Shown here: in pieces, positions 1-64,000 of the stretch | Numbering within the stretch: the first letter of the stretch is position 1 | Layout of the letters: each line of letters opens with the position of its first letter | Origin: an uncultured Candidatus Saccharibacteria bacterium | GTDB lineage: Bacteria; Patescibacteriota; Minisyncoccia; UBA6257 | Direction of reading: 5' to 3' | NCBI GenBank assembly: GCA_964479005.1 | Contig: CAYZJA010000001.1 | Span: 128,001-192,000 of the forward strand | Length of the DNA stretch: 64,000 bases | Notes under the pieces: model-generated | What the model was told of the DNA's origin: nothing | Databases searched by the model: none | The model's input: the letters and a program-made list of their open reading frames with translations, nothing else | Translations under genes and position numbers: made by a program

Positions 1-266
1 TTAAAGGTAAAAGATACGTTAAATATGGTTATGATAATGCGATCAATGATTTATATTTAATGAATGCGATAAAAACAAAAGAGTTTAATTTATTAGAGAA
101 ATATAAATCAAAAAGAAATAAGTATATTCATAATCTATTGTCAAAAAATACGGAGTGTATAGAAAATGAGGTTTTGGATATTCATAATCAGTATAAAGAT
201 TTTGTTTGGAAAATGATAAAAAAATTGGGGAGATTAGAGAAAAAAAGATTAAGTAAAAAAAAATAA
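1..266 (+). CDS. hypothetical protein, 5'-truncated by window edge
   Basis: Frame 3 is open from nt 3 to the stop at 266; the ATG at 60 listed in the ORF track is internal. No recognisable motifs. Confidence 0.3.
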   Translation, partial: KGKRYVKYGYDNAINDLYLMNAIKTKEFNLLEKYKSKRNKYIHNLLSKNTECIENEVLDIHNQYKDFVWKMIKKLGRLEKKRLSKKK

Positions 267-270
267 AACT

Positions 271-1047
271 GTGCTTACAAAATTTATTCAAAAATTGCGA
301 AAAAAGAATAATATGACGCAGGAATTTTTGGCGTCCGAGTTGAATATCTCTCGTCCTACTTATGTTCAAATAGAACAAGGCGAACGGGATTTAACTATCA
401 CCGAAGCGGAAAAACTAGCTTCTATTTTTGGAATTTCTTTTGAAGATTTTAGACATGGAAAAGATTCTTCAATTACCGCAAAAATTGAAAAGAATAAAAT
501 CAAACCAAAAATAGGAAAACAAGAGATAAGAATTAACGTCCCGCAAAAAAATCTTAAAAAATTTAAGGAAGTTTTACTTTATGTTTTGTCAAAAGTCGGC
601 GGTAAATCAAATGTCGGCGAAGCGGTATTATATAAACTGCTTTATTTTATTGATTTTGATTTTTACGAAAAATTTGAGGAACAATTGATTGGCGCGACAT
701 ATATTAAAAATCATTATGGGCCAACTCCTGTTGAGTTTAAAGCTATTATTGGCAATATGATTCAAAACGATGAAGTCGTAAAAGTTGAGGGAAAATATTT
801 TAATTATCCACAAAGAAAATATCTGCCAGTTAGACGGCCAGATCTTAATGTTTTATCTGGACGAGAGATAGAACATATTGATGATGTTTTGGCGCGTCTT
901 GCTGATAAAAATGCTAAAGAAATGGAAAATTACTCCCATGAAGATATTCCGTGGAAAACGGCGGAAAATGGCAAACCACTTTCCTACGAAAGTGTTTTTT
1001 ATCGTGACGAACGTTATTCTGTAAGAAATTATGAAGACGAACTTTAA
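271..1047 (+). CDS. XRE-family HTH fused to Panacea (DUF4065) domain; antitoxin-like
   Basis: N-terminus 'MTQEFLASELNISRPTYVQIEQGERDLTITEAEKLASIFGIS' is a Cro/C1-type HTH. The central 'VLYKLLYFIDFDFYEKFEEQLIGATYIKNHYGPTPVEF' matches the SocA/GepA-type Panacea fold. Its stop overlaps the start of the next ORF by 17 nt. Confidence 0.7.
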   Translation: MLTKFIQKLRKKNNMTQEFLASELNISRPTYVQIEQGERDLTITEAEKLASIFGISFEDFRHGKDSSITAKIEKNKIKPKIGKQEIRINVPQKNLKKFKEVLLYVLSKVGGKSNVGEAVLYKLLYFIDFDFYEKFEEQLIGATYIKNHYGPTPVEFKAIIGNMIQNDEVVKVEGKYFNYPQRKYLPVRRPDLNVLSGREIEHIDDVLARLADKNAKEMENYSHEDIPWKTAENGKPLSYESVFYRDERYSVRNYEDEL

Positions 1048-1366
1048 TGAACTATCTGAATTTTCTAAGGAATTTAAGCGGTTTTCAAAAAAATATAAAT
1101 CGTTATATGATGACTTAGAAGAGTTTAAGCGCATCGTTGATGTTGTACCATTAGGAAATAGCAAGCATTTTAATATTATTACACAAAACGAGCAATGCAC
1201 CGTTATTAAGGCTCGTTTCTTTTGTCGTTATTTAAAACACTCTTCTTTAAGGATTATCTACGCTTTTTACAGCCAAAATTGTAAAATTGAGTTTATTGAG
1301 ATATATTTTAAAGGCGAAAAAAATAATGAGGATCGCGAGAGAATCAAAGATTACTTGAAAGATTAA
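1031..1366 (+). CDS. RelE/ParE-superfamily toxin-like protein
   Basis: 111 aa. The C-terminal core 'GNSKHFNIITQNEQCTVIKARFFCRYLKHSSLRIIYAFYSQNCKIEFIEIYFKGEKNNEDRERI' fits the RelE/ParE pattern (…YRIIY…i.il.I.hRkd.Y). Translationally coupled to the upstream HTH-Panacea gene. Confidence 0.5.
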   Translation: MKTNFNELSEFSKEFKRFSKKYKSLYDDLEEFKRIVDVVPLGNSKHFNIITQNEQCTVIKARFFCRYLKHSSLRIIYAFYSQNCKIEFIEIYFKGEKNNEDRERIKDYLKD

Positions 1367-1375
1367 AAATAGATT

Positions 1376-1843
1376 TTGTTATTCTCTCACAGAAAATTTA
1401 TGGATAAAAGAATAATCAGGGAAAAATTGGATTTAATCAGAGGAGAAGTTATCTCATCCGCCACAAGAGTTGAGTTCGTTCTCGGCTATCGCTTAAGAAG
1501 GTATTTTTTTCCTAAAAGTAATAATAAAGCAACAATTCTTTTTTGGAATGTTATGAATACTCCTTACCTTACTTTTGATAATAAAATTAGTATTTATGAA
1601 TCAATACCTTATTTTAAAAAATTGAAAGGTTATCCTACTATTAAAAAATCTTTGAGATTTGTTCAGAGGTTGAGAAATACAATGGCTCATTGGGATTTAG
1701 ATGAAAAGAAAAGCGATCTTAAAAATATTTTTATGTTCACATTAGTTGGGAAATATAGAAAAATAACAATTAACGATAACTTGATTGAAAATTATAGAAA
1801 ACAGATTACTTTTCTTCTAAAAAAATTTGGTTATAGTAGATGA
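1376..1843 (+). CDS. hypothetical protein with HEPN-like Rx4H motif
   Basis: 'RLRNTMAH' matches the HEPN R-x4-6-H signature and the protein is predicted mostly helical. Lies next to the toxin/antitoxin pair. The true start may be the internal Met at ~1400. Confidence 0.3.
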   Translation: MLFSHRKFMDKRIIREKLDLIRGEVISSATRVEFVLGYRLRRYFFPKSNNKATILFWNVMNTPYLTFDNKISIYESIPYFKKLKGYPTIKKSLRFVQRLRNTMAHWDLDEKKSDLKNIFMFTLVGKYRKITINDNLIENYRKQITFLLKKFGYSR

Positions 1844-1917
1844 AGCTTGACGAGGGATTATCTATTTAGATGAAATCTTTTTTGTTTTCTCACTCTTATC
1901 TTAAAAAGATAATATAC

Positions 1918-3000
1918 TCAAATTATTCTTCCGCCGCCTAAGCATTTATCCTTTTGATAAAATACAGCAAATTGACCTGGGCAGGGAGCAAAGACGCCTT
2001 TTTTAAAGATAATCTTTAATTTTCTTTTTTCTGGAATTAAACAAGCTTGCGATAGTTTTTGTTGATAGCGGGTTTTAACTTGCGCATGAATAGATTTTAT
2101 CATTCTTTTTCCTGAAATCAAATGATATGGAAAAACAAACAGCTCTTTTTTATAAAGAGTTTTCTTATTTTTAGTAACAAAAAGTGTGTTTTTATTCTTA
2201 TCCCAGCCTGCTACAAAATATGGACCCCCAGATAATTTTATACCTTTTCGTTGGCCTAAAGTAAAAAAATGTAGCCCTTGATGTTTAGTCAGTATATTTC
2301 CTTTTAAATCTAAAACTGGTCCTTGTTTTTCACCAACCTTTTCTTTAAGAAAGGGACAAACTGATTGGCCAGCAACAAAGCAGAAATCTTGGCTTTGTTT
2401 TTTCTTAATAAAAAATTTGAAACCTTGCTTTTTAGCAATTTTATATATGTCTTTTTTTATATAATTTGCTAATGGAAAAATAATATGAGCAAGATATTTT
2501 TGTGGTAATAAGCATAAATTATATGATTGGTCTTTATTTTTATCTCGCGCTTTTAAAAGCTCATATTTTTTGGTTCTATTGTTTAATCTGAGTCGCGCAT
2601 AGTGGCCAGTGGCGATATATTGAATCTTGTGTTTTCTTGCCCATTGCAATAACTGTTTAAATTTAAAATTAGGGTTACAAATAACGCAGGGGTTTGGAGT
2701 TCTTAGATTTTTCCATTCGGAAATAAAATAATCAACAACTTCTTTTTGAAAATCTTTTCTGGCATCTATAATATAGTAGGGGACATCTAGTTTTTTGCAA
2801 ATGTTCTTGGCGATTTTCAAAGACTCCTTAGTGCAAAAAGGGTTTTCTTTAAAAGGATTTAATTTGTTTTGCCAGATAGGTAGTTTTAAAGAAACGCCAA
2901 TTGGGTTCCACCCTTGCTTTTTTAATAATATTAAAGCCATGGAAGAATCTATTCCACCTGACATTCCAACAACAATTTTTTTACCCTTACCTAATTCCAT
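1918..3000 (-). CDS. mnmA: tRNA-specific 2-thiouridylase MnmA
   Basis: PP-loop 'KKIVVGMSGGIDSSMALILL' and conserved Cys residues. Collinear with MnmA along its whole length. Confidence 0.9.
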   Translation of the reverse strand: MELGKGKKIVVGMSGGIDSSMALILLKKQGWNPIGVSLKLPIWQNKLNPFKENPFCTKESLKIAKNICKKLDVPYYIIDARKDFQKEVVDYFISEWKNLRTPNPCVICNPNFKFKQLLQWARKHKIQYIATGHYARLRLNNRTKKYELLKARDKNKDQSYNLCLLPQKYLAHIIFPLANYIKKDIYKIAKKQGFKFFIKKKQSQDFCFVAGQSVCPFLKEKVGEKQGPVLDLKGNILTKHQGLHFFTLGQRKGIKLSGGPYFVAGWDKNKNTLFVTKNKKTLYKKELFVFPYHLISGKRMIKSIHAQVKTRYQQKLSQACLIPEKRKLKIIFKKGVFAPCPGQFAVFYQKDKCLGGGRII

Positions 3001-3470
3001 TCCTTATACTTTTCTTCAATTATCTTTTTTTCTTTTTCTACTCTTTTATGATGTTTTTCCAATTCTTCTGATATTTCAATTTTGTTTTTTAAAAAATAAT
3101 TATAAATCGCCTCTTTTAGGGAATCGGCAGCTAAAATCGAACAATGGAGCTTAAAAGGTGGCAAAGGTTTACCCAATTTGTTTATTAAGTCTTCTTTTGC
3201 TATCTTTAATACTTTTTCAATTTTCTTGCCCTTTACTAAGGTAGTAAGTAAACTGGTATTGGCGATAGCAACAACGCAACCTAAGGTTTCGAATTTTATA
3301 TCTTTGATAATCTTTCCGCCTTTTTTATTTTCTCCGATTTTCAAATAAATATTCATTATATCACCACAAAGAAAATTACCAGCACTACCTGCGCCGTCGG
3401 GATTTTTAATTTTACCCACATTCCTCGGTTTTTTAAAATGTTTAATTATTTCTTTTGAATAAATTGCCAT
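2991..3470 (-). CDS. iscU: Fe-S cluster scaffold protein NifU/IscU
   Basis: 'PRNVGKI…GAGSAGNFLCGDIMNIYLKI…FETLGCVVAIANTSL…LHCSILAADSL' carries the three conserved Cys and matches IscU. Confidence 0.85.
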   Translation of the reverse strand: MAIYSKEIIKHFKKPRNVGKIKNPDGAGSAGNFLCGDIMNIYLKIGENKKGGKIIKDIKFETLGCVVAIANTSLLTTLVKGKKIEKVLKIAKEDLINKLGKPLPPFKLHCSILAADSLKEAIYNYFLKNKIEISEELEKHHKRVEKEKKIIEEKYKEWN

Positions 3471-3474
3471 GAAT

Positions 3475-4641
3475 TTATTTTTTAAATGGAGATATTTTTC
3501 TTAATTTTTTTATGGCTTTTGACAGTATTTTAAGCAGATAATTAATATCTTGTTCTGTAGTCCATCTTCCTATTGTTAATCTCAAAGAACTATGTGCTTG
3601 TTCTGGTCGTAATCCGCATGCCAAAAGAATATGGCTAGGTTCTAATTTTTCAGAAGAACAGGCAGAACCAGTAGAAGCGGCAATTCCATAGGAGTTTAAA
3701 TTCATTACAATAGATTCACCTTCAACATAAGAAAACCAAAAATTAGCATTATTAGGCAATCGTTTTTTGCCATGGCCATTAAGATGAGAATCTGGTATTT
3801 TCTTCAAAACTTCATTAATTAGCTTATCTCTTAACTTGATTTGTCTTTTTGATTCTTTTTTCATTTCTTTTTCACAGATTTCTATTGCTTTTCCAAACCC
3901 TACAATTGCCGGAACATTAACAGTTGATGCTCTTAATCCAAATTCATGGCCTCCGCCGTGAATTAATGGTTCTATTTTTGTTCCTTTTTTAACATATAAC
4001 AAAGCCGCGCCTTTTGGCCCATAGATTTTATGTGAAGAAGCAGTTAATAAATTAACTTTCATTTTCTGTACATCAAGAGGCATTTTTCCAAAACTTTGGA
4101 CTGCGTCAGTATGAAAATATACTTTTTTCTTTTCACAGATTTTTCCTATTTTTTCAATTGGTTCAATAGTTCCTATCTCATTGCTCCCATGAATAATTGA
4201 TACTAATATTGTATCTTTTCTTATGGCTTTTTCTATTTCTTTTGGATCGATCATGCCATATTTATTGACTTTTATTTTTGTAAGCTCAAAACCTTGTTTT
4301 TCTAACCATTCAGCGCTGTTTAAAACGCAGCTATGTTCAATAGAGGAAATAATAATGTGTTTGCCCTTGTTTTGGTTAGCAAAAGCTATTCCCTTAATAG
4401 CAAGATTATTACTTTCTGTTGCTGAGCTTGTAAAGATTATTTCATTTTTATTTTTCGCATTAAGGACTTTTGACATTATTGAGCGGCTTTTTTCCAGAGC
4501 TTTTTTTGCTTCTTCACCAAAACTATGCAAAGAAACAGAATTCCCAAATTTTTCTGTAAAATAAGGAAGCATCGCCTTTAATACGCGAGAATCAACAGGA
4601 GTAGTAGCAGCATAATCCAAATATGTTTTTGTAATTTTCAT
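3475..4641 (-). CDS. iscS: cysteine desulfurase (NifS/IscS class V aminotransferase)
   Basis: PLP-lysine region 'SSHKIYGPKGAALLYVKKG' and C-terminal 'STGSACSS' active-site Cys loop. Operon with iscU and mnmA. Confidence 0.9.
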   Translation of the reverse strand: MKITKTYLDYAATTPVDSRVLKAMLPYFTEKFGNSVSLHSFGEEAKKALEKSRSIMSKVLNAKNKNEIIFTSSATESNNLAIKGIAFANQNKGKHIIISSIEHSCVLNSAEWLEKQGFELTKIKVNKYGMIDPKEIEKAIRKDTILVSIIHGSNEIGTIEPIEKIGKICEKKKVYFHTDAVQSFGKMPLDVQKMKVNLLTASSHKIYGPKGAALLYVKKGTKIEPLIHGGGHEFGLRASTVNVPAIVGFGKAIEICEKEMKKESKRQIKLRDKLINEVLKKIPDSHLNGHGKKRLPNNANFWFSYVEGESIVMNLNSYGIAASTGSACSSEKLEPSHILLACGLRPEQAHSSLRLTIGRWTTEQDINYLLKILSKAIKKLRKISPFKK

Positions 4642-4713
4642 AATTCAATCAATTTTAGCACAAAGAAAATGAGTTTACAATTCTTATAATTTCTGTTAAT
4701 TTATATAAAGAAC

Positions 4714-4785
4714 GCCGGGGTAACTCAGTGGTAGAGTAGCTGTTTCGTAAACAGCAAGTCGCGAGTTCGAATCTCGCCTCCGGCT
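4714..4785 (+). tRNA. tRNA-Thr (anticodon CGU)
   Basis: Cloverleaf: acceptor GCCGGGG/CTCCGGC; D-arm ACTC-AGTGGTA-GAGT; anticodon stem GCTGT/ACAGC with loop TTCGTAA; T-arm GCGAG-TTCGAAT-CTCGC. Confidence 0.8.
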
Positions 4786-4801
4786 CAGTAATTTTTATTC
4801 C

Positions 4802-4829
4802 TTGACTTGATTTTACTTTGCTCTATAAT
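4802..4829 (+). promoter_or_regulatory. sigma70-like promoter (TTGACT-16-TATAAT)
   Basis: cTTGACTtgattttactttgctcTATAAT lies just upstream of an AAGGAGG SD and the ATG at 4871. Confidence 0.45.
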
Positions 4830-4870
4830 TATGCATTAGGGTAATGGCAGGAAAAAAGGAGGTGTTTGTT

Positions 4871-5212
4871 ATGAGAATTAAAAGAACAATCTCTGGACCA
4901 AAAAGAAACACCCCCTCTACTTATGGACAGGAACTTTCTATGGCCAAAAACGTTGTGGAAAGTACATTAAGTAGTAAAAATAAGCAACTGATAGAATATA
5001 TTTTATCAGTTGCTAAATTGAAAATTAGAGGCGATAATTTTTTCGCTACTAAGATAAAAAAACTTTCAGATAGGGTAATGATAAACGGGGGTGTTTTAAT
5101 GAAAAAAACCAGGAGAATCAATCTTTACATTTACAACATGGATTTAAGGTCAACGCAAGAATTGATTGATAAAGCCCGAAGTATTTTAGAGGTAAATAAA
5201 AATGCAGCTTAA
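4871..5212 (+). CDS. hypothetical protein
   Basis: ORF with a strong SD (AAGGAGG at 4855-4861, 9-nt spacer to the ATG at 4871); the upstream ATG at 4844 has no SD. No family recognised. It sits where rplK/rplA would normally precede rplJ. Confidence 0.35.
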   Translation: MRIKRTISGPKRNTPSTYGQELSMAKNVVESTLSSKNKQLIEYILSVAKLKIRGDNFFATKIKKLSDRVMINGGVLMKKTRRINLYIYNMDLRSTQELIDKARSILEVNKNAA

Positions 5213-5410
5213 TAAATTAACAAACAAAGTAAAACAATACATCCTGCCATTGCCTTACCCTACTTACTTGACAAAAAAATTAGATTCTATATACTTAAGT
5301 AAAGTTTCCCAAGACATCAGGCAGCGATTAAGCATAAGGCCTGGTAAGGAATAAATTTAATGTTTTTATATTCTATCTGTGGGAAACCACAGATTTTTAA
5401 TTATTTTTTT

Positions 5411-5929
5411 ATGATTTCTAAAGAAAAAAAGGAACAAATTATTAAAGAATTATCAGAACAGATAAAAAAAGCCAAGGCAATTTATTTTGCCAAATTTTTA
5501 GGACTAAAAGTTTCTGAAATGAATGAATTACGCCAAGAATTGAAAAAAGATAATGCTAAAGCGAGAGTAGTAAAAAAGAACCTGGCTAAAATTGTTTTTT
5601 CTCAGAAAGGTTATAAAGACGAGATTTCTAATGATGAAGCAAATTCTTTTATGGTTAATTTTGCTTTTGATGATCCGATTAGCACAGCTAAAGTACTTTG
5701 GAATTTTTCCAAAAAGAATGATAAATTTCAAATTTTGGGAGGAGTAACAGACGGAGTGTTCTTAGACGCAGAAAAAGTAATAAGATTAGCAAAGATACCA
5801 TCAAAAGATATACTTTTAGGTCGATTAGTTGGTTCAATAGCTTCTCCAATACAACGATTATTATATGTCTTAAATGGAAATATTCAGAAATTAGTTGTGG
5901 TATTGGAAGGCATAAAAGCAACAAAATAA
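5411..5929 (+). CDS. rplJ: 50S ribosomal protein L10
   Basis: 'ISKEKKEQIIKELSEQIKKAKAIYFAKFLGLKVSEMNELRQELKK…ARVVKKNLAKIVF' matches the L10 N-terminal region. Start placed at the ATG at 5411; the track's 5360 start adds non-L10 residues. Confidence 0.8.
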   Translation: MISKEKKEQIIKELSEQIKKAKAIYFAKFLGLKVSEMNELRQELKKDNAKARVVKKNLAKIVFSQKGYKDEISNDEANSFMVNFAFDDPISTAKVLWNFSKKNDKFQILGGVTDGVFLDAEKVIRLAKIPSKDILLGRLVGSIASPIQRLLYVLNGNIQKLVVVLEGIKATK

Positions 5930-5959
5930 TTCATTTAATAATTTAGTAATATAATTATC

Positions 5960-6394
5960 ATGGCAGAAAAAAAAGAAGAAAAAAAAGAGGAAAAGAAAGA
6001 AAAAAAAGTTTCTGAAAAATTACAGGAAATAATGAAAAAAGTTGAGGAATTGACCGTTATAGAATTGGCAGATTTAGTTAAGGCATTAGAAGATAAATTC
6101 GGTGTTTCTGCTGCTCCTCAAGCAGTAGCCTCAGCTGGCGCAGCTGGCGTTGGCGAAGGTGAAGAGAGAGCTGAAGAAAAAAAAGAAACAGTTTCTGTAA
6201 TTCTTAAAGATGCTGGTCAGGCAAAAGTGCAAATAATCAAGGAAATAAAGGAAATTATGGGTTTGGGGCTGAAAGAAGCAAAAGATTTAGTAGATGCTGC
6301 TCCAAAAGCGTTAAAAGAGAATATTTCTGTGTCTGAAGCAGAAGAAATTAAGAAAAAATTAGAAGAAGCTGGCGCTACAGTAGAGATAAAATAA
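5960..6394 (+). CDS. rplL: 50S ribosomal protein L7/L12 with Lys/Glu-rich N-terminal extension
   Basis: '[23 protein letters not shown]…' and the C-terminal domain '[56 protein letters not shown]' are diagnostic. Preceded by a (KEEKK)n extension. Confidence 0.85.
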
Positions 6395-6418
6395 TACGAA
6401 AGTGTAAAAGCGAAAAGT

Positions 6419-6492
6419 GCGCGTGTAGCTCAGTTGGTTAGAGCGTACGATTCACATTCGTAAGGTCTCTGGTTCGAATCCAGACACGCGCA
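6419..6492 (+). tRNA. tRNA-Val (anticodon CAC)
   Basis: Acceptor GCGCGTG/CACGCGC; D-arm GCTC-AGTTGGTTA-GAGC; anticodon stem TACGA/TCGTA with loop TTCACAT; T-arm TCTGG-TTCGAAT-CCAGA. Confidence 0.8.
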
Positions 6493-6610
6493 CTGGTAAT
6501 TTCAAGTTCTTGACTAATAGTTAAAGGTTGTTATACTTTAAATGTAGAAGAAAATTAAATAAAAAAGGTCGATAAAACTTTAAAATAATTATAATTGGAA
6601 TTTTAAAAAT

Positions 6611-6811
6611 ATGAATAAAACCTGGTTAATCATAGCACTTGCAGTATTAGTAGTGGTTATTATTATGATCGTTCGTAGTGCAGGAGCGCCAACTGATGTT
6701 CCTGAAACAACAACTACTACTGAGGCAGTTGTAGATGAAGTTTTGCCTTTAGAAGGTGAAACAGTCGAAGATGAAGTTTCAGAAGATGAAGCAGTGGTTC
6801 CTGTTGAATAG
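6611..6811 (+). CDS. small single-TM protein with acidic Thr/Glu-rich tail
   Basis: 66 aa. One hydrophobic helix (LIIALAVLVVVIIMIV) followed by a TTTTE…DE-rich tail. Has its own promoter (TTGACT-16-TATACT at ~6513-6545) and a terminator immediately downstream. Confidence 0.4.
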   Translation: MNKTWLIIALAVLVVVIIMIVRSAGAPTDVPETTTTTEAVVDEVLPLEGETVEDEVSEDEAVVPVE

Positions 6812-6823
6812 ACGATTTTTAAA

Positions 6824-6858
6824 AAGACCTGTTATATTTGATATAGCAGGTCTTTTTC
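6824..6858 (+). terminator. intrinsic terminator
   Basis: aaAGACCTGttatatttgatatagCAGGTCTttttctt: a GC-containing stem followed by a T-run. Confidence 0.6.
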
Positions 6859-6867
6859 TTTATACAT

Positions 6868-6916
6868 AAAGTTATCCACAATGGGACTTGACAAGATTTA
6901 AATGTTTGCTATACTA
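6868..6916 (+). promoter_or_regulatory. conserved strong promoter module (DnaA-box-like 9-mer + -35 + extended -10)
   Basis: aagTTATCCACAatgggacTTGACAagatttaaatgtt TGcTATACT. 48 of 49 nt are identical to the minus-strand copy at 29082-29130. Core also shared with 10481-10515. Confidence 0.6.
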
Positions 6917-6919
6917 CGG

Positions 6920-6983
6920 ATGCTGTCGTTTGGAAGTATTTGTTAGCTTGCTAATGGATATGGAAGAGTGGCAGCATTTTTTT
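6920..6983 (+). ncRNA. candidate structured small RNA, copy 1 (promoter-to-terminator unit)
   Basis: AUGCUGUCG…UGGCAGCAU forms a 9-bp outer stem around an inner GUUAG-CUUG-CUAAU hairpin, ending in U7. Both stems are kept in copy 2 by compensatory substitutions. Confidence 0.45.
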
Positions 6984-7212
6984 ATACTTACATAATAACA
7001 AAAGATACGAAGAATTGTCCTTCATATTTTTGATTGACTTTATTAATAAGACGTGATATAGTAAAAATGCTCTTAATTGAGCATTTTTTTGTACTTTGAC
7101 ATTTAAAATATATAGCCGTAACAGGGAAAATTCTTTGTTATTGGAGATAAAAGATAGATTATTAAATGATTTGATTAGTAAAAAATAAATTTAAATAAAG
7201 GAGGAAAGAAAG

Positions 7213-7926
7213 ATGAAAAGGAAGTTAGTTATAGTTTTTGTTTTGTTTATTTTAGTGCTGAGTTTTACTCCAATTTTGAAACACTGGTCTTCAGAATGGG
7301 AATTGAATGCCCCAGTGTTATTGGATAGCGTTCAATTATCGAATGATTGCCGTATATTGTTGGGATCGTATTATTCAAGCGGGGTGATTTATCAGGATAA
7401 TTCTTTTGAATTTATTACTCATTCATCTGATGTGTTTTCTGATGTAAATGGTTTTAGGCCCTATCCTTGGGGAGGAGAAGTGTTTTCAGGAGAAATATCT
7501 TTTTTATGTTCCCTTGATAATTATACAGGATTCAGATCATTTATGATCCAGGGGAAACAGAAAGATGATCATGGCGCCATTGCTGTTCCTGGTTTACTGT
7601 CAAAACCAAATGTAGAATCAGGAGAATTATATTATCTATCGTTTTGGGTGAAATATGATATTCAAGAAGGAGGATTTAGGCTTACACAACAATTCTTTCG
7701 TAAGCAAGACAGCGAATATCCTCATTATGCTTGCTATGGTTCTTTGATTAAAGGTAATAGTAATAAACGCTGGGAGTATGTAGGTTTAATTGTTCAGGCA
7801 CCAATTGATGCTTGGAAAGGAGATCCAGTATTAGAATTGAAAGGCAAGGGATTTGTTTTAGTTGATGATGTTTATTTCGGAAAGATAGAAATAATAAAGG
7901 AGGTGAATAAAGGTGAGATTCTTTAG
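7213..7926 (+). CDS. secreted/membrane-anchored hypothetical protein (possible beta-sandwich carbohydrate-binding protein)
   Basis: Strong SD AAGGAGG, N-terminal signal/TM helix, and a stop overlapping the GTG start of the GT2 gene. Function is inferred only from operon context. Confidence 0.4.
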   Translation: MKRKLVIVFVLFILVLSFTPILKHWSSEWELNAPVLLDSVQLSNDCRILLGSYYSSGVIYQDNSFEFITHSSDVFSDVNGFRPYPWGGEVFSGEISFLCSLDNYTGFRSFMIQGKQKDDHGAIAVPGLLSKPNVESGELYYLSFWVKYDIQEGGFRLTQQFFRKQDSEYPHYACYGSLIKGNSNKRWEYVGLIVQAPIDAWKGDPVLELKGKGFVLVDDVYFGKIEIIKEVNKGEIL

Positions 7927-9196
7927 AAAATTAGGTATTTTTTCTTTTGAGGATTTTGTCTATGCCGGTTCTACTTTTGTGCTCGCGATGTATGTCATTT
8001 GTATTCTTGTAATTACTCTTTTCCAAATAACAGGGCAATCAGTAATTTTTAGCAGCCGTTTTTCACTCTGTTCTTTGGACATTCAATTTCCTTTTTTCTT
8101 AATTATTTGCATCATCCTGATGTATTTGAGTATGTTTATCTGGATTTTTATGGGATTTGCAGGTATATTTTATAGAAAAAAGGTAGATTTGAAGCAAGAA
8201 GATGATTCTACTCTAATATCAGTTCTTATCCCTGCGCATAATGAAGAAGATGTTATAGAAGGTATTTTGGGAGATTTAGTAGCGCAAGAATATAAGAACT
8301 TAGAGATTATCGTATTAGCTCATAATTGTACTGATTCCACAATATCCAGAGCGCAATCAGTAGATGATTCAAGGATTCAAATATTGGATATAAGAACTCG
8401 TAAGTCAGGAAAAGCATTAGCCCTTAACAGAGGATTAGAAGAAGTAAAAGGAGAAATTATTGCTCTATTTGATACTGACAACAGGATAAAAGATAAAAAA
8501 TTCTTTAATCGAGCAATAGTATATTTCAGAGACGAAACCATTGATGCTATCCAAACCGAACTTGCTACAAGTAACAGATCTGCTTCTTTGTTGACTTTTC
8601 TTCAGGAAGTAGAATATGATACTTTCTCTTCAATATCCTGGCGTGGTAGGGATGTTCTAGGTCTTCCTTGTTTTTTAGCAGGAACAGGTATTTTTATCCG
8701 AACAAAAACCTTAAGAGAGATGGGTGGATGGAAAAATTCCTTGGTGGAAGATTTTGAACTTTTTACTAGATTGACTTTGGAAAAGAAGAAGATAGTTTTT
8801 GCTGATAATCTTGTTGTTTATGATGAAAAACCGCCATCTTGGAGTGGAATAATGAAACAAAGATCACGTTGGATAAAAGGTCATTTGAAGGTTACTTGGG
8901 ATAATCTAGATAAGTTTGGAAATTGGTTGGACTATATTTATCGCTTGACTCCTTTAGCTGTTTTTGCATGGTGGGCATCAAATTTCCTATACTGGTTTTA
9001 CTATCTAACTGGCCAAATTTCTATTTTTAATGTAACAGGATGGATTTGGTTAAGTTGGACTTTTGCCTTCTTTGCTCTTCCTACTTATAATAGTATAAAA
9101 AAACGCAGTTGGAAAGGGGTTTTATTTTTGCCTGTTTATTGGTTCTTTGTTTTTCACTTGCTGTGGGCAAGTTTATACAGTTTAGGAGTGAAATGA
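7913..9196 (+). CDS. family-2 processive beta-glycosyltransferase (cellulose/PNAG/chitin-synthase-like)
   Basis: N-terminal TM helices, 'ISVLIPAHNEE…' and 'LFDTDN' (DxD), plus 'QRSRWIKGH' matching the QxxRW processive GT2 motif, and C-terminal TM helices. GTG start preceded by AAGGAGG. Confidence 0.8.
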   Translation: MRFFRKLGIFSFEDFVYAGSTFVLAMYVICILVITLFQITGQSVIFSSRFSLCSLDIQFPFFLIICIILMYLSMFIWIFMGFAGIFYRKKVDLKQEDDSTLISVLIPAHNEEDVIEGILGDLVAQEYKNLEIIVLAHNCTDSTISRAQSVDDSRIQILDIRTRKSGKALALNRGLEEVKGEIIALFDTDNRIKDKKFFNRAIVYFRDETIDAIQTELATSNRSASLLTFLQEVEYDTFSSISWRGRDVLGLPCFLAGTGIFIRTKTLREMGGWKNSLVEDFELFTRLTLEKKKIVFADNLVVYDEKPPSWSGIMKQRSRWIKGHLKVTWDNLDKFGNWLDYIYRLTPLAVFAWWASNFLYWFYYLTGQISIFNVTGWIWLSWTFAFFALPTYNSIKKRSWKGVLFLPVYWFFVFHLLWASLYSLGVK

Positions 9197-10353
9197 AACT
9201 TAGTAGGGAAATTGTAATAACGATTATAATTTTAATCTTTTTATTGGTATCTTTATCCGAATTTGGAGCAACTTTTTATTCTTCTATATCTCAAAAGCAG
9301 AAAAGTAGTAATTATATTTACGATGAGAAAATTATAGTTATAGATGAGAAAGTTATAGAAGATGAAAGACAGGAGATAGAGAATATTCAAATCAGTTTTA
9401 GAGGAATAGATTTCTATCCTGATCCTTATCCTTATTCTACTTCAGAAGCTTTTGATGCCTTAGAACAGCTCCTTAATTTTCAGGGAATGAATTATGTCCA
9501 ATTACGTTTTTTCCTAACTCAAGATTCTCTTACTTCCAACAAAGTGGTTTATGATGAAAAACAAGATATTACTCTAGAAAGCATGATTGTTATGATTCAT
9601 CAAGCAGGAAAGAGAGTATCATTACTGCCTGATATTATCATTAAAACAGGGGATTATGTAGCTAGTCTTAGTCCTGAAGATATTGAACAATGGTTTGCTT
9701 CTTATTATGATGCTTTAATGCACTATGCTATTTTGGCGCAGACATATGATGTAGAATTATACTGTATCGGTAATGAGCTTCATTCTTTATGGATAGAGGA
9801 TCAAAAATGGAGATACATTATTGATAAACTGAGAGAGCAATACAAAGGTTTAGTCACTACTAAACTTAACTGTTGGTGGCAGGAAAAAACATTCCAAAAA
9901 GTATTAACTTATGGTTGGCTGGAAAAACTTGATTATATTGCCATTGCTCCATATTTTGATCTAACGTGGGAAAATGATCTTTCTTTAGAAGAAATAAAGA
10001 GCAGCTGGCAGAATAGTCGTCATGGACTTAATATAGTAGCAGAATTGGAAGAAATCGCTAAAAAATATAAAAAAAAGATGATTTTTTCAGAGATTGGTTA
10101 TAGAAGCATTGATGGAACTACTATTGAACCTTGGAATAGTGATTCTATAGTACCTCGTTCAGGAGGAAGTGGTAAGATTGATTTAGAAGAACAATCCTTA
10201 GCTACTCAAGCTTTATTTGATGTTTTCAAAGATAAAGATTGGTGGGGAGGAGTATTCTGGTTCTATTGGCCGACTGTTAAACCAAATGAACAAGATAAAA
10301 CATGGGCTATATGGAATAAACCAGTACAGCTGGTTATTCAAAATAATTTTTGA
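9193..10353 (+). CDS. membrane-anchored glycoside hydrolase (clan GH-A TIM-barrel-like)
   Basis: N-terminal TM segment. 'YCIGNELH' resembles the NEP acid/base motif and 'IFSEIGYRS' a nucleophile motif, and the protein is aromatic-rich. Start set at the ATG at 9193 (GGAG 5 nt upstream), which overlaps the GT2 stop. Confidence 0.5.
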   Translation: MKLSREIVITIIILIFLLVSLSEFGATFYSSISQKQKSSNYIYDEKIIVIDEKVIEDERQEIENIQISFRGIDFYPDPYPYSTSEAFDALEQLLNFQGMNYVQLRFFLTQDSLTSNKVVYDEKQDITLESMIVMIHQAGKRVSLLPDIIIKTGDYVASLSPEDIEQWFASYYDALMHYAILAQTYDVELYCIGNELHSLWIEDQKWRYIIDKLREQYKGLVTTKLNCWWQEKTFQKVLTYGWLEKLDYIAIAPYFDLTWENDLSLEEIKSSWQNSRHGLNIVAELEEIAKKYKKKMIFSEIGYRSIDGTTIEPWNSDSIVPRSGGSGKIDLEEQSLATQALFDVFKDKDWWGGVFWFYWPTVKPNEQDKTWAIWNKPVQLVIQNNF

Positions 10354-10356
10354 AAC

Positions 10357-10390
10357 AAAGGGGAAGATTAATCTTCCCCTTTTATTTTTT
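10357..10390 (+). terminator. intrinsic terminator of GT2-GH operon
   Basis: aaAGGGGAAGAttaaTCTTCCCCTtttatttttt. Confidence 0.7.
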
Positions 10391-10486
10391 ATAAATATAA
10401 AATATTTTTATCATTTAATTTATAAAGCCAATGAAAGAGTTGGCAAATCATTATTAATATCATATTTTACTTAATTAAGAGTGGAC

Positions 10487-10515
10487 TTGACAAGAAAAAA
10501 AAAGTTTGCTATTGT
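10487..10515 (+). promoter_or_regulatory. promoter (TTGACA-17-TGcTATTGT), third copy of the conserved promoter core
   Basis: 'ggacTTGACAag' and 'gtttGCTAT' are shared with the 6868 and 29130 modules. Confidence 0.5.
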
Positions 10516-10521
10516 GTTTTC

Positions 10522-10678
10522 ACGGTGGGGCTTTTATTTTAGCCCCGCAGTGGGGCTTATGAATAATATTCAAAAAAGGGGATTTCATAATTTAAACAAA
10601 ATTTCTTTTCGATTTCTTGCGTTTAGTAAAATTGAAAAAGAAGTTTTTTGAGGTTGGCGTTTTTGCGCCAACTTTTTA
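10522..10678 (+). ncRNA. structured leader or sRNA with alternative hairpins and intrinsic terminator
   Basis: GGGGCU-uuuauuuu-AGCCCC (10527-10546) overlaps AGCCCC-gcagu-GGGGCU (10541-10557), giving two mutually exclusive pairings. Later GTTGGCG-uuuuug-CGCCAAC plus U5 (10653-10677). The next gene starts at 10736. Confidence 0.4.
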
Positions 10679-10735
10679 ATATTAAAATTAATAAAAAAAA
10701 TAAATAAAAAAATAAAAATTAATAAAATAAAAAAA

Positions 10736-11998
10736 ATGAAAAAAATAATAACAATTTTAAGTACTTCCCTTTTGATGTTTGCTTTTGTAACTTCAGTTTC
10801 CGCAGCAGCTCCGAATTGGAATGTCAGTGGAACATGGATGGCAGAGCATGAGTTCGGGGGGAATACTTACTCTCATGTAAACAACATTGTTCAAGCACTA
10901 GACGGTTCCCTGACGGGGACCGGAGGATGGGATGGTACGCAAAACGGCATCCCCGTTGGTACTCCTAATACATGGGAGATAACCAACGGTTCGGTTTCTG
11001 GTAACAACATTCAATTTAACTACCAATACAATACCGTCGAGTTATGCGCCAAGGATGGAGGTATTGATGCAGTAATTAATGCTGACGGTTCTATGACTGG
11101 AACATGGCATGATGATTGTGGTACTGGACGAACTGGCGCATGGACAGTCCCAGCAGGTTCCGCAGTCTATTTAAGAACTGCAGAAATTACTTCTCCAACA
11201 TCAGGAGAAGAAGTTTCGGGAATGGTTTCATTTGATGCAATACTAACTGACAAAGATGGTGATGATAGTGTTCAATGGGCAGTTCGTCAGGGTACTTGCA
11301 CTGCAGGAATAGGAACAGTGTTTGGTAATGTAGATGGTAAATCAGATATCTACACTTGGGATCATGTCAATTTCCATGCATCAGCCGATACTTCTTCCTG
11401 GGCTCCTGGAAATTACTGTTTTGTCTTTAATCCCACAGAGAGTGCTGGAGATATAGCTATTAGAGAGACACGAGAGTTTATCCTAAAAGACACTGTAGCA
11501 CCATTGGTAACGATAGAAAGTCCTAGTGAGGGTGATGTTGTTTCTGGTACAGTTGAAATTTATGGAACTGTTGTAGAATACTATATGCTAAGTCACTACA
11601 ATATCTCGGTTTATCCAGGTGATGCCGACTTTAATGATTTCAGCAAAAGAATAGCTCAAGCAACTATTTATCGCACTACGGGTTTTAGTAATGAATTAAT
11701 TTTCGCATGGGATTCAACTGGATTTGAAGATGGCGAGTATCTAATTAGATTAGCTGCTAGAGACGCTGCTGGTAATCGTAGTTATGATGGCGATGCATAT
11801 CTAGGTGGTGATGATTCACAGCATGTGATTAGAGTAACTGTGAATAATATACCAGACCTAATTGGTCCACCGATTAATAAAGATCAATGTAAAAAAGATG
11901 GTTGGAAGATATTTGATAATCCAAGTTTTAAGAATCAGGGAGATTGTGTAAGTTATGTCCAGAGTAATGAAAATGCAAAAGGAAATAAAAATAAATAA
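10736..11998 (+). CDS. secreted protein with Ig-like beta-sandwich repeats
   Basis: Signal peptide 'MKKIITILSTSLLMFAFVTSVSAAAP'. Gly/Thr/Asp-rich beta-type composition. Noticeably GC-richer than its neighbours. A-rich leader with no SD. Confidence 0.5.
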   Translation: MKKIITILSTSLLMFAFVTSVSAAAPNWNVSGTWMAEHEFGGNTYSHVNNIVQALDGSLTGTGGWDGTQNGIPVGTPNTWEITNGSVSGNNIQFNYQYNTVELCAKDGGIDAVINADGSMTGTWHDDCGTGRTGAWTVPAGSAVYLRTAEITSPTSGEEVSGMVSFDAILTDKDGDDSVQWAVRQGTCTAGIGTVFGNVDGKSDIYTWDHVNFHASADTSSWAPGNYCFVFNPTESAGDIAIRETREFILKDTVAPLVTIESPSEGDVVSGTVEIYGTVVEYYMLSHYNISVYPGDADFNDFSKRIAQATIYRTTGFSNELIFAWDSTGFEDGEYLIRLAARDAAGNRSYDGDAYLGGDDSQHVIRVTVNNIPDLIGPPINKDQCKKDGWKIFDNPSFKNQGDCVSYVQSNENAKGNKNK

Positions 11999-12023
11999 AA
12001 AATAAATAAAAAAAATAAAAAAT

Positions 12024-13772
12024 ATGAATAAACAATTATTCTCTAAAACGATTTCACTTTTCTTAGTTTTTTCTTTGGTGTTCGTAGGTGTTTCAATATT
12101 TTCACCAAATAATATTGAAGCTAAAGGACAGAAACCAAATAACAAAATATCAATTTGTCATAGAACTAGTTCTGCTACTAATCCTTGGAATGTAATTAAT
12201 GTTAGTGTTAATGCTCAAGATGCTCACTTAGCTCATGGAGATTTTCTTTATGAAGGTAGTTATCCAGTGAATTCTAAAGAAGCAGAGGAATGGTGTGGCA
12301 TGACTAGATATACTTGTAATGAAAGTACTTGGCAATGTGTAATTGATAACCAAGGTCAATATTCAAGTTATGATGATTGTTCAACTGTTTGTCAGGAACC
12401 AATGGCAACTGTAACAATTTGTAAATATGACGAAGAAAGGAATCCTTTAAGTGGATGGAAAATGATTTTGAAAGGGGATTTGCAAGACCAAGTAACTGTT
12501 TTTCCTGATGGGTCAGCATATTTGTCAGGAGATTTACCATTAGAAGATTATTTATTAATGGCTTCTGGTCAATATGTTTATAGGCCTGGAACTTTAGGGG
12601 CTGAATATTCTGATGCTGGCTATACTAAGAGGAATTGTCCAGGAGATGCTACTTATTTATGTAGTGGTCCCTATACCCCATGGTTTAATGTTTTTGATAT
12701 TATAGGTATTCATAAAGGATGGTTGGGGATTATGGTTAATGACGCCGCAACTAATTGGGGTTCTTACTTTAACTCTGCTCATACTTATGCTCTGGGATAT
12801 CCTAATTATAGTGGTTCATTATCTTTTACAATTAAAGATGATGTGTATAGTGATAATTCAGGACAATTAAATGTTGATATTTATAAAGGATATACTGGGG
12901 AGACAGATGAAAATGGTTGTATAACCTTTAATGATGTTCCTTTGGAAACTTATTCTCTTGAGGAAATTCTTAAAGATGGATGGCAAAATGTTAGTGGTTT
13001 AGGACAGATTGTTATTGATGAATCTCAAGAAACTTTTGATGTGATTAATAGTGAAATTAAAAGCGAAAAAGAACTAGCATGCATAAATTCAGGTGGCACA
13101 GTTGGAACAGGTATATGCTGCAAAAGTGTAGAAGGTTTTCCAAATGATTGTGCTACAGGAGCCTGCGGTTGTTCTGCAGGAGATAGCCATGAAGTTCAGG
13201 TTTGTAATTGTCCAGCAGGCAAATGTTTTGATGGAAATTCCTGCGTAACAAAATGTGAAGAAGGAATTAATCTTCTTAAAAACGGTAGTTTCGAATATCC
13301 GGAAGTAACTAATACAAGCAAATGGCAGTTATTTCCATCAGGGACAGCTCTACTTGAATGGGTAGTTGGATGGGTTAGCGCTGCTCCATCAGACCCTCCA
13401 ACAATTGAAATACAGAAAGGCGTAGTAGTTTCTCCTAGTAATGGACTTCAAAGCATTGAATTAGATTCAGAAGCTCCAACCTATATTTCTCAAGCAGTTA
13501 ATACAGAATCTGGCTATGGATATAAATTAAGCTTTGATTTTGCAGCCAGGCCTAATACTTCAGAAGAAGATAATAAATTAGAGGTTTGGGCTGATAGTAT
13601 TCTTAAAGATAGTATTAGCAGCAATACATCTTGGCAAACAAAAACATATAATTTTAATGCTACTTCTAACCTTACGGAAATCAAATTCGTGGATATAGGA
13701 ATTCCTAATACCGATTCAATGGGTACATTATTAGATAATGTTAAATTAGAATGTGTTCCGCCGGTTCTGTAA
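12024..13772 (+). CDS. secreted surface protein (SpaA/Cna-B-like domain + C-terminal lectin-like domain)
   Basis: Signal peptide. The 'TVTICKYDEERNPLSGWKMILKGD…' domain and the C-terminal 'NGSFEYPEVT…LDNVKLECVP' domain are both paralogous to parts of the next gene. Confidence 0.55.
   Translation: MNKQLFSKTISLFLVFSLVFVGVSIFSPNNIEAKGQKPNNKISICHRTSSATNPWNVINVSVNAQDAHLAHGDFLYEGSYPVNSKEAEEWCGMTRYTCNESTWQCVIDNQGQYSSYDDCSTVCQEPMATVTICKYDEERNPLSGWKMILKGDLQDQVTVFPDGSAYLSGDLPLEDYLLMASGQYVYRPGTLGAEYSDAGYTKRNCPGDATYLCSGPYTPWFNVFDIIGIHKGWLGIMVNDAATNWGSYFNSAHTYALGYPNYSGSLSFTIKDDVYSDNSGQLNVDIYKGYTGETDENGCITFNDVPLETYSLEEILKDGWQNVSGLGQIVIDESQETFDVINSEIKSEKELACINSGGTVGTGICCKSVEGFPNDCATGACGCSAGDSHEVQVCNCPAGKCFDGNSCVTKCEEGINLLKNGSFEYPEVTNTSKWQLFPSGTALLEWVVGWVSAAPSDPPTIEIQKGVVVSPSNGLQSIELDSEAPTYISQAVNTESGYGYKLSFDFAARPNTSEEDNKLEVWADSILKDSISSNTSWQTKTYNFNATSNLTEIKFVDIGIPNTDSMGTLLDNVKLECVPPVL
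12560..12742. repeat. inter-paralog DNA repeat, copy 1
   Basis: ~180 nt, >90% identical to 16548-16730, with perfect runs of 46, 40 and 26 nt (e.g. tattctgatgctggctatactaagaggaattgtccaggagatgct). Confidence 0.8.
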
Positions 13773-13878
13773 GTTATAAATAATATCCGGCAATTACAAA
13801 AGAAAAAGTTGATAGGATTTAATGGCGAATTAACCGTTCATTTTAAATAAAAGATTAAAAAGTTAAATATATAAAAAA

Positions 13879-16800
13879 ATGAAAAAACAATTTTTCTCTA
13901 AAACATTTTCAATTTTCTTGGCACTTTCTTTTGTACTTTCTAATAGCGCAATGTTAGTGCCATTACAAGCTGAAGCTTGTGAGGAAGAAATATGCGAAGA
14001 CGTTATTGTGGTAAGTAATATAGAAGATAAGGTTTTTGATATTGCAGAAACTCTTCCCGGTGAAGCAGCTGTTCTTGCTTGGGATGATCATCCGGCATGG
14101 ACAGCGTATATTGAAGGCGCAAATTGGATTTGGAAGACAGAATATGTAGAAAATCCTGATCAAGACGAAACATATATATTTAAAAAAGATTTTGATATTG
14201 TTGGCATTCCAGATTCTGCAACATTAAAAGTTGCAACTGATAATTCGTATAGTGTTTGGGTTAACAATGTTTTGATTGGAGAAGTTATAACTGAAGATAA
14301 TCACAGTTCAACAACCCAAGATCAATATAATAATATCGTTGACTTTCATACCGGTTCAAATGAAATTAAATTTGAAGTTAAAAACTGGGCAGGAAATGCG
14401 TCACCGAAATTAAATCCTGCAGGTCTTTTGTATAGACTTGAGATTGTAAGATCTTCTTGTGAACCTCAATGTATACCTCAATCTTCTATAGAAACAGACT
14501 GTACTAATGGTTTAGATGATGACTGCGATGGTTTTATTGATAGTGAAGATTCTGATTGTCAGATGTTAATAATGGCTTCTAAAGTAATTTGTGATAATGA
14601 ATCAGATTTACCTAATTGGGGGACAGGATCTGGAGTTGACTATCCTTCATATAACATTGATCAAAACACAGCTTCGGATTATGTAGCTGAACATTCTGGT
14701 TGTTATTTAGCTTCTAATTGGTTTTTTCAATGGGGACAACAAGGTTCTGATGATTTTGGAAAAGACTTTTATGGAGAAGCTGGCAATGGCTACACTACTT
14801 TTGGGCCAACAAATGAAAATGGAGTAGCTAGTACAACAGTGGATTCTGTTACCGGTAGTTATTTGGAATTAAGGGAAGTTCTGCAGCAAGGTTATATTCC
14901 TTTTACGTATGACCAATCACATAAATCTAATGATAATAATATTTCTGCAGAATTTTATTGCCACAATGATATTCTCAATTATGATAACTGGGATTATATA
15001 AAAAATCCTCAATTAGGAATTACTCATTATTGCGTTGGATTTAATGCATTAATCGAACAAGAAGAACCAGAACCTGTTTGTGGAAATGAAATTATAGAAA
15101 CTGGTGAACAATGTGATCCACCTTCAACCACTGCTCCTAATTCTACTGATGAATATTTCTGTGACCAAAATTGTAATTTAGTTCCTATCTATCATTCTCT
15201 GGATGGTTGTCCAAAAAATCAAATCCTAGAATTTATTCAGTCTTATCAAATTCATTCAACTAGTACGACAGAAGTTATTATTCCTGTGAGTGGTAGCGAT
15301 ACATATAAGTTTGAAGTTAAAGGAACTTTTTATCCTACTCAAAATGGAAAAAATGAGAATTTCCTATCAGATGCCGCCTATACGACTGAAGATGGCTGGG
15401 TTTCAACTTCTACAAAATACGGAATTAAAGGCATACCACCTGATTATGCTGCCCATGCTTTATTAGGTGATTTAGGATTAGGGGCTGGAGTAATTAATTG
15501 GGGAGATTATGATTCTTCTCATGAATATGATTTCTCTTACACAATTCCTTCAGGCGCTACTTCTACTCAATTTGTGATAGGTGATAGATGGGATAATTGG
15601 TTTATACCAGATGATATTAGTTGGAATAATCAAGGCGGAATGAAAGATAATCTTGGAAATTTGACTTTAGATGTTTATGAGTGTAAGCCAATCCAAGCTA
15701 GATGTGATCCTAAGTTAGAATTAGTTATGAATGGCGATTTTGAGAGTCCTGAAGTGACTGATCTAGTAAAAAAATGGGGTATTTTTCCATCAGGGACAAC
15801 CGATTTAGAATGGTTAATTAATTGGAGAGAAATTTGGCCTTCAGCACCAAAAATAGCAAATCTTGAAATTCAGAAAAGTTATTATACTCCAGTAATAGCT
15901 CCTGTAGTTCCTGGAGATCCAGATCAATATGCTGAGTTAGATACTGATTGGCATGGTCCAGGTGGACCTTCTGGTGAACCAGCCTCAGTAGCTATTTCTC
16001 AAGATATTCCAACAATTATAGGGGAAACTTATAGATTAAGTTTTGATTTTTCACCACGACCATATACTGATTTAGAACAGAATCATTTAAAGGGTTTTGT
16101 TGATAGCGCTGAATTATTTGATATTTCTGCTGATGGTTCTGGTTTAACAGATACTTTATGGAATCAATATTCTGATAATTTTGTTGCTACAAGTTCAATA
16201 ACAAACATTAAATTTACTGATTATGGTACACCAGACTCTTTAGGCACTTTCTTAGATAATGTTAGCGTAAGATGTGTTCCTCAGGACGAACCTACTATGT
16301 ATCATTGTAATGAGGAATGGCAATGTATAGCAGATCCTGAAGGTGAATATAATACTGATAATTGTGACAATCAATGTATTAAACCTGGAACATCCACAGT
16401 TACTATTTGTAAATATAATGAACAAGAAGAACCTTTAAGAGGTTGGAAGATGATACTTAAAGGTGATAGGTATGATACAGTGCCTGTTTTTCCAGATGGG
16501 CAAAATTATTCTTCAAATCCTTTGCTATTAGGTGATTACTTAATTCAGGCTTCTGGTCAATATTTATATAGACCAGGAACACCTGGCGCTGAGTATTCTG
16601 ATGCTGGCTATACTAAGAGGAATTGTCCAGGAGATGCTGATTATTTATGCAGTGGAGATTATACCCCATGGTTTAATGTTTTTGATATTATAGGTATTCA
16701 TCAAGGATGGTTGGGGATTATGGTTAATGATAATCTTACTGATTGGGGGTATTTTACTTCTGACCATACTTATACTCTTGGCTATCCTGGTTATAGTGGT

Positions 16801-18201
16801 TCGTTCACTTTTACTATAAAGGATGATGTATATTCAGATAATAGTGGATCATTAACAGTTAAAATCTATAAAGGCTATGTAGGGGAAACTGGAGAAAAAG
16901 GATGTGTTACATTTAATGGTGTTCCTTATGGCGAGTATATAGTTGATGAAGATCTTCAAAGTGGTTGGATAAATCAAGATGGTTTAGGAAATGTTACAGT
17001 AGATGACCTAGAAGAAACATTTGATGTTGTCAATATTCCACCAGAAGGACAGATAGGTTCTTTAACTGTTTGTAAATATAGAGATCACGAACCATTTGGG
17101 GAATACAATACAGGTATTGATACACCTCTAACTTGGGAGATGAGAATTATTGGACCTAATAGTTATGATCAATTGTACGAAACTGATCCTCAGAATGGAT
17201 GCAAAACAATAAATAATTTAGAATATGGCCAATATGTAGTTTCTGAAGAATTGAAGATTGGTTGGGATCAAACTTATCCTCTTGATCCTAATACCCATAC
17301 CATTGATATAAATGGCGGTAATTCTAATCCATCAGTATATTTCTTGAATTATAAAACAATTGATAATGGTGGAACAAAATATGCTTGTAATGCAGAAGGG
17401 CAATGTATAGAAAATGAAGGGGGTAATTATACCACTTCTAATTGTGATGAAGAATGTAGACCATATCCATATACTTGTAATTCATCTACCTCAGAATGTG
17501 TACGTGATGTTCATGGCCAATTTGGTTTATTGCAAGGTTGTGAGGATGCTTGTAGGGTATCTACTCCATTAGGAGGTCAATATGCAATATTGGGAACAGT
17601 TTTGGGTGCTGCTACTGAAAAGGAAGAAGAACCTTGCGGTCTTTATCTTTTGGAATACATAAAGCTTGGAGGTGATAATAATCCTGAGGAAGTGAAGAAA
17701 TTACAATATTTCTTAAATGAATATCTTGGCATTAATTTAGAGATAACAGGAGTTTATAATCAAGCTACTTATCAAGAAGTTATGAGATTCCAGCTTCTTT
17801 TGAACGATGAAATTTTGGCTCCTTGGGTTGAAGTTAATTGTCTTCCATCTAGTAATATAGCTACTGGTTATGTTTATCGAACAACACAATGGAAAATAAA
17901 TATGATTGTTTGTCCAGAATTGAACCTTCCAGTACCGAATTTATATGATGAAACTTGTAAATATATTAGTCTATATCCAGGAGAAGGTGTAGTTGCTGGA
18001 GCAGCTACTTCTACAGTGGGTGGAACTAATGGAACTACCACAACTACCTCAACTACAACTCCTGAAACAATAGGAGATACTACAACAACTGTTCCTCAAG
18101 ATACTGGGGATGAGCAGTCACAAAATTGGATTTGGGTTTTGATTGGACTTTTAGTGATTGGCGGCGCAGCTTATTTGGTTTATCAAACTAGACAAGTATA
18201 A
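13879..18201 (+). CDS. giant (1440 aa) cell-surface protein with C-terminal TM anchor
   Basis: Signal peptide, multiple Cys-rich beta domains, two regions ~70% identical in protein to the 12024 gene product, a Thr-rich stalk (TTTTSTTTPETIGDTTTT), and a C-terminal helix 'WIWVLIGLLVIGGAAYLVY'. Confidence 0.6.
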   Translation: MKKQFFSKTFSIFLALSFVLSNSAMLVPLQAEACEEEICEDVIVVSNIEDKVFDIAETLPGEAAVLAWDDHPAWTAYIEGANWIWKTEYVENPDQDETYIFKKDFDIVGIPDSATLKVATDNSYSVWVNNVLIGEVITEDNHSSTTQDQYNNIVDFHTGSNEIKFEVKNWAGNASPKLNPAGLLYRLEIVRSSCEPQCIPQSSIETDCTNGLDDDCDGFIDSEDSDCQMLIMASKVICDNESDLPNWGTGSGVDYPSYNIDQNTASDYVAEHSGCYLASNWFFQWGQQGSDDFGKDFYGEAGNGYTTFGPTNENGVASTTVDSVTGSYLELREVLQQGYIPFTYDQSHKSNDNNISAEFYCHNDILNYDNWDYIKNPQLGITHYCVGFNALIEQEEPEPVCGNEIIETGEQCDPPSTTAPNSTDEYFCDQNCNLVPIYHSLDGCPKNQILEFIQSYQIHSTSTTEVIIPVSGSDTYKFEVKGTFYPTQNGKNENFLSDAAYTTEDGWVSTSTKYGIKGIPPDYAAHALLGDLGLGAGVINWGDYDSSHEYDFSYTIPSGATSTQFVIGDRWDNWFIPDDISWNNQGGMKDNLGNLTLDVYECKPIQARCDPKLELVMNGDFESPEVTDLVKKWGIFPSGTTDLEWLINWREIWPSAPKIANLEIQKSYYTPVIAPVVPGDPDQYAELDTDWHGPGGPSGEPASVAISQDIPTIIGETYRLSFDFSPRPYTDLEQNHLKGFVDSAELFDISADGSGLTDTLWNQYSDNFVATSSITNIKFTDYGTPDSLGTFLDNVSVRCVPQDEPTMYHCNEEWQCIADPEGEYNTDNCDNQCIKPGTSTVTICKYNEQEEPLRGWKMILKGDRYDTVPVFPDGQNYSSNPLLLGDYLIQASGQYLYRPGTPGAEYSDAGYTKRNCPGDADYLCSGDYTPWFNVFDIIGIHQGWLGIMVNDNLTDWGYFTSDHTYTLGYPGYSGSFTFTIKDDVYSDNSGSLTVKIYKGYVGETGEKGCVTFNGVPYGEYIVDEDLQSGWINQDGLGNVTVDDLEETFDVVNIPPEGQIGSLTVCKYRDHEPFGEYNTGIDTPLTWEMRIIGPNSYDQLYETDPQNGCKTINNLEYGQYVVSEELKIGWDQTYPLDPNTHTIDINGGNSNPSVYFLNYKTIDNGGTKYACNAEGQCIENEGGNYTTSNCDEECRPYPYTCNSSTSECVRDVHGQFGLLQGCEDACRVSTPLGGQYAILGTVLGAATEKEEEPCGLYLLEYIKLGGDNNPEEVKKLQYFLNEYLGINLEITGVYNQATYQEVMRFQLLLNDEILAPWVEVNCLPSSNIATGYVYRTTQWKINMIVCPELNLPVPNLYDETCKYISLYPGEGVVAGAATSTVGGTNGTTTTTSTTTPETIGDTTTTVPQDTGDEQSQNWIWVLIGLLVIGGAAYLVYQTRQV
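16548..16730. repeat. inter-paralog DNA repeat, copy 2
   Basis: Matches 12560-12742. Confidence 0.8.
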
Positions 18202-18373
18202 ATATCAGACAAGATTGAATCAAAAAACAGTGCTGATTTAGCATTTTTTGCGTCAATTTTTAGTAGTTGGACCTAAATATGAAATTTAGGTAGTAAAAAC
18301 TAATAGGTCGATCTTTGGTAAAAACCAAAGTAAAAAAATCAAAAATAACAAATTAAATTAATTAAAAATTAAA

Positions 18374-18889
18374 ATGAAAAAGATATTAATTGGTTTAACG
18401 ATCATTACATTGGCTGCAATGGTTGCTAGTCCTGCTATGGCTTACTACTGGCCAATGCCAATGGAATCCAGTGACGTAACAGTCAATAATGATAGTTACT
18501 CGAGGATTCGCAATAACGTAACAGTTGTTGCTAAAACCGGCGATAACACTGCTAATACTGGCTCGGCAAGTTTCGGTGGTTTGGGTAGTACAATTCAGAC
18601 TGGTAATGCTGTCGCTGAAGCGACAGTAGTAACTGTTGCCAACACAAATTACACCAGAATTAAGGCTCCTTGCACTAATTGCGACGGCGATGTCACTGTT
18701 AACAATGATGATAGTGACGCTTTTGTCAGGAATAGAGTTAGGGTTATTGCCGACACCGGCGATAACACTGCTAATACTGGCTCGGCATGTTTAGGTGGTG
18801 AGGGTAGTTTGATTGTAACAGGCAGTGCATGGGCTGAAGGAAATGTTGTTACTGTTACTAACACTAACATAACCAGAATTCGCAGATAG
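18374..18889 (+). CDS. secreted protein with two tandem ~50-aa repeats
   Basis: Signal peptide. Repeats 'NNVTVVAKTGDNTANTGSASFGGLGSTIQTGNAVAEATVVTVANTNYTRI' and 'NRVRVIADTGDNTANTGSACLGGEGSLIVTGSAWAEGNVVTVTNTNITRI'. Confidence 0.55.
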   Translation: MKKILIGLTIITLAAMVASPAMAYYWPMPMESSDVTVNNDSYSRIRNNVTVVAKTGDNTANTGSASFGGLGSTIQTGNAVAEATVVTVANTNYTRIKAPCTNCDGDVTVNNDDSDAFVRNRVRVIADTGDNTANTGSACLGGEGSLIVTGSAWAEGNVVTVTNTNITRIRR

Positions 18890-18994
18890 TAATTGATTGT
18901 TATGAACAGGAAGGGGGTTCTTTGTCCTCTTCCTTGCATAAGCCCTTAAAAGATTATTTTGAGGGCTTATGCAAGGGATATTAAAAAATCAAAT

Positions 18995-19549
18995 ATGAAA
19001 AATCAAATATCAAAAATTCCGGTTTTAGTTGCTTTTCTGACAATTATTCCGTTAGTTTGCGGGGCTTTTTCCTTTGAAGAACCTTTTGATGATTTTGAAG
19101 AATGGATTTCGGATCTTAGTGATGGAATGAGTAGTACTCATATAATAAATGAAGTTAAGGTTTTAACAAATACTGGCAATAATGTAATTAATGGCGAAAT
19201 AACAGAAGGTGAAGCAAAAAGCCGGATTTTTATTAAAAACGTTATTAATGGAAAAGAAATAGACCCAATTGAGATTGAATCTGATAAAAACGAAATTAAA
19301 GTGGAAAGCCAAATTAAAACAGAAAATGGCAAAGTTATTATTCAGAGAGAAATTCAAATTGATTCTGAAAAAAGCACTGAAAATTATGAGGTTGATTTGG
19401 AAAATTCAGAAACTGAGACAGAAAGTGAAGGAATATTGAAAGACGGTTTAGATTCCTTTCAAGAAGGATGGTTAGATTTTATCGAAGATTTAAGGTCTTT
19501 TTTTGACGATATCTTTAATATTTTTAAATTAAATGCAAGAATCAAATAG
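18995..19549 (+). CDS. secreted acidic protein carrying one copy of the same repeat
   Basis: Start chosen at the ATG at 18995, which gives the signal peptide 'MKNQISKIPVLVAFLTIIPLVCGAF'. 'INEVKVLTNTGNNVINGEITEGEAKSRIFIKN' matches the repeat. Confidence 0.45.
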   Translation: MKNQISKIPVLVAFLTIIPLVCGAFSFEEPFDDFEEWISDLSDGMSSTHIINEVKVLTNTGNNVINGEITEGEAKSRIFIKNVINGKEIDPIEIESDKNEIKVESQIKTENGKVIIQREIQIDSEKSTENYEVDLENSETETESEGILKDGLDSFQEGWLDFIEDLRSFFDDIFNIFKLNARIK

Positions 19550-22163
19550 ATTAAAAAACTTTATTTTAATTCCTTTGCTAATCATAAGTTTGGTAGGTTT
19601 TAATTTTTATCCCTTTTTGGTTTTTGCAGAAGGAGATGGAGTTGTCACCGAAGGAGTAGTAATTGAGAATAATGAAGACACGCAGATTGTTACTGGAGAT
19701 TCTAATACTGAAGTTAATCTTGAAAACACTGTAAATTCTAATCTTACCGAATTAAACGGGGATGATTCTTCAGACGGAGAATCAGAACCTCTTGAGAATT
19801 TAGAATGTGAGGAAATTGATGTTACTACTTCAAGCACTGATGTTGTTTTTAATATTGCCAATGATAATGAGGCAGAAGTAGAGAATAATATCGAGACTGA
19901 GGAAGAAACTGGAGATAATGAAATTGATCAAAGTGAAGGAGATGCCATCATTGACACCGGAGATATAAATTTAGTCGTTGGCGTAGTTAATACAGTCAAC
20001 ACTAATGTTACTGGTTCTGATTTTTCTCAGCTTTTGTTAAACGTTTTTGAAAATTTAGAAGAAGATATTGATTTATCTGACCAATTAATGGGAATTTCTT
20101 CTTTGGAAAATTGTTATTCACCAATGGAATGTTTTGATCTTAATATTGTTAATGATAACCAAGGAAGTATTGAAAATAATATTTTAGTTGATGCATCAAC
20201 TGGCGAAAATACTGCCCAGAGTATTGATGGAGACGCAATCATTAAGACCGGTAACGCTAATGTTGCAGTTAATGCTTTAAATATTCTCAATACCGATATT
20301 ATCGGCTCAAACTGGACTCAGCTTATTATCAATGTATTTGATAATTGGACTGGCGATTTAGTTTTTCCCGGAAAAGGAAAAATGCAAGGATTTTTAAATC
20401 AAAAACCGCGCTCCTGTGAAGGAGATTGTGGAGATACTAATATAGTTAATTCTAATGAAGGCGAGATTGAAAATAAAGTCCATGTTCAGGCTAATACTGG
20501 CGAAAATCAATCTAATGGAAATTCAAGTATTATCCGCACTGGCCAAGCTAATGCTGAAGTTAATCTTTTAAATATTGCCAATACTAATTTATATGATAAG
20601 AATTGGTTTTTTGTAGGAATTAATAATTTTGGCAACTGGAAAGGAAATGTATTTAGTTTGCCTCCTGGTTTGGAAATGTCAGGAGATTCTAATAGTGTTC
20701 AAATTTATAATCTTGAACTAGAAGATGTTAATAATCCAACAGAAGATTTTGATAATAACACCAGTGGTAATTCTTTGAATATAGTCAATGAAAATACCGG
20801 GATTATTAAAAATAATATTATAGTTAATCTTTCGACTGGCGAGAACTCAGCTATTTCTTCTAACGGTCAGACAACGATAGAGACCGGAGATGCCAATACC
20901 CTAACTAACATTGCCAATCTTTTAAATTCAAATATTGTCGGCAGTAATTGGCTTTTGGGAACTGTAAATATTTTAGGAGATTGGAATGGAGATTTGGCTT
21001 TTGGCCGTCCTGATAATTGGATTGGTGGGAGTGTTGCCTCTTCTCATAATCCGGTTTCTCCTGGAGAAACTATAACTTATACTTTGACATATATTAACAA
21101 TGGGGATGCTGATGCTACACAAGTAATGATTATTGATGATTACGATGAGGCGCATCTTTCTATTATAGATACAGGTGGTGGAATTATCATTGATAATCCT
21201 GGCGAGATTCAGTGGGACATTGGAACAATTGCAGTAGGCGGTTCCGGTTCAGTTTCTTATTCTGCTGTAATTGATCCAGAAGTACCTTATGGTACTACCT
21301 ATCTTACTAATCAGGCGACAATTGATAGTTTTGAAGAAGATTTTAATAATGAAGATAACATTGAAATTTTATCAATTGAAGTGTATAGACCTTTGCCAGT
21401 TGCTTCAGTTATGTTGGGTTTTTCTTCTCCCTCGTCTTCGCCAAAATTGGAAATTAGCAAAACTCACAATGTAGATGATTTCGTTTATTCAGGAAGCGAT
21501 GTTGATTTTAAGATAGTGCTATATAATGATAGCGATAGTTCTGCTTATGATGTTGTCGTTTATGATACTTTACGGAACGATGCATCTGAAGCGATCAGTA
21601 CTTCCCATTGGGATTTGGGAGAAGTTTTCCCTCACGAAGAAATAATTATTGACTATACGGCAGCCATAGGTTCTGAGTTTCCAGCCGGCTTTTATACTAA
21701 TATAGCTGAGGCTCTAGGTTTTGATAGCCAGGGAAATCCAGTTAGTTCTCCTGAGGCCTCTAGCACAATTGAGGTTAGGGCGGCAGAAGTTCCTCCTGAT
21801 GAAACAGAGGAAGTGGAGGAAATTTCTCTTGAGGAGATAGAAAAGGAATTAAAAGAAATGAAAGACAAGATAAGAAAAATAAGAGAAGAGATAGAAAGAC
21901 TTTCTCATCCGTCTCCAGTCGAAGAATTTACAAGTTCTCTTCCAAAACAATTAATATCAGAGGTTTTGGCTGCTGAAGAACCTTTTGTTCCCAAAGAAAA
22001 AATTAATTTGCCTGAAAGAGGTTTGGCTCCGTTGCTTTTGGCTAGCTTAAGAGAGATAGGGGGAACGGATTGGATGATGATTTTGGCCATTTTTTGCCTT
22101 ATTGGGTTAATTATAATTGGAATTAGAGAGTGGGAATTAATTCGAAAAAAGAAAAAGAGATAA
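19533..22163 (+). CDS. large surface protein: 4 copies of the ~50-aa repeat + DUF11/CARDB-like domains + C-terminal TM anchor
   Basis: Four 'IENN(I/V)xVxAxTGxNxAxSxxGxAxIxTGxAxxxVNxLNIxNTxxxGSNW' units. 'PGETITYTLTYINNGDADATQVMIIDDYD' is DUF11-like. Coiled-coil 'EEIEKELKEMKDKIRKIREEIERL'. Terminal helix 'WMMILAIFCLIGLIIIGI'. Confidence 0.55.
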   Translation: MQESNRLKNFILIPLLIISLVGFNFYPFLVFAEGDGVVTEGVVIENNEDTQIVTGDSNTEVNLENTVNSNLTELNGDDSSDGESEPLENLECEEIDVTTSSTDVVFNIANDNEAEVENNIETEEETGDNEIDQSEGDAIIDTGDINLVVGVVNTVNTNVTGSDFSQLLLNVFENLEEDIDLSDQLMGISSLENCYSPMECFDLNIVNDNQGSIENNILVDASTGENTAQSIDGDAIIKTGNANVAVNALNILNTDIIGSNWTQLIINVFDNWTGDLVFPGKGKMQGFLNQKPRSCEGDCGDTNIVNSNEGEIENKVHVQANTGENQSNGNSSIIRTGQANAEVNLLNIANTNLYDKNWFFVGINNFGNWKGNVFSLPPGLEMSGDSNSVQIYNLELEDVNNPTEDFDNNTSGNSLNIVNENTGIIKNNIIVNLSTGENSAISSNGQTTIETGDANTLTNIANLLNSNIVGSNWLLGTVNILGDWNGDLAFGRPDNWIGGSVASSHNPVSPGETITYTLTYINNGDADATQVMIIDDYDEAHLSIIDTGGGIIIDNPGEIQWDIGTIAVGGSGSVSYSAVIDPEVPYGTTYLTNQATIDSFEEDFNNEDNIEILSIEVYRPLPVASVMLGFSSPSSSPKLEISKTHNVDDFVYSGSDVDFKIVLYNDSDSSAYDVVVYDTLRNDASEAISTSHWDLGEVFPHEEIIIDYTAAIGSEFPAGFYTNIAEALGFDSQGNPVSSPEASSTIEVRAAEVPPDETEEVEEISLEEIEKELKEMKDKIRKIREEIERLSHPSPVEEFTSSLPKQLISEVLAAEEPFVPKEKINLPERGLAPLLLASLREIGGTDWMMILAIFCLIGLIIIGIREWELIRKKKKR

Positions 22164-22181
22164 AAGAATTGAATTAGAAAT

Positions 22182-22220
22182 AAAACAGGACTGATAACAA
22201 TATTAGCCCTGTTTTGTTTT
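22182..22220 (-). repeat. 32-nt conserved hairpin/terminator-like element, copy A (inverted, diverged)
   Basis: The reverse complement reads gggctaatattgttatcagtcctgtttt. On the + strand it forms AAAACAGG-N18-CCTGTTTT followed by a T-run. Confidence 0.55.
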
Positions 22221-22329
22221 ACGATAATTGACTATTGACTCTTGGCCTATAATCTGTTATCATTTTAGAGCAATTAAAGAAGATTATTTTATAGCATTTT
22301 GAAAATTTTATAAAAAGAGGTGAAATATA

Positions 22330-22578
22330 GTGGATAAGAAAGAAAAGATAGATGTATTGGTTTTATGTTGTATGATGATAGTTTTTGTTACTTTGTCGAA
22401 ATTGACGTATAATTTTTGCATGTCTAAAGGAGTAGAATATATATCAAAATATATCGCTGCTTCTTTAACACCTTTAGAATCCATATTAGCTTTAGTTTGC
22501 TGGATTATTTTTTCTTGTCTTATGTTTCTTCTGACGCTTTACTTGTTTTGTCTTTGGAAAGATGATTTTTGCGAATGA
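22330..22578 (+). CDS. small 2-TM Cys-rich membrane protein
   Basis: GTG start with SD AGAGGTG and two hydrophobic helices. First gene of the small-ORF cluster. Confidence 0.35.
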   Translation: MDKKEKIDVLVLCCMMIVFVTLSKLTYNFCMSKGVEYISKYIAASLTPLESILALVCWIIFSCLMFLLTLYLFCLWKDDFCE

Positions 22579-22606
22579 TGAAAATTATATTAAGGAGGTA
22601 ATTAAT

Positions 22607-22849
22607 ATGTCAAGGGAATTAACAAATCTCGAGATAAGAGCATTGAATTTCAAAGTAGGAGAAAAAGTCAAGGAGTTTTTAGTGTGCGCGGTATGCAAAG
22701 GCAATCCCGGTATAGAATATGGGAATATTGACAATGTCAAATTTTGCGGTGATAAAGATTTTGCTAAAGAAAAAAAGAAGAAATTAAAAAAGAAATTTTC
22801 TAAAGATAATGTAAGCATTTTAGAAATTCAAGTTAGAAAAATAGAATAA
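22607..22849 (+). CDS. small Cys-containing protein with Lys-rich tail
   Basis: SD AAGGAGGTAATTA with an 8-nt spacer. 'CAVCKGNPGIEYGNIDNVKFCGDKDF' is a possible metal-binding knuckle. Confidence 0.4.
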   Translation: MSRELTNLEIRALNFKVGEKVKEFLVCAVCKGNPGIEYGNIDNVKFCGDKDFAKEKKKKLKKKFSKDNVSILEIQVRKIE

Positions 22850-22882
22850 TAAAATTAATTAATAAAAAAGGAGGTAATTATA

Positions 22883-23083
22883 ATGATACATATTTTAGAC
22901 ACTGAAGAAACACCTAATATTGGAAACCAAGTGTTTGCAAACTGCGGAGAGAAATTAGATTTTCGTCCTATATGCGCAGATATTTATGGCCGAAAAACTT
23001 GTCCCGAGTGTTTGAAAAAACATGATTTATTATCAAAATCGAAAACACCATCAATGTACATGTTTATACTAGAAGAAAAGTAA
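22883..23083 (+). CDS. small 4-Cys zinc-ribbon-like protein
   Basis: Identical SD (AAGGAGGTAATTA). 'CGEKLDFRPICADIYGRKTCPEC' has CxnC…CxxC spacing. Confidence 0.4.
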   Translation: MIHILDTEETPNIGNQVFANCGEKLDFRPICADIYGRKTCPECLKKHDLLSKSKTPSMYMFILEEK

Positions 23084-23191
23084 ATTTAAATTGGTGTGAG
23101 AGCCCTCTTAAAGGTACGTAAAACTATCTTAAGGGGGTTTTTATTTTGATATAGCTAAGTTGCTAAAGTTAATTTATTGTAATGATTTATT

Positions 23192-23229
23192 TAGAGCTGA
23201 TATATTGTTATCAGTCCTGTTTTGTTTTA
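23192..23229 (+). repeat. 32-nt conserved element, copy B
   Basis: tagagctgatatattgttatcagtcctgtttt is 32/32 identical to copy C. CTGATA/TATCAG palindrome followed by a T-rich run. Confidence 0.6.
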
Positions 23230-23253
23230 TAATTTGTATTAAGTTTATTAAAT

Positions 23254-24606
23254 ATGTCTTATACGGTTGACACATTATTAATTATATCTTATTTCGTAAT
23301 AATAATTCTTGTAGGTTTATTTGCAGCGAGAAAACAAACTAAAGAAGGTTTTCTTATTTCTAATAGAAAGCTTTCTTCATTTCCATTGATATCTACGATC
23401 GTAGCTTCGCTTATTGGAGGAAATGCTATTGTTGTTTTTACAACAGCTATTTTCCTATATGGAATTTCTGCTTTTTGGGGTTTTATAGGGCTTGCCTGTG
23501 GTTGTTTATGCCTTATTTTTGTTACAAAAAAGGTAAAATCAATAGCTGATGAAAAGAAGTTCTATACTCTTAGTGATTTCTTTTATGAAAAATATGGTAA
23601 AAGCGTTGGTTTATTAATAGCTTTTACTATTACATTAACCTTTTTTATTCTCTTACTTATTCAGATAATCGCTGGCAGCATTCTACTAAGTAAAATAATC
23701 GGTTTAAGCTATGTATTATCTGTTTTAATTGTAACCACAGTTGTTTTCCTTTATCTACTCGCAGCAGGCTTTAAAGCGGTTGTTAGAACAGATATTTTTC
23801 AATGTTTTGCTATTTTGATACCGCTTTTAATAATTGCTATTTTTTTATCCACTGGGAAAGGTATTAGTATTTCAGAGTTTAATCCATTTAGAAGTGGCTT
23901 TATGTCCATATCATTTTTTCTATTTGGGTTAATTACTGTGATAATTGGTGCGGATATGTGGCAACGTATTTACGCAGGGGAAAATTTCAAGACAATTAAA
24001 AAATCTTTGATTATTTCAGCTATTACTATTCCAATTATTGGTCTTGGAGTATCTATGATTGGTTTTGCAGCTAAATCAAATTTTCCAAATATTCTATCTG
24101 AAGAAGCGCTTATTTATGGTATCTCATATTTATTACCTGCTGGATTGTCTGGTTTAGCACTTGTTGTTTTATTTGCAGCAATTATGTCTACCATAGATAC
24201 GATAACATTTGTTCTGGCTACTAATTTTTCCAAAGATTTTATTTCTAGATTAAAAAACGAAGAAACTAGTAAAAAAGACCTTGTGTCTTTAACTCGTTTA
24301 GGAATATTTTTATTTATTGCCCTCGCTTTAGTTATAGCTTTATTTTATTCAAATATAATAAATGTAGCTTTATCATTAGCTAGTATGACTTTTATCTTGG
24401 CCCCAACGATAATTGGCTCCTTGTATATTAAATTAAAAAGGAGGGCAATATTATTAAGTATTTTGTCAGGATTATTCTATACCTTTTTGATGGTATTATT
24501 AGGACTTATAAAACCAGAAACCATTACCGTATCTTTGTTTATTTCTCTGGGATCTCTTTTTATAGGTCAAAAAATTTTTAAATATAAAGAGGTTAAATCT
24601 GATTAA
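23254..24606 (+). CDS. sodium:solute symporter-family (SSS-like) transporter
   Basis: About 12-13 TM helices. The N-terminal 'GFLISNRKLSSFPLISTIVASLIGG' resembles the SSS 'FLAGR…' signature region. Confidence 0.5.
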   Translation: MSYTVDTLLIISYFVIIILVGLFAARKQTKEGFLISNRKLSSFPLISTIVASLIGGNAIVVFTTAIFLYGISAFWGFIGLACGCLCLIFVTKKVKSIADEKKFYTLSDFFYEKYGKSVGLLIAFTITLTFFILLLIQIIAGSILLSKIIGLSYVLSVLIVTTVVFLYLLAAGFKAVVRTDIFQCFAILIPLLIIAIFLSTGKGISISEFNPFRSGFMSISFFLFGLITVIIGADMWQRIYAGENFKTIKKSLIISAITIPIIGLGVSMIGFAAKSNFPNILSEEALIYGISYLLPAGLSGLALVVLFAAIMSTIDTITFVLATNFSKDFISRLKNEETSKKDLVSLTRLGIFLFIALALVIALFYSNIINVALSLASMTFILAPTIIGSLYIKLKRRAILLSILSGLFYTFLMVLLGLIKPETITVSLFISLGSLFIGQKIFKYKEVKSD

Positions 24607-24609
24607 AAA

Positions 24610-24641
24610 TAGAGCTGATATATTGTTATCAGTCCTGTTTT
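24610..24641 (+). repeat. 32-nt conserved element, copy C
   Basis: Identical to copy B over 32 nt, directly after the transporter stop. Confidence 0.6.
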
Positions 24642-24677
24642 AATATAATAATAGCCAGAGATTTCCAATTCTATTAG

Positions 24678-24726
24678 GTTCTTGACTTCCTTAATAGATT
24701 GGCTATAATTGGATATAGCTAATATA
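24678..24726 (+). promoter_or_regulatory. fic promoter (TTGACT-16-TATAAT) embedded in a 10-bp inverted repeat
   Basis: ATTGGCTATA (24687-24696) and TATAGCCAAT (24717-24726) flank the -10 element and the likely transcription start. Confidence 0.45.
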
Positions 24727-24738
24727 GCCAATAATCAT

Positions 24739-25800
24739 ATGGCAAGAAATAAACAATTTGATCAGAGAATAGAAAATATTCCTACAGAAATTTGGTCAAA
24801 GCTTATACAAATTGATGAATTAAAGGGGCAATGGATTGCCGGCGCTCGGTTGAGCCCACAAGTTTTAAACCACCTTAAGCGGTCTGTTTTGATTACTTCT
24901 ACTGGTGCCTCAACTCGTATTGAGGGAGCTCGGCTTTCTGACGAAGATGTTGAGAAATTAATGCGTGGTATTGATATTCAGAAGTTTACTGACCGTGATA
25001 AGCAGGAAGTAAAGGGATATTTTGAATTACTAGAAAATATTTTTGATTCTTGGAGATCGATTAAGCTTTCAGAAAGCGCTATCAAGCATTTTCACAAAGA
25101 GCTTTTGAAGTATGTAAAAAAGGATGAACTCCACAGAGGTGATTATAAGAAAACCGAGAATAAAGTTGAGATGATTGATGCAGCTGGTAAATCCATCGGA
25201 ACTCTTTTTGACACTACACCGGTATATCTTACCCCGAAAGAAATGCAGGAATTAGTAGAGTGGACCCGAGAATCTTTGGCTGAAAAAAAATCTCATCCAC
25301 TTTTGATTGTTGGTAATTTTCTTGTTGAGTTTTTACAGATTCATCCATTCCAAGATGGCAATGGCCGGCTTAGCCGTGTTCTTACAAATCTTCTTTTATT
25401 GAAAGAGGGATATTTATATATGCCCTATATTTCTCATGAGAAGCTGGTTGAAGACAATAAGCCGGATTACTATATGGCCTTACGCAGAAGTCAAAAGACT
25501 TTTAAGACAGATCACGAAGACATCACTTCGTGGTTGGATTTCTTTTTGACTATTTTATTGAAGCAGTCAAAGATGGCCGTTGAGCTACTCTCAAAAGAGA
25601 ACATTGAAAAACTTCTTTCAATGAAGCAACTTGCTGTTTGGGAGTATTTGCAAAAGGCAAAAGAAACTACTACCGGCGAGATTATCAGAGGAACCAAGAT
25701 TACACGGCCTACTGTAAAACAGGCTCTTAACAAATTATTGCGTCTCAAAAAAATTGAACGCATTGGGCTCGGTAGAAGCACAAGATATAGAAAATTATGA
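24739..25800 (+). CDS. Fic/Doc family protein (putative AMPylase) with C-terminal winged-helix
   Basis: Canonical Fic motif 'HPFQDGNGRLSRVLTNLLL'. The start is moved to 24739 because the track's 24709 start lies inside the promoter -10 region. Confidence 0.85.
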   Translation: MARNKQFDQRIENIPTEIWSKLIQIDELKGQWIAGARLSPQVLNHLKRSVLITSTGASTRIEGARLSDEDVEKLMRGIDIQKFTDRDKQEVKGYFELLENIFDSWRSIKLSESAIKHFHKELLKYVKKDELHRGDYKKTENKVEMIDAAGKSIGTLFDTTPVYLTPKEMQELVEWTRESLAEKKSHPLLIVGNFLVEFLQIHPFQDGNGRLSRVLTNLLLLKEGYLYMPYISHEKLVEDNKPDYYMALRRSQKTFKTDHEDITSWLDFFLTILLKQSKMAVELLSKENIEKLLSMKQLAVWEYLQKAKETTTGEIIRGTKITRPTVKQALNKLLRLKKIERIGLGRSTRYRKL

Positions 25801-25830
25801 TAATTTAATAAAAGTGATAAATCTAAAAGT

Positions 25831-26847
25831 ATGAGTTTATCAATTGGAATTGTCGGTTTACCTAATGTGGGAAAATCCACTCTTTTTAAACTTTTAACAA
25901 AGCAGGAAGTTAATATTGCTAATTATCCATTTACTACCATTGATCCTAATGTGGCTGTTGTTTCAGTGGCTGATGAGAGATTAGAAAAAATAGCTGAGAT
26001 AAGCAAACCGGAAAAAGTAATTCCTGCCGCAATTGAATTTTTTGATATTGCAGGGTTAGTAAAAGGAGCTAATAAGGGAGAAGGGTTAGGAAATCAATTT
26101 TTAGCCCAGATTCGCGAAACCAATGCTATAGTACAAGTAGTTCGATGTTTTTCTGAAGAAACAGTAGCTCATATAGATGGCAGTATAGATCCTTTAAGAG
26201 ATATTAAAGTAGTTAATACCGAGTTAATCTTAAAAGATTTAGAAACTACAGAAAAGAGAATTAGTAAAATAGAAGGGGAAGCTCATGCTGGAAATAAAGA
26301 CATTGTTAAAGAATTAGAAATATTAAATCAGATAAAAAATTTACTAACAGAAGACAATCTTTTGATAAATTTTTTGAACGAAGAGTTATTAAATAATCCA
26401 GCAGTGAAAGATTTAAATTTTTTAACGGCAAAAAAACAAATCTACTTGTTTAATGGCAGAGACGAGGATACTCCAAAAGAAGTTATTAATTTTATTCAGC
26501 AATTAAAAAGTGAATATATTATTACTGGTTTAGAAACAAATCCTGATTTATTAGAGCTTATTAAAAAAGCCTATCAGGTTTTGGGGCTTATTAGCTTTTT
26601 TACTATTGTAGGTGAAAAAGAGGCGCGCGCTTGGCCTGTAAAAAAAGGTATTAAAGCTCAGGAAGCGGCAGGGATGATTCACAGTGATTTTGCCGATAAA
26701 TTTATTAAAGCTGAAGTTATTGATTGGAAGAAATTATTAGAAGCAGGCAAGTGGAGTGTTGCCCGCCAAAAAGGATGGATTCAATTAGAAGGAAAAGAGT
26801 ATGAGGTACAGGATGGAGATGTTATAATATTTAAACACGGGGGATGA
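25831..26847 (+). CDS. ychF: ribosome-binding ATPase YchF
   Basis: 'IGIVGLPNVGKSTLFKLLT…NYPFTTIDPNV…FFDIAGLVKGANKGEGLGNQFL' and a C-terminal TGS-like region. Confidence 0.9.
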   Translation: MSLSIGIVGLPNVGKSTLFKLLTKQEVNIANYPFTTIDPNVAVVSVADERLEKIAEISKPEKVIPAAIEFFDIAGLVKGANKGEGLGNQFLAQIRETNAIVQVVRCFSEETVAHIDGSIDPLRDIKVVNTELILKDLETTEKRISKIEGEAHAGNKDIVKELEILNQIKNLLTEDNLLINFLNEELLNNPAVKDLNFLTAKKQIYLFNGRDEDTPKEVINFIQQLKSEYIITGLETNPDLLELIKKAYQVLGLISFFTIVGEKEARAWPVKKGIKAQEAAGMIHSDFADKFIKAEVIDWKKLLEAGKWSVARQKGWIQLEGKEYEVQDGDVIIFKHGG

Positions 26848-27104
26848 AAAAGAAATTTATATTTTATGGTCGGGTCCAAGGTATAGGGTTTCGTTTTAGA
26901 GCCGAAATGTTAGCTAAAAAATTTAATATATTTGGTTGGGTGGAGAATAATGATGATGGAGGTGTTACTTTAATAGCAGAAGGGGCAGAAGAAAACATAG
27001 AAAGTTTAATAAATAATTTAAAAGATTATTTTCAAGATAATATTGAAAATATAAAAGAAAGTATAGAAAAAGGCGAGGGGTTAATTGATTTCAAAATAAA
27101 ATGA
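26844..27104 (+). CDS. acyP: acylphosphatase
   Basis: 'FYGRVQGIGFRFRAEMLAKKFNIFGWVENNDDGGVTLIAEG'. Confidence 0.85.
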   Translation: MKKKFIFYGRVQGIGFRFRAEMLAKKFNIFGWVENNDDGGVTLIAEGAEENIESLINNLKDYFQDNIENIKESIEKGEGLIDFKIK

Positions 27105-27451
27105 GTTTTATTAAGCATAAAGAGAGTAAAGAAAGCTTATTTGTTTGGACTAAGCATTCGCAAGCAAAGATGCGTCAATATATGCTTTCTGAAAGTAGAG
27201 TAAAGCGGGTGATAAGAAATCCTAAAAGAGTGGAAGAGGGTATTGCTCCAAAGACTTTAGCTTCAATGCAAAAGGCGGGTTCTAAAAAGCATCCTTATGA
27301 GATTTGGGTAATGTATCAACTTGTTAGTGAGCGAGGCCGTAGAATAAAAGTTATTAGCGCGTGGAAATATCCTGGTACTACTCATCCCGGAGATCCAATT
27401 CCTATTCCACCAGATATTTTTGAGGAAATTATTAAAGACCTTGGAACATAA
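27101..27451 (+). CDS. DUF4258-like small protein
   Basis: 'VWTKHSQAKMRQYMLSESRVKRVIRNPKRVEEG…IWVMYQL…IKVISAWK' fits the DUF4258 pattern. Overlaps both neighbouring genes (ATGA junctions). Confidence 0.35.
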   Translation: MSFIKHKESKESLFVWTKHSQAKMRQYMLSESRVKRVIRNPKRVEEGIAPKTLASMQKAGSKKHPYEIWVMYQLVSERGRRIKVISAWKYPGTTHPGDPIPIPPDIFEEIIKDLGT

Positions 27452-27453
27452 AT

Positions 27454-28164
27454 ATGGAGAAAGAAAAGTTTGAAGATTTAATAAGCCAGTCCTTAAAAAA
27501 ACTTCCTTATCGGTTCTTAAATAAATTAAAAAATATCGCTATTATAGCGCAAGATAAGCCAAGTGAATTCCAGAGACAACAATTAGGTTATTCTTCCGGC
27601 GGCTCTATTTTGGGCTTGTATGAAGGAGTTCCTCAAATTAAAAGGGGATACTATTATAGAGCAGCGCCAGACAAAATAACTTTATTTCAAAAAAACATTG
27701 AAAGAGCGGCAGGTAATAATGAAGAAAGAATTAAGGAAATTGTGCAAGGAACAGTTTGGCACGAAATAGCTCATCATTTTGGAATGAATGAAGAGGAGAT
27801 TCAAAAGCGAGTTCAAGACAATAAACCATTTTCTCGAAAAAATATGATTACTTTTGACCAATTTGAACAATTAGATTTACGCGTAGCTAAAATTTTAAAA
27901 GCGGAAAAAATAGAAGAAGCAGACGAGCTTCTTATTTTGCATATTGACTTGGGTGCAGAAAAAAGGCAATTAGTTGCCGGTATTGCTAAGGATTATTCTT
28001 TAGAGGAATTAGAGGGCAAAAAAATTATTATTGTGGCTAATTTAGAGCCAAAAAAAATAAAGGGTTATATAAGTCAGGGCATGCTTTTAGCAGTTGATTC
28101 TCCGCAAGGGCCCGTTTTATTAGTTCCAGAAGGTGAAGTATCACCTGGTAGTAAAGTAAGATAA
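27454..28164 (+). CDS. fusion of zincin-like HExxH domain and Trbp111/CsaA-type tRNA-binding domain
   Basis: N-terminal 'GTVWHEIAHHFGMNEEEI' is a zincin-like HExxHH motif. C-terminal 'DLRVAKILKAEKIEEADELLILHIDLGAEKRQLVAGIAKDYSLEELEGKKIIIVANLEPKKIKGYISQGMLLAV' matches the tRNA_bind (EMAP/Myf) fold. Confidence 0.6.
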   Translation: MEKEKFEDLISQSLKKLPYRFLNKLKNIAIIAQDKPSEFQRQQLGYSSGGSILGLYEGVPQIKRGYYYRAAPDKITLFQKNIERAAGNNEERIKEIVQGTVWHEIAHHFGMNEEEIQKRVQDNKPFSRKNMITFDQFEQLDLRVAKILKAEKIEEADELLILHIDLGAEKRQLVAGIAKDYSLEELEGKKIIIVANLEPKKIKGYISQGMLLAVDSPQGPVLLVPEGEVSPGSKVR

Positions 28165-28168
28165 AAAT

Positions 28169-29017
28169 ATGAAAAAACTATATGTTATCAACAGTTTAGG
28201 TATGAAGGAGCCTTTTTCATGGAGAAAGATTTGTAATGGCGCTGAACGAGTTGGCGCTTCAAAAGCATTAGCAAAAGAAATTGCCACTATTATTGAAAGA
28301 GAAGCATATCCTGGAATAACCACAAAAGAGATTTTTCAACGAGTGGAACAAATTTTATCAAAAGAGTGTCCTCGCGGCAGAATTCGTTTTAGATTAAAAG
28401 AAGCAATGAGACGTTTAGGCCCCAGTGGTTTTCCATTTGAAAAATATGTTGGAGGGATTTTAATGCAATTAGGTTTTTCCATTGAACTTAATCGATATGT
28501 TAAAGGGCAATGTGTTCGTCACGAAATTGATTTTTTAGCCAAAGAGGAAAAATATTTTTTAATTGGAGAATGTAAATATCATAGTTTGCCAGGGGGAAGG
28601 GTGGATTTAAAAGTTGGTTTGATTCATTGTGCCCGTTTTTTAGATTTGAAATCAGGTGATTTTTTTGGAAAGATTAAATCAGAAAAACTAAAAATACGAC
28701 CGATTATTGTCACCAATACTAAATTTACAAGCAAAATAATTAAATATGCTGAGTGTGCTGGCATAGATTTATTAGGATGGAAATATCCAGAGCTGAGAGG
28801 ATTAGAGTATGTGATTGAATCAGAAAGATTTTACCCAATTACTATTCTTCCGTCTTTAACTAATAATTTATTAGAAATATTTTATCAGCAAAAATTAATG
28901 TTGGTTCAGGATTTATTAAAGTTAGATGTAATAAAATTTTCAAAAAAGACAAGAATTCCAGAAAAAAAGATATCTGCCATTAAAAGGGAGGCAGAGATAT
29001 TGTTATTAGAAGAGTAG
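28169..29017 (+). CDS. ATP-cone domain fused to Mrr-type PD-(D/E)xK restriction-endonuclease-like domain
   Basis: N-terminal 'FSWRKICNGAERVGASKALAKEIATIIEREAYPGITTKEIFQRVEQIL' is ATP-cone-like. 'FEKYVGGILMQLGFSIELNRYVKGQCVRHEIDFLAKEEKYFLIGECKYH' resembles the Mrr catalytic core (D…E.K). Confidence 0.5.
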   Translation: MKKLYVINSLGMKEPFSWRKICNGAERVGASKALAKEIATIIEREAYPGITTKEIFQRVEQILSKECPRGRIRFRLKEAMRRLGPSGFPFEKYVGGILMQLGFSIELNRYVKGQCVRHEIDFLAKEEKYFLIGECKYHSLPGGRVDLKVGLIHCARFLDLKSGDFFGKIKSEKLKIRPIIVTNTKFTSKIIKYAECAGIDLLGWKYPELRGLEYVIESERFYPITILPSLTNNLLEIFYQQKLMLVQDLLKLDVIKFSKKTRIPEKKISAIKREAEILLLEE

Positions 29018-29018
29018 T

Positions 29019-29080
29019 AAAAAAATGCTACTGCCCTTTGAAACTAAATAGCAAGCTATTCAATCTCTCTAGACAGTAGC
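29019..29080 (-). ncRNA. candidate structured small RNA, copy 2
   Basis: The minus-strand transcript is caAUGCUACUGuc…AAUAG-CUUG-CUAUU…ggGCAGUAGCAU followed by U7. The outer stem is 9-11 bp. Confidence 0.45.
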
Positions 29081-29081
29081 A

Positions 29082-29130
29082 TTGGTAGTATAGCAAACAT
29101 TTAAGTCTTGTCAAGTCCCATTGTGGATAA
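29082..29130 (-). promoter_or_regulatory. conserved promoter module, copy 2 (DnaA-box-like + -35 + extended -10)
   Basis: The reverse complement reads aagTTATCCACAatgggacTTGACAagacttaaatgttTGcTATACTac. Confidence 0.6.
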
Positions 29131-29139
29131 CTTAAAATT

Positions 29140-31548
29140 ATGATAATTATGAAGAAAAAATATATTTTGTGGTTTAAGGAAATAAATATTAAAGATGTTC
29201 CTATTGTTGGCGGGAAAAATGCTTCATTAGGGGAGATGTATAGGAATTTATCAAAAAAAGGAGTAAATATCCCAAATGGTTTTGCTATTTCTGCTCAGTC
29301 ATATTTCTATTTTTTGAAAAAAGGAAAAATAAAAAAAAGAATTCAAGAGATTTTGTCTGAGTTTAATCCGAAGAGCATTAAGAGTCTTCAAGAAACAGGA
29401 AAGAAAATAAGAAAATTAATTTTAGATATACCATTACCAAAAGATTTGGAAAAAGATATTATTAAAAATTATCAAAAGCTTTGCAAGATGTATAAGCAAG
29501 ATGATTTAGATGTGGCAGTTCGTTCTTCTGCCACAGCCGAGGATCTTCCCTCAGCCAGTTTTGCAGGTCAACATGAAACCTATCTTAATGTAAGAGGAGA
29601 AGAAGAATTACTGAAAGCGGTTAAAAACAGTTATGCGTCTTTATTTACAGATAGGGCAATAATGTATCGTGAGGAAAAAGGATTTAAACACATGGATATT
29701 GGGCTTTCCACTGGAGTCCAAAAAATGGTGCGTTCTGATTTAGCATCTTCTGGAGTTATGTTTACTTTAGATACAGAGACAGGATTTGCTAATGTAGTTT
29801 TAATTAATTCTATTTTTGGAATAGGAGAGATGATAGTAAAAGGGTTGATTACTCCTGACGAATTTTATGTTTTTAAACCAACACTTAAACAAGGATATAA
29901 AGCGATTATTAGAAAAGATTTAGGAAGAAAGACAAAAAAATATATTTATAACAAAAAAGCTGGGCTCAAGGAAATTGCGGTTTCTAAAAAAGATCAATTA
30001 AAATTTTCTCTTTCTGATGACGAAATTCTTACTTTGGCAAAATGGGGAATTATTATTGAAGAGCACTACTCAAAAATTCAAAAAAAATGGATGCCTCAGG
30101 ATATAGAATGGGCAAAAGATGGAAAAACAGGCGAATTATTTATTGTTCAATCAAGGCCAGAAACTGTTCATTCAATTGAAACAAATATTTATAAGGAATA
30201 TAAAATAAAAACCGCTAAAAGACCAATTTTAAATGGCATTGCTATTGGTAATAAAATAGGCGCAGGTAAGATTCATATTATAAAAAACGCTTCAAAACTT
30301 TCAGAATTTAAAAAGGGAGAGATTTTAGTCACCAAGATGACTGATCCTGACTGGACTTCAGTTTTCCCTATGGCTTCAGCTATTATTACTGATGAAGGTG
30401 GTAAAACCTGCCATAGCGCAATAATTTCCAGAGAATTAGGCGTGCCTTGTATTGTAGGGACAAGAAACGCGACAAAAATTCTTAAAAATGGACAGGAAGT
30501 AACTGTAGATTGTACTCAAGGCCTTGATGGAAAGATCTTTAATGGAAAAGTTCCTTTTAAAATTAAAGAATATAATTTTAAAAAATTTCCAAAAATAAAG
30601 ACCAAGATCATGATTAATATCGGCGCTCCTGAAATAGCTTTTGCAACATCATTTCTTCCTAATGATGGAGTAGGTTTAGCCAGAGAGGAATTTATTATTG
30701 CGGAGAAAATCAGGATTCATCCGTTGGCGTTATATCACTACAAAAAACTTAAGTCAAAAGAGGTTATTAAAAAGATTGACGAGATGACTGTGGAACATAA
30801 GGATAAGAAAGAATATTTTATAAAAGAATTAGCAGAAGGAATTGCTCAGATAGCTGCTGCTTTTTATCCAAAAGAAGTAATTGTAAGATTTTCTGATTTT
30901 AAAACCAATGAATATCGCAATCTGATTGGAGGAGAACTTTTTGAACAGGAAGATGAAGCCAATCCAATGCTTGGATTCAGGGGTGCTTCAAGGTATTATG
31001 ATGAAAAATTTAAACCAGCTTTTTTGATGGAGTGTGAAGCGATAAAGCGAACTCGCGATGTTTTTGGTTTAAAGAATATTAAAGTAATGATTCCTTTTTG
31101 TCGGACAGTCGATGAGGGAAAAAAAGTGATTGAATTAATGAAAAAGGCAGGTTTACAAAGAGGGAAAGATGGTTTGAAAATTTATGTAATGTGCGAAATT
31201 CCGTCAAATGTAATTTTAGTAGATCGTTTCAGTGAAATTTTTGATTTTTACTCAATTGGGAGCAACGATCTAACACAACTCATATTAGGAGTTGATCGAG
31301 ATAATGCACATTTAACACAAGTTTTTAATGAAAATGATGATGCAGTAAAAAGAGCTATAGAGGAGTTTATTAAAAAAGTTCATCAATATAAAAAGAAAGT
31401 GAGTATTTGTGGTGAAGCTCCAGCGAGCGTTGAAGGATTTGTAGAATTTCTTATTAAGTGTGGGATAGATTCTATTTCAATAAACCCTGGCTCTGTTATA
31501 AAGACGATGCTTTTAGTAAGTAAAATAGAGAAAAAATTACAAAAATGA
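29140..31548 (+). CDS. ppsA: phosphoenolpyruvate synthase (pyruvate, water dikinase)
   Basis: 'VGGKNASLGEM' ATP-grasp start, the PEP-utilizer His site 'GGKTCHSAIISRELGVPCIVG', and a C-terminal PEP/pyruvate-binding TIM domain. About 800 aa. Confidence 0.9.
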   Translation: MIIMKKKYILWFKEINIKDVPIVGGKNASLGEMYRNLSKKGVNIPNGFAISAQSYFYFLKKGKIKKRIQEILSEFNPKSIKSLQETGKKIRKLILDIPLPKDLEKDIIKNYQKLCKMYKQDDLDVAVRSSATAEDLPSASFAGQHETYLNVRGEEELLKAVKNSYASLFTDRAIMYREEKGFKHMDIGLSTGVQKMVRSDLASSGVMFTLDTETGFANVVLINSIFGIGEMIVKGLITPDEFYVFKPTLKQGYKAIIRKDLGRKTKKYIYNKKAGLKEIAVSKKDQLKFSLSDDEILTLAKWGIIIEEHYSKIQKKWMPQDIEWAKDGKTGELFIVQSRPETVHSIETNIYKEYKIKTAKRPILNGIAIGNKIGAGKIHIIKNASKLSEFKKGEILVTKMTDPDWTSVFPMASAIITDEGGKTCHSAIISRELGVPCIVGTRNATKILKNGQEVTVDCTQGLDGKIFNGKVPFKIKEYNFKKFPKIKTKIMINIGAPEIAFATSFLPNDGVGLAREEFIIAEKIRIHPLALYHYKKLKSKEVIKKIDEMTVEHKDKKEYFIKELAEGIAQIAAAFYPKEVIVRFSDFKTNEYRNLIGGELFEQEDEANPMLGFRGASRYYDEKFKPAFLMECEAIKRTRDVFGLKNIKVMIPFCRTVDEGKKVIELMKKAGLQRGKDGLKIYVMCEIPSNVILVDRFSEIFDFYSIGSNDLTQLILGVDRDNAHLTQVFNENDDAVKRAIEEFIKKVHQYKKKVSICGEAPASVEGFVEFLIKCGIDSISINPGSVIKTMLLVSKIEKKLQK

Positions 31549-32990
31549 GACACTTTCATTTAATAGATTTACCTTCGGATTTAGTTTTTGTTTATTTAGA
31601 AGATGAATTTCGGAAACAATTTTTGGAAACAGCCAGGCAAGCTTTTAGAAGTTTTAAAAAATTAGGAGAGTTTGTTGGTTATACAAGGACAGGGATTATA
31701 GAAACTTTTAGAGTTAAAAATAGATTTACAAAATTATCAACCGTAATAAAATTAGCAAATTTTCTTTCTCGAGAAGGGTTTCAAGGCTTTAGCCTTAATG
31801 AAGTGGAAAAGAAAATCATTGCTTATCGAGGAATTGGAACGAGTTTAATTATCAAAAATTCATATTTTTCTCTGAAAGAAGATGAAAGAATGATTAGAAT
31901 ATTTTTTCATTTATTAGGTGATGGATATGGTGGAAAATATGGTGCAGGTAAACCTTTTTATCGAAACTACGCGAAAGAATTGTTGAATGAATTTGGGGAA
32001 GATTTGAAAGTTTTTGGAAGAGTTCCTTATATAAAAAGAGAAACAATTGTTGAAATTCCTAGTGTTATAGGTTATATCCTTGAACATATTTATAAGATTA
32101 ATTTTGAAAGCCATAAATCATTTATTCCGTTGGTTATTTATAAACTTCCAAAAAAGATTATAGCTCAAGGCATAAAAGCGTTTGCAGACGATGAAGCAAA
32201 TATAGAAGATTCCAGGATTAGATTTTATTCTTCTAACAAAAGATTGCTTTCCGGAATAAAAAGTTTAATGATTAAGAAATTTCCTGAATTTTCTGGTAAA
32301 ATTGGCGAAATTAAAAAAAGCAAAAATTATCTAAGAGGAAGAGAATATATTAACTATTCTTTTTCGATTTTTTCAGGTGGACTTCAAGCATACTATAATT
32401 TAATTGGCTTTTCGCATTATGAGAAAGCGAGGATTTTAAAAAGAATTATTGAGAGAAAGGGGAGGGTATGGAAAAGAAGGAATAAAGATATTACGAAATT
32501 ATTAATACTACAAATTTTAAGGAACAAGAATAAAATGATAAAAGAAATTTCTAGTGAGATTGGTATTACTACAAGCATTACAAGATGTCATCTTGAAGGG
32601 AACAGTACTACGGGAATATTATCCTTGAAAAAGATGGGTTATGTTAAAGATATGGGTTTTAGTAGAACGAAAGCTAAAATTTGGGGCATTACTGACAAAG
32701 GAATAAATTTCTTGAGAGAAAACGTACATAAGTTAAATAAATTTTCAATCGAAGGAAATATTTCCAAGTTCTATTTAAAAATAGTTAGAAGATTCTCATT
32801 AGTTATGCCTTCCTACATAGCTAAACTGCCTTCCTACATAGCTAAACAAAGAAGTTGCAGAAATGATACAGCGAGTAAGCAACTATTGAAATTATATAGA
32901 AGTAATTATTTAAAAAGGAATAGATGCTCTAAAGAAGAATATAGCTATACATTAACCAATAAAGGGATTAAATTTTTAGTAAGTGGGTAG
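31545..32990 (+). CDS. hypothetical protein with degenerate LAGLIDADG-like motifs and C-terminal winged-HTH
   Basis: Motif 1 is 'RIFFHLLGDGYGG' and motif 2 'GIKAFADDEANI' (~120 aa later). A wHTH-like 'ILQILRNKNKMIKEISSEIGITTSITRCHLEG' follows. The start overlaps the ppsA stop (ATGA). Confidence 0.3.
   Translation: MRHFHLIDLPSDLVFVYLEDEFRKQFLETARQAFRSFKKLGEFVGYTRTGIIETFRVKNRFTKLSTVIKLANFLSREGFQGFSLNEVEKKIIAYRGIGTSLIIKNSYFSLKEDERMIRIFFHLLGDGYGGKYGAGKPFYRNYAKELLNEFGEDLKVFGRVPYIKRETIVEIPSVIGYILEHIYKINFESHKSFIPLVIYKLPKKIIAQGIKAFADDEANIEDSRIRFYSSNKRLLSGIKSLMIKKFPEFSGKIGEIKKSKNYLRGREYINYSFSIFSGGLQAYYNLIGFSHYEKARILKRIIERKGRVWKRRNKDITKLLILQILRNKNKMIKEISSEIGITTSITRCHLEGNSTTGILSLKKMGYVKDMGFSRTKAKIWGITDKGINFLRENVHKLNKFSIEGNISKFYLKIVRRFSLVMPSYIAKLPSYIAKQRSCRNDTASKQLLKLYRSNYLKRNRCSKEEYSYTLTNKGIKFLVSG
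32807..32848 (+). repeat. tandem 21-bp duplication inside CDS
   Basis: gccttcctacatagctaaac ×2, encoding PSYIAKL-PSYIAKQ. Confidence 0.8.
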
Positions 32991-33020
32991 GTTTTAAAAA
33001 TTAAGAATTAAAAATTTATA

Positions 33021-34238
33021 ATGAGGATTAATGATATTATTCTTAAGATAATTTCTGATTCAAGAGGGCAAGAAACTTTAAAGGCCACGATGAAAAGTGG
33101 TAATATTGAAGTGGATTCCAGTGTTCCTCAAGGAAAAAGTAAAGGGGAAAAAGAAGTTTATATTTTAGAACCGCATTCAGCTATTAGAAAATTTGAAATA
33201 ATTAAAAATCAGATTATAAATACTGAATTTGCTAGCTTAAAAGAATTTGATAATTATTTATTAAGGTTGGATGGAACAGAAAATAAAAGTAATCTTGGTG
33301 GAAATTTAATTTTGGTTTTATCGCAAGCATTTTGCCGTTTAGCGGCAAAAAGTGAAAGATTAGAACTTTGGCAGTATTTAGAAAAACAATTATCTATTTC
33401 TAAAGAAAAAAAAGCGCCGTATCTTTTATTTAATTTGATTAACGGAGGCAAGCATGCCATTTATGGGCCAAAAATTCAAGAATATATGATTGTTCCTCAA
33501 GTTGATAATCCAAAAGTTTCTTTAGAGGTTGCTCAAATATTCTTTGTCGGGTTAAAGGAATATTTCAAGAAAGAATATGGAGAGAATAAATTTGGCGATG
33601 AAGGGGGATTGTTAATTTTTGGGGATGATTATGAAAAACCTTTAAAAATTCTTAATCAAATCAAAGAAGAATTAAATTTAAAGAATAAAATAGAATTTTC
33701 ATTAGATATTGCAGCGTCCTCTTTTTATAACAAAGAGAAGGAGGTGTATTTATTGGAAAAAGATAAAAGTTTTTCAAAAGAAGAATTAGGGCAAATATAT
33801 AAAAAACTTATTTCCGAATACGGTATTCTTTCTTTAGAAGATCCTTTTGAAGAGAATGATTGGGAAAGTTTTCAGAAATTAACTTCTGAAATAGGGGATA
33901 AAACTATAATAATAGGAGACGATTTAACAGTAACTAATCCAGAGTTAGTTAAGAAGGCTGTGGAAATGAAAACAATTACTGGAGTGATTATAAAGCTTAC
34001 ACAAATAGGAACTGTTTCTGAAACTTTAAAAACAATTGATTTGGCTAATAAACATGATTTAAGGATTGTTATAAGCCATCGGAGCGCAGAAACTAATGAT
34101 GATTTTATTGCGGATTTGGCATTGGCAAGCAGGGCATGGGGGCTGAAGGCTGGAGCTCCCAATCAAGAGGAAAGAATGGTAAAATACAATAGAATGATAA
34201 AAATTCATGAAGAAAATAATATTTTTAGAGGCAACTGA
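33021..34238 (+). CDS. eno: enolase (divergent)
   Basis: 'DSRGQETLKATMKSGNIEVDSSVPQGKSKGEKE' and C-terminal 'IIGDDLTVTNPELVKKAVEMKTITGVIIKLTQIGTVSETL…ISHRSAETNDDFIADLALA' are collinear with enolase. Confidence 0.75.
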   Translation: MRINDIILKIISDSRGQETLKATMKSGNIEVDSSVPQGKSKGEKEVYILEPHSAIRKFEIIKNQIINTEFASLKEFDNYLLRLDGTENKSNLGGNLILVLSQAFCRLAAKSERLELWQYLEKQLSISKEKKAPYLLFNLINGGKHAIYGPKIQEYMIVPQVDNPKVSLEVAQIFFVGLKEYFKKEYGENKFGDEGGLLIFGDDYEKPLKILNQIKEELNLKNKIEFSLDIAASSFYNKEKEVYLLEKDKSFSKEELGQIYKKLISEYGILSLEDPFEENDWESFQKLTSEIGDKTIIIGDDLTVTNPELVKKAVEMKTITGVIIKLTQIGTVSETLKTIDLANKHDLRIVISHRSAETNDDFIADLALASRAWGLKAGAPNQEERMVKYNRMIKIHEENNIFRGN

Positions 34239-35220
34239 TTGGGAAAAAGAAACCCTTCAAAAGTATCCTGATTTTTTGGAGAGAGTGGATTTTTCTTCGG
34301 AAAAACTTACTTTGGAAAATGCCAAAGAATTTAAGGATTATGAAGTTGTTTCTATTTTTATTAGTTCTCAGTTGTCAGCAGAGGCGTTGGGGCAACTGGA
34401 AAATTTAAAATTTATTGCCACTCGTTCTACTGGTTTTGATCATATTGATTTAGATTATTGTAAGAAAAAAGAAATTTTAGTAGCTAATGTTCCTGCTTAT
34501 GGAAGCCATACTGTGGCTGAATATACTTTTGCTTTACTTTTATGTTTAATAAGAAAAGTTTATAATGCTTATCATCGTGTTAGAGAAACAGGGAGTTTTT
34601 CTCTTGAGAGCTTGCGAGGTGAAGAATTGTTTGAAAAAACTATAGGAATAATAGGAACAGGACGAATTGGCACTGAGGTGATAAAAATAGCAAAAGGATT
34701 TTCAATGAATATAATCGCTTGTGATAAATATCCAAAAGAAGGATTGACTGAGCAATTAGGTTTTAAATACGTTTCTTTTGAAGAATTATTGTCCCAATCA
34801 GATATAATCACTTTGCATGTTCCTTATAATAAAGAGACACATCATTTATTAAATAAAGATAGTTTATCAAAAACAAAGAAAGGGGTTTATATTATTAATA
34901 CTGCTCGCGGCGGGATAATAGAAACGCAAGCACTTTATCAGGCATTAAAGAAAGGTCAGATAGGAGGCGCGGCATTAGATGTTTTGGAAGAAGAAGGCGA
35001 TTTAAAAGAAGAACAAAGAATGCTTTTAGAAAAAGAAAATATTCCTCCAGAAAAATTAAAAACACTTTTAGCTAATCATATTTTTATTGATTTGGATAAT
35101 GTGATTATTTCTCCCCATAATGCTTTTAATACAAAAGAAGCGCTTCAGAATATCGTTGTTACAACTGTTGAGAATATTGAGAGTTATTTAAACAAAAAAC
35201 CAATAAATCTTGTAAACTAA
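34207..35220 (+). CDS. D-isomer-specific 2-hydroxyacid dehydrogenase family protein
   Basis: NAD-binding Rossmann 'IGIIGTGRIGTEVIKIAKGF', and 'ARGGIIETQALYQALKKGQIGGAALDV' followed by 'SPHNAF' with the catalytic His region. Confidence 0.8.
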   Translation: MKKIIFLEATDWEKETLQKYPDFLERVDFSSEKLTLENAKEFKDYEVVSIFISSQLSAEALGQLENLKFIATRSTGFDHIDLDYCKKKEILVANVPAYGSHTVAEYTFALLLCLIRKVYNAYHRVRETGSFSLESLRGEELFEKTIGIIGTGRIGTEVIKIAKGFSMNIIACDKYPKEGLTEQLGFKYVSFEELLSQSDIITLHVPYNKETHHLLNKDSLSKTKKGVYIINTARGGIIETQALYQALKKGQIGGAALDVLEEEGDLKEEQRMLLEKENIPPEKLKTLLANHIFIDLDNVIISPHNAFNTKEALQNIVVTTVENIESYLNKKPINLVN

Positions 35221-35224
35221 AATT

Positions 35225-35584
35225 ATGTTAAAAGAAGATTGTCTTTTTTGTAAAATTATTAAAGGAGAAATCCCTTCAAAGAAATATTACGAAGATAATA
35301 ATTTTTTGGCTATTTTTGACATTAATCCTATTAGTGAAGGGCATCTTGTAGTATTTTCTAAAAATCATTATTCTAATATTGAAGAAATGCCTGAACAAGA
35401 ATGGCAAAAAATCTGCGTTTTAGCCCGTAATTTAGCAGAAAAACATATAAAAGAAATAAAGGCTGATGGATATAATTTTTTAACTAATCAAGGTGAAGCA
35501 GCTCAATCAGGCATTGCTCACCGTCCTCATATTCATATTATTCCCCGTCGTTTTAATGATGGATTAAAAATTGACCCAAGGTAG
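35225..35584 (+). CDS. HIT-family hydrolase
   Basis: 'CLFCKIIKGEIPS' and the histidine triad 'HRPHIHIIPR'. Confidence 0.85.
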   Translation: MLKEDCLFCKIIKGEIPSKKYYEDNNFLAIFDINPISEGHLVVFSKNHYSNIEEMPEQEWQKICVLARNLAEKHIKEIKADGYNFLTNQGEAAQSGIAHRPHIHIIPRRFNDGLKIDPR

Positions 35585-35705
35585 TTTTTAACAAAGGTTT
35601 GGAATATTATCTCAAAAACACGCTAATCGCTATCGTTTTTTTTCAACAACATTCCGAACCTTTTATGGCTTCAGTTTAAAAATCAAAGCATTAAATTGTT
35701 ATTAA

Positions 35706-36527
35706 ATGAAGAATAAAATTGTAATTTTAGATTTTGATGGCACTTTAACTCTGGCAGATGAAGAAGCAAAACCGTTTTTGATTAATTTTAAAAAGGATAT
35801 TGCTAATCTACTAAATAAGAAAGATATAGATAAAGAATGGAAAAAGGCAGAAAGAGAAATTTTGCAAAATCCTAGTGGATATGGCTGGAAATATAAAGGA
35901 AAAATAGTTGCTCCTCCAAATGCAGATGATTATGTATTAGCGACAGTTATAGCCAAATTTCTTTTAGATAAAGCGGGGGTTTTAATGGATATGAATGAAA
36001 GAGATAACATTCTTCAGCAGATCTATCAGCAAAATTATTCGAAAAGCGATATTGCTTTTAAAAAACAGGCAAAAGAAGTTTTAGAAGAATTAATTAAAAG
36101 AATGCCTGTTTTTATCGTGACCAATTCCAATTCAGAAGCTGTTGCTAATAAAATAGAAAAATTAAATCCTCGTGGTAAAGAAAAAATTGCACTTTTTGGT
36201 GATGCCAAAAAATATGTTATTGATTTTAAATTTGATGCTGTTCCTGAAAATATGACAATAAATGGCTTGAATAGAGTCATTTTTCTAAGGAGAAAAAAAT
36301 ATTTTGATGTTTTAAATAAAATTTGGAAAGCAACTATTACAAAACCTGAACAAACCTTGATAATAGGTGATATTTTTGAACTGGATTTAGCTTTACCTGC
36401 CATACTTGGTTGTAATATTTTCTTAATTGCTAATTCTAATACGCCATCCTGTGAAAAAGAGGCCGTGAGTCATTTATTTAAGGGTTATGTGAGTGAAGAT
36501 ATCAAAGATATATTAAAGGTAATTTAA
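35706..36527 (+). CDS. HAD-superfamily hydrolase
   Basis: Motif I 'VILDFDGTLT' and 'IIGDIFELDLA'-type motif IV. Confidence 0.6.
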   Translation: MKNKIVILDFDGTLTLADEEAKPFLINFKKDIANLLNKKDIDKEWKKAEREILQNPSGYGWKYKGKIVAPPNADDYVLATVIAKFLLDKAGVLMDMNERDNILQQIYQQNYSKSDIAFKKQAKEVLEELIKRMPVFIVTNSNSEAVANKIEKLNPRGKEKIALFGDAKKYVIDFKFDAVPENMTINGLNRVIFLRRKKYFDVLNKIWKATITKPEQTLIIGDIFELDLALPAILGCNIFLIANSNTPSCEKEAVSHLFKGYVSEDIKDILKVI

Positions 36528-36546
36528 AATTAAAAATTATTATTGT

Positions 36547-38319
36547 ATGTGTGGAATTATTGCTTATAAAGGAAAAGAAGACGCTACTTCAATTGTTATA
36601 AATGGTTTAAAGCATCTTGAGTATAGGGGGTATGATTCTTGGGGTATAGTCTATTTAAATAATCAAAAAGCTCATTTATTAAAAAAAGTTGGAAAGATTG
36701 GTGAGTTTCAAGGACTAAATAATCTTTCAAGTTCTTCTATAGCCATTGGCCAAAACCGCTGGGCAACTCATGGTAAAGTTTCAGTAGCTAATGCTCATCC
36801 TCATTTTTCCTGCGATAAAAATATTTTTGTTGTTCATAATGGGATTGTTGAAAACTATGAAGTATTGAAAGAAAAATTAATTAAAAAAGGACATCATTTT
36901 GTTTCCCAAACTGATACAGAAGTTATTCCTCATTTAATTGAAGAATACAGAAAAAAGAATAGTTTTGTTGCTTCTTGTGAAAAAACTTTTCGTCAATTGA
37001 AAGGTTTATTTGCTATTGTTGTTTTAGATAAAAAAACAGGAGAAATTATTGGAACTAGAAAAGGTTCTCCTTTGGTAATGGGAATTAGCGACAAAGGACT
37101 TTTTTTGGCTTCAGATGTACCAGCTTTTTTAAATAAAACAAACAAGGTTATATTTTTAGATGACGGGGATATGGTGCATATTATTGATGATAAAACATAT
37201 CAAATTAAAAATTTATCTTCAAAAAAGATACTGAAAAAGAAAATAGATACGATTAAATGGACTCAAGAAGAAGCGGAAAAAGGAAAACATCCGCATTTTA
37301 TGATAAAGGAAATAAAAGAAATACCAGAAGCTATTGAAAAAGCTGTTTGTCAGGATAATAAGAAATTACGATTAATAGCAGGTTTAATAAACAAGAGTCC
37401 TAATTTGTTTTTTGTAGCTTGCGGTACTGCAGGACATGCTTGTTTAGCCGGTCAATATTTATTTTCTTCAGTAGGAAAGCCAACTGGTTTTAGCGCTGCG
37501 AGTGAATTTAAAAATTTTCTACCGACATTAGATAAAAAAACTTTGTTAATCGCTGTTTCACAGAGTGGGGAAACCATTGATGTGATAGAAGCTGTAAAAA
37601 AAGCTAAAGAAAAAGGTATAAAGGTGGTATCTTTGGTAAATGTGATGGGATCTACTTTAACAAGGATAAGTGATTATGTTTTGATGATTAATGCTGGTCC
37701 GGAAAAATGCGTTTTGGCGACAAAAAGTTATTTATCTCAATTAAGTTTGATCATTTTACTTTTTTATTCTATCTTTGGCCAATATAAAAAAGGAGAAAAA
37801 GATTTAAAAAAGATAAGCCGAGAAATAAATCAGCTAATAGAGAATAAATTATTTATTTCTAAAATTAAAAAATTAGCTAAAAAATTATCTTTAGTTAAGC
37901 ATATTTATGTAATTGGGAGAAGTTATAATTACCCAACTACATTAGAAACCGCTTTAAAAATTAAAGAAGGTTGTTATATTCATACTGAGGCTTTTGCAGG
38001 CGGAGAATTAAAGCATGGAGTAATTGCTTTAATACAAAAAGGAACACCTTGCATAATTCATTTGTCAAAAGGCGATGAAGAAGAAAATACTTTAATAAAC
38101 GCGATGGAATTAAAAAGCCGGGGAGCTTATATTATAGGCATAGGGCCTGAACAGAAAAAAGATTTTGATTTTTTTGTTGAAGTTTCAGAAGTTGAAGAAA
38201 TCTTTTCTTTATTGGTAAATATCGTTCCAATTATGCTTTTGAGTTATTATATTGCCTTGGAAAAAGATATAGATCCAGATAAACCGCGTAATTTAGCAAA
38301 AAGTGTTACAGTCAAATAA
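36547..38319 (+). CDS. glmS: glutamine--fructose-6-phosphate aminotransferase
   Basis: Ntn 'MCGIIAYKG', two SIS domains, and the C-terminal 'DKPRNLAKSVTVK'. Confidence 0.9.
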   Translation: MCGIIAYKGKEDATSIVINGLKHLEYRGYDSWGIVYLNNQKAHLLKKVGKIGEFQGLNNLSSSSIAIGQNRWATHGKVSVANAHPHFSCDKNIFVVHNGIVENYEVLKEKLIKKGHHFVSQTDTEVIPHLIEEYRKKNSFVASCEKTFRQLKGLFAIVVLDKKTGEIIGTRKGSPLVMGISDKGLFLASDVPAFLNKTNKVIFLDDGDMVHIIDDKTYQIKNLSSKKILKKKIDTIKWTQEEAEKGKHPHFMIKEIKEIPEAIEKAVCQDNKKLRLIAGLINKSPNLFFVACGTAGHACLAGQYLFSSVGKPTGFSAASEFKNFLPTLDKKTLLIAVSQSGETIDVIEAVKKAKEKGIKVVSLVNVMGSTLTRISDYVLMINAGPEKCVLATKSYLSQLSLIILLFYSIFGQYKKGEKDLKKISREINQLIENKLFISKIKKLAKKLSLVKHIYVIGRSYNYPTTLETALKIKEGCYIHTEAFAGGELKHGVIALIQKGTPCIIHLSKGDEEENTLINAMELKSRGAYIIGIGPEQKKDFDFFVEVSEVEEIFSLLVNIVPIMLLSYYIALEKDIDPDKPRNLAKSVTVK

Positions 38320-38333
38320 ATTGCTAAATTGTT

Positions 38334-38897
38334 TCATTGCTGAACTCTTGCCACATAGCTTATTGTTTCCGTATTAATAATTAATATATCCCCTTCTTTT
38401 ATAAAGATTGGGGTGTTAATTTTTAATCCAGTTTCTAAAACAACTGTTTTAATGGCGCCTGAAACAGTATTTCCTTTTATTGCCGGTGGTGCTTCAATAA
38501 CTTTTAATTCAACTTTTGTTGGTATATTAATATTAATTGGTTTTTCATCAAGAAAGATAATTGAAATTTCACTCTCTTTTTTTAAAAATTGAATAGATTC
38601 TTTTACTTTTTCCAATGGAAAGCTGATTCGCTCTTTGCTATCTTTTAGTTGGAAAACAGCTGATTTTCTATCACTATATAGGTAAAAGGCGGATTGATAT
38701 TGAACTTCAATCTTTTTAAATTTATCCCCAGAGCGAAATGTTTTTTCTAAAACTTTTCCCGTTTGGAAATTTTTTAACTCAGTTCTCATTACGGCTCCTC
38801 CTTTTCCAGGTTTATAAAATTGAAAATCGACGATTTGCCAAGGCTCGCCATTAACATTAATAACCATTCCTTTTTCAAAATCTGAAGTAGATATCAT
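38334..38897 (-). CDS. efp: elongation factor P
   Basis: 'KPGKGGAVMRTELKNFQTGKVLEKTF' and three OB/KOW-like domains. Confidence 0.9.
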   Translation of the reverse strand: MISTSDFEKGMVINVNGEPWQIVDFQFYKPGKGGAVMRTELKNFQTGKVLEKTFRSGDKFKKIEVQYQSAFYLYSDRKSAVFQLKDSKERISFPLEKVKESIQFLKKESEISIIFLDEKPININIPTKVELKVIEAPPAIKGNTVSGAIKTVVLETGLKINTPIFIKEGDILIINTETISYVARVQQ

Positions 38898-38938
38898 ATT
38901 ATTGATTTCTGATTAAACTGATGTTATGATATTCTTTA

Positions 38939-39418
38939 ATGGATATTTCGTCAAGCATTTTTCTTTTAAGTTTGAAGGGGTTAATCTTAGCTGCCGCTCT
39001 TGGCGCTTTAATTGGTCTTGAGAGAGAATGGGCTCAAAGAGCAGCAGGATTAAGAACATTTTCTTTAATTAGCTTGGGAGCTGCTTTATTTGTAATGATT
39101 TCCCGTTTGAGTTTTAGTCAGTATTTAGGAATATCAAGTTTAGATCCTTCACGAACTTTAGGACAGATTATTGTTGGAATAGGATTTTTAGGAGCTGGAA
39201 TTATTATTTTTAGGCAAAGAGAGGGTAAAGTTGAGGGGTTAACTACAGCAGCAATGATGTGGGTAACAGCTGCTGTAGGAGCAGCAGTAGGATTAGAATT
39301 ATATTGGTTAGCGATATCTGTTACCGTATTGATTGTTTTGATTAATTTTGTTGTTTTACCACTTGAAAAACGATTAGAAAAAAAGATTGAGAAAATAAAA
39401 AACGGAAAAGAAGAATAG
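38939..39418 (+). CDS. MgtC/SapB-family membrane protein
   Basis: 'LGLEREWAQRAAGLRTFSLISLGAALF'. Four TM helices. Confidence 0.75.
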   Translation: MDISSSIFLLSLKGLILAAALGALIGLEREWAQRAAGLRTFSLISLGAALFVMISRLSFSQYLGISSLDPSRTLGQIIVGIGFLGAGIIIFRQREGKVEGLTTAAMMWVTAAVGAAVGLELYWLAISVTVLIVLINFVVLPLEKRLEKKIEKIKNGKEE

Positions 39419-39460
39419 TTATTGCCCCCACGTTAAACGTGGGACAGGTACGTTAAACGT

Positions 39461-39531
39461 GCCCCCATAGCTTAACGGAAAAGCAGTTGCCTTTTAAGCA
39501 ATTGATGGAAGTTCGATTCTTCCTGGGGGCA
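39461..39531 (+). tRNA. tRNA-Lys (anticodon UUU)
   Basis: Acceptor GCCCCCA/TGGGGGC; D-arm GCTT-AACGGAA-AAGC; anticodon stem GTTGC/GCAAT with loop CTTTTAA; T-arm GGAAG-TTCGATT-CTTCC. Confidence 0.75.
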
Positions 39532-39620
39532 CTATTAAATCGTCAATTAATTGATGATTTTTTTATTTTAAAAATAAATTGTGGTATAATTATTTAATAA
39601 TATTAAAATGTTATAAAAAG

Positions 39621-42600
39621 ATGAGTTTTAATAGATCTATAAAAATTTCTGTTGTATTTTTAGTTATTTTCGCTTGGGTATTAAATAGCTTTCCTTTGAA
39701 AGCGGCTGACGGTTCTGGTACAAATGTTGTTGATCCGATTACTGCTACGGCCAGCGCTACAGATAAAACTTTTGATTTTACTTTTACTGCGGCAGAAACA
39801 ATGGATTCTGGCGAGATTTCAATAGCAGTGCCTAGTGGCTGGTCTGCTCCACAAGATATATCAACAACAGTTGGTTATACAACAGCTGCTTCTACTGGTA
39901 TGACAGCTGATGTTTTAACCGCTTTAGATACTCATACTGGTTGGAGCACAGGCAGTAATATAGCCATTTCTGCTGATGGCGCTGATTATCAGGAGGGTTC
40001 ATATTCTATTTCAGCTGATATTGCTGTAGGAGCTCAGGCTGGTGAAAAGTGGTATTTTAACGAACCTGGAGCAAAAGATTTTGGCAGCGCCACAAAGATG
40101 ATTTTTTGGATTAAATCAAGTGTTAATACTAATGCTGGTGATTTGCAATTTGAGGTTGATGATTCTGCTGATTTAGCTTCGCCAGAAGAGACGGTTAATA
40201 TTCCAGCTTTAACAGTTGATACCTGGACTGAAGTAACAATTAGTTTAGGAGCAGCTCGCAGTTCAGTGCTTTCTTATGGAATCAAATACACTGTTGATAT
40301 TGGAGCAGCTACTGTGAAAATTGATGATATAAGGGCAATGTTTGATGATGCTGATGCTACTACTAGTTGGACTCAATCTGGTAGTGGAAAGATTACTATT
40401 AGCTCAGATGCAGCAATAAAAAAACAGGGTACAGCTTCAATCAAAGCTGCCTTTCTCCCTCAGGCTAAACCCTTGGATAAATATTTTTGGTCAAGCGCTA
40501 CACCGAGAAGTTTTGGTTCTTACGCTAGAGTTTCTTTTTGGATTTATTCGAGTAAGGCAACAGAAGCTGATGATTTGAAATGGGAGAATGATAATAGTAC
40601 AGGTCTAGCCTCGCCCGAAGATACTATTGGTCTTCCAGCCCTAGCTGCTACTACCTGGACCTATCTCCAGGTTACTCTTGGGGCAACCAGGACTTCGGTT
40701 CTCTCCCACGGTATTCACCAAGTAATTGACTTAGGAGCTCATAATGAATATGTTGACGCTATGGCTGTGCAGGTTAATGCAGCTGAATCAACTACTAATT
40801 GGACAAAGACCTCTCCAATGGTTTTAAGCACTGATACAACTGTTTATCATGAAAATGCTGCGTCTTTGAAAAATATTGTAGCAGTTACTGCTGGAACTGG
40901 AGATGAATGGTGGTATAATTTAGGAGCTGCAGATGATTGGTCAAGTTATACTAATGTTGGTTTTTGGATTCGTTCAACAGTTAATACTTCTGGTGGAAAT
41001 TTACAATTTGAATATGATGATAATACTGATTTAGCTTCTCCAATTGCTTCTCTTGATATTGGCGCTTTAACTGCTAATACCTGGTCTTATCAAAATTTAA
41101 CTTTAACTGATACTCGAACAACTATTAATAGTTATGGTTTTAAATATACTACTGATGTAGGAGCAGTTATTATTAATGCTGATGATATTCTTTTGGGTCC
41201 TGGAGAACCAAGTTTTTCTGGAAGCGGACCGTGGGATATTAATGTAAGAATTTTAGCTTTAGCTAATACAGAAACAATTACTGTGACTTATGGTGATAAT
41301 GCAGGTTCTGGAGGTGGAGTAACTGTTACTTCTGCAACTGGTGACGCTACTTTTACAACCAAATCCAGAATTTCTGATTCAGGAACTCTTACTAATATTG
41401 CCTCTTCTCCAGTTGTAACAGTCGGCACAGCACTGGTTGTTGATAATGTTCAGTTAAATGGTCAGGCTGCAATTGATTTAATTGAAAACACAACTAAATC
41501 TGTATCAGCTACAGCTAATATTTCTCATCCTACAGATTGTAATCTTATTACCAATGTAACATCTAAAATTTATCGTTCAGGTGTCACTAATAATAAAGAT
41601 TGCACATCTGATAATAATGATTGTTATAGTGTTGCTTCTTGCAGTAAAACTTCTTGCGTTGAAACAGAGGCTGTTTATACTTGTACGATTAATATGCAGT
41701 TTCACGCTGATCCGACTGATGAAGATGCAGAATATTGGAGAGCTTGGATTGAAGCAACTGATGGATCTTTGACAAATTCTAATTATAGTCCAGTTGACGC
41801 GCCTGATGTTAATACTTTACGGGCTCTGAATACTACTGCGACAATTAACTATGGAACATTAGATCCCGGACAAAATAGTACCTCGACAAATCAACAAATC
41901 ACAGTGACAAATACTGGCAATGATGCTATTGATATTAGACTTTATGGTATTGATATGACTTGGAACGGAAATACTATTGACACAGCTAATCAAGAATACA
42001 GTTTATCTCCATTTACTTATGGTTCTGGAAATTATCTTAAGGAAGCACCAAGCTATGATGATGTGGATGCTAATTTGCCAAAACCTACAGAATCGCCATC
42101 AAATTCGTCAGATATTTTTTATTGGGGACTAGGTATTCCTTCACCAATGCCTTCAGGTGGACCTTATCAGGGAACAAATACATTTGAAGCGATAAATGAT
42201 CAGGGGGTACTTGGTTGGTATAATCCATCTTGGGGATATAGAGTAAAAGTTACGGTTTTAGCATCAGAAGTTGACGCTGATTTAACTGATTATCCCGTAT
42301 ATGTAGATTTATCTAATTTACCAGCAGGATTTCATACTAATGTTAACCAGACAGATGCAAGGGATATTCGTGTTACGAAATATAATGGTACATTAGAAGT
42401 TCCAAGGGAAGTTGTTTTTTATGATTCAGCAACTGATACTGGGGAGTTACATTTTAAAGGAAATGTAGATGATGGTACAAATACTGATTTCTATATTTAT
42501 TATGGAAATGGTGGGGCAAGTGATTATGCGGTAGATGCAGAATTTGGGGCAGAAAATGTTTGGAATGCGAATGCCAAAATGGTTCAGCATATGAAAGATG

Positions 42601-43244
42601 ACCCTGACACTTCTCATATTAAAGACAGTACTGTGAATGCTAATAATGGCACAAAAAAAGCAGCAAATGAACCGGTAGAAGCAGACGCTAAAATAGCCAA
42701 AGGGCAAAGTTTTGACGGAGCGGATGATTATGTGGATGCTCCTATTCCCAACCTAATTGATTACACTTATGAAGCGTGGTTTTATACTCGAAGTTTTGTT
42801 AATGGTAATGCTAATGATGGTACGGGCACTTATTTTATAGATAGACAAATTGGAGGTAACTCATTGGTTTCTCTAAAGGCTATTAGTGGAAATTTCGCAC
42901 ATCAGTATAGAGATAATGCTGGTGCAGGTCTTGGAGCAGTTCAAGGTGGCGCAATTCAGCTAGATACTTGGCAGCATGTTGTTTGGGGAAGGGAGGAAGG
43001 AATAGGGTTTTTCATTTATGTTGATACTATCAAAAATAGCGTTGCTGATACTCTTGGTGCTTTGACTCCCGACTCACCAAGAATTGGAGCACATCAAGGT
43101 TTAGTAATTTTTTTAAACGGTCTCATCGATGAAATTCGTATATCCAATATTGCACGTTCTTCAACCTGGATTTCTACAGAATACAATAATCAGTCATCAC
43201 CTAGTTCTTTTTACACAGTGGGAAACCAAGAAGAGAGTTACTAA
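39621..43244 (+). CDS. giant secreted protein: 4 tandem ~135-aa repeats + DUF2341-like + LamG/ConA-like lectin domain
   Basis: Signal peptide 'MSFNRSIKISVVFLVIFAWVLNSFPLKAA' from the ATG at 39621. Repeats read '…TGW(S/T)…W(Y/F)…(K/S)…FWI(K/R)SSVNT…G(D/N)LQFE(V/Y)DD…DLASP…'. 'YRVKVTV…YVDLSNLP' is DUF2341-like. The C-terminal 'FDGADDYVDAP…WQHVVW…' is LamG-like. Confidence 0.6.
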   Translation: MSFNRSIKISVVFLVIFAWVLNSFPLKAADGSGTNVVDPITATASATDKTFDFTFTAAETMDSGEISIAVPSGWSAPQDISTTVGYTTAASTGMTADVLTALDTHTGWSTGSNIAISADGADYQEGSYSISADIAVGAQAGEKWYFNEPGAKDFGSATKMIFWIKSSVNTNAGDLQFEVDDSADLASPEETVNIPALTVDTWTEVTISLGAARSSVLSYGIKYTVDIGAATVKIDDIRAMFDDADATTSWTQSGSGKITISSDAAIKKQGTASIKAAFLPQAKPLDKYFWSSATPRSFGSYARVSFWIYSSKATEADDLKWENDNSTGLASPEDTIGLPALAATTWTYLQVTLGATRTSVLSHGIHQVIDLGAHNEYVDAMAVQVNAAESTTNWTKTSPMVLSTDTTVYHENAASLKNIVAVTAGTGDEWWYNLGAADDWSSYTNVGFWIRSTVNTSGGNLQFEYDDNTDLASPIASLDIGALTANTWSYQNLTLTDTRTTINSYGFKYTTDVGAVIINADDILLGPGEPSFSGSGPWDINVRILALANTETITVTYGDNAGSGGGVTVTSATGDATFTTKSRISDSGTLTNIASSPVVTVGTALVVDNVQLNGQAAIDLIENTTKSVSATANISHPTDCNLITNVTSKIYRSGVTNNKDCTSDNNDCYSVASCSKTSCVETEAVYTCTINMQFHADPTDEDAEYWRAWIEATDGSLTNSNYSPVDAPDVNTLRALNTTATINYGTLDPGQNSTSTNQQITVTNTGNDAIDIRLYGIDMTWNGNTIDTANQEYSLSPFTYGSGNYLKEAPSYDDVDANLPKPTESPSNSSDIFYWGLGIPSPMPSGGPYQGTNTFEAINDQGVLGWYNPSWGYRVKVTVLASEVDADLTDYPVYVDLSNLPAGFHTNVNQTDARDIRVTKYNGTLEVPREVVFYDSATDTGELHFKGNVDDGTNTDFYIYYGNGGASDYAVDAEFGAENVWNANAKMVQHMKDDPDTSHIKDSTVNANNGTKKAANEPVEADAKIAKGQSFDGADDYVDAPIPNLIDYTYEAWFYTRSFVNGNANDGTGTYFIDRQIGGNSLVSLKAISGNFAHQYRDNAGAGLGAVQGGAIQLDTWQHVVWGREEGIGFFIYVDTIKNSVADTLGALTPDSPRIGAHQGLVIFLNGLIDEIRISNIARSSTWISTEYNNQSSPSSFYTVGNQEESY

Positions 43245-43337
43245 AGTGAAAGTGCTTGTCCATAAATATTGACATTGTTTTCTAAATAAATTATATGTTA
43301 TAATAAATAAACAAAACTATGACTAATTCCATATCTT

Positions 43338-43391
<54 letters not shown>

Positions 43392-43396
43392 ATCGC

Positions 43397-43427
43397 GGTT
43401 TTTCAGAAAAACCCTTTTTTTGTTGGT
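43397..43427 (+). terminator. intrinsic terminator
   Basis: cGGTTTTTCaGAAAAACCctttttttg. Confidence 0.6.
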
Positions 43428-43506
43428 TCAGTCTATAATACTTAACTTAGGCTGGACTTTTTTATTTGTTAATAAAAATTAAATTTTAAAAATAAAATTA
43501 AAAAAT

Positions 43507-45243
43507 ATGCCTAAAATAATAAAAAAATCTATTCCTTGGTTTTTAATTGTAAGTTTAACTCTTGCAACAGTATTAACTTTTAACTTTATGAGTTCAAGAG
43601 TTGAAGCTGATTCAGCAGATACTTCAGTAAGTGTAGGTAATACCACACCAACTTTTAATAGTGGTTATGAGCCTCATGAAGACATAGCTTCAGATGGTAC
43701 GACTCCGACAAATGTTGGTAGTGATGTAACTTTTAAAGCAACAGCAACTGACGCTAATAGTGATGATTGGAAGCTTTTGATTTGCGACAGTCCTGGTACA
43801 ACCGGTGTGACTTGTACTGGTACTGTAATTTGTAATACTGCTGTTGCAGTAAGTTCTGATACAGAAGCTACTTGTAGTTATACTGCGCTTATAGGTGATA
43901 ATCAATCAATTGATTGGTATGGTTATGCTTGTGATTCAACAGGATGTTCTGACGAGGATCACAAAGTAGATGCTTCTGGTCCTCCATTTAAAGTTAATCA
44001 TAGTCCAGCATTTACTGTTTATGCAGATGATGGACCTAAAGGACCTAACGCTACTATTACCTGGACTACCACAGCTTCTGACACAGATGATGATACAGAG
44101 CAAGATACGATAAGCTTATATGTTTGTAAAGCAGATGATTTTACCGGTTCTGCGTGCGGAGTTGGAGGACAGTGGTGTTCATCACTTAACGATGCTGATG
44201 GTGATCCAACTTGTAACGAAACCACTCCGAGACCAGATGGTGATTATGCTGCTTATGGTTATATAGTTGATAGCCATAGTTTAGTTTCTGTAGGTACAGC
44301 AGAAGGAACTGATTCTTCACCAACAGTTACTAATAGCACTCCTTCAATTACTGATTCTTCAATTAATTTATTAGACACAGATGGAAGCGGCAATTTAGAA
44401 TTAATTGATGAGCAAGCTGAAACTGCTAATTTTACAGTTACTTTTATAGTAAATGATGAGAATAGTTGTGAAAATATTACGTCCGGAGATGAAATATCTT
44501 CAGCTTTTATTAATGTAAGGATGTCAGAAAAACCAACAGGCGACTGTGATATTACTGGTGAATATAATGCTAATGATTGTTATCCAGATGATTATACTGA
44601 ATGGAATCCTGTTTGCGCTGCTTCTTCAACAGTTGATGCTTGTAATGGTGATACTGATACTACTGTTGGTTGGGCATGTACTTTCCCTTTACAATATCAT
44701 GCTGATCCAACAGTTACTGGAACTCCAAAGGCAGCTTATACCTGGATAGCAGCTGTTCAAGCTGAAGATGATCAGGCAGCTAATACGGGTCTAATAGATT
44801 CTTCAACTGGCAGCAATGATATTGATAAATTTATGTCTTATAATTTAACTACTGCCTCAATTGCTTATGGTACAGTAGCTCCTGATGATTACAGCTTAGA
44901 GCAAACCACAATTATTGAGGCTACTGGTAATGTTGGATTAGATGAGAATCTTTTGGGGAGTCTGTTATGTAATGATTATGAAACTTGTGCAGGTGATGAT
45001 GATATCGCAATTGCTGAACAACATTATAATCTAAGCCAAGGCGCAGGCTGGGCAGCTGGAACAGAACTTACTGATAGTTTGGTTGAATCTGAGCTTAATT
45101 GTACGAAGACTACTATTACTGGAACTCCAGAAACAAAAAGTACTTATTGGTATTTGCATATACCTCTAGGTCAAGGTGTAGATAGTTATACTGGTGAGAA
45201 TACTATTGAAGGCAAGGTTGATAATGAAACTTACGAAACATAA
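43507..45243 (+). CDS. secreted Thr/Asp/Cys-rich surface protein
   Basis: Signal/TM helix 'IPWFLIVSLTLATVLTF'. Shares the 'GWACTFPLQYHADPT' module with 39621 ('YTCTINMQFHADPT'). Confidence 0.5.
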   Translation: MPKIIKKSIPWFLIVSLTLATVLTFNFMSSRVEADSADTSVSVGNTTPTFNSGYEPHEDIASDGTTPTNVGSDVTFKATATDANSDDWKLLICDSPGTTGVTCTGTVICNTAVAVSSDTEATCSYTALIGDNQSIDWYGYACDSTGCSDEDHKVDASGPPFKVNHSPAFTVYADDGPKGPNATITWTTTASDTDDDTEQDTISLYVCKADDFTGSACGVGGQWCSSLNDADGDPTCNETTPRPDGDYAAYGYIVDSHSLVSVGTAEGTDSSPTVTNSTPSITDSSINLLDTDGSGNLELIDEQAETANFTVTFIVNDENSCENITSGDEISSAFINVRMSEKPTGDCDITGEYNANDCYPDDYTEWNPVCAASSTVDACNGDTDTTVGWACTFPLQYHADPTVTGTPKAAYTWIAAVQAEDDQAANTGLIDSSTGSNDIDKFMSYNLTTASIAYGTVAPDDYSLEQTTIIEATGNVGLDENLLGSLLCNDYETCAGDDDIAIAEQHYNLSQGAGWAAGTELTDSLVESELNCTKTTITGTPETKSTYWYLHIPLGQGVDSYTGENTIEGKVDNETYET

Positions 45244-45291
45244 TATCTCTGTGTGATAGCAAAGAAATTATTTTAGATAGAGTAAAAACTC

Positions 45292-46227
45292 ATGGTTTTA
45301 AAGAGGATAATTTTATTTATAGTTTTGTGTTCACTATTTAGTTTTAGTTTGATTAATGTTGTTCAAGCTGGCTTTGGAATTTCTCCGCCATATATTAACA
45401 ATGAAAATCTTAGTCAGGGTTCTTATTATGAAAAGAAAATCACATTAGTAAGAGGCGATCCAATTGAAGATTGGAAAGTGGAAATAATTACCAATGTTCC
45501 CGGAGCTGATGATTGGATTTCAGTTAACAAAGGAAAAGAATTTATTATGCCAAAAGGAGCCCAGCAGGTTCCTATTGTTTTTAGTATTGATGTTCCAAAA
45601 AATGCTAAATTTGGAAGATATACAGGAAGTATTAGAGTAAAAACCGCGCCAGTAAAAGATCCAGAAGAAGGAACAATATCAATTCTTTTAGGAGGACAAA
45701 TTGACGTTGATTTAAATATTCAAAAAGAAATTTTTGATTTTAATGTAAGAGGAATAAAAGCTTCTGATTTAGAAGAAGGAGAAAAGCGATTGATATTTTA
45801 TTTTCCGGGAATAATAAAATTCTCAATGCAAATTGAAAATCTTGGGAATATAAAAGCTGCTCCAAGCAAAGTGCTTCTTGAGATTTATGATGAAAAAGAA
45901 AACGAACTTTTGGAAACGATTCAAACCACTAAGATGAATAAAATAAATCCATTTGAAATAGATTGGGTTATTGCCGAACTTAAAACTAAGTTAAAAGCCG
46001 GCAGTTATTACGCGCAATATCAAATTTTTAAAAAAGATGAAGTGGTAAGTCAAGGAAAAATTCATTTGAGCATTTTATCAAAAGGTGCCATTGCTGATTA
46101 TCAAAGGGCAACAATTTTTGATATAGGAGTAAAAGATAAATTAATTATTTTATTTGGAATTTTAGCTAGTATTGGATTAGTGATTTTTGTTATTCCAAAA
46201 ATTATTAGAACTTTTCGAAAAAAATAA
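45292..46227 (+). CDS. secreted protein with C-terminal TM anchor
   Basis: Signal peptide and a terminal 'LIILFGILASIGLVIFVIPKIIRTFRKK'. Confidence 0.4.
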   Translation: MVLKRIILFIVLCSLFSFSLINVVQAGFGISPPYINNENLSQGSYYEKKITLVRGDPIEDWKVEIITNVPGADDWISVNKGKEFIMPKGAQQVPIVFSIDVPKNAKFGRYTGSIRVKTAPVKDPEEGTISILLGGQIDVDLNIQKEIFDFNVRGIKASDLEEGEKRLIFYFPGIIKFSMQIENLGNIKAAPSKVLLEIYDEKENELLETIQTTKMNKINPFEIDWVIAELKTKLKAGSYYAQYQIFKKDEVVSQGKIHLSILSKGAIADYQRATIFDIGVKDKLIILFGILASIGLVIFVIPKIIRTFRKK

Positions 46228-46248
46228 TTTGAAGTCGAGAAAAGTATA

Positions 46249-47160
46249 ATGTTCAGAAATTCAAATCGTTTTGGAATTTTTATTATTATTTTAATTTTTT
46301 TTGGATTTTTATCCTCAATCTTTTTATTTCCAAAAAAAACATTTTCAGAAATGCTTTCTACTTCTGTACAGGTACAGATAGTAACTACAACCATCGGTGG
46401 CGGAGGTGGGGGTGGGGGATATATTCCACCTTTGCCACCAGAAACAAAAGTTATTTTTGAAGGAAGGGCTTATCCTTTAAGTAAAGTTAATATTCTTAAA
46501 GATGGTCAGTTAGCTGTTAGCACTATTTCTGGTCCAGATGCAAAATTTTATGTTTCAATAGAAGGCTTATCTTCTGGAAACTATTTGTTTGCAGTTTATA
46601 GCGAGGATAGTCAGGGAAGACGTTCTGTATTATTCACTTTTCCGGTTTTTATTACTCAAGGAGTCACCACCAAGATAAGTGGTATTTTTATTGCGCCAAC
46701 TATTGATGTAGATAAATTGGAAGTCAAAAAAGGGGAAGTAATTAAAATTTTTGGCCAAACAGTTCCTAATATCGATGTTGCCGTTATCATTAATTCCGAA
46801 GAAGAAATTTATGGGAAAACAAAATCAGACGAAATAGGCGCTTATCTTTATAATTTAGATACTATAGAAGTAGAAATGGGAAATCATTTGGCAAAATCAA
46901 GGGCTACTATTGAAGAAGAAATTAGTCCTTTATCGCAAGCAATAAGTTTTAAGGTAGGAACAAAAACAGTTTTAAAAGAAACTGTAAAAATACCAGAAAA
47001 AGGGGATTTAAATAATGATAAAAGGGTAAATTTGGTTGATTTTTCCATTCTTGCTTATTGGTATCAAAGGCCATCACCTTCAGCAACAGTTGATTTTAAC
47101 AATGATGGAAAAGTAAACTTAGTGGATTTTAGTATAATGGCATACTACTGGACAGGTTAA
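46249..47160 (+). CDS. secreted protein with C-terminal type-I dockerin
   Basis: Two Ca-binding repeats: 'DLNNDKRVNLVDFSILAYW' and 'DFNNDGKVNLVDFSIMAYYW'. Also an internal Gly8 tract. Confidence 0.7.
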   Translation: MFRNSNRFGIFIIILIFFGFLSSIFLFPKKTFSEMLSTSVQVQIVTTTIGGGGGGGGYIPPLPPETKVIFEGRAYPLSKVNILKDGQLAVSTISGPDAKFYVSIEGLSSGNYLFAVYSEDSQGRRSVLFTFPVFITQGVTTKISGIFIAPTIDVDKLEVKKGEVIKIFGQTVPNIDVAVIINSEEEIYGKTKSDEIGAYLYNLDTIEVEMGNHLAKSRATIEEEISPLSQAISFKVGTKTVLKETVKIPEKGDLNNDKRVNLVDFSILAYWYQRPSPSATVDFNNDGKVNLVDFSIMAYYWTG

Positions 47161-47200
47161 AATTTTCAATTTTTAATTTCCAATTTTTAAATAAATTCTA

Positions 47201-48172
47201 ATGACAAAAACTCAAAAACTAATTTTTATTCTTCTATTTTCTACTTTCTGCTTTCTATTTTTTAGTTCTTCTTCTACTTTAGCCGCGGAGTTATATTTGG
47301 AGAATTCCGAGGATAATTATTACGTTGATGAAACTTTTATTACTGATATAAGGATTAATGTTGAAAATAATGAAAGCATTAATGCTATTGAAGGTTATTT
47401 AAAATTTCCAAGTAATATTTTGGAAGTAAAAGATTTTAGCACTGGTAATTCGATACTTACTTTTATTGAAGAGCCAAAAATTAATAAAGAAGAAGGTTTG
47501 ATTTCTTTTGTTGGAATTATTCCTGGTGGATATAGTGGAAGGATTCCTGGTGATCCTGGACAAAGTAATCTTTTAGGAAAAATAATTTTTTATTCTATTT
47601 TTTCTGGCACAGCAGAGATTATTTTTGAAGATAGATCACAAGCATTATTAAGCGATGGGGAGGGAACACCAGCTAAGTTAATTAATAAAGGAGTAACTAT
47701 TGAGATCGTAACTAAACCCTTCGACTACGCTCAGGGCAAGGATGAATGGCAGGAACAATTAGAAAAAGACAAAATTCCTCCAGAAGATTTTAAACCAGAA
47801 ATTATTAAAATTGATGATAAATATTATTTAGCTTTTACTACTAAAGATAAAGATTCTGGTATTGATCATTATGAAGTTTTAGAAAAGAATTTTTGGACAA
47901 ATATAAGTAAATTATTAGGAAGAGAAAAATGGATAGTCGCAGAAAGTCCTTATTTATTAAATGGGCAATCATTAAGTAATAGGATAGAAATAAAAACAAT
48001 AGATAAAGCGGGCAATGAGAGAATTGTTAAATTACCAGCTACATATTATTTGCCTTGGTATAAAAATTACTTTATTTGGGTTATACTTATAATAAGTATT
48101 TTTTATGTGATATGGAGAATAATCGCGAAACAGAAAAAAAACAATACGCGAAACCCCGAAGAAAAGCCTTAG
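47201..48172 (+). CDS. membrane-anchored cohesin-like scaffold protein
   Basis: Signal peptide. 'ELYLENSEDNYYVDETFITDIRINVENNESINAIEGYLKFPSNILEVKDFSTGNSILTF…' has the cohesin-type beta-sandwich pattern. C-terminal TM helix 'YFIWVILIISIFYVIWRI'. Confidence 0.5.
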   Translation: MTKTQKLIFILLFSTFCFLFFSSSSTLAAELYLENSEDNYYVDETFITDIRINVENNESINAIEGYLKFPSNILEVKDFSTGNSILTFIEEPKINKEEGLISFVGIIPGGYSGRIPGDPGQSNLLGKIIFYSIFSGTAEIIFEDRSQALLSDGEGTPAKLINKGVTIEIVTKPFDYAQGKDEWQEQLEKDKIPPEDFKPEIIKIDDKYYLAFTTKDKDSGIDHYEVLEKNFWTNISKLLGREKWIVAESPYLLNGQSLSNRIEIKTIDKAGNERIVKLPATYYLPWYKNYFIWVILIISIFYVIWRIIAKQKKNNTRNPEEKP

Positions 48173-49929
48173 GCTTCCTACGGGGCAGGCAGACGCGAAA
48201 TTTCTTAATTTGGTTTAGCGTCGGTTTAGCGTTTTTCCTTGGCGTTGGTTTAACGCTGCCTGTGGTAGCGCAAGCGGCAAGTCTATATTTTTATCCTTCA
48301 TCTGGTTCTTATTCCATTGGTCAAACTCTTACTGACTCTGTCTATGTTTCCAGTTCTGATCAGGCAATCAACGCGGCTTCAGGAATTATTTCCTTTCCAC
48401 AGAATAAAATACAGGTTGTATCACTTTCAAAAACAGGTTCTATAATGAGTCTTTGGGTTCAAGAACCATCTTTTTCTAATACTATTGGGACAATCAACTT
48501 TGAAGGTATTATATTAAATCCTGGGTTTATCGGAAATAATGGCAAGATTATTGATATTATTTTTAAATCAAAGGCGTCAGGAATTACACCGTTAAGTTTT
48601 TTTTCAGCGTCAGTTTTGGCTAATGATGGTAAAGGGACAAATATTTTAACAAGCTCTGGGAGCGCTAAATATAATATTATAATCACTACAACTACAGCAA
48701 CCTCGCCAAGTATACCAACTGGGGATGCAAGAACGCCAAGCGCTGTAATTATTTCTTCTGAAACTCATTCCGATTCTAATAAGTGGTATAGTTCTGCAAC
48801 AGCTGAACTTTCTTGGCCTTTAACTGATGATATTACGGCTACTCGTCTTCTTATTAGCAGAAGCTCAAAAGCTTATCCTACTGTGATTTATACACCTGCG
48901 ATTTCTTCTAAAACAATCACCAATTTAGGTGAGGGTATTTGGTATTTTTATGTACAGCTCAGAAATAAATATGGGTGGGGTGATGTTGCTCATTTTCGTT
49001 TACAGATTGATAATACTCCTCCAGGGCCATTAGAAGTTGAAATAGACAATGAAGGAGACCCTACTAATCCTCAGCCCTTGCTTTGCTTTAAAACAAGTGA
49101 TTTTTTATCAGGAATTGATTTTTATGAAATAAAGATTGGAGAGATCTATAATCTCCAGATTTCAATTAATGAAATAAAGGATAATATTTATCGTTTACCG
49201 CTTTGTCCTCCAGGCGAATATTCATTAATAGTAAAAGCCGTAGATAAAGTAGGAAAATACAGTTCAGTAACAAAAAAATTAAATATAGCATCAATAGACG
49301 TTCCAATTATTAGTGACTACTCAAGAATATTATCTAAAAATGATTACTTAGTAATTCTGGGTTATGCAAGATTAAATGATATTGTAAAGTTGTTTATTAA
49401 AAGTGAAAATAAAAAAGTTGCAAGTTATATTGCTAAACGCGATAATGAAAAATGGAGTTATAAAGCAGAAAAACCTTTGCAAGCAGGGATTTATGCAATT
49501 TGGGCACAAGCAGTTGATTCTCGTGGAGCTAAAAGTAATTTTTCAGAAAAAGTCGAAATTTCCGTAGATTCTCCAGCATTTCTTAGATTTGGATTTGGCA
49601 ATTTTATAGTTAGTTATATTGATATTATAATTATTTTTATTATTCTTATTGTTCTTACAGCATTGGCTTGGGTCTATTATGCAAGAATAAAATTAGTGCA
49701 GACAAATCTTCTTAAAGAAGATATTACACAGACTCAGAAAAACTTATACGAAGCTTTTGATCTTTTGAGAAGAGAAGTTACAAGAGAAATAGCCAAACTT
49801 GATAATAATGATCTTTTATCAGAGAGAGAAGAAGCAGTTAATGAAGAATTGAAAAAAGCTATTAGAAAGTCAGAAGAGTTAATTACTGAAGAAATTAAAG
49901 ATATAAAAGAAAAAATAGACAAATCGTAA
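48112..49929 (+). CDS. membrane-anchored cohesin-like scaffold protein with C-terminal coiled coil
   Basis: Start taken at the ATG at 48112 (basic tail then signal anchor). 'ASLYFYPSSGSYSIGQTLTDSVYVSSSDQAINAASGIISFPQNKIQVVSLSKTGSIMSLW' is paralogous to the 47201 domain. A TM helix follows near the C-terminus, then a charged coiled coil. Confidence 0.5.
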   Translation: MENNRETEKKQYAKPRRKALGFLRGRQTRNFLIWFSVGLAFFLGVGLTLPVVAQAASLYFYPSSGSYSIGQTLTDSVYVSSSDQAINAASGIISFPQNKIQVVSLSKTGSIMSLWVQEPSFSNTIGTINFEGIILNPGFIGNNGKIIDIIFKSKASGITPLSFFSASVLANDGKGTNILTSSGSAKYNIIITTTTATSPSIPTGDARTPSAVIISSETHSDSNKWYSSATAELSWPLTDDITATRLLISRSSKAYPTVIYTPAISSKTITNLGEGIWYFYVQLRNKYGWGDVAHFRLQIDNTPPGPLEVEIDNEGDPTNPQPLLCFKTSDFLSGIDFYEIKIGEIYNLQISINEIKDNIYRLPLCPPGEYSLIVKAVDKVGKYSSVTKKLNIASIDVPIISDYSRILSKNDYLVILGYARLNDIVKLFIKSENKKVASYIAKRDNEKWSYKAEKPLQAGIYAIWAQAVDSRGAKSNFSEKVEISVDSPAFLRFGFGNFIVSYIDIIIIFIILIVLTALAWVYYARIKLVQTNLLKEDITQTQKNLYEAFDLLRREVTREIAKLDNNDLLSEREEAVNEELKKAIRKSEELITEEIKDIKEKIDKS

Positions 49930-49987
49930 CTGTTGTGTTAAATTATATTTAATTAAAATTTTTGATAGGATTGTAAAGAATTAAGCA

Positions 49988-51307
49988 ATGAATTACAAAA
50001 AGTTATTAATTATTATTGGTATTTTTATAGTCACCATTTTATTGGGGGCTTTTGTTTATCCTGATGGATTAAAAGAAAGGGGGATTGAACTTCCCAGTTT
50101 TTTTGATAAGTCCTTTAGTTTTGGGTTAGATGTTTCTGGTGGAACACTTTTGCTTTATGAAGCTGATTTAAATAATATTGAAACTTCTGATCATGATTCG
50201 GCAATGGATGGTTTGAGAGATGTAATAGAAAGGCGTATAAATTATTCAGGTGTTAGAGAACCGCGTGTGGCAATAAATAAAAGCGGAGAAAAATGGCGTT
50301 TAATAGTGGAATTAGCTGGAATTAAAGATATTCAAGAAGCAATAAAAATGATTGGGGAAACTCCTTATTTAGAATTTAAAGAAATTCGCACAGAAGAAGA
50401 AGCAAAAAGCATTTTAACATTACAAGAAGAAGAATCAAATAAAGAAGAACCCGATTTAAAAATTATGCGGATAGATCCATATTTTAAACAAACTTCTTTA
50501 ACTGGAAAATATTTAAAAAGAGCAAATTTGGGGTTTGACCAAAATTCTTTACCTATCATTAATCTTCAATTTAATGATGAGGGCGCAAAGATTTTTGCCG
50601 CTTTAACAAAAAAGAACATTGGGCAACCATTAGCAATTTATTTAGATAATTATCCAATTAGTATTCCTGTAGTGCGGGAAGAAATTCCTTCAGGTAAAGC
50701 CCAGATTTCTGGAAAATTCACTTTACCTGAAGCAAAGGAGTTAGTGACAAGATTAAATCAAGGCGCTTTACCTGTTCCAATTAATTTAATTTCCCAGCAA
50801 TCTGTTGGCGCTGTTTTAGGGGAAGAATCAATTGAGAAGATAGCCAAAGCGGCTCTTTTAGGATTTGTTTTAGTGCTTATATTTATGATTTTGATTTATC
50901 GTATGCCGGGATTTTTAGCCTCAATTTCTTTGATAATTTATGTTATTTTAACAATGAGTATTTTTAAGGCTCTACCAGTAACCCTTACTTTAGCTGGTAT
51001 TACTGGGTTTATTCTCTCTGTTGGTATGGCTGTAGATGCTAATATCTTAATTTTTGAGCATGCAAAAGAAGAAATTAAAAAAAATAAACCAATGAGGATT
51101 TCAATGGAAGACGGTTTTCAAAGGTCATGGCCAGCTATTCGAGATTCTAACATTGCTACAATAATTTCTGCTGTAATCCTTTATTATTTTACATCAAGTA
51201 TGATAAGAGGATTTTCTGTTACATTGGCAATTGGAGTAGGGGTGAGTATAATTACAGCTTTGTATGTTACAAGGATATTCTTGCAGGTACTCACGACAAA
51301 CAAATAA
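49988..51307 (+). CDS. secD: protein translocase subunit SecD
   Basis: 'GLDVSGGTLLLYEA' and the C-terminal six-TM region 'LAGITGFILSVGMAVDANILIFE'. Confidence 0.85.
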   Translation: MNYKKLLIIIGIFIVTILLGAFVYPDGLKERGIELPSFFDKSFSFGLDVSGGTLLLYEADLNNIETSDHDSAMDGLRDVIERRINYSGVREPRVAINKSGEKWRLIVELAGIKDIQEAIKMIGETPYLEFKEIRTEEEAKSILTLQEEESNKEEPDLKIMRIDPYFKQTSLTGKYLKRANLGFDQNSLPIINLQFNDEGAKIFAALTKKNIGQPLAIYLDNYPISIPVVREEIPSGKAQISGKFTLPEAKELVTRLNQGALPVPINLISQQSVGAVLGEESIEKIAKAALLGFVLVLIFMILIYRMPGFLASISLIIYVILTMSIFKALPVTLTLAGITGFILSVGMAVDANILIFEHAKEEIKKNKPMRISMEDGFQRSWPAIRDSNIATIISAVILYYFTSSMIRGFSVTLAIGVGVSIITALYVTRIFLQVLTTNK

Positions 51308-51372
51308 CAAACAACAAACAACAAATAGCAGATAACAAATAACAGATAACAGATAACAGATAACAGATAATA
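51308..51372. repeat. tandem heptamer microsatellite (ACAAACA/ACAGATA)n
   Basis: caaacaacaaacaacaaatagcagataacaaataacagataacagataacagataacagataat. Confidence 0.85.
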
Positions 51373-51412
51373 TTGTTTATTGTTCCTTGTTAATTGTTAA
51401 TTAATATTTAGT

Positions 51413-52303
51413 ATGGATTTTATTAATAAGCGGAAAATTTTTTACGGTTTTTCAATAGCAATGATTGTTACTTCCTTTTTGTGTCTCCTGACCTTTGGAT
51501 TTAATTGGGGGATTGATTTTACTGGTGGAAGTCTTTGGGAATTAACTACAGCAGATATTAAAAATGACACAATTAAAATTGTAAATTATTTAGAAAACCA
51601 AGAATTAGGGCAAATTAATGTTCAAACTACAAATGAAAATAGTTTAATATTACGCTTTTCTAATATTTCTGAAGAAAAACATGTCCAATTATTTAAAGGA
51701 TTACAAGAGAAACTTTCTTTAATTCAGGAAAGAAAATTTGAATCAATTGGTCCTTCCATTGGACAGGAATTGAAATCCAAGTCTATTTGGGCTGTTCTTT
51801 TAGTCTTTTTTGGAATTTTAGCATATCTTTCTTATGCTTTTCACAATTCCTCCTTCCGTATTCCGTCTTATCGTTATGGTATTTTGGCAGTTTTAGTATT
51901 AATGCATGACGCAGTGTTCATTATAGGTTTATTTTCCTTGCTGGGAAAATTAAAAGGATGGGAAGTAAATTCGGATTTTTTGGTGGCTCTATTGGTAGTA
52001 GCTGGTTATTCTGTCCATGACACAATAGTAGTTTTTGATAGAGTTAGAGAAAATATACGATTAAAAACAAAAGAAAGTTTAGCTGAAATTATTAATTTAA
52101 GCATTAATCAAACCCTTTTGCGATCTTTAAATACATCTCTTACAACAGCTTTTCCTTTAATAGCTTTATATTTTTTAGGTCCTATTTCTATTAAAATACT
52201 GGTAATAGCAATGATTAGCGGTGTAATAATAGGTACTTATTCTTCAATTTGTCTTGCTGCCCCATTATTATATGATTGGTCGCTAAGGCGAGGACGAACT
52301 TAA
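51413..52303 (+). CDS. secF: protein translocase subunit SecF
   Basis: 'GIDFTGGSLWEL' and six TM helices. Confidence 0.85.
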   Translation: MDFINKRKIFYGFSIAMIVTSFLCLLTFGFNWGIDFTGGSLWELTTADIKNDTIKIVNYLENQELGQINVQTTNENSLILRFSNISEEKHVQLFKGLQEKLSLIQERKFESIGPSIGQELKSKSIWAVLLVFFGILAYLSYAFHNSSFRIPSYRYGILAVLVLMHDAVFIIGLFSLLGKLKGWEVNSDFLVALLVVAGYSVHDTIVVFDRVRENIRLKTKESLAEIINLSINQTLLRSLNTSLTTAFPLIALYFLGPISIKILVIAMISGVIIGTYSSICLAAPLLYDWSLRRGRT

Positions 52304-52352
52304 TATCATTGCAATATTGACTTTTTGTTTGTTTTTTGCTTTAATTAATAAT

Positions 52353-53462
52353 ATGAGTATAAACAATTTTAACTTAAGTAAAGAGAGTCCACATCAATTG
52401 GCTCTTAAAATCATTGCTATTTTACCTTCCCGCACGCAGGATATTGTTAAGAAAAGATTTGGTTTAGATAATAACGATCCTAAAACATTAGAAGCAGTTG
52501 GTCAGGATTATAAGATTACGAGGGAGAGAATTAGGCAAATTATAGAGGTAGCTTTAAAAACTGTTAAAAAACAGCCAGTTTTAAAAATGGCTGATGTTTT
52601 TATAAAGCAAGCTGAACAGATTTTAAAGCAAAGCGGAGGAGTAGACGAGAACGTGAGGTTCCTTACAAAAATAGATAAGCAGTTTAAAGAATCAAAAGGG
52701 AATCTGTCCGCAATTAGATTTTTATTGGCATTAAATCCTGATTTTTCATTTGAAGAAGAAAATGATTTATACAATAGTTTTTGGCATTTTTCCAGGATTT
52801 CCAAAAATAAAATTTATAAAAATATTAAAAATATAGAAGGACTTTTTAAGAAAAAACAATCAACTTATTTGATGAACGAAATATTGACTTTGGTTAAAAA
52901 AAATATTTCCTCAAATATTAATAAGGAAGAGCTAAGGGCATATTTAGAAATATCCAAGAAAGTTGGTATGAATCCATTTGGCGAGTATGGCCTATTTGAT
53001 TGGATGGAGATAGATCCATCTGGCGCTCGCGATAGGGCATATTTAATAATGAAACATTCTAAAAAGCCTTTACATTTTTCTGATATTACAAAACGCCTTA
53101 ATGAGTGTAATGAAATAACTATTCCAGCATCTGTTGCCTCTCATTCTTGGCAAAAGAAAGTATGTATTCAAACAGTGCATAATGAATTAATCCGTGATTC
53201 CCGTTTTGTTCTTATTGGAAGGGGAATTTATGCGTTAGGAGAGTGGGGTTATAAACCTGGAAAAATAGTCAATGTTATTAAGGATATTTTAAAGGAAGCC
53301 GGAAAACCGTTAAAACAGGAAGCAATCATTAAGGAAGTTAAAAAACGCAGAATGGCAAAAGATAATACTATTATTTTGAATCTTCATAATAAGAAATATT
53401 TTAAAAAATTGCCGAATAAATATTATAGCTTAGTTAGGTCCTATAAAATATTAGAGGTTTAA
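52353..53462 (+). CDS. sigma-70 region-4-like HTH domain protein
   Basis: '[28 protein letters not shown]' is a sigma region 4.2-type HTH; the remainder is unassigned. Start set at the in-frame ATG at 52353. Confidence 0.45.
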   Translation: MSINNFNLSKESPHQLALKIIAILPSRTQDIVKKRFGLDNNDPKTLEAVGQDYKITRERIRQIIEVALKTVKKQPVLKMADVFIKQAEQILKQSGGVDENVRFLTKIDKQFKESKGNLSAIRFLLALNPDFSFEEENDLYNSFWHFSRISKNKIYKNIKNIEGLFKKKQSTYLMNEILTLVKKNISSNINKEELRAYLEISKKVGMNPFGEYGLFDWMEIDPSGARDRAYLIMKHSKKPLHFSDITKRLNECNEITIPASVASHSWQKKVCIQTVHNELIRDSRFVLIGRGIYALGEWGYKPGKIVNVIKDILKEAGKPLKQEAIIKEVKKRRMAKDNTIILNLHNKKYFKKLPNKYYSLVRSYKILEV

Positions 53463-54655
53463 TGTTAGGAGAGATTATTCGTGAATTTTGGTGGATATTA
53501 GCCCTTATTGTTTTGGGGAAGTTTTTTATTGATTCAAGTAAAAAGTATGAAGAGAAAAAAAAGAAAGAAAAAGAAGAGATAAAAGATTGGGTTACTCTAC
53601 AAGCAAAGATTAATCGTGAGATATTACAAACTCCTAAAGCAATGGAGCAAGTATTTAATGGTTTTCATGTTATAGAAAAGGGATATATTTGCTTAGAGCT
53701 GGTTGGTATGGACAGAGAGATATATTTTATTATTCGCGCACCTAAAGAATATAAAAATTTAGTAGAATCACAATTTTACGCGCAATATCCAGAAATAGAA
53801 ATTAAAGAGATTGATGATTATTTTTCACGTCTTCCAGCTCATTTACCAAATAAGGATTTTGATTTATGGGGAACCGAGATCATTTTAGAAAAAGAAAATT
53901 ATTATCCTATTAAAACTTATTCTTATTTTGAGGAATTAAAAGAAGAAAAAAGAATTGATCCAATATCAAGTTTTGCAGAAAGTATTGCCAAGCTTCAAAA
54001 ATCTGAATGGTTTATTTTAGAGATTCTTATTAAACCTCTTTCTGATAAAGATGAGGAAAAATTTATAAATGAAGGGAAAAAACAGATTGACAGTATGTTA
54101 GGTAAAAAAAAGGGAAAAGAAATTACTTGGACAGATTGGGTTGGAGCTTTTTTTAAAAATCTTTTAGTAGGACTAGTTGAACCTCCAGTTTGGCCTACAA
54201 AAGAAGAAAAGAAAAATGGGGCGCCTTTAGTCATTTCATCTGGTGAAAAGGATATAATTAAATCAATTGAAAATAAAATAAGCCGATTATCATTTAATAC
54301 AAACATAAGATTGATTTATATTTCCCCAAAAAAGATTTTTAACGAATCTAATATTTCCGCTTTTATGGCGTTTTTGAAACAATTTAATTCAAAAGATTTA
54401 AATGGTTTTAAGATCAACAAAGACGCTTCTACAATTCTTAAATCTAAATTTTTGCAAAACAGAAGATTATTTTTAAAAAAGATGGATTTTTATCAAAAGT
54501 GTTTAAAGCGAACAAAAACGCAAGATGCAATGATTTTAAACACAGAAGAATTGGCGACTATTTATCATTTCCCGGCATTAAAGGTTGTAACCCCTACATT
54601 GGTCAGGGTTTTGAGTAAAAAAGGCGAACCGCCAGCAGGGTTGCCAGTAGAATAA
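53462..54655 (+). CDS. membrane-anchored hypothetical protein (partner of downstream ATPase)
   Basis: N-terminal TM helix 'FWWILALIVLGKFFI'. Stop/start coupled with the ATPase gene. Confidence 0.35.
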   Translation: MLGEIIREFWWILALIVLGKFFIDSSKKYEEKKKKEKEEIKDWVTLQAKINREILQTPKAMEQVFNGFHVIEKGYICLELVGMDREIYFIIRAPKEYKNLVESQFYAQYPEIEIKEIDDYFSRLPAHLPNKDFDLWGTEIILEKENYYPIKTYSYFEELKEEKRIDPISSFAESIAKLQKSEWFILEILIKPLSDKDEEKFINEGKKQIDSMLGKKKGKEITWTDWVGAFFKNLLVGLVEPPVWPTKEEKKNGAPLVISSGEKDIIKSIENKISRLSFNTNIRLIYISPKKIFNESNISAFMAFLKQFNSKDLNGFKINKDASTILKSKFLQNRRLFLKKMDFYQKCLKRTKTQDAMILNTEELATIYHFPALKVVTPTLVRVLSKKGEPPAGLPVE

Positions 54656-54659
54656 ATTT

Positions 54660-56210
54660 ATGGATATAAATCATATTGGAATAACAAATTTTAGAGATGA
54701 ATTTCAGCGATTTGGCATTAAAGCCGATGATAGGCGTCGGCATATATATTTTGTTGGAAAGAGTGGAGTAGGTAAGACTACAATGATGGAGAATATGATT
54801 ATTCAGGATATTAATAATGACAAAGGTGTATGTGTTATTGATCCTCACGGAGAATTAATAAACAGAGTTCTTTACTTTATTCCTGAAAACAGAATAAAAG
54901 ATGTGATTTATTTTAATCCTGGCGATGTTGAATGGCCAATTGCTTTTAATGTTATTGAAGAAGTTCCAGTAGAATATCGCCATTTGGTTGTAGCGGGTTT
55001 AATGGGAGTCTTTAAAAAAATCTGGCCAGATGTATGGTCTGCCAGAATGGAATATATCTTAAATAATGCTTTACTGGCTCTTTTAGAATATCCTGGAGCA
55101 ACGCTTTTAGCTGTAAACAGATTGCTTTCTGACGAAGATTTTCGTAAAGCAGTAATGAAAAAGGTAACAGATCCAATAGTTAAATCTTTTTGGGAAAGAG
55201 AGTTTGCTCGTTATAATGCCCGCTTTGCGACAGAAGCAATTGCTCCAATTCAAAATAAAGTTGGGCAATTTATTTCAAACCCTTTAATTAGAAATATTAT
55301 TGGACAGAAAGAATCAAAAATTGATATCAGGAAAATAATGGATGATGGTAAGATTCTTTTAGCTAATTTGTCAAAAGGAATGGTTGGTGAGGATAATTCT
55401 AGTCTTTTGGGAGCTCTCTTGGTTACAAAAATACAATTAGCTGCAATGAGCCGTATAGATGTTCCTGAAGAGAAAAGAAAGGATTTTTATTTGTACGTAG
55501 ATGAGTTTCAAAATTTTTCCACTGAATCATTTGCTTCTATTTTTGCCGAAGCTAGAAAGTATCGTTTAAACTTAGCTTTAGCTCATCAATATATAGCTCA
55601 ACTTAATGAGCAAGTTAAAGATTCTATTTTTGGTAATATAGGAACTTTGATTTCTTTTAGATTGGGCCCTGAAGACGCGGAATTACTGGAAAAATATTTT
55701 GCTCCAGAATTTTCAAAAGAAGATTTAATTAATCTTCCAAATTATAATTTTTATATAAAATTGATGATTGATGGTGTTTTGTCCAAAAGTTTTTCAGCGA
55801 TGAATATACCACCTTCTAGTTTGCCAGAGAACTCGTTTATACAAGAAATAATTCAGTATTCACGTGAGCATTATGCTGCTTTGCGGCAAGAAATTGAAAA
55901 GAATATCGCGCATTGGGAGTTATTGGATTTTTCTCCAAGCTTCAAGGCAGGGGATCTTAGAAGCAGAAAAGTTGGCGTTAAAGAAGGTTGGGAAGCTGTA
56001 TGTTCTCAATGTGGAAAAAGAATTATTGTACCTTTTCAACCAGATCCTGCCAGGCCTGTTTATTGTGATGAATGTTTTAAAGAAATACGAAGGCAAAGAG
56101 GAAAAGATTTAACACATGCAAATTCTGTTCAGCATACTCAATCTAAAATTAAACCAAAAAAAGAAGAAATAAAGGAGGTAATTAAAAATATTTTCCGTCA
56201 GGATACTTAA
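54660..56210 (+). CDS. TraD/VirD4/HerA-FtsK-superfamily P-loop ATPase with C-terminal zinc ribbon
   Basis: Walker A 'FVGKSGVGKTT' followed by 'VIDPHGE' (compare TrwB 'DPKGD'). Walker B 'LYVDEFQNF'. 'EARKYRLNLALAHQ' is a sensor/arginine-finger region. Terminal 'CSQCGKRII…PVYCDEC'. Confidence 0.55.
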   Translation: MDINHIGITNFRDEFQRFGIKADDRRRHIYFVGKSGVGKTTMMENMIIQDINNDKGVCVIDPHGELINRVLYFIPENRIKDVIYFNPGDVEWPIAFNVIEEVPVEYRHLVVAGLMGVFKKIWPDVWSARMEYILNNALLALLEYPGATLLAVNRLLSDEDFRKAVMKKVTDPIVKSFWEREFARYNARFATEAIAPIQNKVGQFISNPLIRNIIGQKESKIDIRKIMDDGKILLANLSKGMVGEDNSSLLGALLVTKIQLAAMSRIDVPEEKRKDFYLYVDEFQNFSTESFASIFAEARKYRLNLALAHQYIAQLNEQVKDSIFGNIGTLISFRLGPEDAELLEKYFAPEFSKEDLINLPNYNFYIKLMIDGVLSKSFSAMNIPPSSLPENSFIQEIIQYSREHYAALRQEIEKNIAHWELLDFSPSFKAGDLRSRKVGVKEGWEAVCSQCGKRIIVPFQPDPARPVYCDECFKEIRRQRGKDLTHANSVQHTQSKIKPKKEEIKEVIKNIFRQDT

Positions 56211-56217
56211 TTAAAAG

Positions 56218-57315
56218 ATGAAAAAAACGATTGCAATTGTTTGTGGGGGGAAAAGCGGAGAACATGAAGTGTCTTTGCGTTCTGCTTTTTATGTTTACAA
56301 TAATATAAATAAAAAAAAGTATCGGGCAGTAATTATAGCAGTTGATAAAAAAGGAAAATGGTATTTTAGCCGTAATTTTAAAGATATTATTAATACTATT
56401 GGTCAGTTATGGAAATTAAAATCCAGATTAGATGAAATTGTTCTTTTAAAATCCAAAAAATGTAGTCAGGTATTCAGCTTAAAACAAAAGAAAAATTTAA
56501 TTGGAATAGATATATTTTTTCCATTAATTCATGGCACTTACGGAGAAGACGGTTGTTTGCAGGGATTTTTTGAGCTTTTAGGTATTCCTTATGTAGGGGC
56601 AGATGTTATAGGCTCGGCAATAGCAATGGATAAAGAAATAACAAAAAGATTATTAATGCTTGAAAAAATACCTGTGACAAAATTTATTATCCTTAAAAAA
56701 GAAGACAAATTAGTAGAGAGAAAAAGAAAAGTTAATCAAGCTATAAAAGAGTTTCATTTTCCTCTTTTTATTAAACCTGTTTGTTTAGGCTCTTCAGTGG
56801 GAATATCCAAGATTTTTAGCAAAAAAGAAATTAATAAGGCTATTGAAGAAGCATTCCAATACGATAACAGAATTATGATTGAAAAATTTGTAAAAGGAAG
56901 AGAAATTGAATGTTCAGTATTAGGAAATTCTAATCCAAGGGCTTCTTTGCCAGGAGAAATCAAATCTCGTTCTTTTTATTCCTATGAGGCAAAGTATTTA
57001 AATTCTGAAGAAGCAGAACTATTGGTTCCAGCTTCTTTGTCAGAAAAAATTATTAAAAAAGTGCAGGAATTAAGTATTAAAGTATTTAAAATATTAAAAT
57101 TGCAAGGAATGGCGCGAATAGATTTTTTCTTAAAGCCAAATGAACAATTAATAGTTAATGAGGCAAATACTATTCCAGGATTTACTCAAATTAGTATGTA
57201 TCCCAAATTATGGCAAATTTCAGGGATAAAATATTCAAAACTACTTGATGAATTAATTCAATTATCTATTGAGAATTTTAACAATAAAAATAAATTAAAA
57301 AGAAATTATCAATGA
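56218..57315 (+). CDS. ddl: D-alanine--D-alanine ligase
   Basis: 'IAIVCGGKSGEHEVSLRSA…FPLIHGTYGEDGCLQGFFELLGIPYVG' and the ATP-grasp C-terminal region. Confidence 0.85.
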   Translation: MKKTIAIVCGGKSGEHEVSLRSAFYVYNNINKKKYRAVIIAVDKKGKWYFSRNFKDIINTIGQLWKLKSRLDEIVLLKSKKCSQVFSLKQKKNLIGIDIFFPLIHGTYGEDGCLQGFFELLGIPYVGADVIGSAIAMDKEITKRLLMLEKIPVTKFIILKKEDKLVERKRKVNQAIKEFHFPLFIKPVCLGSSVGISKIFSKKEINKAIEEAFQYDNRIMIEKFVKGREIECSVLGNSNPRASLPGEIKSRSFYSYEAKYLNSEEAELLVPASLSEKIIKKVQELSIKVFKILKLQGMARIDFFLKPNEQLIVNEANTIPGFTQISMYPKLWQISGIKYSKLLDELIQLSIENFNNKNKLKRNYQ

Positions 57316-57686
57316 AACTTTCTTTTAAAAAATTTCTCAAAAGCATATATCATGCCTCTCAAGGAATAAAATATGTATTTTTGCAACAGAATTTCTTTTT
57401 AATGTTTCTTATAACGATTGGAACATTAATTCTCGGATTTTGGCTGCAAATTTCTTATTTTGAATGGCTGATAATAATCTTTCTTATTGGTTTTATTCTT
57501 AGTTTAGAAATATTAAACACTGTCCTTGAAAGAACATTAGATTTTTTAGAGCCATATATTTCTGATAAAATTAGAATGATAAAAGACTTAATCGCAGGAG
57601 CGGTTTTTTTAGCTTGTTTGACAGCGCTTATTTTAGGATTTATAATCTTTTTTCCCAAAATACTTATAATAATTTTAAATAACTAA
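57312..57686 (+). CDS. dgkA: diacylglycerol/undecaprenol kinase family protein
   Basis: Three TM helices and the 'LEILNTVLE' motif. Confidence 0.7.
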   Translation: MKLSFKKFLKSIYHASQGIKYVFLQQNFFLMFLITIGTLILGFWLQISYFEWLIIIFLIGFILSLEILNTVLERTLDFLEPYISDKIRMIKDLIAGAVFLACLTALILGFIIFFPKILIIILNN

Positions 57687-57706
57687 ATTCATAAATTAGA
57701 AATATT

Positions 57707-59506
57707 ATGATTTCTTCTTCTGAAGAGATAAAAAATAAATTAGATATTAAAGAAGTAATTGGTCAGTATGTAAAACTGCAGAAAGCAGGGGCTAATCATA
57801 GGGCTCTTTGCCCTTTTCATAAAGAAAAAACCCCTTCGTTTTTTGTTTCTCCATCCCGTCAAATTTGGCATTGTTTCGGTTGCGGAGAAGGGGGGGATAT
57901 TTTTTCTTTTATAATGAAGATAGAAAATATTGAATTTAAAGAAGCTTTAAAAATATTAGCTCAAAAAGCAGGAGTAAAATTAGCTTATGAAAATCCTCAG
58001 GTGCGTTCTCAGAAACAAAGGTTGATTGATATTAATAAAGAAGCAGTGATATTTTTTGAAGAGAATCTTTGGAAAGAGAAAGAAGTTATAGATTATCTTA
58101 TTAAAAGAGGCTTTAAACAAGAGACAATAAAAGAATTTCATCTTGGCTGGGCTTCTGATGAATGGCAATTTCTTAGCGACTTGCTTATAAAAAAAGGATT
58201 TAAATCAGAAGACATTGTGGCTAGTGGTCTAGGCATTTCTAAAAACACAAAAATATACGATCGTTTTCGTTCACGAATTATGTTTCCTATAGAAGATTAC
58301 TCCCAAAACATAGTTGGTTTTACCGGCAGAATTTTTCAAGGTAAAACTCCTTTGAAAACGATTAGAGATATAGAAAAAATAGGAAAATATATTAATAGTC
58401 CACAAACTTTAATCTTTGATAAAAGTAAGATTTTATATGGTTTATCAAAAAGCAAAAATTATCTACGTTCTCAAGAAAATACTTTGTTAGTAGAAGGCCA
58501 AACAGATTTCTTAATGGGTTGGCAGGCAGGTATTAAAAATATAGTAGCTACTTCGGGAACAGCTTTAACTTTTTATCAATTAAAGATTCTAAGAAGGTAT
58601 AATAATACTTTGGTTTTAGGTTTTGATATGGATGAAGCAGGAGAAAAAGCGGCTGAAAGAAGCATAGAATTAGCATTATCTAGAGAATTTAATATAAAGA
58701 TTCTTAGGTTGCCCCAGGGAAAAGATTTAGCCGACTATCTCAATGATAAGGAAAACAAAGAAAACATTAAAGATTTAATAAATCAAGCCGAGGCAATAAT
58801 GGATTTTTATTTTACCAGAGCCAAAAACGCAGGCGATAAAACAAATATTGATGGTAAGAAAGCCATAGCTTCTTATTTTCTTCCTAAAATCAAAAAACTT
58901 AATAATGCCCTAGATAGATCCTTTTGGATAAATAAGCTCTCGCGTTTTATAAATATCCCTGAACAAGCCCTTGAAGATGAATTAAATAGGCTATTAAAAG
59001 AAGTCGATAAAGAAAATGTTATTGATGAAAATGAATCTCTTTATCAATTTCCCGCTTCTCAATTGCAATCACGAATAGATGGCATAGCTGAAAGAATAAT
59101 ATCTTTTTTAATAAAAACGCCTTCATTAAAAAAAGAGGCTTCTGAATATGAAGAATATTTTCCCGAGAATTTTCAAAAGATTTTTGAAGTTATCAAAAAC
59201 ATTTCTTCGGAAAAAGATTTGAGTATTGAAAATTTGAAAAAAGTAAATTTACCGGAAAATTTAATTAATCAAATCAATCAATTAGCCTTGAGAGCTGATT
59301 ACGAGACAGAATTATTGGAAAAATTTCAGGTTTCTCTTGATGAGGAATTTAAGAAAGAATTAAAAGAATTAAAAAGAGAGTACACCAAGAAGGAATTAGA
59401 AGGAATAGAAAAAGAAATTCAGGTTGCGGAAAAAAATAAAGATAAAAAAGTGCTCAAAGATTTAATGACAAAATTTAACAAATTATCAAAAAGATTATTA
59501 AATTAA
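57707..59506 (+). CDS. dnaG: DNA primase
   Basis: CHC2 zinc finger '[32 protein letters not shown]', RNA-polymerase domain, and Toprim '[15 protein letters not shown]…VATSGTALT'. Confidence 0.9.
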
Positions 59507-59507
59507 T

Positions 59508-60824
59508 ATGAAACGAATTAAAAAAAACAAAAAGAAGAAAAAAGTTAGAAAAGGAAAAGCCCGTCTTGCTAAAACTTTAGTGAGGCGAGCAAAAAAGGTA
59601 AAAGTTGTAAAAAAGAAAAGAAAAGTAAAAATCATTAAAAGAACAAGAAAAGTAAGGAAGATGAGGAAAATCAAAAAAACCGGGAAGATTAAGAATAACA
59701 AGAAGGTCAAGAATATTAAGAAAAAAAGGCAACAGCCCAAAAAAGAGAAAATACAAGAAAAGATAGGGGTATTGATTGAAAGGGGTAAATCGCGAGGATT
59801 TATTACCCAAGATGAGATCTTAAAATATTTTCCACGCATTGAAGCAGATATTAATCTTTTAGAAAAACTTTATGATGCATTAGCAGAGGTTAATATTGAA
59901 GTAGTAGAAAGTGGGGATTTATTGATACCAAAAAAAGAAGTTTCTGATAAAGAATTAAAAGATGCTTTAAAAGTTCCAAGTTCCAGGGTATTATCTGGGG
60001 CAGTTCAGTCATATCTTAGGGAGATAGGAAAAGTTTCTCTTTTAACTGCTGAGGAAGAAAGGGAATTAGCAAAAAAAGTAGATAGCGGAGATGAACAAGC
60101 AAGACGAAAGATGATTGAAGCCAATCTCCGTTTAGTGGTTTCTATTGCCAAACGTTATATCGGCCGAAGCAGAAATTTGGGCTTATTGGATTTGATTCAG
60201 GAAGGCAATATTGGTCTTTCTAAAGCAGTTGATAAATTTGATTACAAAAAAGGTTTTAAATTTTCCACTTATGCCACTTGGTGGATCAGGCAAGCGATTA
60301 CACGGGCTTTAGCTGATCAAGGACGGACGATTCGTATTCCCGTACATATGGTTGAAACAATTACCAAATATTTAAAAACAAGAAGGGCATTGGCTCAAAC
60401 ATTGGGGAGGGATCCTTTACCAGAAGAAATAGCTTCTGAAATGGGGAAAGAAGTTGAAGAAATTCTTTACCTTATGAGAATTTCTCAAAGCACTTCATCA
60501 TTAAATCAACCAGTAGGGGATGAAGATGGCGGCAGCCAGTTAGGAGATTTTATTTCAGATACGAAAGCCATAACTCCTGATAGCCATGCTGCAAGAGAAT
60601 TGTTAAAAACCGAATTAGAAAAAATTATGAGTGAATTATCTGAAAGAGAAAGAGAGATCATAAAAATGAGGTTTGGCTTGGAAGATGAAATCACCCATAC
60701 ATTAGAAGAAGTAGGAAAATCTTTTGGCGTGACTCGAGAAAGAATTAGACAGATTGAAGCTAAAACCTTAGAAAAACTTAAAGAACATTCTCAATCTAAT
60801 AGACTCAAAGAGTTTTTAAAGTAG
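59508..60824 (+). CDS. rpoD: RNA polymerase sigma-70 factor RpoD with ~85-aa poly-Lys/Arg N-terminal extension
   Basis: Region 1.1 starts at '[16 protein letters not shown]'; region 2 at '[31 protein letters not shown]'; region 4 at '[27 protein letters not shown]'. Preceded by [17 protein letters not shown]…. Confidence 0.9.
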
Positions 60825-60826
60825 GT

Positions 60827-62170
60827 ATGAATCTACTGGAAAAAATAAAAAGGAATAGCTTATTGCGAAAGATGATTGCTTTTTTGGCTGCTTTGAGATT
60901 TGGTTTTCCAGGGCGTCATCTTACGATTATTGGTATTACAGGAACCACTGGCAAGACCACAACAGCTTTTATGATTAAGAATATACTGGAGGTTAATGGT
61001 ATAAAGACGGGATTAATTAGTACTGCAGGTTATTACATTGGAGAAGAAGTGATACATCCAGAAGCTTATGCGTCGGGCACTACGCCTGATCTATTTTTTC
61101 TTTATTACTTACTGAAAAAGATGGCAAAAAAAAGTTTGAAAGCGCCAGGTACTACACCTGATCCGTTTTTCCTTCACTATTTGCTAAGAAAGATGGTAAA
61201 AAAAGGCTTAAAAGCTGTAGTAATTGAAGTTGCTTCATTTGGTTTAATGTATGAACGAGTTTATGGATTAAATTTCTCAGCAGCAGTTTTAACTAATATT
61301 TCTTACAATCACCATATTACTTTGCATGGTAATATGAATAATTATGTTTCTGCTAAATTAAAACTTTTTCGTAATTTAAAAACGACATCAATTGCTGTTT
61401 TACCGAAAGAAAGCGAGTATTTTGATCTATTTGCCAAGAACACGCAAGCTCAAGTTCTAAAATTTGGTATTGATAAAACCTGCGATTTATGGATGGACAT
61501 AAAAGAGATTACTAAAACAGAAAATAAAGCGGTTATTCATTGCAATGACAATTCTTTTTCTATTAATTTACCTTTACCCGGGCTTTTTAATATTCTTAAT
61601 GCTTTAGCGGCTGTTGGCGCTGTTTATGGATTTTCTTTTTCCATTGAAAAATTAAAAAAGGGATTAGAAAGTTTAAAAGAAATTCCAGGACGATTAGAGT
61701 ATATAAATGGCAAGCATCCTTTTTCTATAATTATAGATAAAGCGAATACACCAGCAGCCTTTTATGGTATAATAGATTTTATTAAAATTTTAAATCCCAA
61801 AAAGAAAATTGCTGTTTATGGAAACTTTGGGGAAAGTCCTTTAAAAGAAAGGGAAAAACTGGCAGAAATAGCAACCAATTTTTTTGATATTACTATTATC
61901 ACAGAAGATGATCCCCAGGAAGAATCTCCTCAGAAGAGCATTAATGATTTTTTGAATTTTGTGAAAAAAAAGAATATTTCTTCAACTAAATACCAGTCTT
62001 TCCTAAATAGAAGGCAGGCAATTCAAGAAGCGATAAAACAGGCTAATAAAGGAGATTTAATAGTAATTTTAGGCCGTGGCAATGAACAAACAATGGATTA
62101 TGGAACTAAAATTACGCCTTTTGATGATAGGCAAGTGACGAGGGAGGTGCTGAAGAAACAAGGTTATTAG
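60827..62170 (+). CDS. murE: Mur ligase family protein (MurE-like UDP-MurNAc-tripeptide synthetase)
   Basis: 'IIGITGTTGKTTTAFMI' P-loop, 'LFNILNALAAVGAVYG' (compare the MurE 'HNxYNALAA' motif), and a C-terminal Mur_ligase_C domain. Confidence 0.65.
   Translation: MNLLEKIKRNSLLRKMIAFLAALRFGFPGRHLTIIGITGTTGKTTTAFMIKNILEVNGIKTGLISTAGYYIGEEVIHPEAYASGTTPDLFFLYYLLKKMAKKSLKAPGTTPDPFFLHYLLRKMVKKGLKAVVIEVASFGLMYERVYGLNFSAAVLTNISYNHHITLHGNMNNYVSAKLKLFRNLKTTSIAVLPKESEYFDLFAKNTQAQVLKFGIDKTCDLWMDIKEITKTENKAVIHCNDNSFSINLPLPGLFNILNALAAVGAVYGFSFSIEKLKKGLESLKEIPGRLEYINGKHPFSIIIDKANTPAAFYGIIDFIKILNPKKKIAVYGNFGESPLKEREKLAEIATNFFDITIITEDDPQEESPQKSINDFLNFVKKKNISSTKYQSFLNRRQAIQEAIKQANKGDLIVILGRGNEQTMDYGTKITPFDDRQVTREVLKKQGY
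61070..61213 (+). repeat. in-frame tandem duplication (2 × 72 bp, ~80% nt identity) inside the Mur ligase gene
   Basis: ASGTTPDLFFLYYLLKKMAKKSLK and APGTTPDPFFLHYLLRKMVKKGLK. Confidence 0.75.
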
Positions 62171-62193
62171 TTGTTAATTGTTATTATAGTTTA

Positions 62194-64000
62194 TGGATTC
62201 AAAAGAGTTAAGAAAAAGATTTTTGAAGTTTTTTGAACAAAGAGGGCATAAAATAATCCCTTCTTCTTCTTTAATTCCAGAAAATGATTCAACGACCTTG
62301 TTTACTGGTTCAGGAATGCAGCCTTTAGTGCCGTATTTGATGGGCGAGTCTCATTCTAAAGGCAAGCGGTTAGTAAATGTCCAAAAATCATTTCGAGCTG
62401 AAGACATTGAAGAAGTAGGTGATAATCGTCATACAACCTTTTTTGAAATGCTGGGCAATTGGTCATTAGGCGATTATTTTAAAAAAGAACAATTAAATTG
62501 GTTGTTTGAATTTCTCATTGAGGAAGTAAAATTAGATCCTAAAAAGATTTACGTATCTGTTTTCCGAGGGAATGAAAAAATTGGCATCAATAGAGACTTA
62601 GAATCTGTTCAGGTTTGGAAAGATATTTTTAAAAAAAATGGAATTGAAGCTAATGACGTCGATTATTCTGAAAAACATGGATTTCAAGATGGTCGTATTT
62701 TTTATTATGACGAAACCAAAAATTGGTGGTCACGTTCAGGAACTCCGGCTAATATGCCGATTGGAGAAATTGGGGGGCCAGATAGCGAAGTTTTTTATGA
62801 TTTAGGAGAAGAATTAAAACGGCATGAAAATTCTAAATGGCGAAATCAACCTTGTCATATTAATTGTGATTGCGGGCGTTTTATTGAAATCGGCAACAGC
62901 GTTTTTATAGAATTTATTCGTTCTGCAAAAGGATTTGAATCCTTACCGCAAAAGAACGTAGATTTTGGCGGTGGTTTGGAAAGAATTACTATGGTAGCGC
63001 AAGGTAAGAACAATATTTTCAAAACAGATTTATTTATTAGTATCATTAAAAGAATTGAAGAATTGTCAGGTAAAAAATATGAAGACAATATGCAATCATT
63101 TGAAATTATTGCGGACCATTTAAGGGCCGCAACCTTTATTATGGGTGATGATAGGGGAATTGTTCCTTCTAATGTTGATCAGGGATATATAGCTCGCCGA
63201 TTAATTAGAAGGGCTATTCGTTATGGTCGGCAAATAGATATTCAACAGAAATCCTGGACTCAGGAAATAGCAAAAGTCATAAATAATGATTATAAATTAA
63301 TTTATCCTGAATTAACCCATAATCTTAAATTTATAACAAATAATTTAGAAAAAGAAGAAATTAAATTCAGTAAAACATTGGAGAAAGGGCTAAAAGAATT
63401 AGAAAGATATAAGAGTAGTGGAAAAGAAATCACAGGAATAATAGCTTTTGATTTATATCAAACCTATGGATTTCCTTTTGAAATGACTGAAGAAGAATTA
63501 TTTAAATCTGGTATTAAAATAAAAAATCCAGAAAAGTTCAAAGAAGCATTGATTAAGCATCAAGAACTTTCTCGAACTGCTGCTGTTGGTAAATTTAAAG
63601 GCGGATTAGCTGATGTTTCTGATAAAACCAAGAAACTTCATACTGCTTGCCACCTTGTTTTAGCTGCTTTAAGGAGTGTGTTAGGGGATCATGTAGAGCA
63701 AAGAGGCTCAAATATCACGGCTGAACGTCTTCGTTTTGATTTTTCTCATACTGAAAAACTTACCTTAGAACAAAAAACTACAGTGGAAAAAATGGTAAAT
63801 GAAGCAATTCAAAAAGATTTGCCAGTGCTTTCCGAAGAGATGTTATTGGAAGATGCTAAAAAACAAGGGGCACTAGGAATATTTGAGTCAAAATATGGAG
63901 AAAAAGTAAAAGTTTATACTATTGGAGAAAAAGATAATTCTTTTTCAAAAGAAATTTGTGGTGGTCCACACGTAGAATCCACTGGTAAATTGGGTTATTT
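62194..64000 (+). CDS. alaS: alanine--tRNA ligase, 3'-truncated by window edge
   Basis: 'FTGSGMQPLVPYLMG…KRLVNVQKSFRAEDIEEVGDNRHTTFFEMLGNWSLGDYFKKE' matches the class-II AlaRS catalytic core. No stop codon before position 64000. Confidence 0.9.

Follow-up and report, generated by a model that had tools for sequence, protein, structure and literature searches.

Three neighbouring genes on the forward strand of the window (the whole 64,000-nt stretch of DNA analysed here) encode a secreted dockerin protein and, after it, two cohesin proteins anchored in the membrane, and we consider it probable (roughly two chances in three) that they form a conserved envelope operon of CPR bacteria (Patescibacteria) in which a non-cellulosomal cohesin–dockerin pair tethers the secreted protein non-covalently to the cell surface. 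The operon is not a local feature, as the trio recurs gene for gene in hundreds of ultra-small CPR genomes. An earlier note on this DNA had described a dockerin protein followed by two membrane-anchored cohesin-like proteins, a description borne out by the open reading frames, all present (Table 1), by a Pfam Dockerin_1 match, by a structural model of gene 2 and by the orthologues. A literature search found no paper on this operon.

Table 1. Features of the operon and of the gene upstream of it (predicted parts in aa of the respective protein)
Feature	Position (nt)	Strand	Description	Basis
Accessory gene, 311 aa	45292..46227	+	Signal peptide; two Ig-like domains; TM aa 284–302	
Dockerin protein (gene 1), 303 aa	46249..47160	+	Signal peptide aa 1–34; short alternating-hydrophobic strand; poly-Gly aa 50–57; Ig-like aa 67–147 and 156–237; C-terminal dockerin	ORF, Pfam, alignment, AF2 model
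Poly-glycine run G50–G57	46396..46419	+	G53–G56 invariant	Family alignment
Dockerin module, aa 251–303	46999..47157	+		Pfam Dockerin_1, motif positions
Cohesin protein 1 (gene 2), 323 aa	47201..48172	+	Signal peptide aa 1–28	AF2 model, Foldseek, family Pfam matches
Cohesin of protein 1, aa 29–172	47285..47716	+		
FN3-like module of protein 1, aa 190–280	47768..48040	+	Followed by TM aa 291–309 and a short basic cytoplasmic tail	
Cohesin protein 2 (gene 3), 605 aa	48112..49929	+	61-nt overlap with gene 2; N-terminal signal/anchor aa 31–53	Exact public call P0241
Cohesin of protein 2, aa 54–204	48271..48723	+		
Spacer of protein 2			Three Ig-like modules, among them a homologue of protein 1's FN3-like module and a Big_13 module (aa 421–486)	
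Tail of protein 2, 78 aa	49693..49926	+	Charged, helical, cytoplasmic; preceded by TM aa 503–521	

The dockerin protein matches Pfam Dockerin_1 (PF00404, type I-like) over aa 251–298 with 33.4 bits (threshold 22.9; E = 5.4e-8), and PF00404 was also found in most of the 120 homologues listed for it. Both of the Ca-loops in which the earlier note had the secreted protein end were recovered, i.e. the 12-residue stretches DLNNDKRVNLVD (nt 47005–47040) and DFNNDGKVNLVD (nt 47092–47127), each with D1/N3/D5/D12 and each followed by a helix (aa 262–271 and aa 291–302, respectively) in the monomer AF2 model, where the dockerin part is of low confidence (pLDDT ~55). Residues D253, D257, D264, N284 and D293 are invariant in the family alignment, as is the C-terminus (...YYWTG), and the two tandem dockerin repeats (~22 residues each) are identical to one another at 14 of 20 positions. 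In type I dockerins, such internal symmetry permits cohesin binding in either orientation (dual-binding mode). Foldseek returned tandem Ig/FN3 matches only, and no catalytic domain was detected in this protein by Pfam or Foldseek. The poly-glycine run (pLDDT < 50) is presumably a hinge joining the conserved stalk to a variable N-terminal part, which according to lineage is a bare strand, a Cys-rich repeat or an FN3-containing extension. The 2742 homologues are ~60% identical, and the dockerin is the best conserved segment (72% mean pairwise identity). For a surface adhesin, ~60% identity across CPR lineages is unusually high, and it is easier to reconcile with a housekeeping role in the envelope than with host-specific adhesion.

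Assignment of the cohesins rests on a structure model and on orthologues, since the window sequences fail the Pfam Cohesin (PF00963) threshold of 24.1 bits, gene 2 scoring 13.3 bits and gene 3 giving no match. The AF2 model of gene 2 (pLDDT 84 overall; mostly > 85 over aa 29–170 and ~76 in the loop at aa 111–120) predicts a nine-stranded β-sandwich (jelly-roll) cohesin fold of ~140–150 aa. Its best 50 Foldseek matches in the PDB are all cohesins, so that the fold support on which the earlier note had made its reading depend is present; the best match is the cohesin+FN3 double module 2w1n (E = 3.3e-11), and 2vo8 aligns with a TM of 0.84 and an rmsd of 2.5 Å. The gene 2 family (946 homologues; 1838 clusters at 50% identity with E ≤ 1e-30) matches Pfam Cohesin at E ≤ 0.01 in 19 of 36 members. 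Among 30 gene 3 orthologues, Pfam found Cohesin in 16 (E ≤ 0.01) and Big_13 in 29, and a Nealsonbacteria orthologue clears the Cohesin threshold with 33.5 bits. The N-terminal modules of genes 2 and 3 are paralogous, as had been proposed from the sequence (BLASTP, 31% identity over 154 aa, E = 9e-14; hhalign of the family profiles, 99.9%, E = 1e-33, 253 columns), and from the hhalign result we infer a cohesin fold for gene 3 as well. It is through homology, and not through Pfam scores of their own, that both count as divergent cohesins. The cohesin is the best conserved module of protein 2 (65%), the corresponding value for the cohesin of protein 1 being 52%. For gene 3 the list of open reading frames gives a TTG start at 48076; the ATG at 48112 yields a 605-aa product identical to the public gene call.

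All three proteins carry a hydrophobic N-terminal segment, and genes 2 and 3 each encode the C-terminal TM helix (predicted; Table 1) by which the earlier note had tethered them, together with basic cytoplasmic tails. The long intracellular coiled coil claimed for the second cohesin protein held up in part: its tail is 45% charged, lacks Pro and Gly and looks helical, but shows weak heptad periodicity, hydrophobic residues occupying 11 of its 23 a/d positions, and for this reason we grade a coiled coil as just plausible.

At least 533 species genomes, nearly all with CPR (Patescibacteria) lineage labels, encode the dockerin protein. Lineages represented among the homologues and the syntenic loci include Paceibacterota, Nealson-, Colwell-, Kaiser-, Uhr- and Magasanikbacteria, Peribacteraceae and WWE3, in agreement with the non-cellulolytic, CPR-like context suggested earlier. 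Synteny was counted over 61 species loci, those in which 3 kb or more of DNA was available downstream; in 59 of these the dockerin gene is followed by cohesin 1 and then by cohesin 2, the three genes sharing a strand and being adjacent or overlapping, and the remaining two still have a cohesin gene. Fusions of the two cohesin genes occur naturally and keep both hydrophobic segments, which would form an out-in-out hairpin and leave each cohesin outside. Near-invariant synteny and natural gene fusion together support joint action of the trio. Each operon has a single dockerin, and six loci have three cohesin genes.

We propose that the 303-aa protein would be secreted through the Sec pathway and lose its signal peptide, whereupon its C-terminal, internally symmetric, Ca-binding dockerin would insert into a membrane-distal cohesin, carried by either or both of the type-I membrane proteins from the neighbouring genes (the presumed stoichiometry). 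Ca2+-dependent binding of the dockerin to a cognate cohesin is suggested by the synteny, which is the support for it. The cohesin proteins would stand side by side in the membrane with their cohesins at different heights, given one spacer domain in protein 1 vs three in protein 2, and protein 2 alone would reach into the cytoplasm with a conserved helical tail. The docked protein would be a two-Ig-domain stalk at the surface, its lineage-variable N-terminal end, past the poly-Gly hinge, facing away from the cell as the part that would act in adhesion or in the structure of the envelope. The cohesins may also have other clients elsewhere in the genome, and in about half of the genomes the complex probably also takes in a WxLIP-like membrane protein whose gene lies just upstream.

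In 36 of 71 loci, Jackhmmer found a member of this accessory protein's family encoded directly ahead of the dockerin gene. PF06030 (WxLIP_PGBD) matches 8 of 18 family members at E ≤ 0.01 (best E = 1.6e-4, below the Pfam threshold) and does not match the window's protein itself, the family profile matches EfmWxLIP1 (PDB 9i1y_A; E = 4.4e-4, aa 41–258), and the architecture, with a signal peptide, ~250 aa of β-rich sequence and a C-terminal TM, fits WxLIP. This weak similarity suggests a distant relative of the WxL-interacting proteins (WxLIP: DUF916/DUF3324). No WxL domain was matched in the neighbouring proteins, the neighbour here being the dockerin protein.

It seems to us rather unlikely that the three are co-expressed surface proteins without mutual docking, with a dockerin that acts as an end module, stabilised by Ca or binding glycans, and cohesins that bind something else, e.g. 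host or wall polysaccharide. Non-cellulosomal dockerin and cohesin modules are reportedly widespread, with partners mostly unknown, which lends this view some weight. So does the speculation by Wang et al. (2023; PMC10633639) that host glycans are the target of an essential dockerin protein in Saccharibacteria. That protein (SEML1_0315), however, is a different, isolated 927-aa protein outside this operon. Here, the dockerin gene strictly adjoins cohesin genes in 59 of 61 species loci across deep CPR lineages, conservation is highest in the dockerin and cohesin modules, and to our knowledge every characterised pairing of the two folds is a cognate interaction, all of which argues for docking.

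Which of the two cohesins the dockerin would enter is a separate matter. We judge it unlikely that it serves one cohesin protein only and that the other binds a client encoded elsewhere, giving a two-socket anchoring platform. In its favour, the paralogues are just 31% identical and each is kept separately across CPR, conservation is higher in protein 2's cohesin than in protein 1's, and there are the loci with a third cohesin gene. Both paralogues, however, share the motifs INA, F.G and L.NDG.GT across 58 genomes, which strand order places in strands 3, 5, 6 and 8. Canonical cohesins bind dockerins through their 8-3-6-5 sheet, and the shared motifs may therefore mark the presumed binding sheet of both paralogues, although this placement is suggestive only. 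No second dockerin of the operon's type was found in the window or within ±8 kb in ~80 genomes (~1 Mb of related loci), and the internal symmetry of the dockerin repeats, which in type I dockerins allows either binding orientation, also argues against a single socket.

A miniature cellulosome or enzyme scaffold, whose cohesins would recruit several dockerin-bearing enzymes or upstream surface proteins as in cellulolytic clostridia, is very unlikely, for although the domain types are those of cellulosomes, large secreted proteins (1221 aa and 578 aa) are encoded just upstream at 39579–45243, and the dockerin searches covered the window and related loci (the genome being 552 kb), the sole dockerin protein has no catalytic domain, there is no CBM, SLH domain or multi-cohesin scaffoldin, the upstream proteins lack a dockerin by Pfam, regex and family HMM and accompany the operon in only 2–4 of ~80 other genomes, and no further cohesin or dockerin occurs in the window's other large ORFs that were scanned. 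The suggestion that the system organises these large surface proteins accordingly found no support, and of the 'cellulosome-style' label only the docking domains stand. We rejected the cellulosome as the dockerin sits on Ig-like domains and not on a carbohydrate-active enzyme, the scaffoldin as each protein has one cohesin and no CBM match (Pfam), and SLH or sortase anchoring as there are C-terminal TM helices instead, with no SLH or LPXTG in the Pfam results.

Returning to the tethering operon, a bolder version of it, which we hold to be doubtful, is that it is a core, lineage-defining envelope machine of the Patescibacteria, in which a heteromeric TM cohesin pair, one member wired to the cytoplasm by its conserved helical tail, would hold a conserved Ig-stalk, and the exchangeable head at the N-terminus of that stalk would touch the host cell or form the surface layer known from CPR cells. 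If so, cohesin–dockerin docking would organise the CPR surface and episymbiotic attachment and be more than an accessory adhesin. CPR bacteria are a very large, mostly uncultured radiation living attached to other cells, and their surface-building and attachment proteins are largely unknown. The three- to four-gene module defined here in all these species is unusually well conserved for extracellular proteins, and since its interaction pair has a well-understood biochemistry, the tethering hypothesis is concrete and directly testable. Metagenome surveys count cohesin and dockerin domains as markers of polysaccharide degradation (PMC7038595); automated 'cohesin' or 'dockerin' calls in CPR genomes should not be taken as a sign of cellulose degradation. 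A compact, naturally membrane-anchored cohesin–dockerin pair could also serve surface display.

Several known systems resemble the operon in part. The classical cellulosome, a many-cohesin scaffoldin with dockerin-bearing enzymes, uses the same two interaction folds, whereas the CPR operon has no enzymes, CBM, tandem cohesins, SLH or sortase anchoring. The best structural match, the cohesin-FN3 of GH84C/NagJ from Clostridium perfringens (2w1n), has the cohesin-then-FN3 layout of protein 1, and the C. perfringens cohesin–dockerin system (further cohesins 2vo8 and 2jh2; toxin and glycosidase complexes) likewise has no role in cellulose degradation. Its modules reportedly extend large secreted glycoside hydrolases and toxins and connect enzymes to one another. 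They differ in having no TM anchors, conserved operon or CPR distribution, and sequence identity is only 12–15%. The Archaeoglobus fulgidus cohesin/dockerin (2xdh; TM 0.76 to the gene 2 model, Foldseek rank 32) shares with the CPR pair a non-cellulolytic organism and an unknown natural function. It is archaeal and differs in gene organisation, and we know of no membrane anchoring by a C-terminal TM helix in it. The A. fulgidus cohesin–dockerin has been put to use as a binding pair (PMC12484212).

The WxL/WxLIP clusters of enterococci and lactobacilli follow the same logic, with a TM-anchored two-Ig protein of the cluster holding a secreted protein non-covalently (PMC10599100). Their client carries a WxL domain, whereas the CPR client ends in a dockerin, and its anchors include two cohesin proteins, absent from WxL clusters; the upstream CPR gene would be a distant WxLIP relative at weak similarity (E ~ 1e-4, below the Pfam threshold). 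OlpA and OlpC of Clostridium thermocellum (3ul4 and 4dh2, at ranks 24, 26 and 33 of the Foldseek matches of the gene 2 model) are like the operon in that one cohesin per anchor keeps a dockerin protein on the surface of cells that lack an outer membrane. They are fixed to the wall by SLH domains and hold enzymes or scaffoldins, whereas the CPR proteins have a C-terminal TM helix, their client is a two-Ig-domain protein without a catalytic module and, unlike OlpA and OlpC, they belong to a fixed three-gene operon.

A non-cellulosomal cohesin–dockerin tether, in which we infer the docking, is the best-supported reading of three consecutive genes in the window, encoding a dockerin protein (gene 1) and two cohesin proteins (cohesin proteins 1 and 2; genes 2 and 3). 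What the analysis itself shows are the folds and domains, the predicted topology, operon conservation, natural fusions and the conservation pattern. Genes 1 and 2 are separated by a 40-nt gap and genes 2 and 3 overlap by 61 nt; the ATG at 48112, adopted as the start of gene 3, yields a 605-aa product identical to the public gene call P0241. By hydropathy, all three proteins carry a signal-like N-terminal segment and both cohesin candidates a C-terminal transmembrane segment, as the earlier note had described. The long intracellular coiled coil it had proposed for gene 3 held in part: the tail is there (78 aa, 45% charged, without Pro or Gly), and a coiled coil within it is no more than plausible, the heptad signal being weak. 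Between positions 39000 and 50600 promoter-like sites did not exceed the number in shuffled sequence, while terminator-like sites reached about twice the shuffled number (11 vs 5.5), none of them marking an end of the operon. The NCBIfam scan gave no meaningful match.

Features of the operon and its upstream neighbours (nucleotide positions in the window, or residues where marked aa)
Feature	Position	Strand	Basis or remark
Large acidic Thr/Asp/Cys-rich secreted protein, 1221 aa	39579-43244		no Pfam above threshold
Large acidic Thr/Asp/Cys-rich secreted protein, 578 aa	43507-45243		no Pfam above threshold
WxLIP-like gene, 311 aa	45292-46227	+	directly upstream of dockerin gene
Gene 1, dockerin protein, 303 aa	46249-47160	+	ORF
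Dockerin protein: signal helix, then short strand, then disordered poly-Gly run (N- to C-terminal order)			AF2 model
Dockerin protein: two confident beta-sandwich domains	aa 67-147, 156-237		AF2 model
Dockerin protein: two dockerin helices, low confidence	C-terminal end		AF2 model
Dockerin Ca-loops	47005 and 47092		both located
Gene 2, cohesin protein 1, 323 aa	47201-48172	+	ORF
Cohesin protein 1: all-beta module	aa 29-170		AF2 model
Cohesin protein 1: second beta module	aa 197-278		AF2 model
Cohesin protein 1: transmembrane helix	aa 290-316		AF2 model
Gene 3, cohesin protein 2, 605 aa	48076/48112-49929	+	ORF; ATG at 48112 adopted as start

The dockerin protein matched Pfam Dockerin_1 above threshold (33.4 bits, threshold 22.9, E=5.4e-8) and contains both expected Ca-loops. 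Its JGI gene call is a shortened 269-aa form starting at Met35 (window position 46351 vs 46249); the 303-aa form with signal peptide is backed by Logan assemblies and homologues. Foldseek searches with the AF2 model (pLDDT 77) returned solely tandem Ig/FN3 matches (Bap, CbhA FN3, S-layer proteins, SiiE) and no enzyme, matches too generic to point to any one role. What stays invariant throughout the family is the poly-Gly run, the pair of Ig domains and a dockerin ending in ...YYWTG; the region N-terminal to the poly-Gly run differs, being absent, a Cys-rich DUF4215-type repeat or a 100–150-aa extension with an FN3 domain. The residues preceding the mature N-terminus (..FSE, ..VFA, ..AKA) look like signal-peptidase sites. 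Within aa 1-64 (46249-46440), an alternating-hydrophobic beta-strand opens the mature N-terminus (SVQVQIV; IKVxISV in relatives), followed by a Thr-rich stretch and then the poly-Gly run with its invariant core; the sequence of this strand is reminiscent of donor-strand or strand-insertion motifs. Long variants at four loci in other genomes (L047, L050, L066 and L073) carry a conserved 'FSSxNF...GQ..G.SSS..F...GFxYFP' stretch and an FN3 domain before the poly-Gly run.

The profile searches suggested in the earlier note recovered the dockerin and not the cohesins as encoded in the window: gene 2 scored 13.3 bits against Pfam Cohesin (threshold 24.1) and the gene 3 sequence itself gave no match. 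Relatives of both do match, with Cohesin detected at E<=0.01 in 19 of the 36 aligned gene 2 family members and, in the gene 3 family, in 16 of 30 aligned members (Big_13 in 29 of 30), the Nealsonbacteria orthologue of gene 3 scoring above threshold at 33.5 bits. The AF2 model of gene 2, built from the family alignment (mean pLDDT 84), returned cohesins exclusively among its top 50 Foldseek matches in the PDB, the best being 2w1n, the cohesin+FN3 double module of Clostridium perfringens GH84C (E=3.3e-11). Superposition of 2vo8 gave a TM of 0.84 and an rmsd of 2.5 Å, and the non-cellulosomal Archaeoglobus cohesin 2xdh a TM of 0.76. Sequence-profile searches of the PDB yielded a weak cohesin match alone for the gene 2 family (5g5d, E=0.2) and SiiE Ig domains for that of gene 3. 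Two modules are common to genes 2 and 3, one at the N-terminus (31% identity, 154 aa, E=9e-14) and one that is shorter, and the family profiles of the two genes align at 99.9% probability over 253 columns. Going by the gene 2 model and its Foldseek matches, the Pfam matches of family members and this paralogy, both downstream proteins are divergent cohesin proteins, in agreement with the identity first proposed for them. Relative to its paralogue, protein 1, cohesin protein 2 is extended, comprising a cohesin, an extra Ig-like domain, the common FN3-like module, a Big_13 domain, a transmembrane segment and the tail. Copies of the FN3-like module that comes second in cohesin protein 1 (aa 190-271, 'DKxSGIDxYE...VDKAGN') recur in giant database proteins, a representative search finding 31 in P0361 (4269 aa) and 18 in P0364 (2468 aa).

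We found 2742 homologues of the dockerin protein (among the matches listed, typically about 60% identity over about 80% of the length), 946 of gene 2 (about 315 aa in length) and 747 of gene 3, the cohesin-1 family alone forming 1838 clusters at 50% identity (E<=1e-30). Scanned against one genome per species, the family alignment of the dockerin protein placed it in at least 533 species genomes. The record titles of the best 80 of these at least 533 loci name Colwell-, Jorgensen-, Torok-, Portnoy-, Kaiser-, Magasanik-, Veblen-, Taylor-, Vogel-, Uhr- and Wolfebacteria, as well as Peribacteraceae, Paceibacterota and Minisyncoccia. All ORFs of these best 80 loci were searched with family HMMs, and the count was taken over those reaching 3 kb or more past the 3' end of the dockerin gene (n=61). 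In 59 of them a cohesin-1-type and then a cohesin-2-type gene lie directly 3' of the dockerin gene on the same strand, with a median offset of 4 nt between the dockerin gene end and the start of the cohesin-1 reading frame; the remaining two retain a cohesin gene, one of them (L078) as a cohesin1–cohesin2 fusion. One complete Nealsonbacteria genome has the identical gene order. Natural fusions measure 866–886 aa (L078:6835-9468, and the database proteins P0252, P0255 and P0345), those in the database forming several independent clusters. In the fusions the transmembrane segment of protein 1 is retained and pairs as a hairpin with the hydrophobic segment from the N-terminus of protein 2, which would place both cohesins outside the cell. 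Six loci (L045, L050, L052, L057, L064 and L081) have three cohesin genes instead of two after the dockerin gene. Seven operon contigs are filed as 'Gammaproteobacteria' or 'Methylomirabilis' MAGs (L007, L011, L016, L029, L042, L047 and L049) and are possibly mis-binned or mislabelled contigs of the Patescibacteria (CPR). A few gene 2 homologues already bear the NCBI name 'cohesin domain-containing protein'; as public annotation names some members by domain, the domains themselves are not new, and the new element here is a conserved, membrane-anchored operon and how widely it occurs.

Conservation peaks in the interaction modules of the dockerin protein and of cohesin protein 2, with mean identities of 72% for the dockerin vs 59–62% for the Ig domains and of 65% for the cohesin vs 42–57% for the other modules; the dockerin is nearly invariant. 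Its two repeats are identical to each other at 14 of 20 positions, a symmetry that in type I dockerins allows two binding orientations. Positions kept in both cohesin paralogues across 58 genomes (INA, F.G and L.NDG.GT) fall, by an approximate strand-order mapping, in strands 3, 5, 6 and 8, and canonical cohesins bind dockerins via the sheet of strands 8-3-6-5.

No further dockerin or cohesin was found in the window (regex, Pfam on the other large ORFs and family HMMs) or in about 1 Mb of related loci (family HMMs). The two large secreted proteins upstream, which the earlier note had envisaged as scaffolded by the system, contain no dockerin, and their relatives occur near the operon in only 2–4 other genomes; they were rejected as clients and lie outside the conserved unit. 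The 311-aa gene probably belongs to it; in 36 of 71 loci a member of its family immediately precedes the dockerin gene. In its product a signal peptide is followed by some 250 aa of beta structure, with a transmembrane segment at the C-terminus, and judged by sequence profiles the protein is probably a distant relative of the WxL-interacting proteins (WxLIPs; DUF916/DUF3324): 8 of 18 family members gave weak PF06030 (WxLIP_PGBD) matches, and the family profile matched the Enterococcus faecium WxLIP1 structure 9i1y over nearly its full length (E=4.4e-4). WxLIPs are membrane-anchored by a transmembrane segment and have two Ig domains; their proposed role is to bind secreted WxL proteins and keep them stable on peptidoglycan (PMC10599100). 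Where the 311-aa gene is absent the dockerin protein tends to be longer (median 441 vs 348 aa, Mann–Whitney p=8e-4). Genes for SecD and SecF lie 3' of the operon, a neighbourhood not kept in other genomes. Elsewhere in the window we observed a further cluster of large surface-type proteins (12024-13772, 13879-18201 and 19533-22163) with DUF642 and SpaA-like prealbumin-fold domains and DUF11 repeats, and a homologue of VirD4/TrwB-type type IV secretion coupling proteins with a C-terminal treble-clef zinc finger (54660-56210), adjoined by D-Ala-D-Ala ligase and DnaG primase genes. All 2-kb bins of the window (1-64000) but one have a positive GC skew, and nearly all ORFs of at least 150 aa are on the + strand, which fits a single replichore with strong gene-strand bias.

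In the proposed tether, the secreted Ig-stalk protein would use the dockerin at its C-terminus to bind the membrane-distal cohesin of either adjacent type-I membrane protein or of both; these two membrane proteins may function as a pair. We infer the Ca dependence and stoichiometry of this binding, along with role and surface exposure. Once docked, the protein would face outward with its variable N-terminal end, which could supply specificity, and the WxLIP-like protein, where encoded, may provide extra contact with the membrane or wall. Of the two cohesin proteins, only protein 2 has a conserved helix on the cytoplasmic side, which hints that it is coupled to something within the cell. Sequence conservation this high speaks more for a housekeeping role in the envelope than for fast-evolving adhesion specific to a host. 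With its putative docking, the operon offers a clearly delimited and very widespread candidate for CPR surface organisation that can be tested directly.

Cohesin and dockerin modules of non-cellulosomal type reportedly occur in all domains of life. An Archaeoglobus cohesin–dockerin pair is cited in PMC12484212, and the one CPR dockerin protein we found discussed in the literature is SEML1_0315 of Southlakia epibionticum, which is essential (PMC10633639; 'cohesin' does not occur in its supplementary tables). SEML1_0315 was rejected as an orthologue, being an isolated 927-aa protein between an alpha/beta hydrolase gene and a tRNA gene. Our search of full-text literature, chiefly for dockerin and cohesin in CPR lineages, found no account of the dockerin–cohesin1–cohesin2 operon. 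The cellulosome-style arrangement put forward at the outset failed on every defining feature tested, the CPR operon being without enzymes, CBM, multi-cohesin scaffoldin, and SLH or sortase anchoring. The cohesin-FN3 modules of C. perfringens are structurally closest to cohesin protein 1, 2w1n having the same two-module layout, and in its proposed tethering the operon would work like the single-cohesin anchoring proteins OlpA and OlpC.

Follow-up and report, generated by a model that had tools for sequence, protein, structure and literature searches.

A split coupling-protein-type ATPase, its DUF8128 membrane half and an HTH protein form a conserved chromosomal array in Patescibacteria

What kind of machine is encoded by three tightly packed, co-directional open reading frames at positions 52353–56210 (+ strand) of a Patescibacteria (CPR) chromosome? 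In the stretch of 64,000 nucleotides analysed here (the window), they lie downstream of secD and secF and upstream of ddl, dgkA, dnaG and rpoD. A sequence-only reading, which had named ddl, dgkA and dnaG correctly as neighbours, proposed an FtsK/HerA/VirD4-type translocase with a membrane partner. Patescibacteria account for much of bacterial diversity and depend on host cells; to our knowledge, their T4SS is the only one shown to be essential for growth, and the phylum cannot make its own nucleotides.

Translation of the region gives an HTH protein of 369 residues (52353..53462, +), a DUF8128 protein of 397 residues (53462..54655, +) and an ATPase of 516 residues (54660..56210, +). The start at 52353 is that of the public gene call, and an alternative TTG upstream at 52317 is possible. 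The HTH stop and DUF8128 start codons overlap as TAATG, with GAGG upstream. The ATPase ATG follows the DUF8128 stop codon by 4 nt, and the translational coupling claimed for this pair comes down to close spacing with no literal overlap. A promoter and terminator scan of the region returned counts at chance level, so that operon boundaries could not be drawn.

The ATPase consists of a nucleotide-binding domain with an all-α insertion, a C-terminal zinc ribbon and a basic tail. It carries the Walker A motif GKSGVGKTT (aa 33–41; 54756..54782, +), VIDPHGE (aa 59–65; 54834..54854, +), which aligns to VDPNGD of TrwB, and a stretch running from the Walker B motif YVDEFQNF (aa 279–286) through RKYRLNLALAHQ (aa 299–310), which includes the sensor Gln (55494..55589, +). 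These motifs, including the RxxxLxxAHQ sensor, can be read in the translation just as first described and are invariant in a 32-sequence alignment, as are all four cysteines of the treble-clef zinc ribbon (CxxC-x17-CxxC, here C448-x2-C451-x17-C469-x2-C472; 55986..56084, +), which matches zf_Tbcl_2 in Pfam and TIGR04272 in NCBIfam. The ribbon is a lineage-variable accessory: 119 of the 120 nearest clusters have it but, phylum-wide, 37 of 65 complete ORFs, and the idea that it is universal was dropped; its absence from 28 of these 65 orthologues counts against a coupling protein.

Profile searches, in which a best match to a non-translocase family would have spoken against the first reading, instead gave VirD4-like CD1115 and TraD as the best NCBIfam matches and TrwB (5e-7) and DotL (1.6e-4) in the PDB. 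In Pfam, the ATPase scores 43.5 bits against TrwB_AAD_bind (cut-off 20.5), 23.6 against T4SS-DNA_transf (20.1) and 25.3 against TraG-D_C (22). It shares with TrwB of R388, VirD4 and DotL the RecA-like nucleotide-binding domain, the inserted all-α domain by which coupling proteins are recognized, and the motifs Walker A, VDPxGx, Walker B and RKxxL...Q. On these sequence profiles, the ATPase is a member of the VirD4/TrwB coupling-protein (T4CP) clade. FtsK and HerA, also named in the earlier proposal, are more distant, both families scoring below VirD4 and VirB4: the FtsK multi-TM and γ winged-helix domains are missing, as are the HAS-barrel and the NurA (or Sir2/DUF) partner of HerA. As for a replacement of FtsK, TM7x at least has an annotated ftsK. 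Canonical T4CPs also carry an N-terminal TM domain in the same chain, whereas the ATPase has no TM or other hydrophobic segment.

The hydrophobic segment is found on the DUF8128 protein, where the TM anchor anticipated for the 397-residue product lies at aa 5–23 (53474..53530, +; hydropathy), followed by a Lys-rich cytoplasmic flank. Hydropathy and K/R counts over 32 homologues give one N-terminal hydrophobic segment with a K/R-rich C-terminal flank, which indicates an N-out/C-in orientation, and the AF2 model has a long helix over aa 10–38. Precomputed annotation assigns PF26449 (DUF8128) to an identical protein (P0121), to every one of the 120 homologues listed and to the neighbours in three annotated loci (L001–L003); our local Pfam copy gave no match to the window protein. 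The C-terminus bears the motif LNTEELATIYHFP...KKGEPPxxLP (54536..54652, +), in which E363, L364, A365, H369, P371, P378, P391 and P395 are invariant in the alignment; the AF2 model has low pLDDT over aa 375–395. An exhaustive profile search found 3,434 DUF8128 clusters among 1.84 billion representatives; no fusions occur among the 150 matches listed, which are all stand-alone proteins of 320–550 aa. DUF8128 is unmentioned in the literature searched.

The predicted fold of the DUF8128 body resembles the VirB4 N-terminal domain. A sequence search of the PDB gave no matches, and hhalign comparisons with pGO1 TrsD and with a TrsE-type VirB4 alignment were negative, so that the link to VirB4 is one of predicted structure, a point that weighs against the coupling-protein interpretation. 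At the level of predicted fold, both halves of the pair resemble VirB4 (TrwK of R388; the VirB4 CTD of Thermoanaerobacter pseudethanolicus). The pair might be a second VirB4, the ATPase of assembly and pilus biogenesis, with its N-domain and C-domain on separate chains, and the ATPase profile does match TrsE-type VirB4 with hhalign probability 93.4. We regard this as quite unlikely: the ATPase matches TrwB_AAD_bind, TraG-D_C and VirD4-like CD1115 and none of the VirB4 Pfam families CagE_TrbE_VirB, AAA_10 and P-loop_TraG, and a plasmid T4CP from Embleya that coexists with a separate VirB4 is a far stronger match (E 8e-46 versus 2.5e-7). VirB4 is a single chain where this array has two genes, and the closest relatives by sequence occur alongside a separate VirB4.

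These relatives, found by tblastn against plasmids, are single-chain proteins that are themselves uncharacterized annotations. In the 812-residue T4CP of an Embleya sp. NBC_00896 plasmid (WP_331738717.1), a TM segment (36–54) precedes a DUF8128-like region (115–393) and the ATPase (398–783); hhalign matches the N-terminal half to DUF8128 with E 3e-4 and the ATPase half to our ATPase with probability 100, E 8e-46 and 33% identity over 379 columns. Its gene sits between those for a separate VirB4 and a Replic_Relax protein, adjoined by PrgI-like and NlpC/P60 genes, in a genuine actinobacterial T4SS cluster. In an 883-residue protein from a Shouchella clausii plasmid (WP_248290882.1), DUF8128 aligns to residues 52–311 (probability 98.2, E 5e-14) and the ATPase corresponds to 326–671; no TM segment is predicted. 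An assignment of this plasmid to the pLS20 family was dropped, as the pLS20 T4CP and relaxase differ. A Natrinema plasmid has the DUF8128/ATPase pair split, as here.

The order of parts is the same in both fused proteins and in the pair: a DUF8128-like N-domain, the linker motif (E)ELAxxxHxP...PPxxxP, a β-hairpin, Walker A, the all-α insertion, Walker B and the sensor Gln, starting in Embleya also with a TM anchor. The C-terminal motif of the DUF8128 protein recurs at the domain junction of both fused proteins, and the gene break falls exactly at their inter-domain linker. The DUF8128 protein is the detached N-terminal half, comprising the TM segment and the domain of VirB4-N-domain-like predicted fold, of the single-chain T4CPs of monoderm conjugation clusters, and the ATPase is the C-terminal motor half of the same proteins. 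In plasmids of Actinobacteria and Firmicutes, this T4CP type is one polypeptide. The membrane partner proposed earlier is really linked (63 of 70 loci; see below) but is no independent partner. In contrast to the Embleya and Shouchella proteins, the Patescibacteria version comprises two genes split at the linker and resides on the chromosome in synteny with secDF; genes for VirB4, VirB3 or a relaxase are missing beside it, the HTH gene precedes it, and it often has the C-terminal zinc ribbon. It also differs from TrwB, VirD4 and DotL, which lack a VirB4-NTD-like domain and carry their own N-terminal TM domain: in the array both reside on the separate DUF8128 protein, and no relaxase or T4SS neighbourhood is present.

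The first gene had been read as encoding a sigma-region-4-type HTH protein, and Pfam agrees, placing Sigma70_r4 at aa 21–73 (52413..52571, +); a HARE-HTH domain, additionally found, follows at aa 229–298 (53037..53246, +; Pfam, with the NCBIfam RNAP delta model TIGR04567 below its cut-off). Both domains are present in 26 of 26 orthologues tested. The family profile matches region 4 of SigA/RpoD in the PDB at ~1e-19, and the region is 45% identical to that of the window's own RpoD, with the TRERIRQI helix retained. Sigma region 2, which mediates core binding and −10 recognition, is absent from all 26 and the NCBIfam sigma models score far below cut-off, which indicates that the protein is not a sigma factor. 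It was also considered as a degenerate relaxase, but hhalign of the family against a Replic_Relax protein showed no similarity. We consider it a putative partner of the module, or its regulator, that binds DNA or RNAP. In one locus (L026), an ORF listing gives the HTH and DUF8128 genes as separate, 12 nt apart.

Is the array more than a local arrangement? In a sample of 80 loci from different species, the ATPase gene immediately follows DUF8128 in 63 of 70 loci and the HTH gene immediately precedes it in 71 of 74, with median intergenic gaps of 21 and 52 nt. The check proposed with the first reading, for a conserved three-gene neighbourhood across CPR genomes, thus comes out in its favour. Recurrence in the loci of 80 species argues against chance, and the three genes form a tight array conserved across the phylum. 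In at least 576 species-level genomes they are found at one and the same syntenic site of the chromosome; secDF lies upstream in 34 of 55 loci, and genes such as ddl, pgk and DHH lie downstream. The ATPase has a median identity of 58% and exceeds SecD in conservation in 43 of 43 loci; this and the 32-sequence alignment place the array under strong purifying selection. Such conservation makes it very improbable that the ATPase is a mobile-element remnant or an anti-phage defence enzyme (HerA, DptH or MADS-like) with an unrelated HTH neighbour. That notion draws on a PADLOC mad8 match (53.6 bits), weak HerA matches and the occurrence of relatives on plasmids; we attribute the PADLOC and HerA matches to a shared fold and not to system membership. 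In the window, the base composition of the array does not depart from its surroundings and no integrase, transposase, nuclease or methylase partner lies beside it, and the HTH linkage is as strong as that of the ATPase.

A T4CP would be expected to serve a T4SS, and several observations bear on whether this one does. No VirB or relaxase gene, and no VirB3/VirB6/VirB8 neighbourhood, was found around the array in the window and loci L001–L003 (within ~10 kb for VirB and relaxase genes). Quinonero-Coronel et al. (2025; PMC12102498) describe, in the passages drawn on here, orphan T4CP homologues: VirD4-type HMM matches that are chromosomal, far from virB4 and present in nearly every Patescibacteria genome. 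The ATPases of the array are very probably the same gene set. The paper's figures, which pool all T4CP homologues and not the DUF8128-linked family alone, are 2,918 genomes (96%) with a T4CP homologue against 2,417 of 3,035 (80%) with VirB4, and 148 of 5,713 T4CP homologues near virB4. In S. epibionticum, the t4cp homologue is non-essential whereas the T4SS genes are essential, and the authors raise the exaptation of the orphan homologues (PMC12102498). While the orphan homologues were thus already known, the same passages do not mention an upstream DUF8128 half, a VirB4-NTD-like fold, the contrast between split and fused plasmid T4CPs, the linkage to the sigma-4/HARE-HTH gene or the level of conservation; nothing in the literature searched describes the split, the VirB4-like N-domain or the HTH linkage, which appear to be new.

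These counts and the S. epibionticum phenotype, together with the missing VirB and relaxase genes and an ATPase conservation above SecD, argue against a T4CP dedicated to a T4SS, and a conservation so much higher than T4CPs usually show agrees better with a housekeeping role. An exapted form of this two-piece, T4CP-derived machine may work without a T4SS, acting at the membrane on nucleic acid that is imported or belongs to the cell, for instance by taking up DNA or RNA in concert with ComEC or pili, by handling the chromosome at division, or by clearing or tethering transcription complexes through the HTH protein. The gene surroundings, which are always of the housekeeping kind, favour this, as does an upstream partner with RNAP- and promoter-binding modules (region 4, whose −35 recognition helix is intact, and a HARE-HTH resembling RNAP delta) in place of a relaxase. 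Against it, the loci examined show no linkage to a ComEC, pilus or division gene, the published counts are pooled as noted, and one TM helix per subunit makes no channel, so that an exapted motor would still need another translocon. We hold exaptation to be possible, though not probable. We lean, with some reserve, towards a two-polypeptide T4CP of the VirD4/TrwB family that has become fixed in the Patescibacteria chromosome with a conserved DNA/RNAP-binding protein and most likely feeds a T4SS encoded elsewhere; the VirB4 found in 2,417 of 3,035 Patescibacteria genomes speaks for such a T4SS (PMC12102498). Our best reading that spans both is a two-piece, membrane-tethered T4CP-type motor that works for the distant T4SS of the phylum or else has been exapted.

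If the coupling-protein interpretation holds, the TM helix would hold the DUF8128 domain at the membrane's cytoplasmic side, and the body of this protein together with its tail, EELAxxxHFP...GEPPxxLP, a proposed docking site, would bind the N-terminal β-hairpin region of the ATPase. By analogy with TrwB, the two proteins would form a ring tethered to the membrane, probably hexameric. The all-α domain, together with the zinc ribbon and basic tail in proteins that have them, would hold a substrate of nucleic acid or nucleoprotein, and ATP hydrolysed at the Walker A and B sites could power its movement to a membrane channel. The likeliest channel is the T4SS of Patescibacteria (VirB4/VirB6/VirB8), putatively encoded elsewhere in the genome. 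In the weakest step of this scheme, the HTH gene would take the genomic place of the lost relaxase, its product acting as a DNA/RNAP-binding adaptor or regulator. A more specific role, which we consider doubtful, is that of a nucleic-acid intake motor: the T4CP-derived, membrane-tethered ring would pull host-derived DNA or RNA in through the T4SS or another channel, with the HTH protein sorting or passing on what arrives, or linking its entry to RNA polymerase. If true, this would explain both the conservation above SecD and the presence in almost every genome of a phylum without nucleotide synthesis.

The near-universal orphan T4CP homologue of Patescibacteria emerges as one half of a split protein within a conserved three-gene unit. 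DUF8128 supplies the missing N-terminal, membrane-anchoring half, whose likeness to the VirB4 N-terminal domain is predicted from models, and a protein with two RNA-polymerase-binding modules is its constant companion. More than 3,400 DUF8128 clusters gain an annotation in this way, and the fused relatives may guide studies of how the two halves interact.

The trio comprises three genuine, co-directional open reading frames on the forward strand, as the sequence-only reading had proposed: an HTH protein (52353–53462, 369 aa, a product identical to public gene calls with this start), a DUF8128 protein (Pfam PF26449; 53462–54655, 397 aa) and an ATPase (54660–56210, 516 aa). The stop codon of the first gene and the start codon of the second overlap as TAATG, with GAGG upstream, and a 4-nt spacer separates the second gene from the third. 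The module is preceded by secD and secF and followed by ddl, dgkA, dnaG, rpoD and a Mur ligase gene; no VirB-type or relaxase gene was found in the window, where the remaining genes are of the housekeeping and surface-protein kinds. Close relatives carry the annotation Candidatus Paceibacterota.

Across the window (1–64000), nearly all open reading frames of at least 120 aa lie on the forward strand and 31 of 32 bins of 2 kb show positive GC skew, with a steadily rising cumulative skew, a bias consistent with a single replichore in which genes point the same way as replication. The large secreted or surface-type proteins mostly defy annotation: a 1440-aa protein (13879–18201) has only a weak SpaA-like match and a 1221-aa protein (39579–43244) has no Pfam match; others are an 876-aa DUF11 protein (19533–22163), a 617-aa Big_13 protein with a C-terminal transmembrane (TM) segment and a coiled coil (48076–49929) and a dockerin-domain protein (46249–47160). 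The rpoD gene (59508–60824) encodes an N-terminal extension of ∼85 aa, nearly all Lys/Arg (59508–59770), and an artefactual antisense open reading frame covers the same stretch.

The catalytic motifs of the ATPase are intact. All those quoted previously were recovered, and none varies across a 32-sequence alignment in which relatives go down to 56% identity: Walker A GKSGVGKTT (residues 33–41), VIDPHGE (59–65), Walker B YVDEFQNF (279–286), RKYRLNLALAHQ (299–310) and the C-terminal C448xxC-x17-C469xxC ribbon, which corresponds to Pfam zf_Tbcl_2. The protein scores above the Pfam cut-offs for TrwB_AAD_bind, TraG-D_C, T4SS-DNA_transf and DUF87; in NCBIfam it comes closest to VirD4-like CD1115 and TraD models, with all scores far under the equivalog cut-offs. 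The proposal that this is a translocase-type ATPase of the VirD4/TrwB kind held up in a PDB search with the family profile, which gave TrwB at 5e-7, DotL at 1.6e-4 and HerA at just 0.075. Fold comparison gave values of 29.3 for the VirB4 C-domain, 28.2 for the DptH C-domain, 26.1 for TrwB, 23.3 for HerA, 23.0 for DotL, 20.9 for Cag-beta and 15.3 for FtsK; VirB4 and VirD4 are thus inseparable by fold alone, but they are separable by sequence. The ATPase profile matched a TrsE-type VirB4 alignment (probability 93.4, E 2.5e-7), as a split VirB4 paralogue might, but far more weakly than it matched the ATPase half of an 812-aa single-chain Embleya plasmid protein (WP_331738717.1; probability 100, E 8e-46, 33% identity over 379 columns), and we give the VirB4 reading little weight. 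The Embleya protein sits at the coupling-protein position of a genuine type IV secretion system (T4SS) cluster, in the order PrgI-like gene, separate VirB4 (TraC/AAA_10/P-loop_TraG), 812-aa protein, Replic_Relax gene and NlpC/P60. This match places the window ATPase in the type IV coupling protein (T4CP) clade.

Among the 120 nearest clusters, 119 have the ribbon, but phylum-wide only 37 of 65 complete open reading frames do, so it is accessory. Orthologues without it (L005–L023 and other loci) carry a Cys-free, basic, Pro- and Lys-rich low-complexity tail with a conserved V(N/D)(L/I)xELxxAL(x)ESL helix at its end; a related segment, EIKEVIKNIF, closes the window protein. Many other homologues terminate in an (E/N)PGQxIxF motif.

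Like known T4CPs, the ATPase has a nucleotide-binding domain, an all-alpha domain and T4CP homology; it differs from them in having no TM domain of its own (no hydrophobic segment was found in it) and no T4SS or relaxase neighbourhood. A membrane segment is supplied by the DUF8128 protein, with a single hydrophobic stretch (residues 5–23) whose N-terminal flank is nearly free of Lys/Arg and whose C-terminal flank carries 4–9 such residues in most homologues, which argues for an N-out/C-in topology. Every listed homologue carries DUF8128, an uncharacterized family of which the searched literature makes no mention.

Fused relatives show how the two proteins correspond to the domains of one chain. 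An 883-aa protein from a Shouchella clausii plasmid (WP_248290882.1) contains a DUF8128-like region (52–311; hhalign probability 98.2, E 5e-14) followed by a DUF87/TrwB_AAD_bind ATPase (326–671), and its gene is followed by Replic_Relax and then by TcpC-like and AAA_10 VirB4 genes. The Embleya protein has a TM segment (36–54), then a colinear DUF8128-like region (115–393, E 3e-4) that shares the ELAxxxHxP...PPxxxP motif, and lastly the ATPase (398–783). The fused junction, ...E(E)LAxxxxLP...PP... followed by a beta-hairpin and then Walker A, coincides with the C-terminus of the window DUF8128 protein and the N-terminus of the ATPase; the pair therefore corresponds to a monoderm-type T4CP split at its inter-domain linker. 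The split form also occurs on the haloarchaeal plasmid pNATPE01 of Natrinema pellirubrum (locus L086, 8590–12757), where a 382-aa DUF8128-like gene (probability 96) lies directly upstream of one for a 994-aa T4CP-type ATPase. Neither Natrinema protein has a predicted TM segment; within 9 kb there are also two genes with TIR domains and one for ComEC/Rec2. The plasmid protein closest to the window ATPase (40.6% identity) is a stand-alone 395-aa ATPase from Sulfitobacter mediterraneus (NZ_CP081110.1; locus L087, 6983–8170), without a DUF8128 gene or zinc ribbon and flanked by transposases and a recombinase; it may have been transferred from a Patescibacteria-like source into the alphaproteobacterial plasmid.

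The expectation of a sigma-region-4-type HTH protein upstream of the membrane protein was borne out, with Sigma70_r4 and HARE-HTH both present in 26/26 orthologues tested. Its N-terminus matches primary sigma factor region 4 at ∼1e-19 and is 45% identical to region 4 of the window RpoD, with the TRERIRQI recognition helix kept. Identification as a sigma factor was ruled out because region 2 is missing; JGI names close relatives 'RNAP delta subunit', and no similarity to Replic_Relax was found. Sigma region 4 and the delta subunit domain (HARE-HTH) are RNAP- or promoter-binding modules in known contexts, and gene linkage is what suggests a role for this protein in the trio.

That linkage, and the predicted linkage of the ATPase with its membrane partner, is widely conserved. 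When each species was represented by one genome, DUF8128 relatives turned up in at least 576 species; 80 loci were retained, all from Patescibacteria-type MAGs, some with clearly generic submitter labels. Among loci with enough flanking DNA, the ATPase gene directly follows DUF8128 in 63/70 (median gap 21 nt), the sigma-4/HARE-HTH gene directly precedes DUF8128 in 71/74 (52 nt) and secF lies within 2.6 kb upstream in 34/55. In one locus (L003, 3589–4755) metK, the SAM synthetase gene, separates secD from secF in an otherwise contiguous secD–secF–HTH–DUF8128–ATPase array. In two species (L064, 7845–10049; L076, 7848–10016) yceG/mltG follows DUF8128 instead, with no ATPase homologue within 8 kb, so the pair is separable in the genome. 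Median identity to the window protein is 58% for the ATPase, 49% for SecD, 40% for SecF, 36% for the HTH protein and 35% for DUF8128, and the ATPase is more conserved than SecD in 43/43 loci, a constraint unusually strong for a T4CP.

Orphan T4CP homologues of Patescibacteria have been published (PMC12102498). The split architecture, DUF8128 as the N-terminal half (supported by the fused relatives) with a predicted VirB4-NTD-like fold, the constant sigma-4/HARE-HTH companion and the conservation level were not found in the available portions of the searched literature. Housekeeping-level conservation and synteny of the motor speak against coupling to the T4SS and would suit a trio exapted to a T4SS-independent role, as do published figures: T4CP homologues were counted in 2,918 genomes, only 148 of 5,713 lie near virB4, and in S. 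epibionticum the T4CP homologue is non-essential and the T4SS genes are essential (PMC12102498). We regard such a role as possible but doubtful, and give little weight to a defence or mobile-element remnant.

The module derives from a T4CP and would work like one. DUF8128 would tether the ATPase at the cytoplasmic side of the membrane and promote its assembly into a ring, and ATP hydrolysis would drive a nucleic-acid or nucleoprotein substrate towards a channel. Because a single TM helix in each subunit forms no channel, the motor must dock on something. The most economical candidate is the Patescibacteria T4SS: 2,417 of 3,035 genomes carry VirB4, and this T4SS is of monoderm MPF-FATA ancestry (PMC12102498), in keeping with the relatives identified in Actinobacteria and Firmicutes. 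With somewhat more confidence than doubt, we propose that the trio provides a two-piece T4CP that feeds a translocon in the membrane, the T4SS being the likeliest one.
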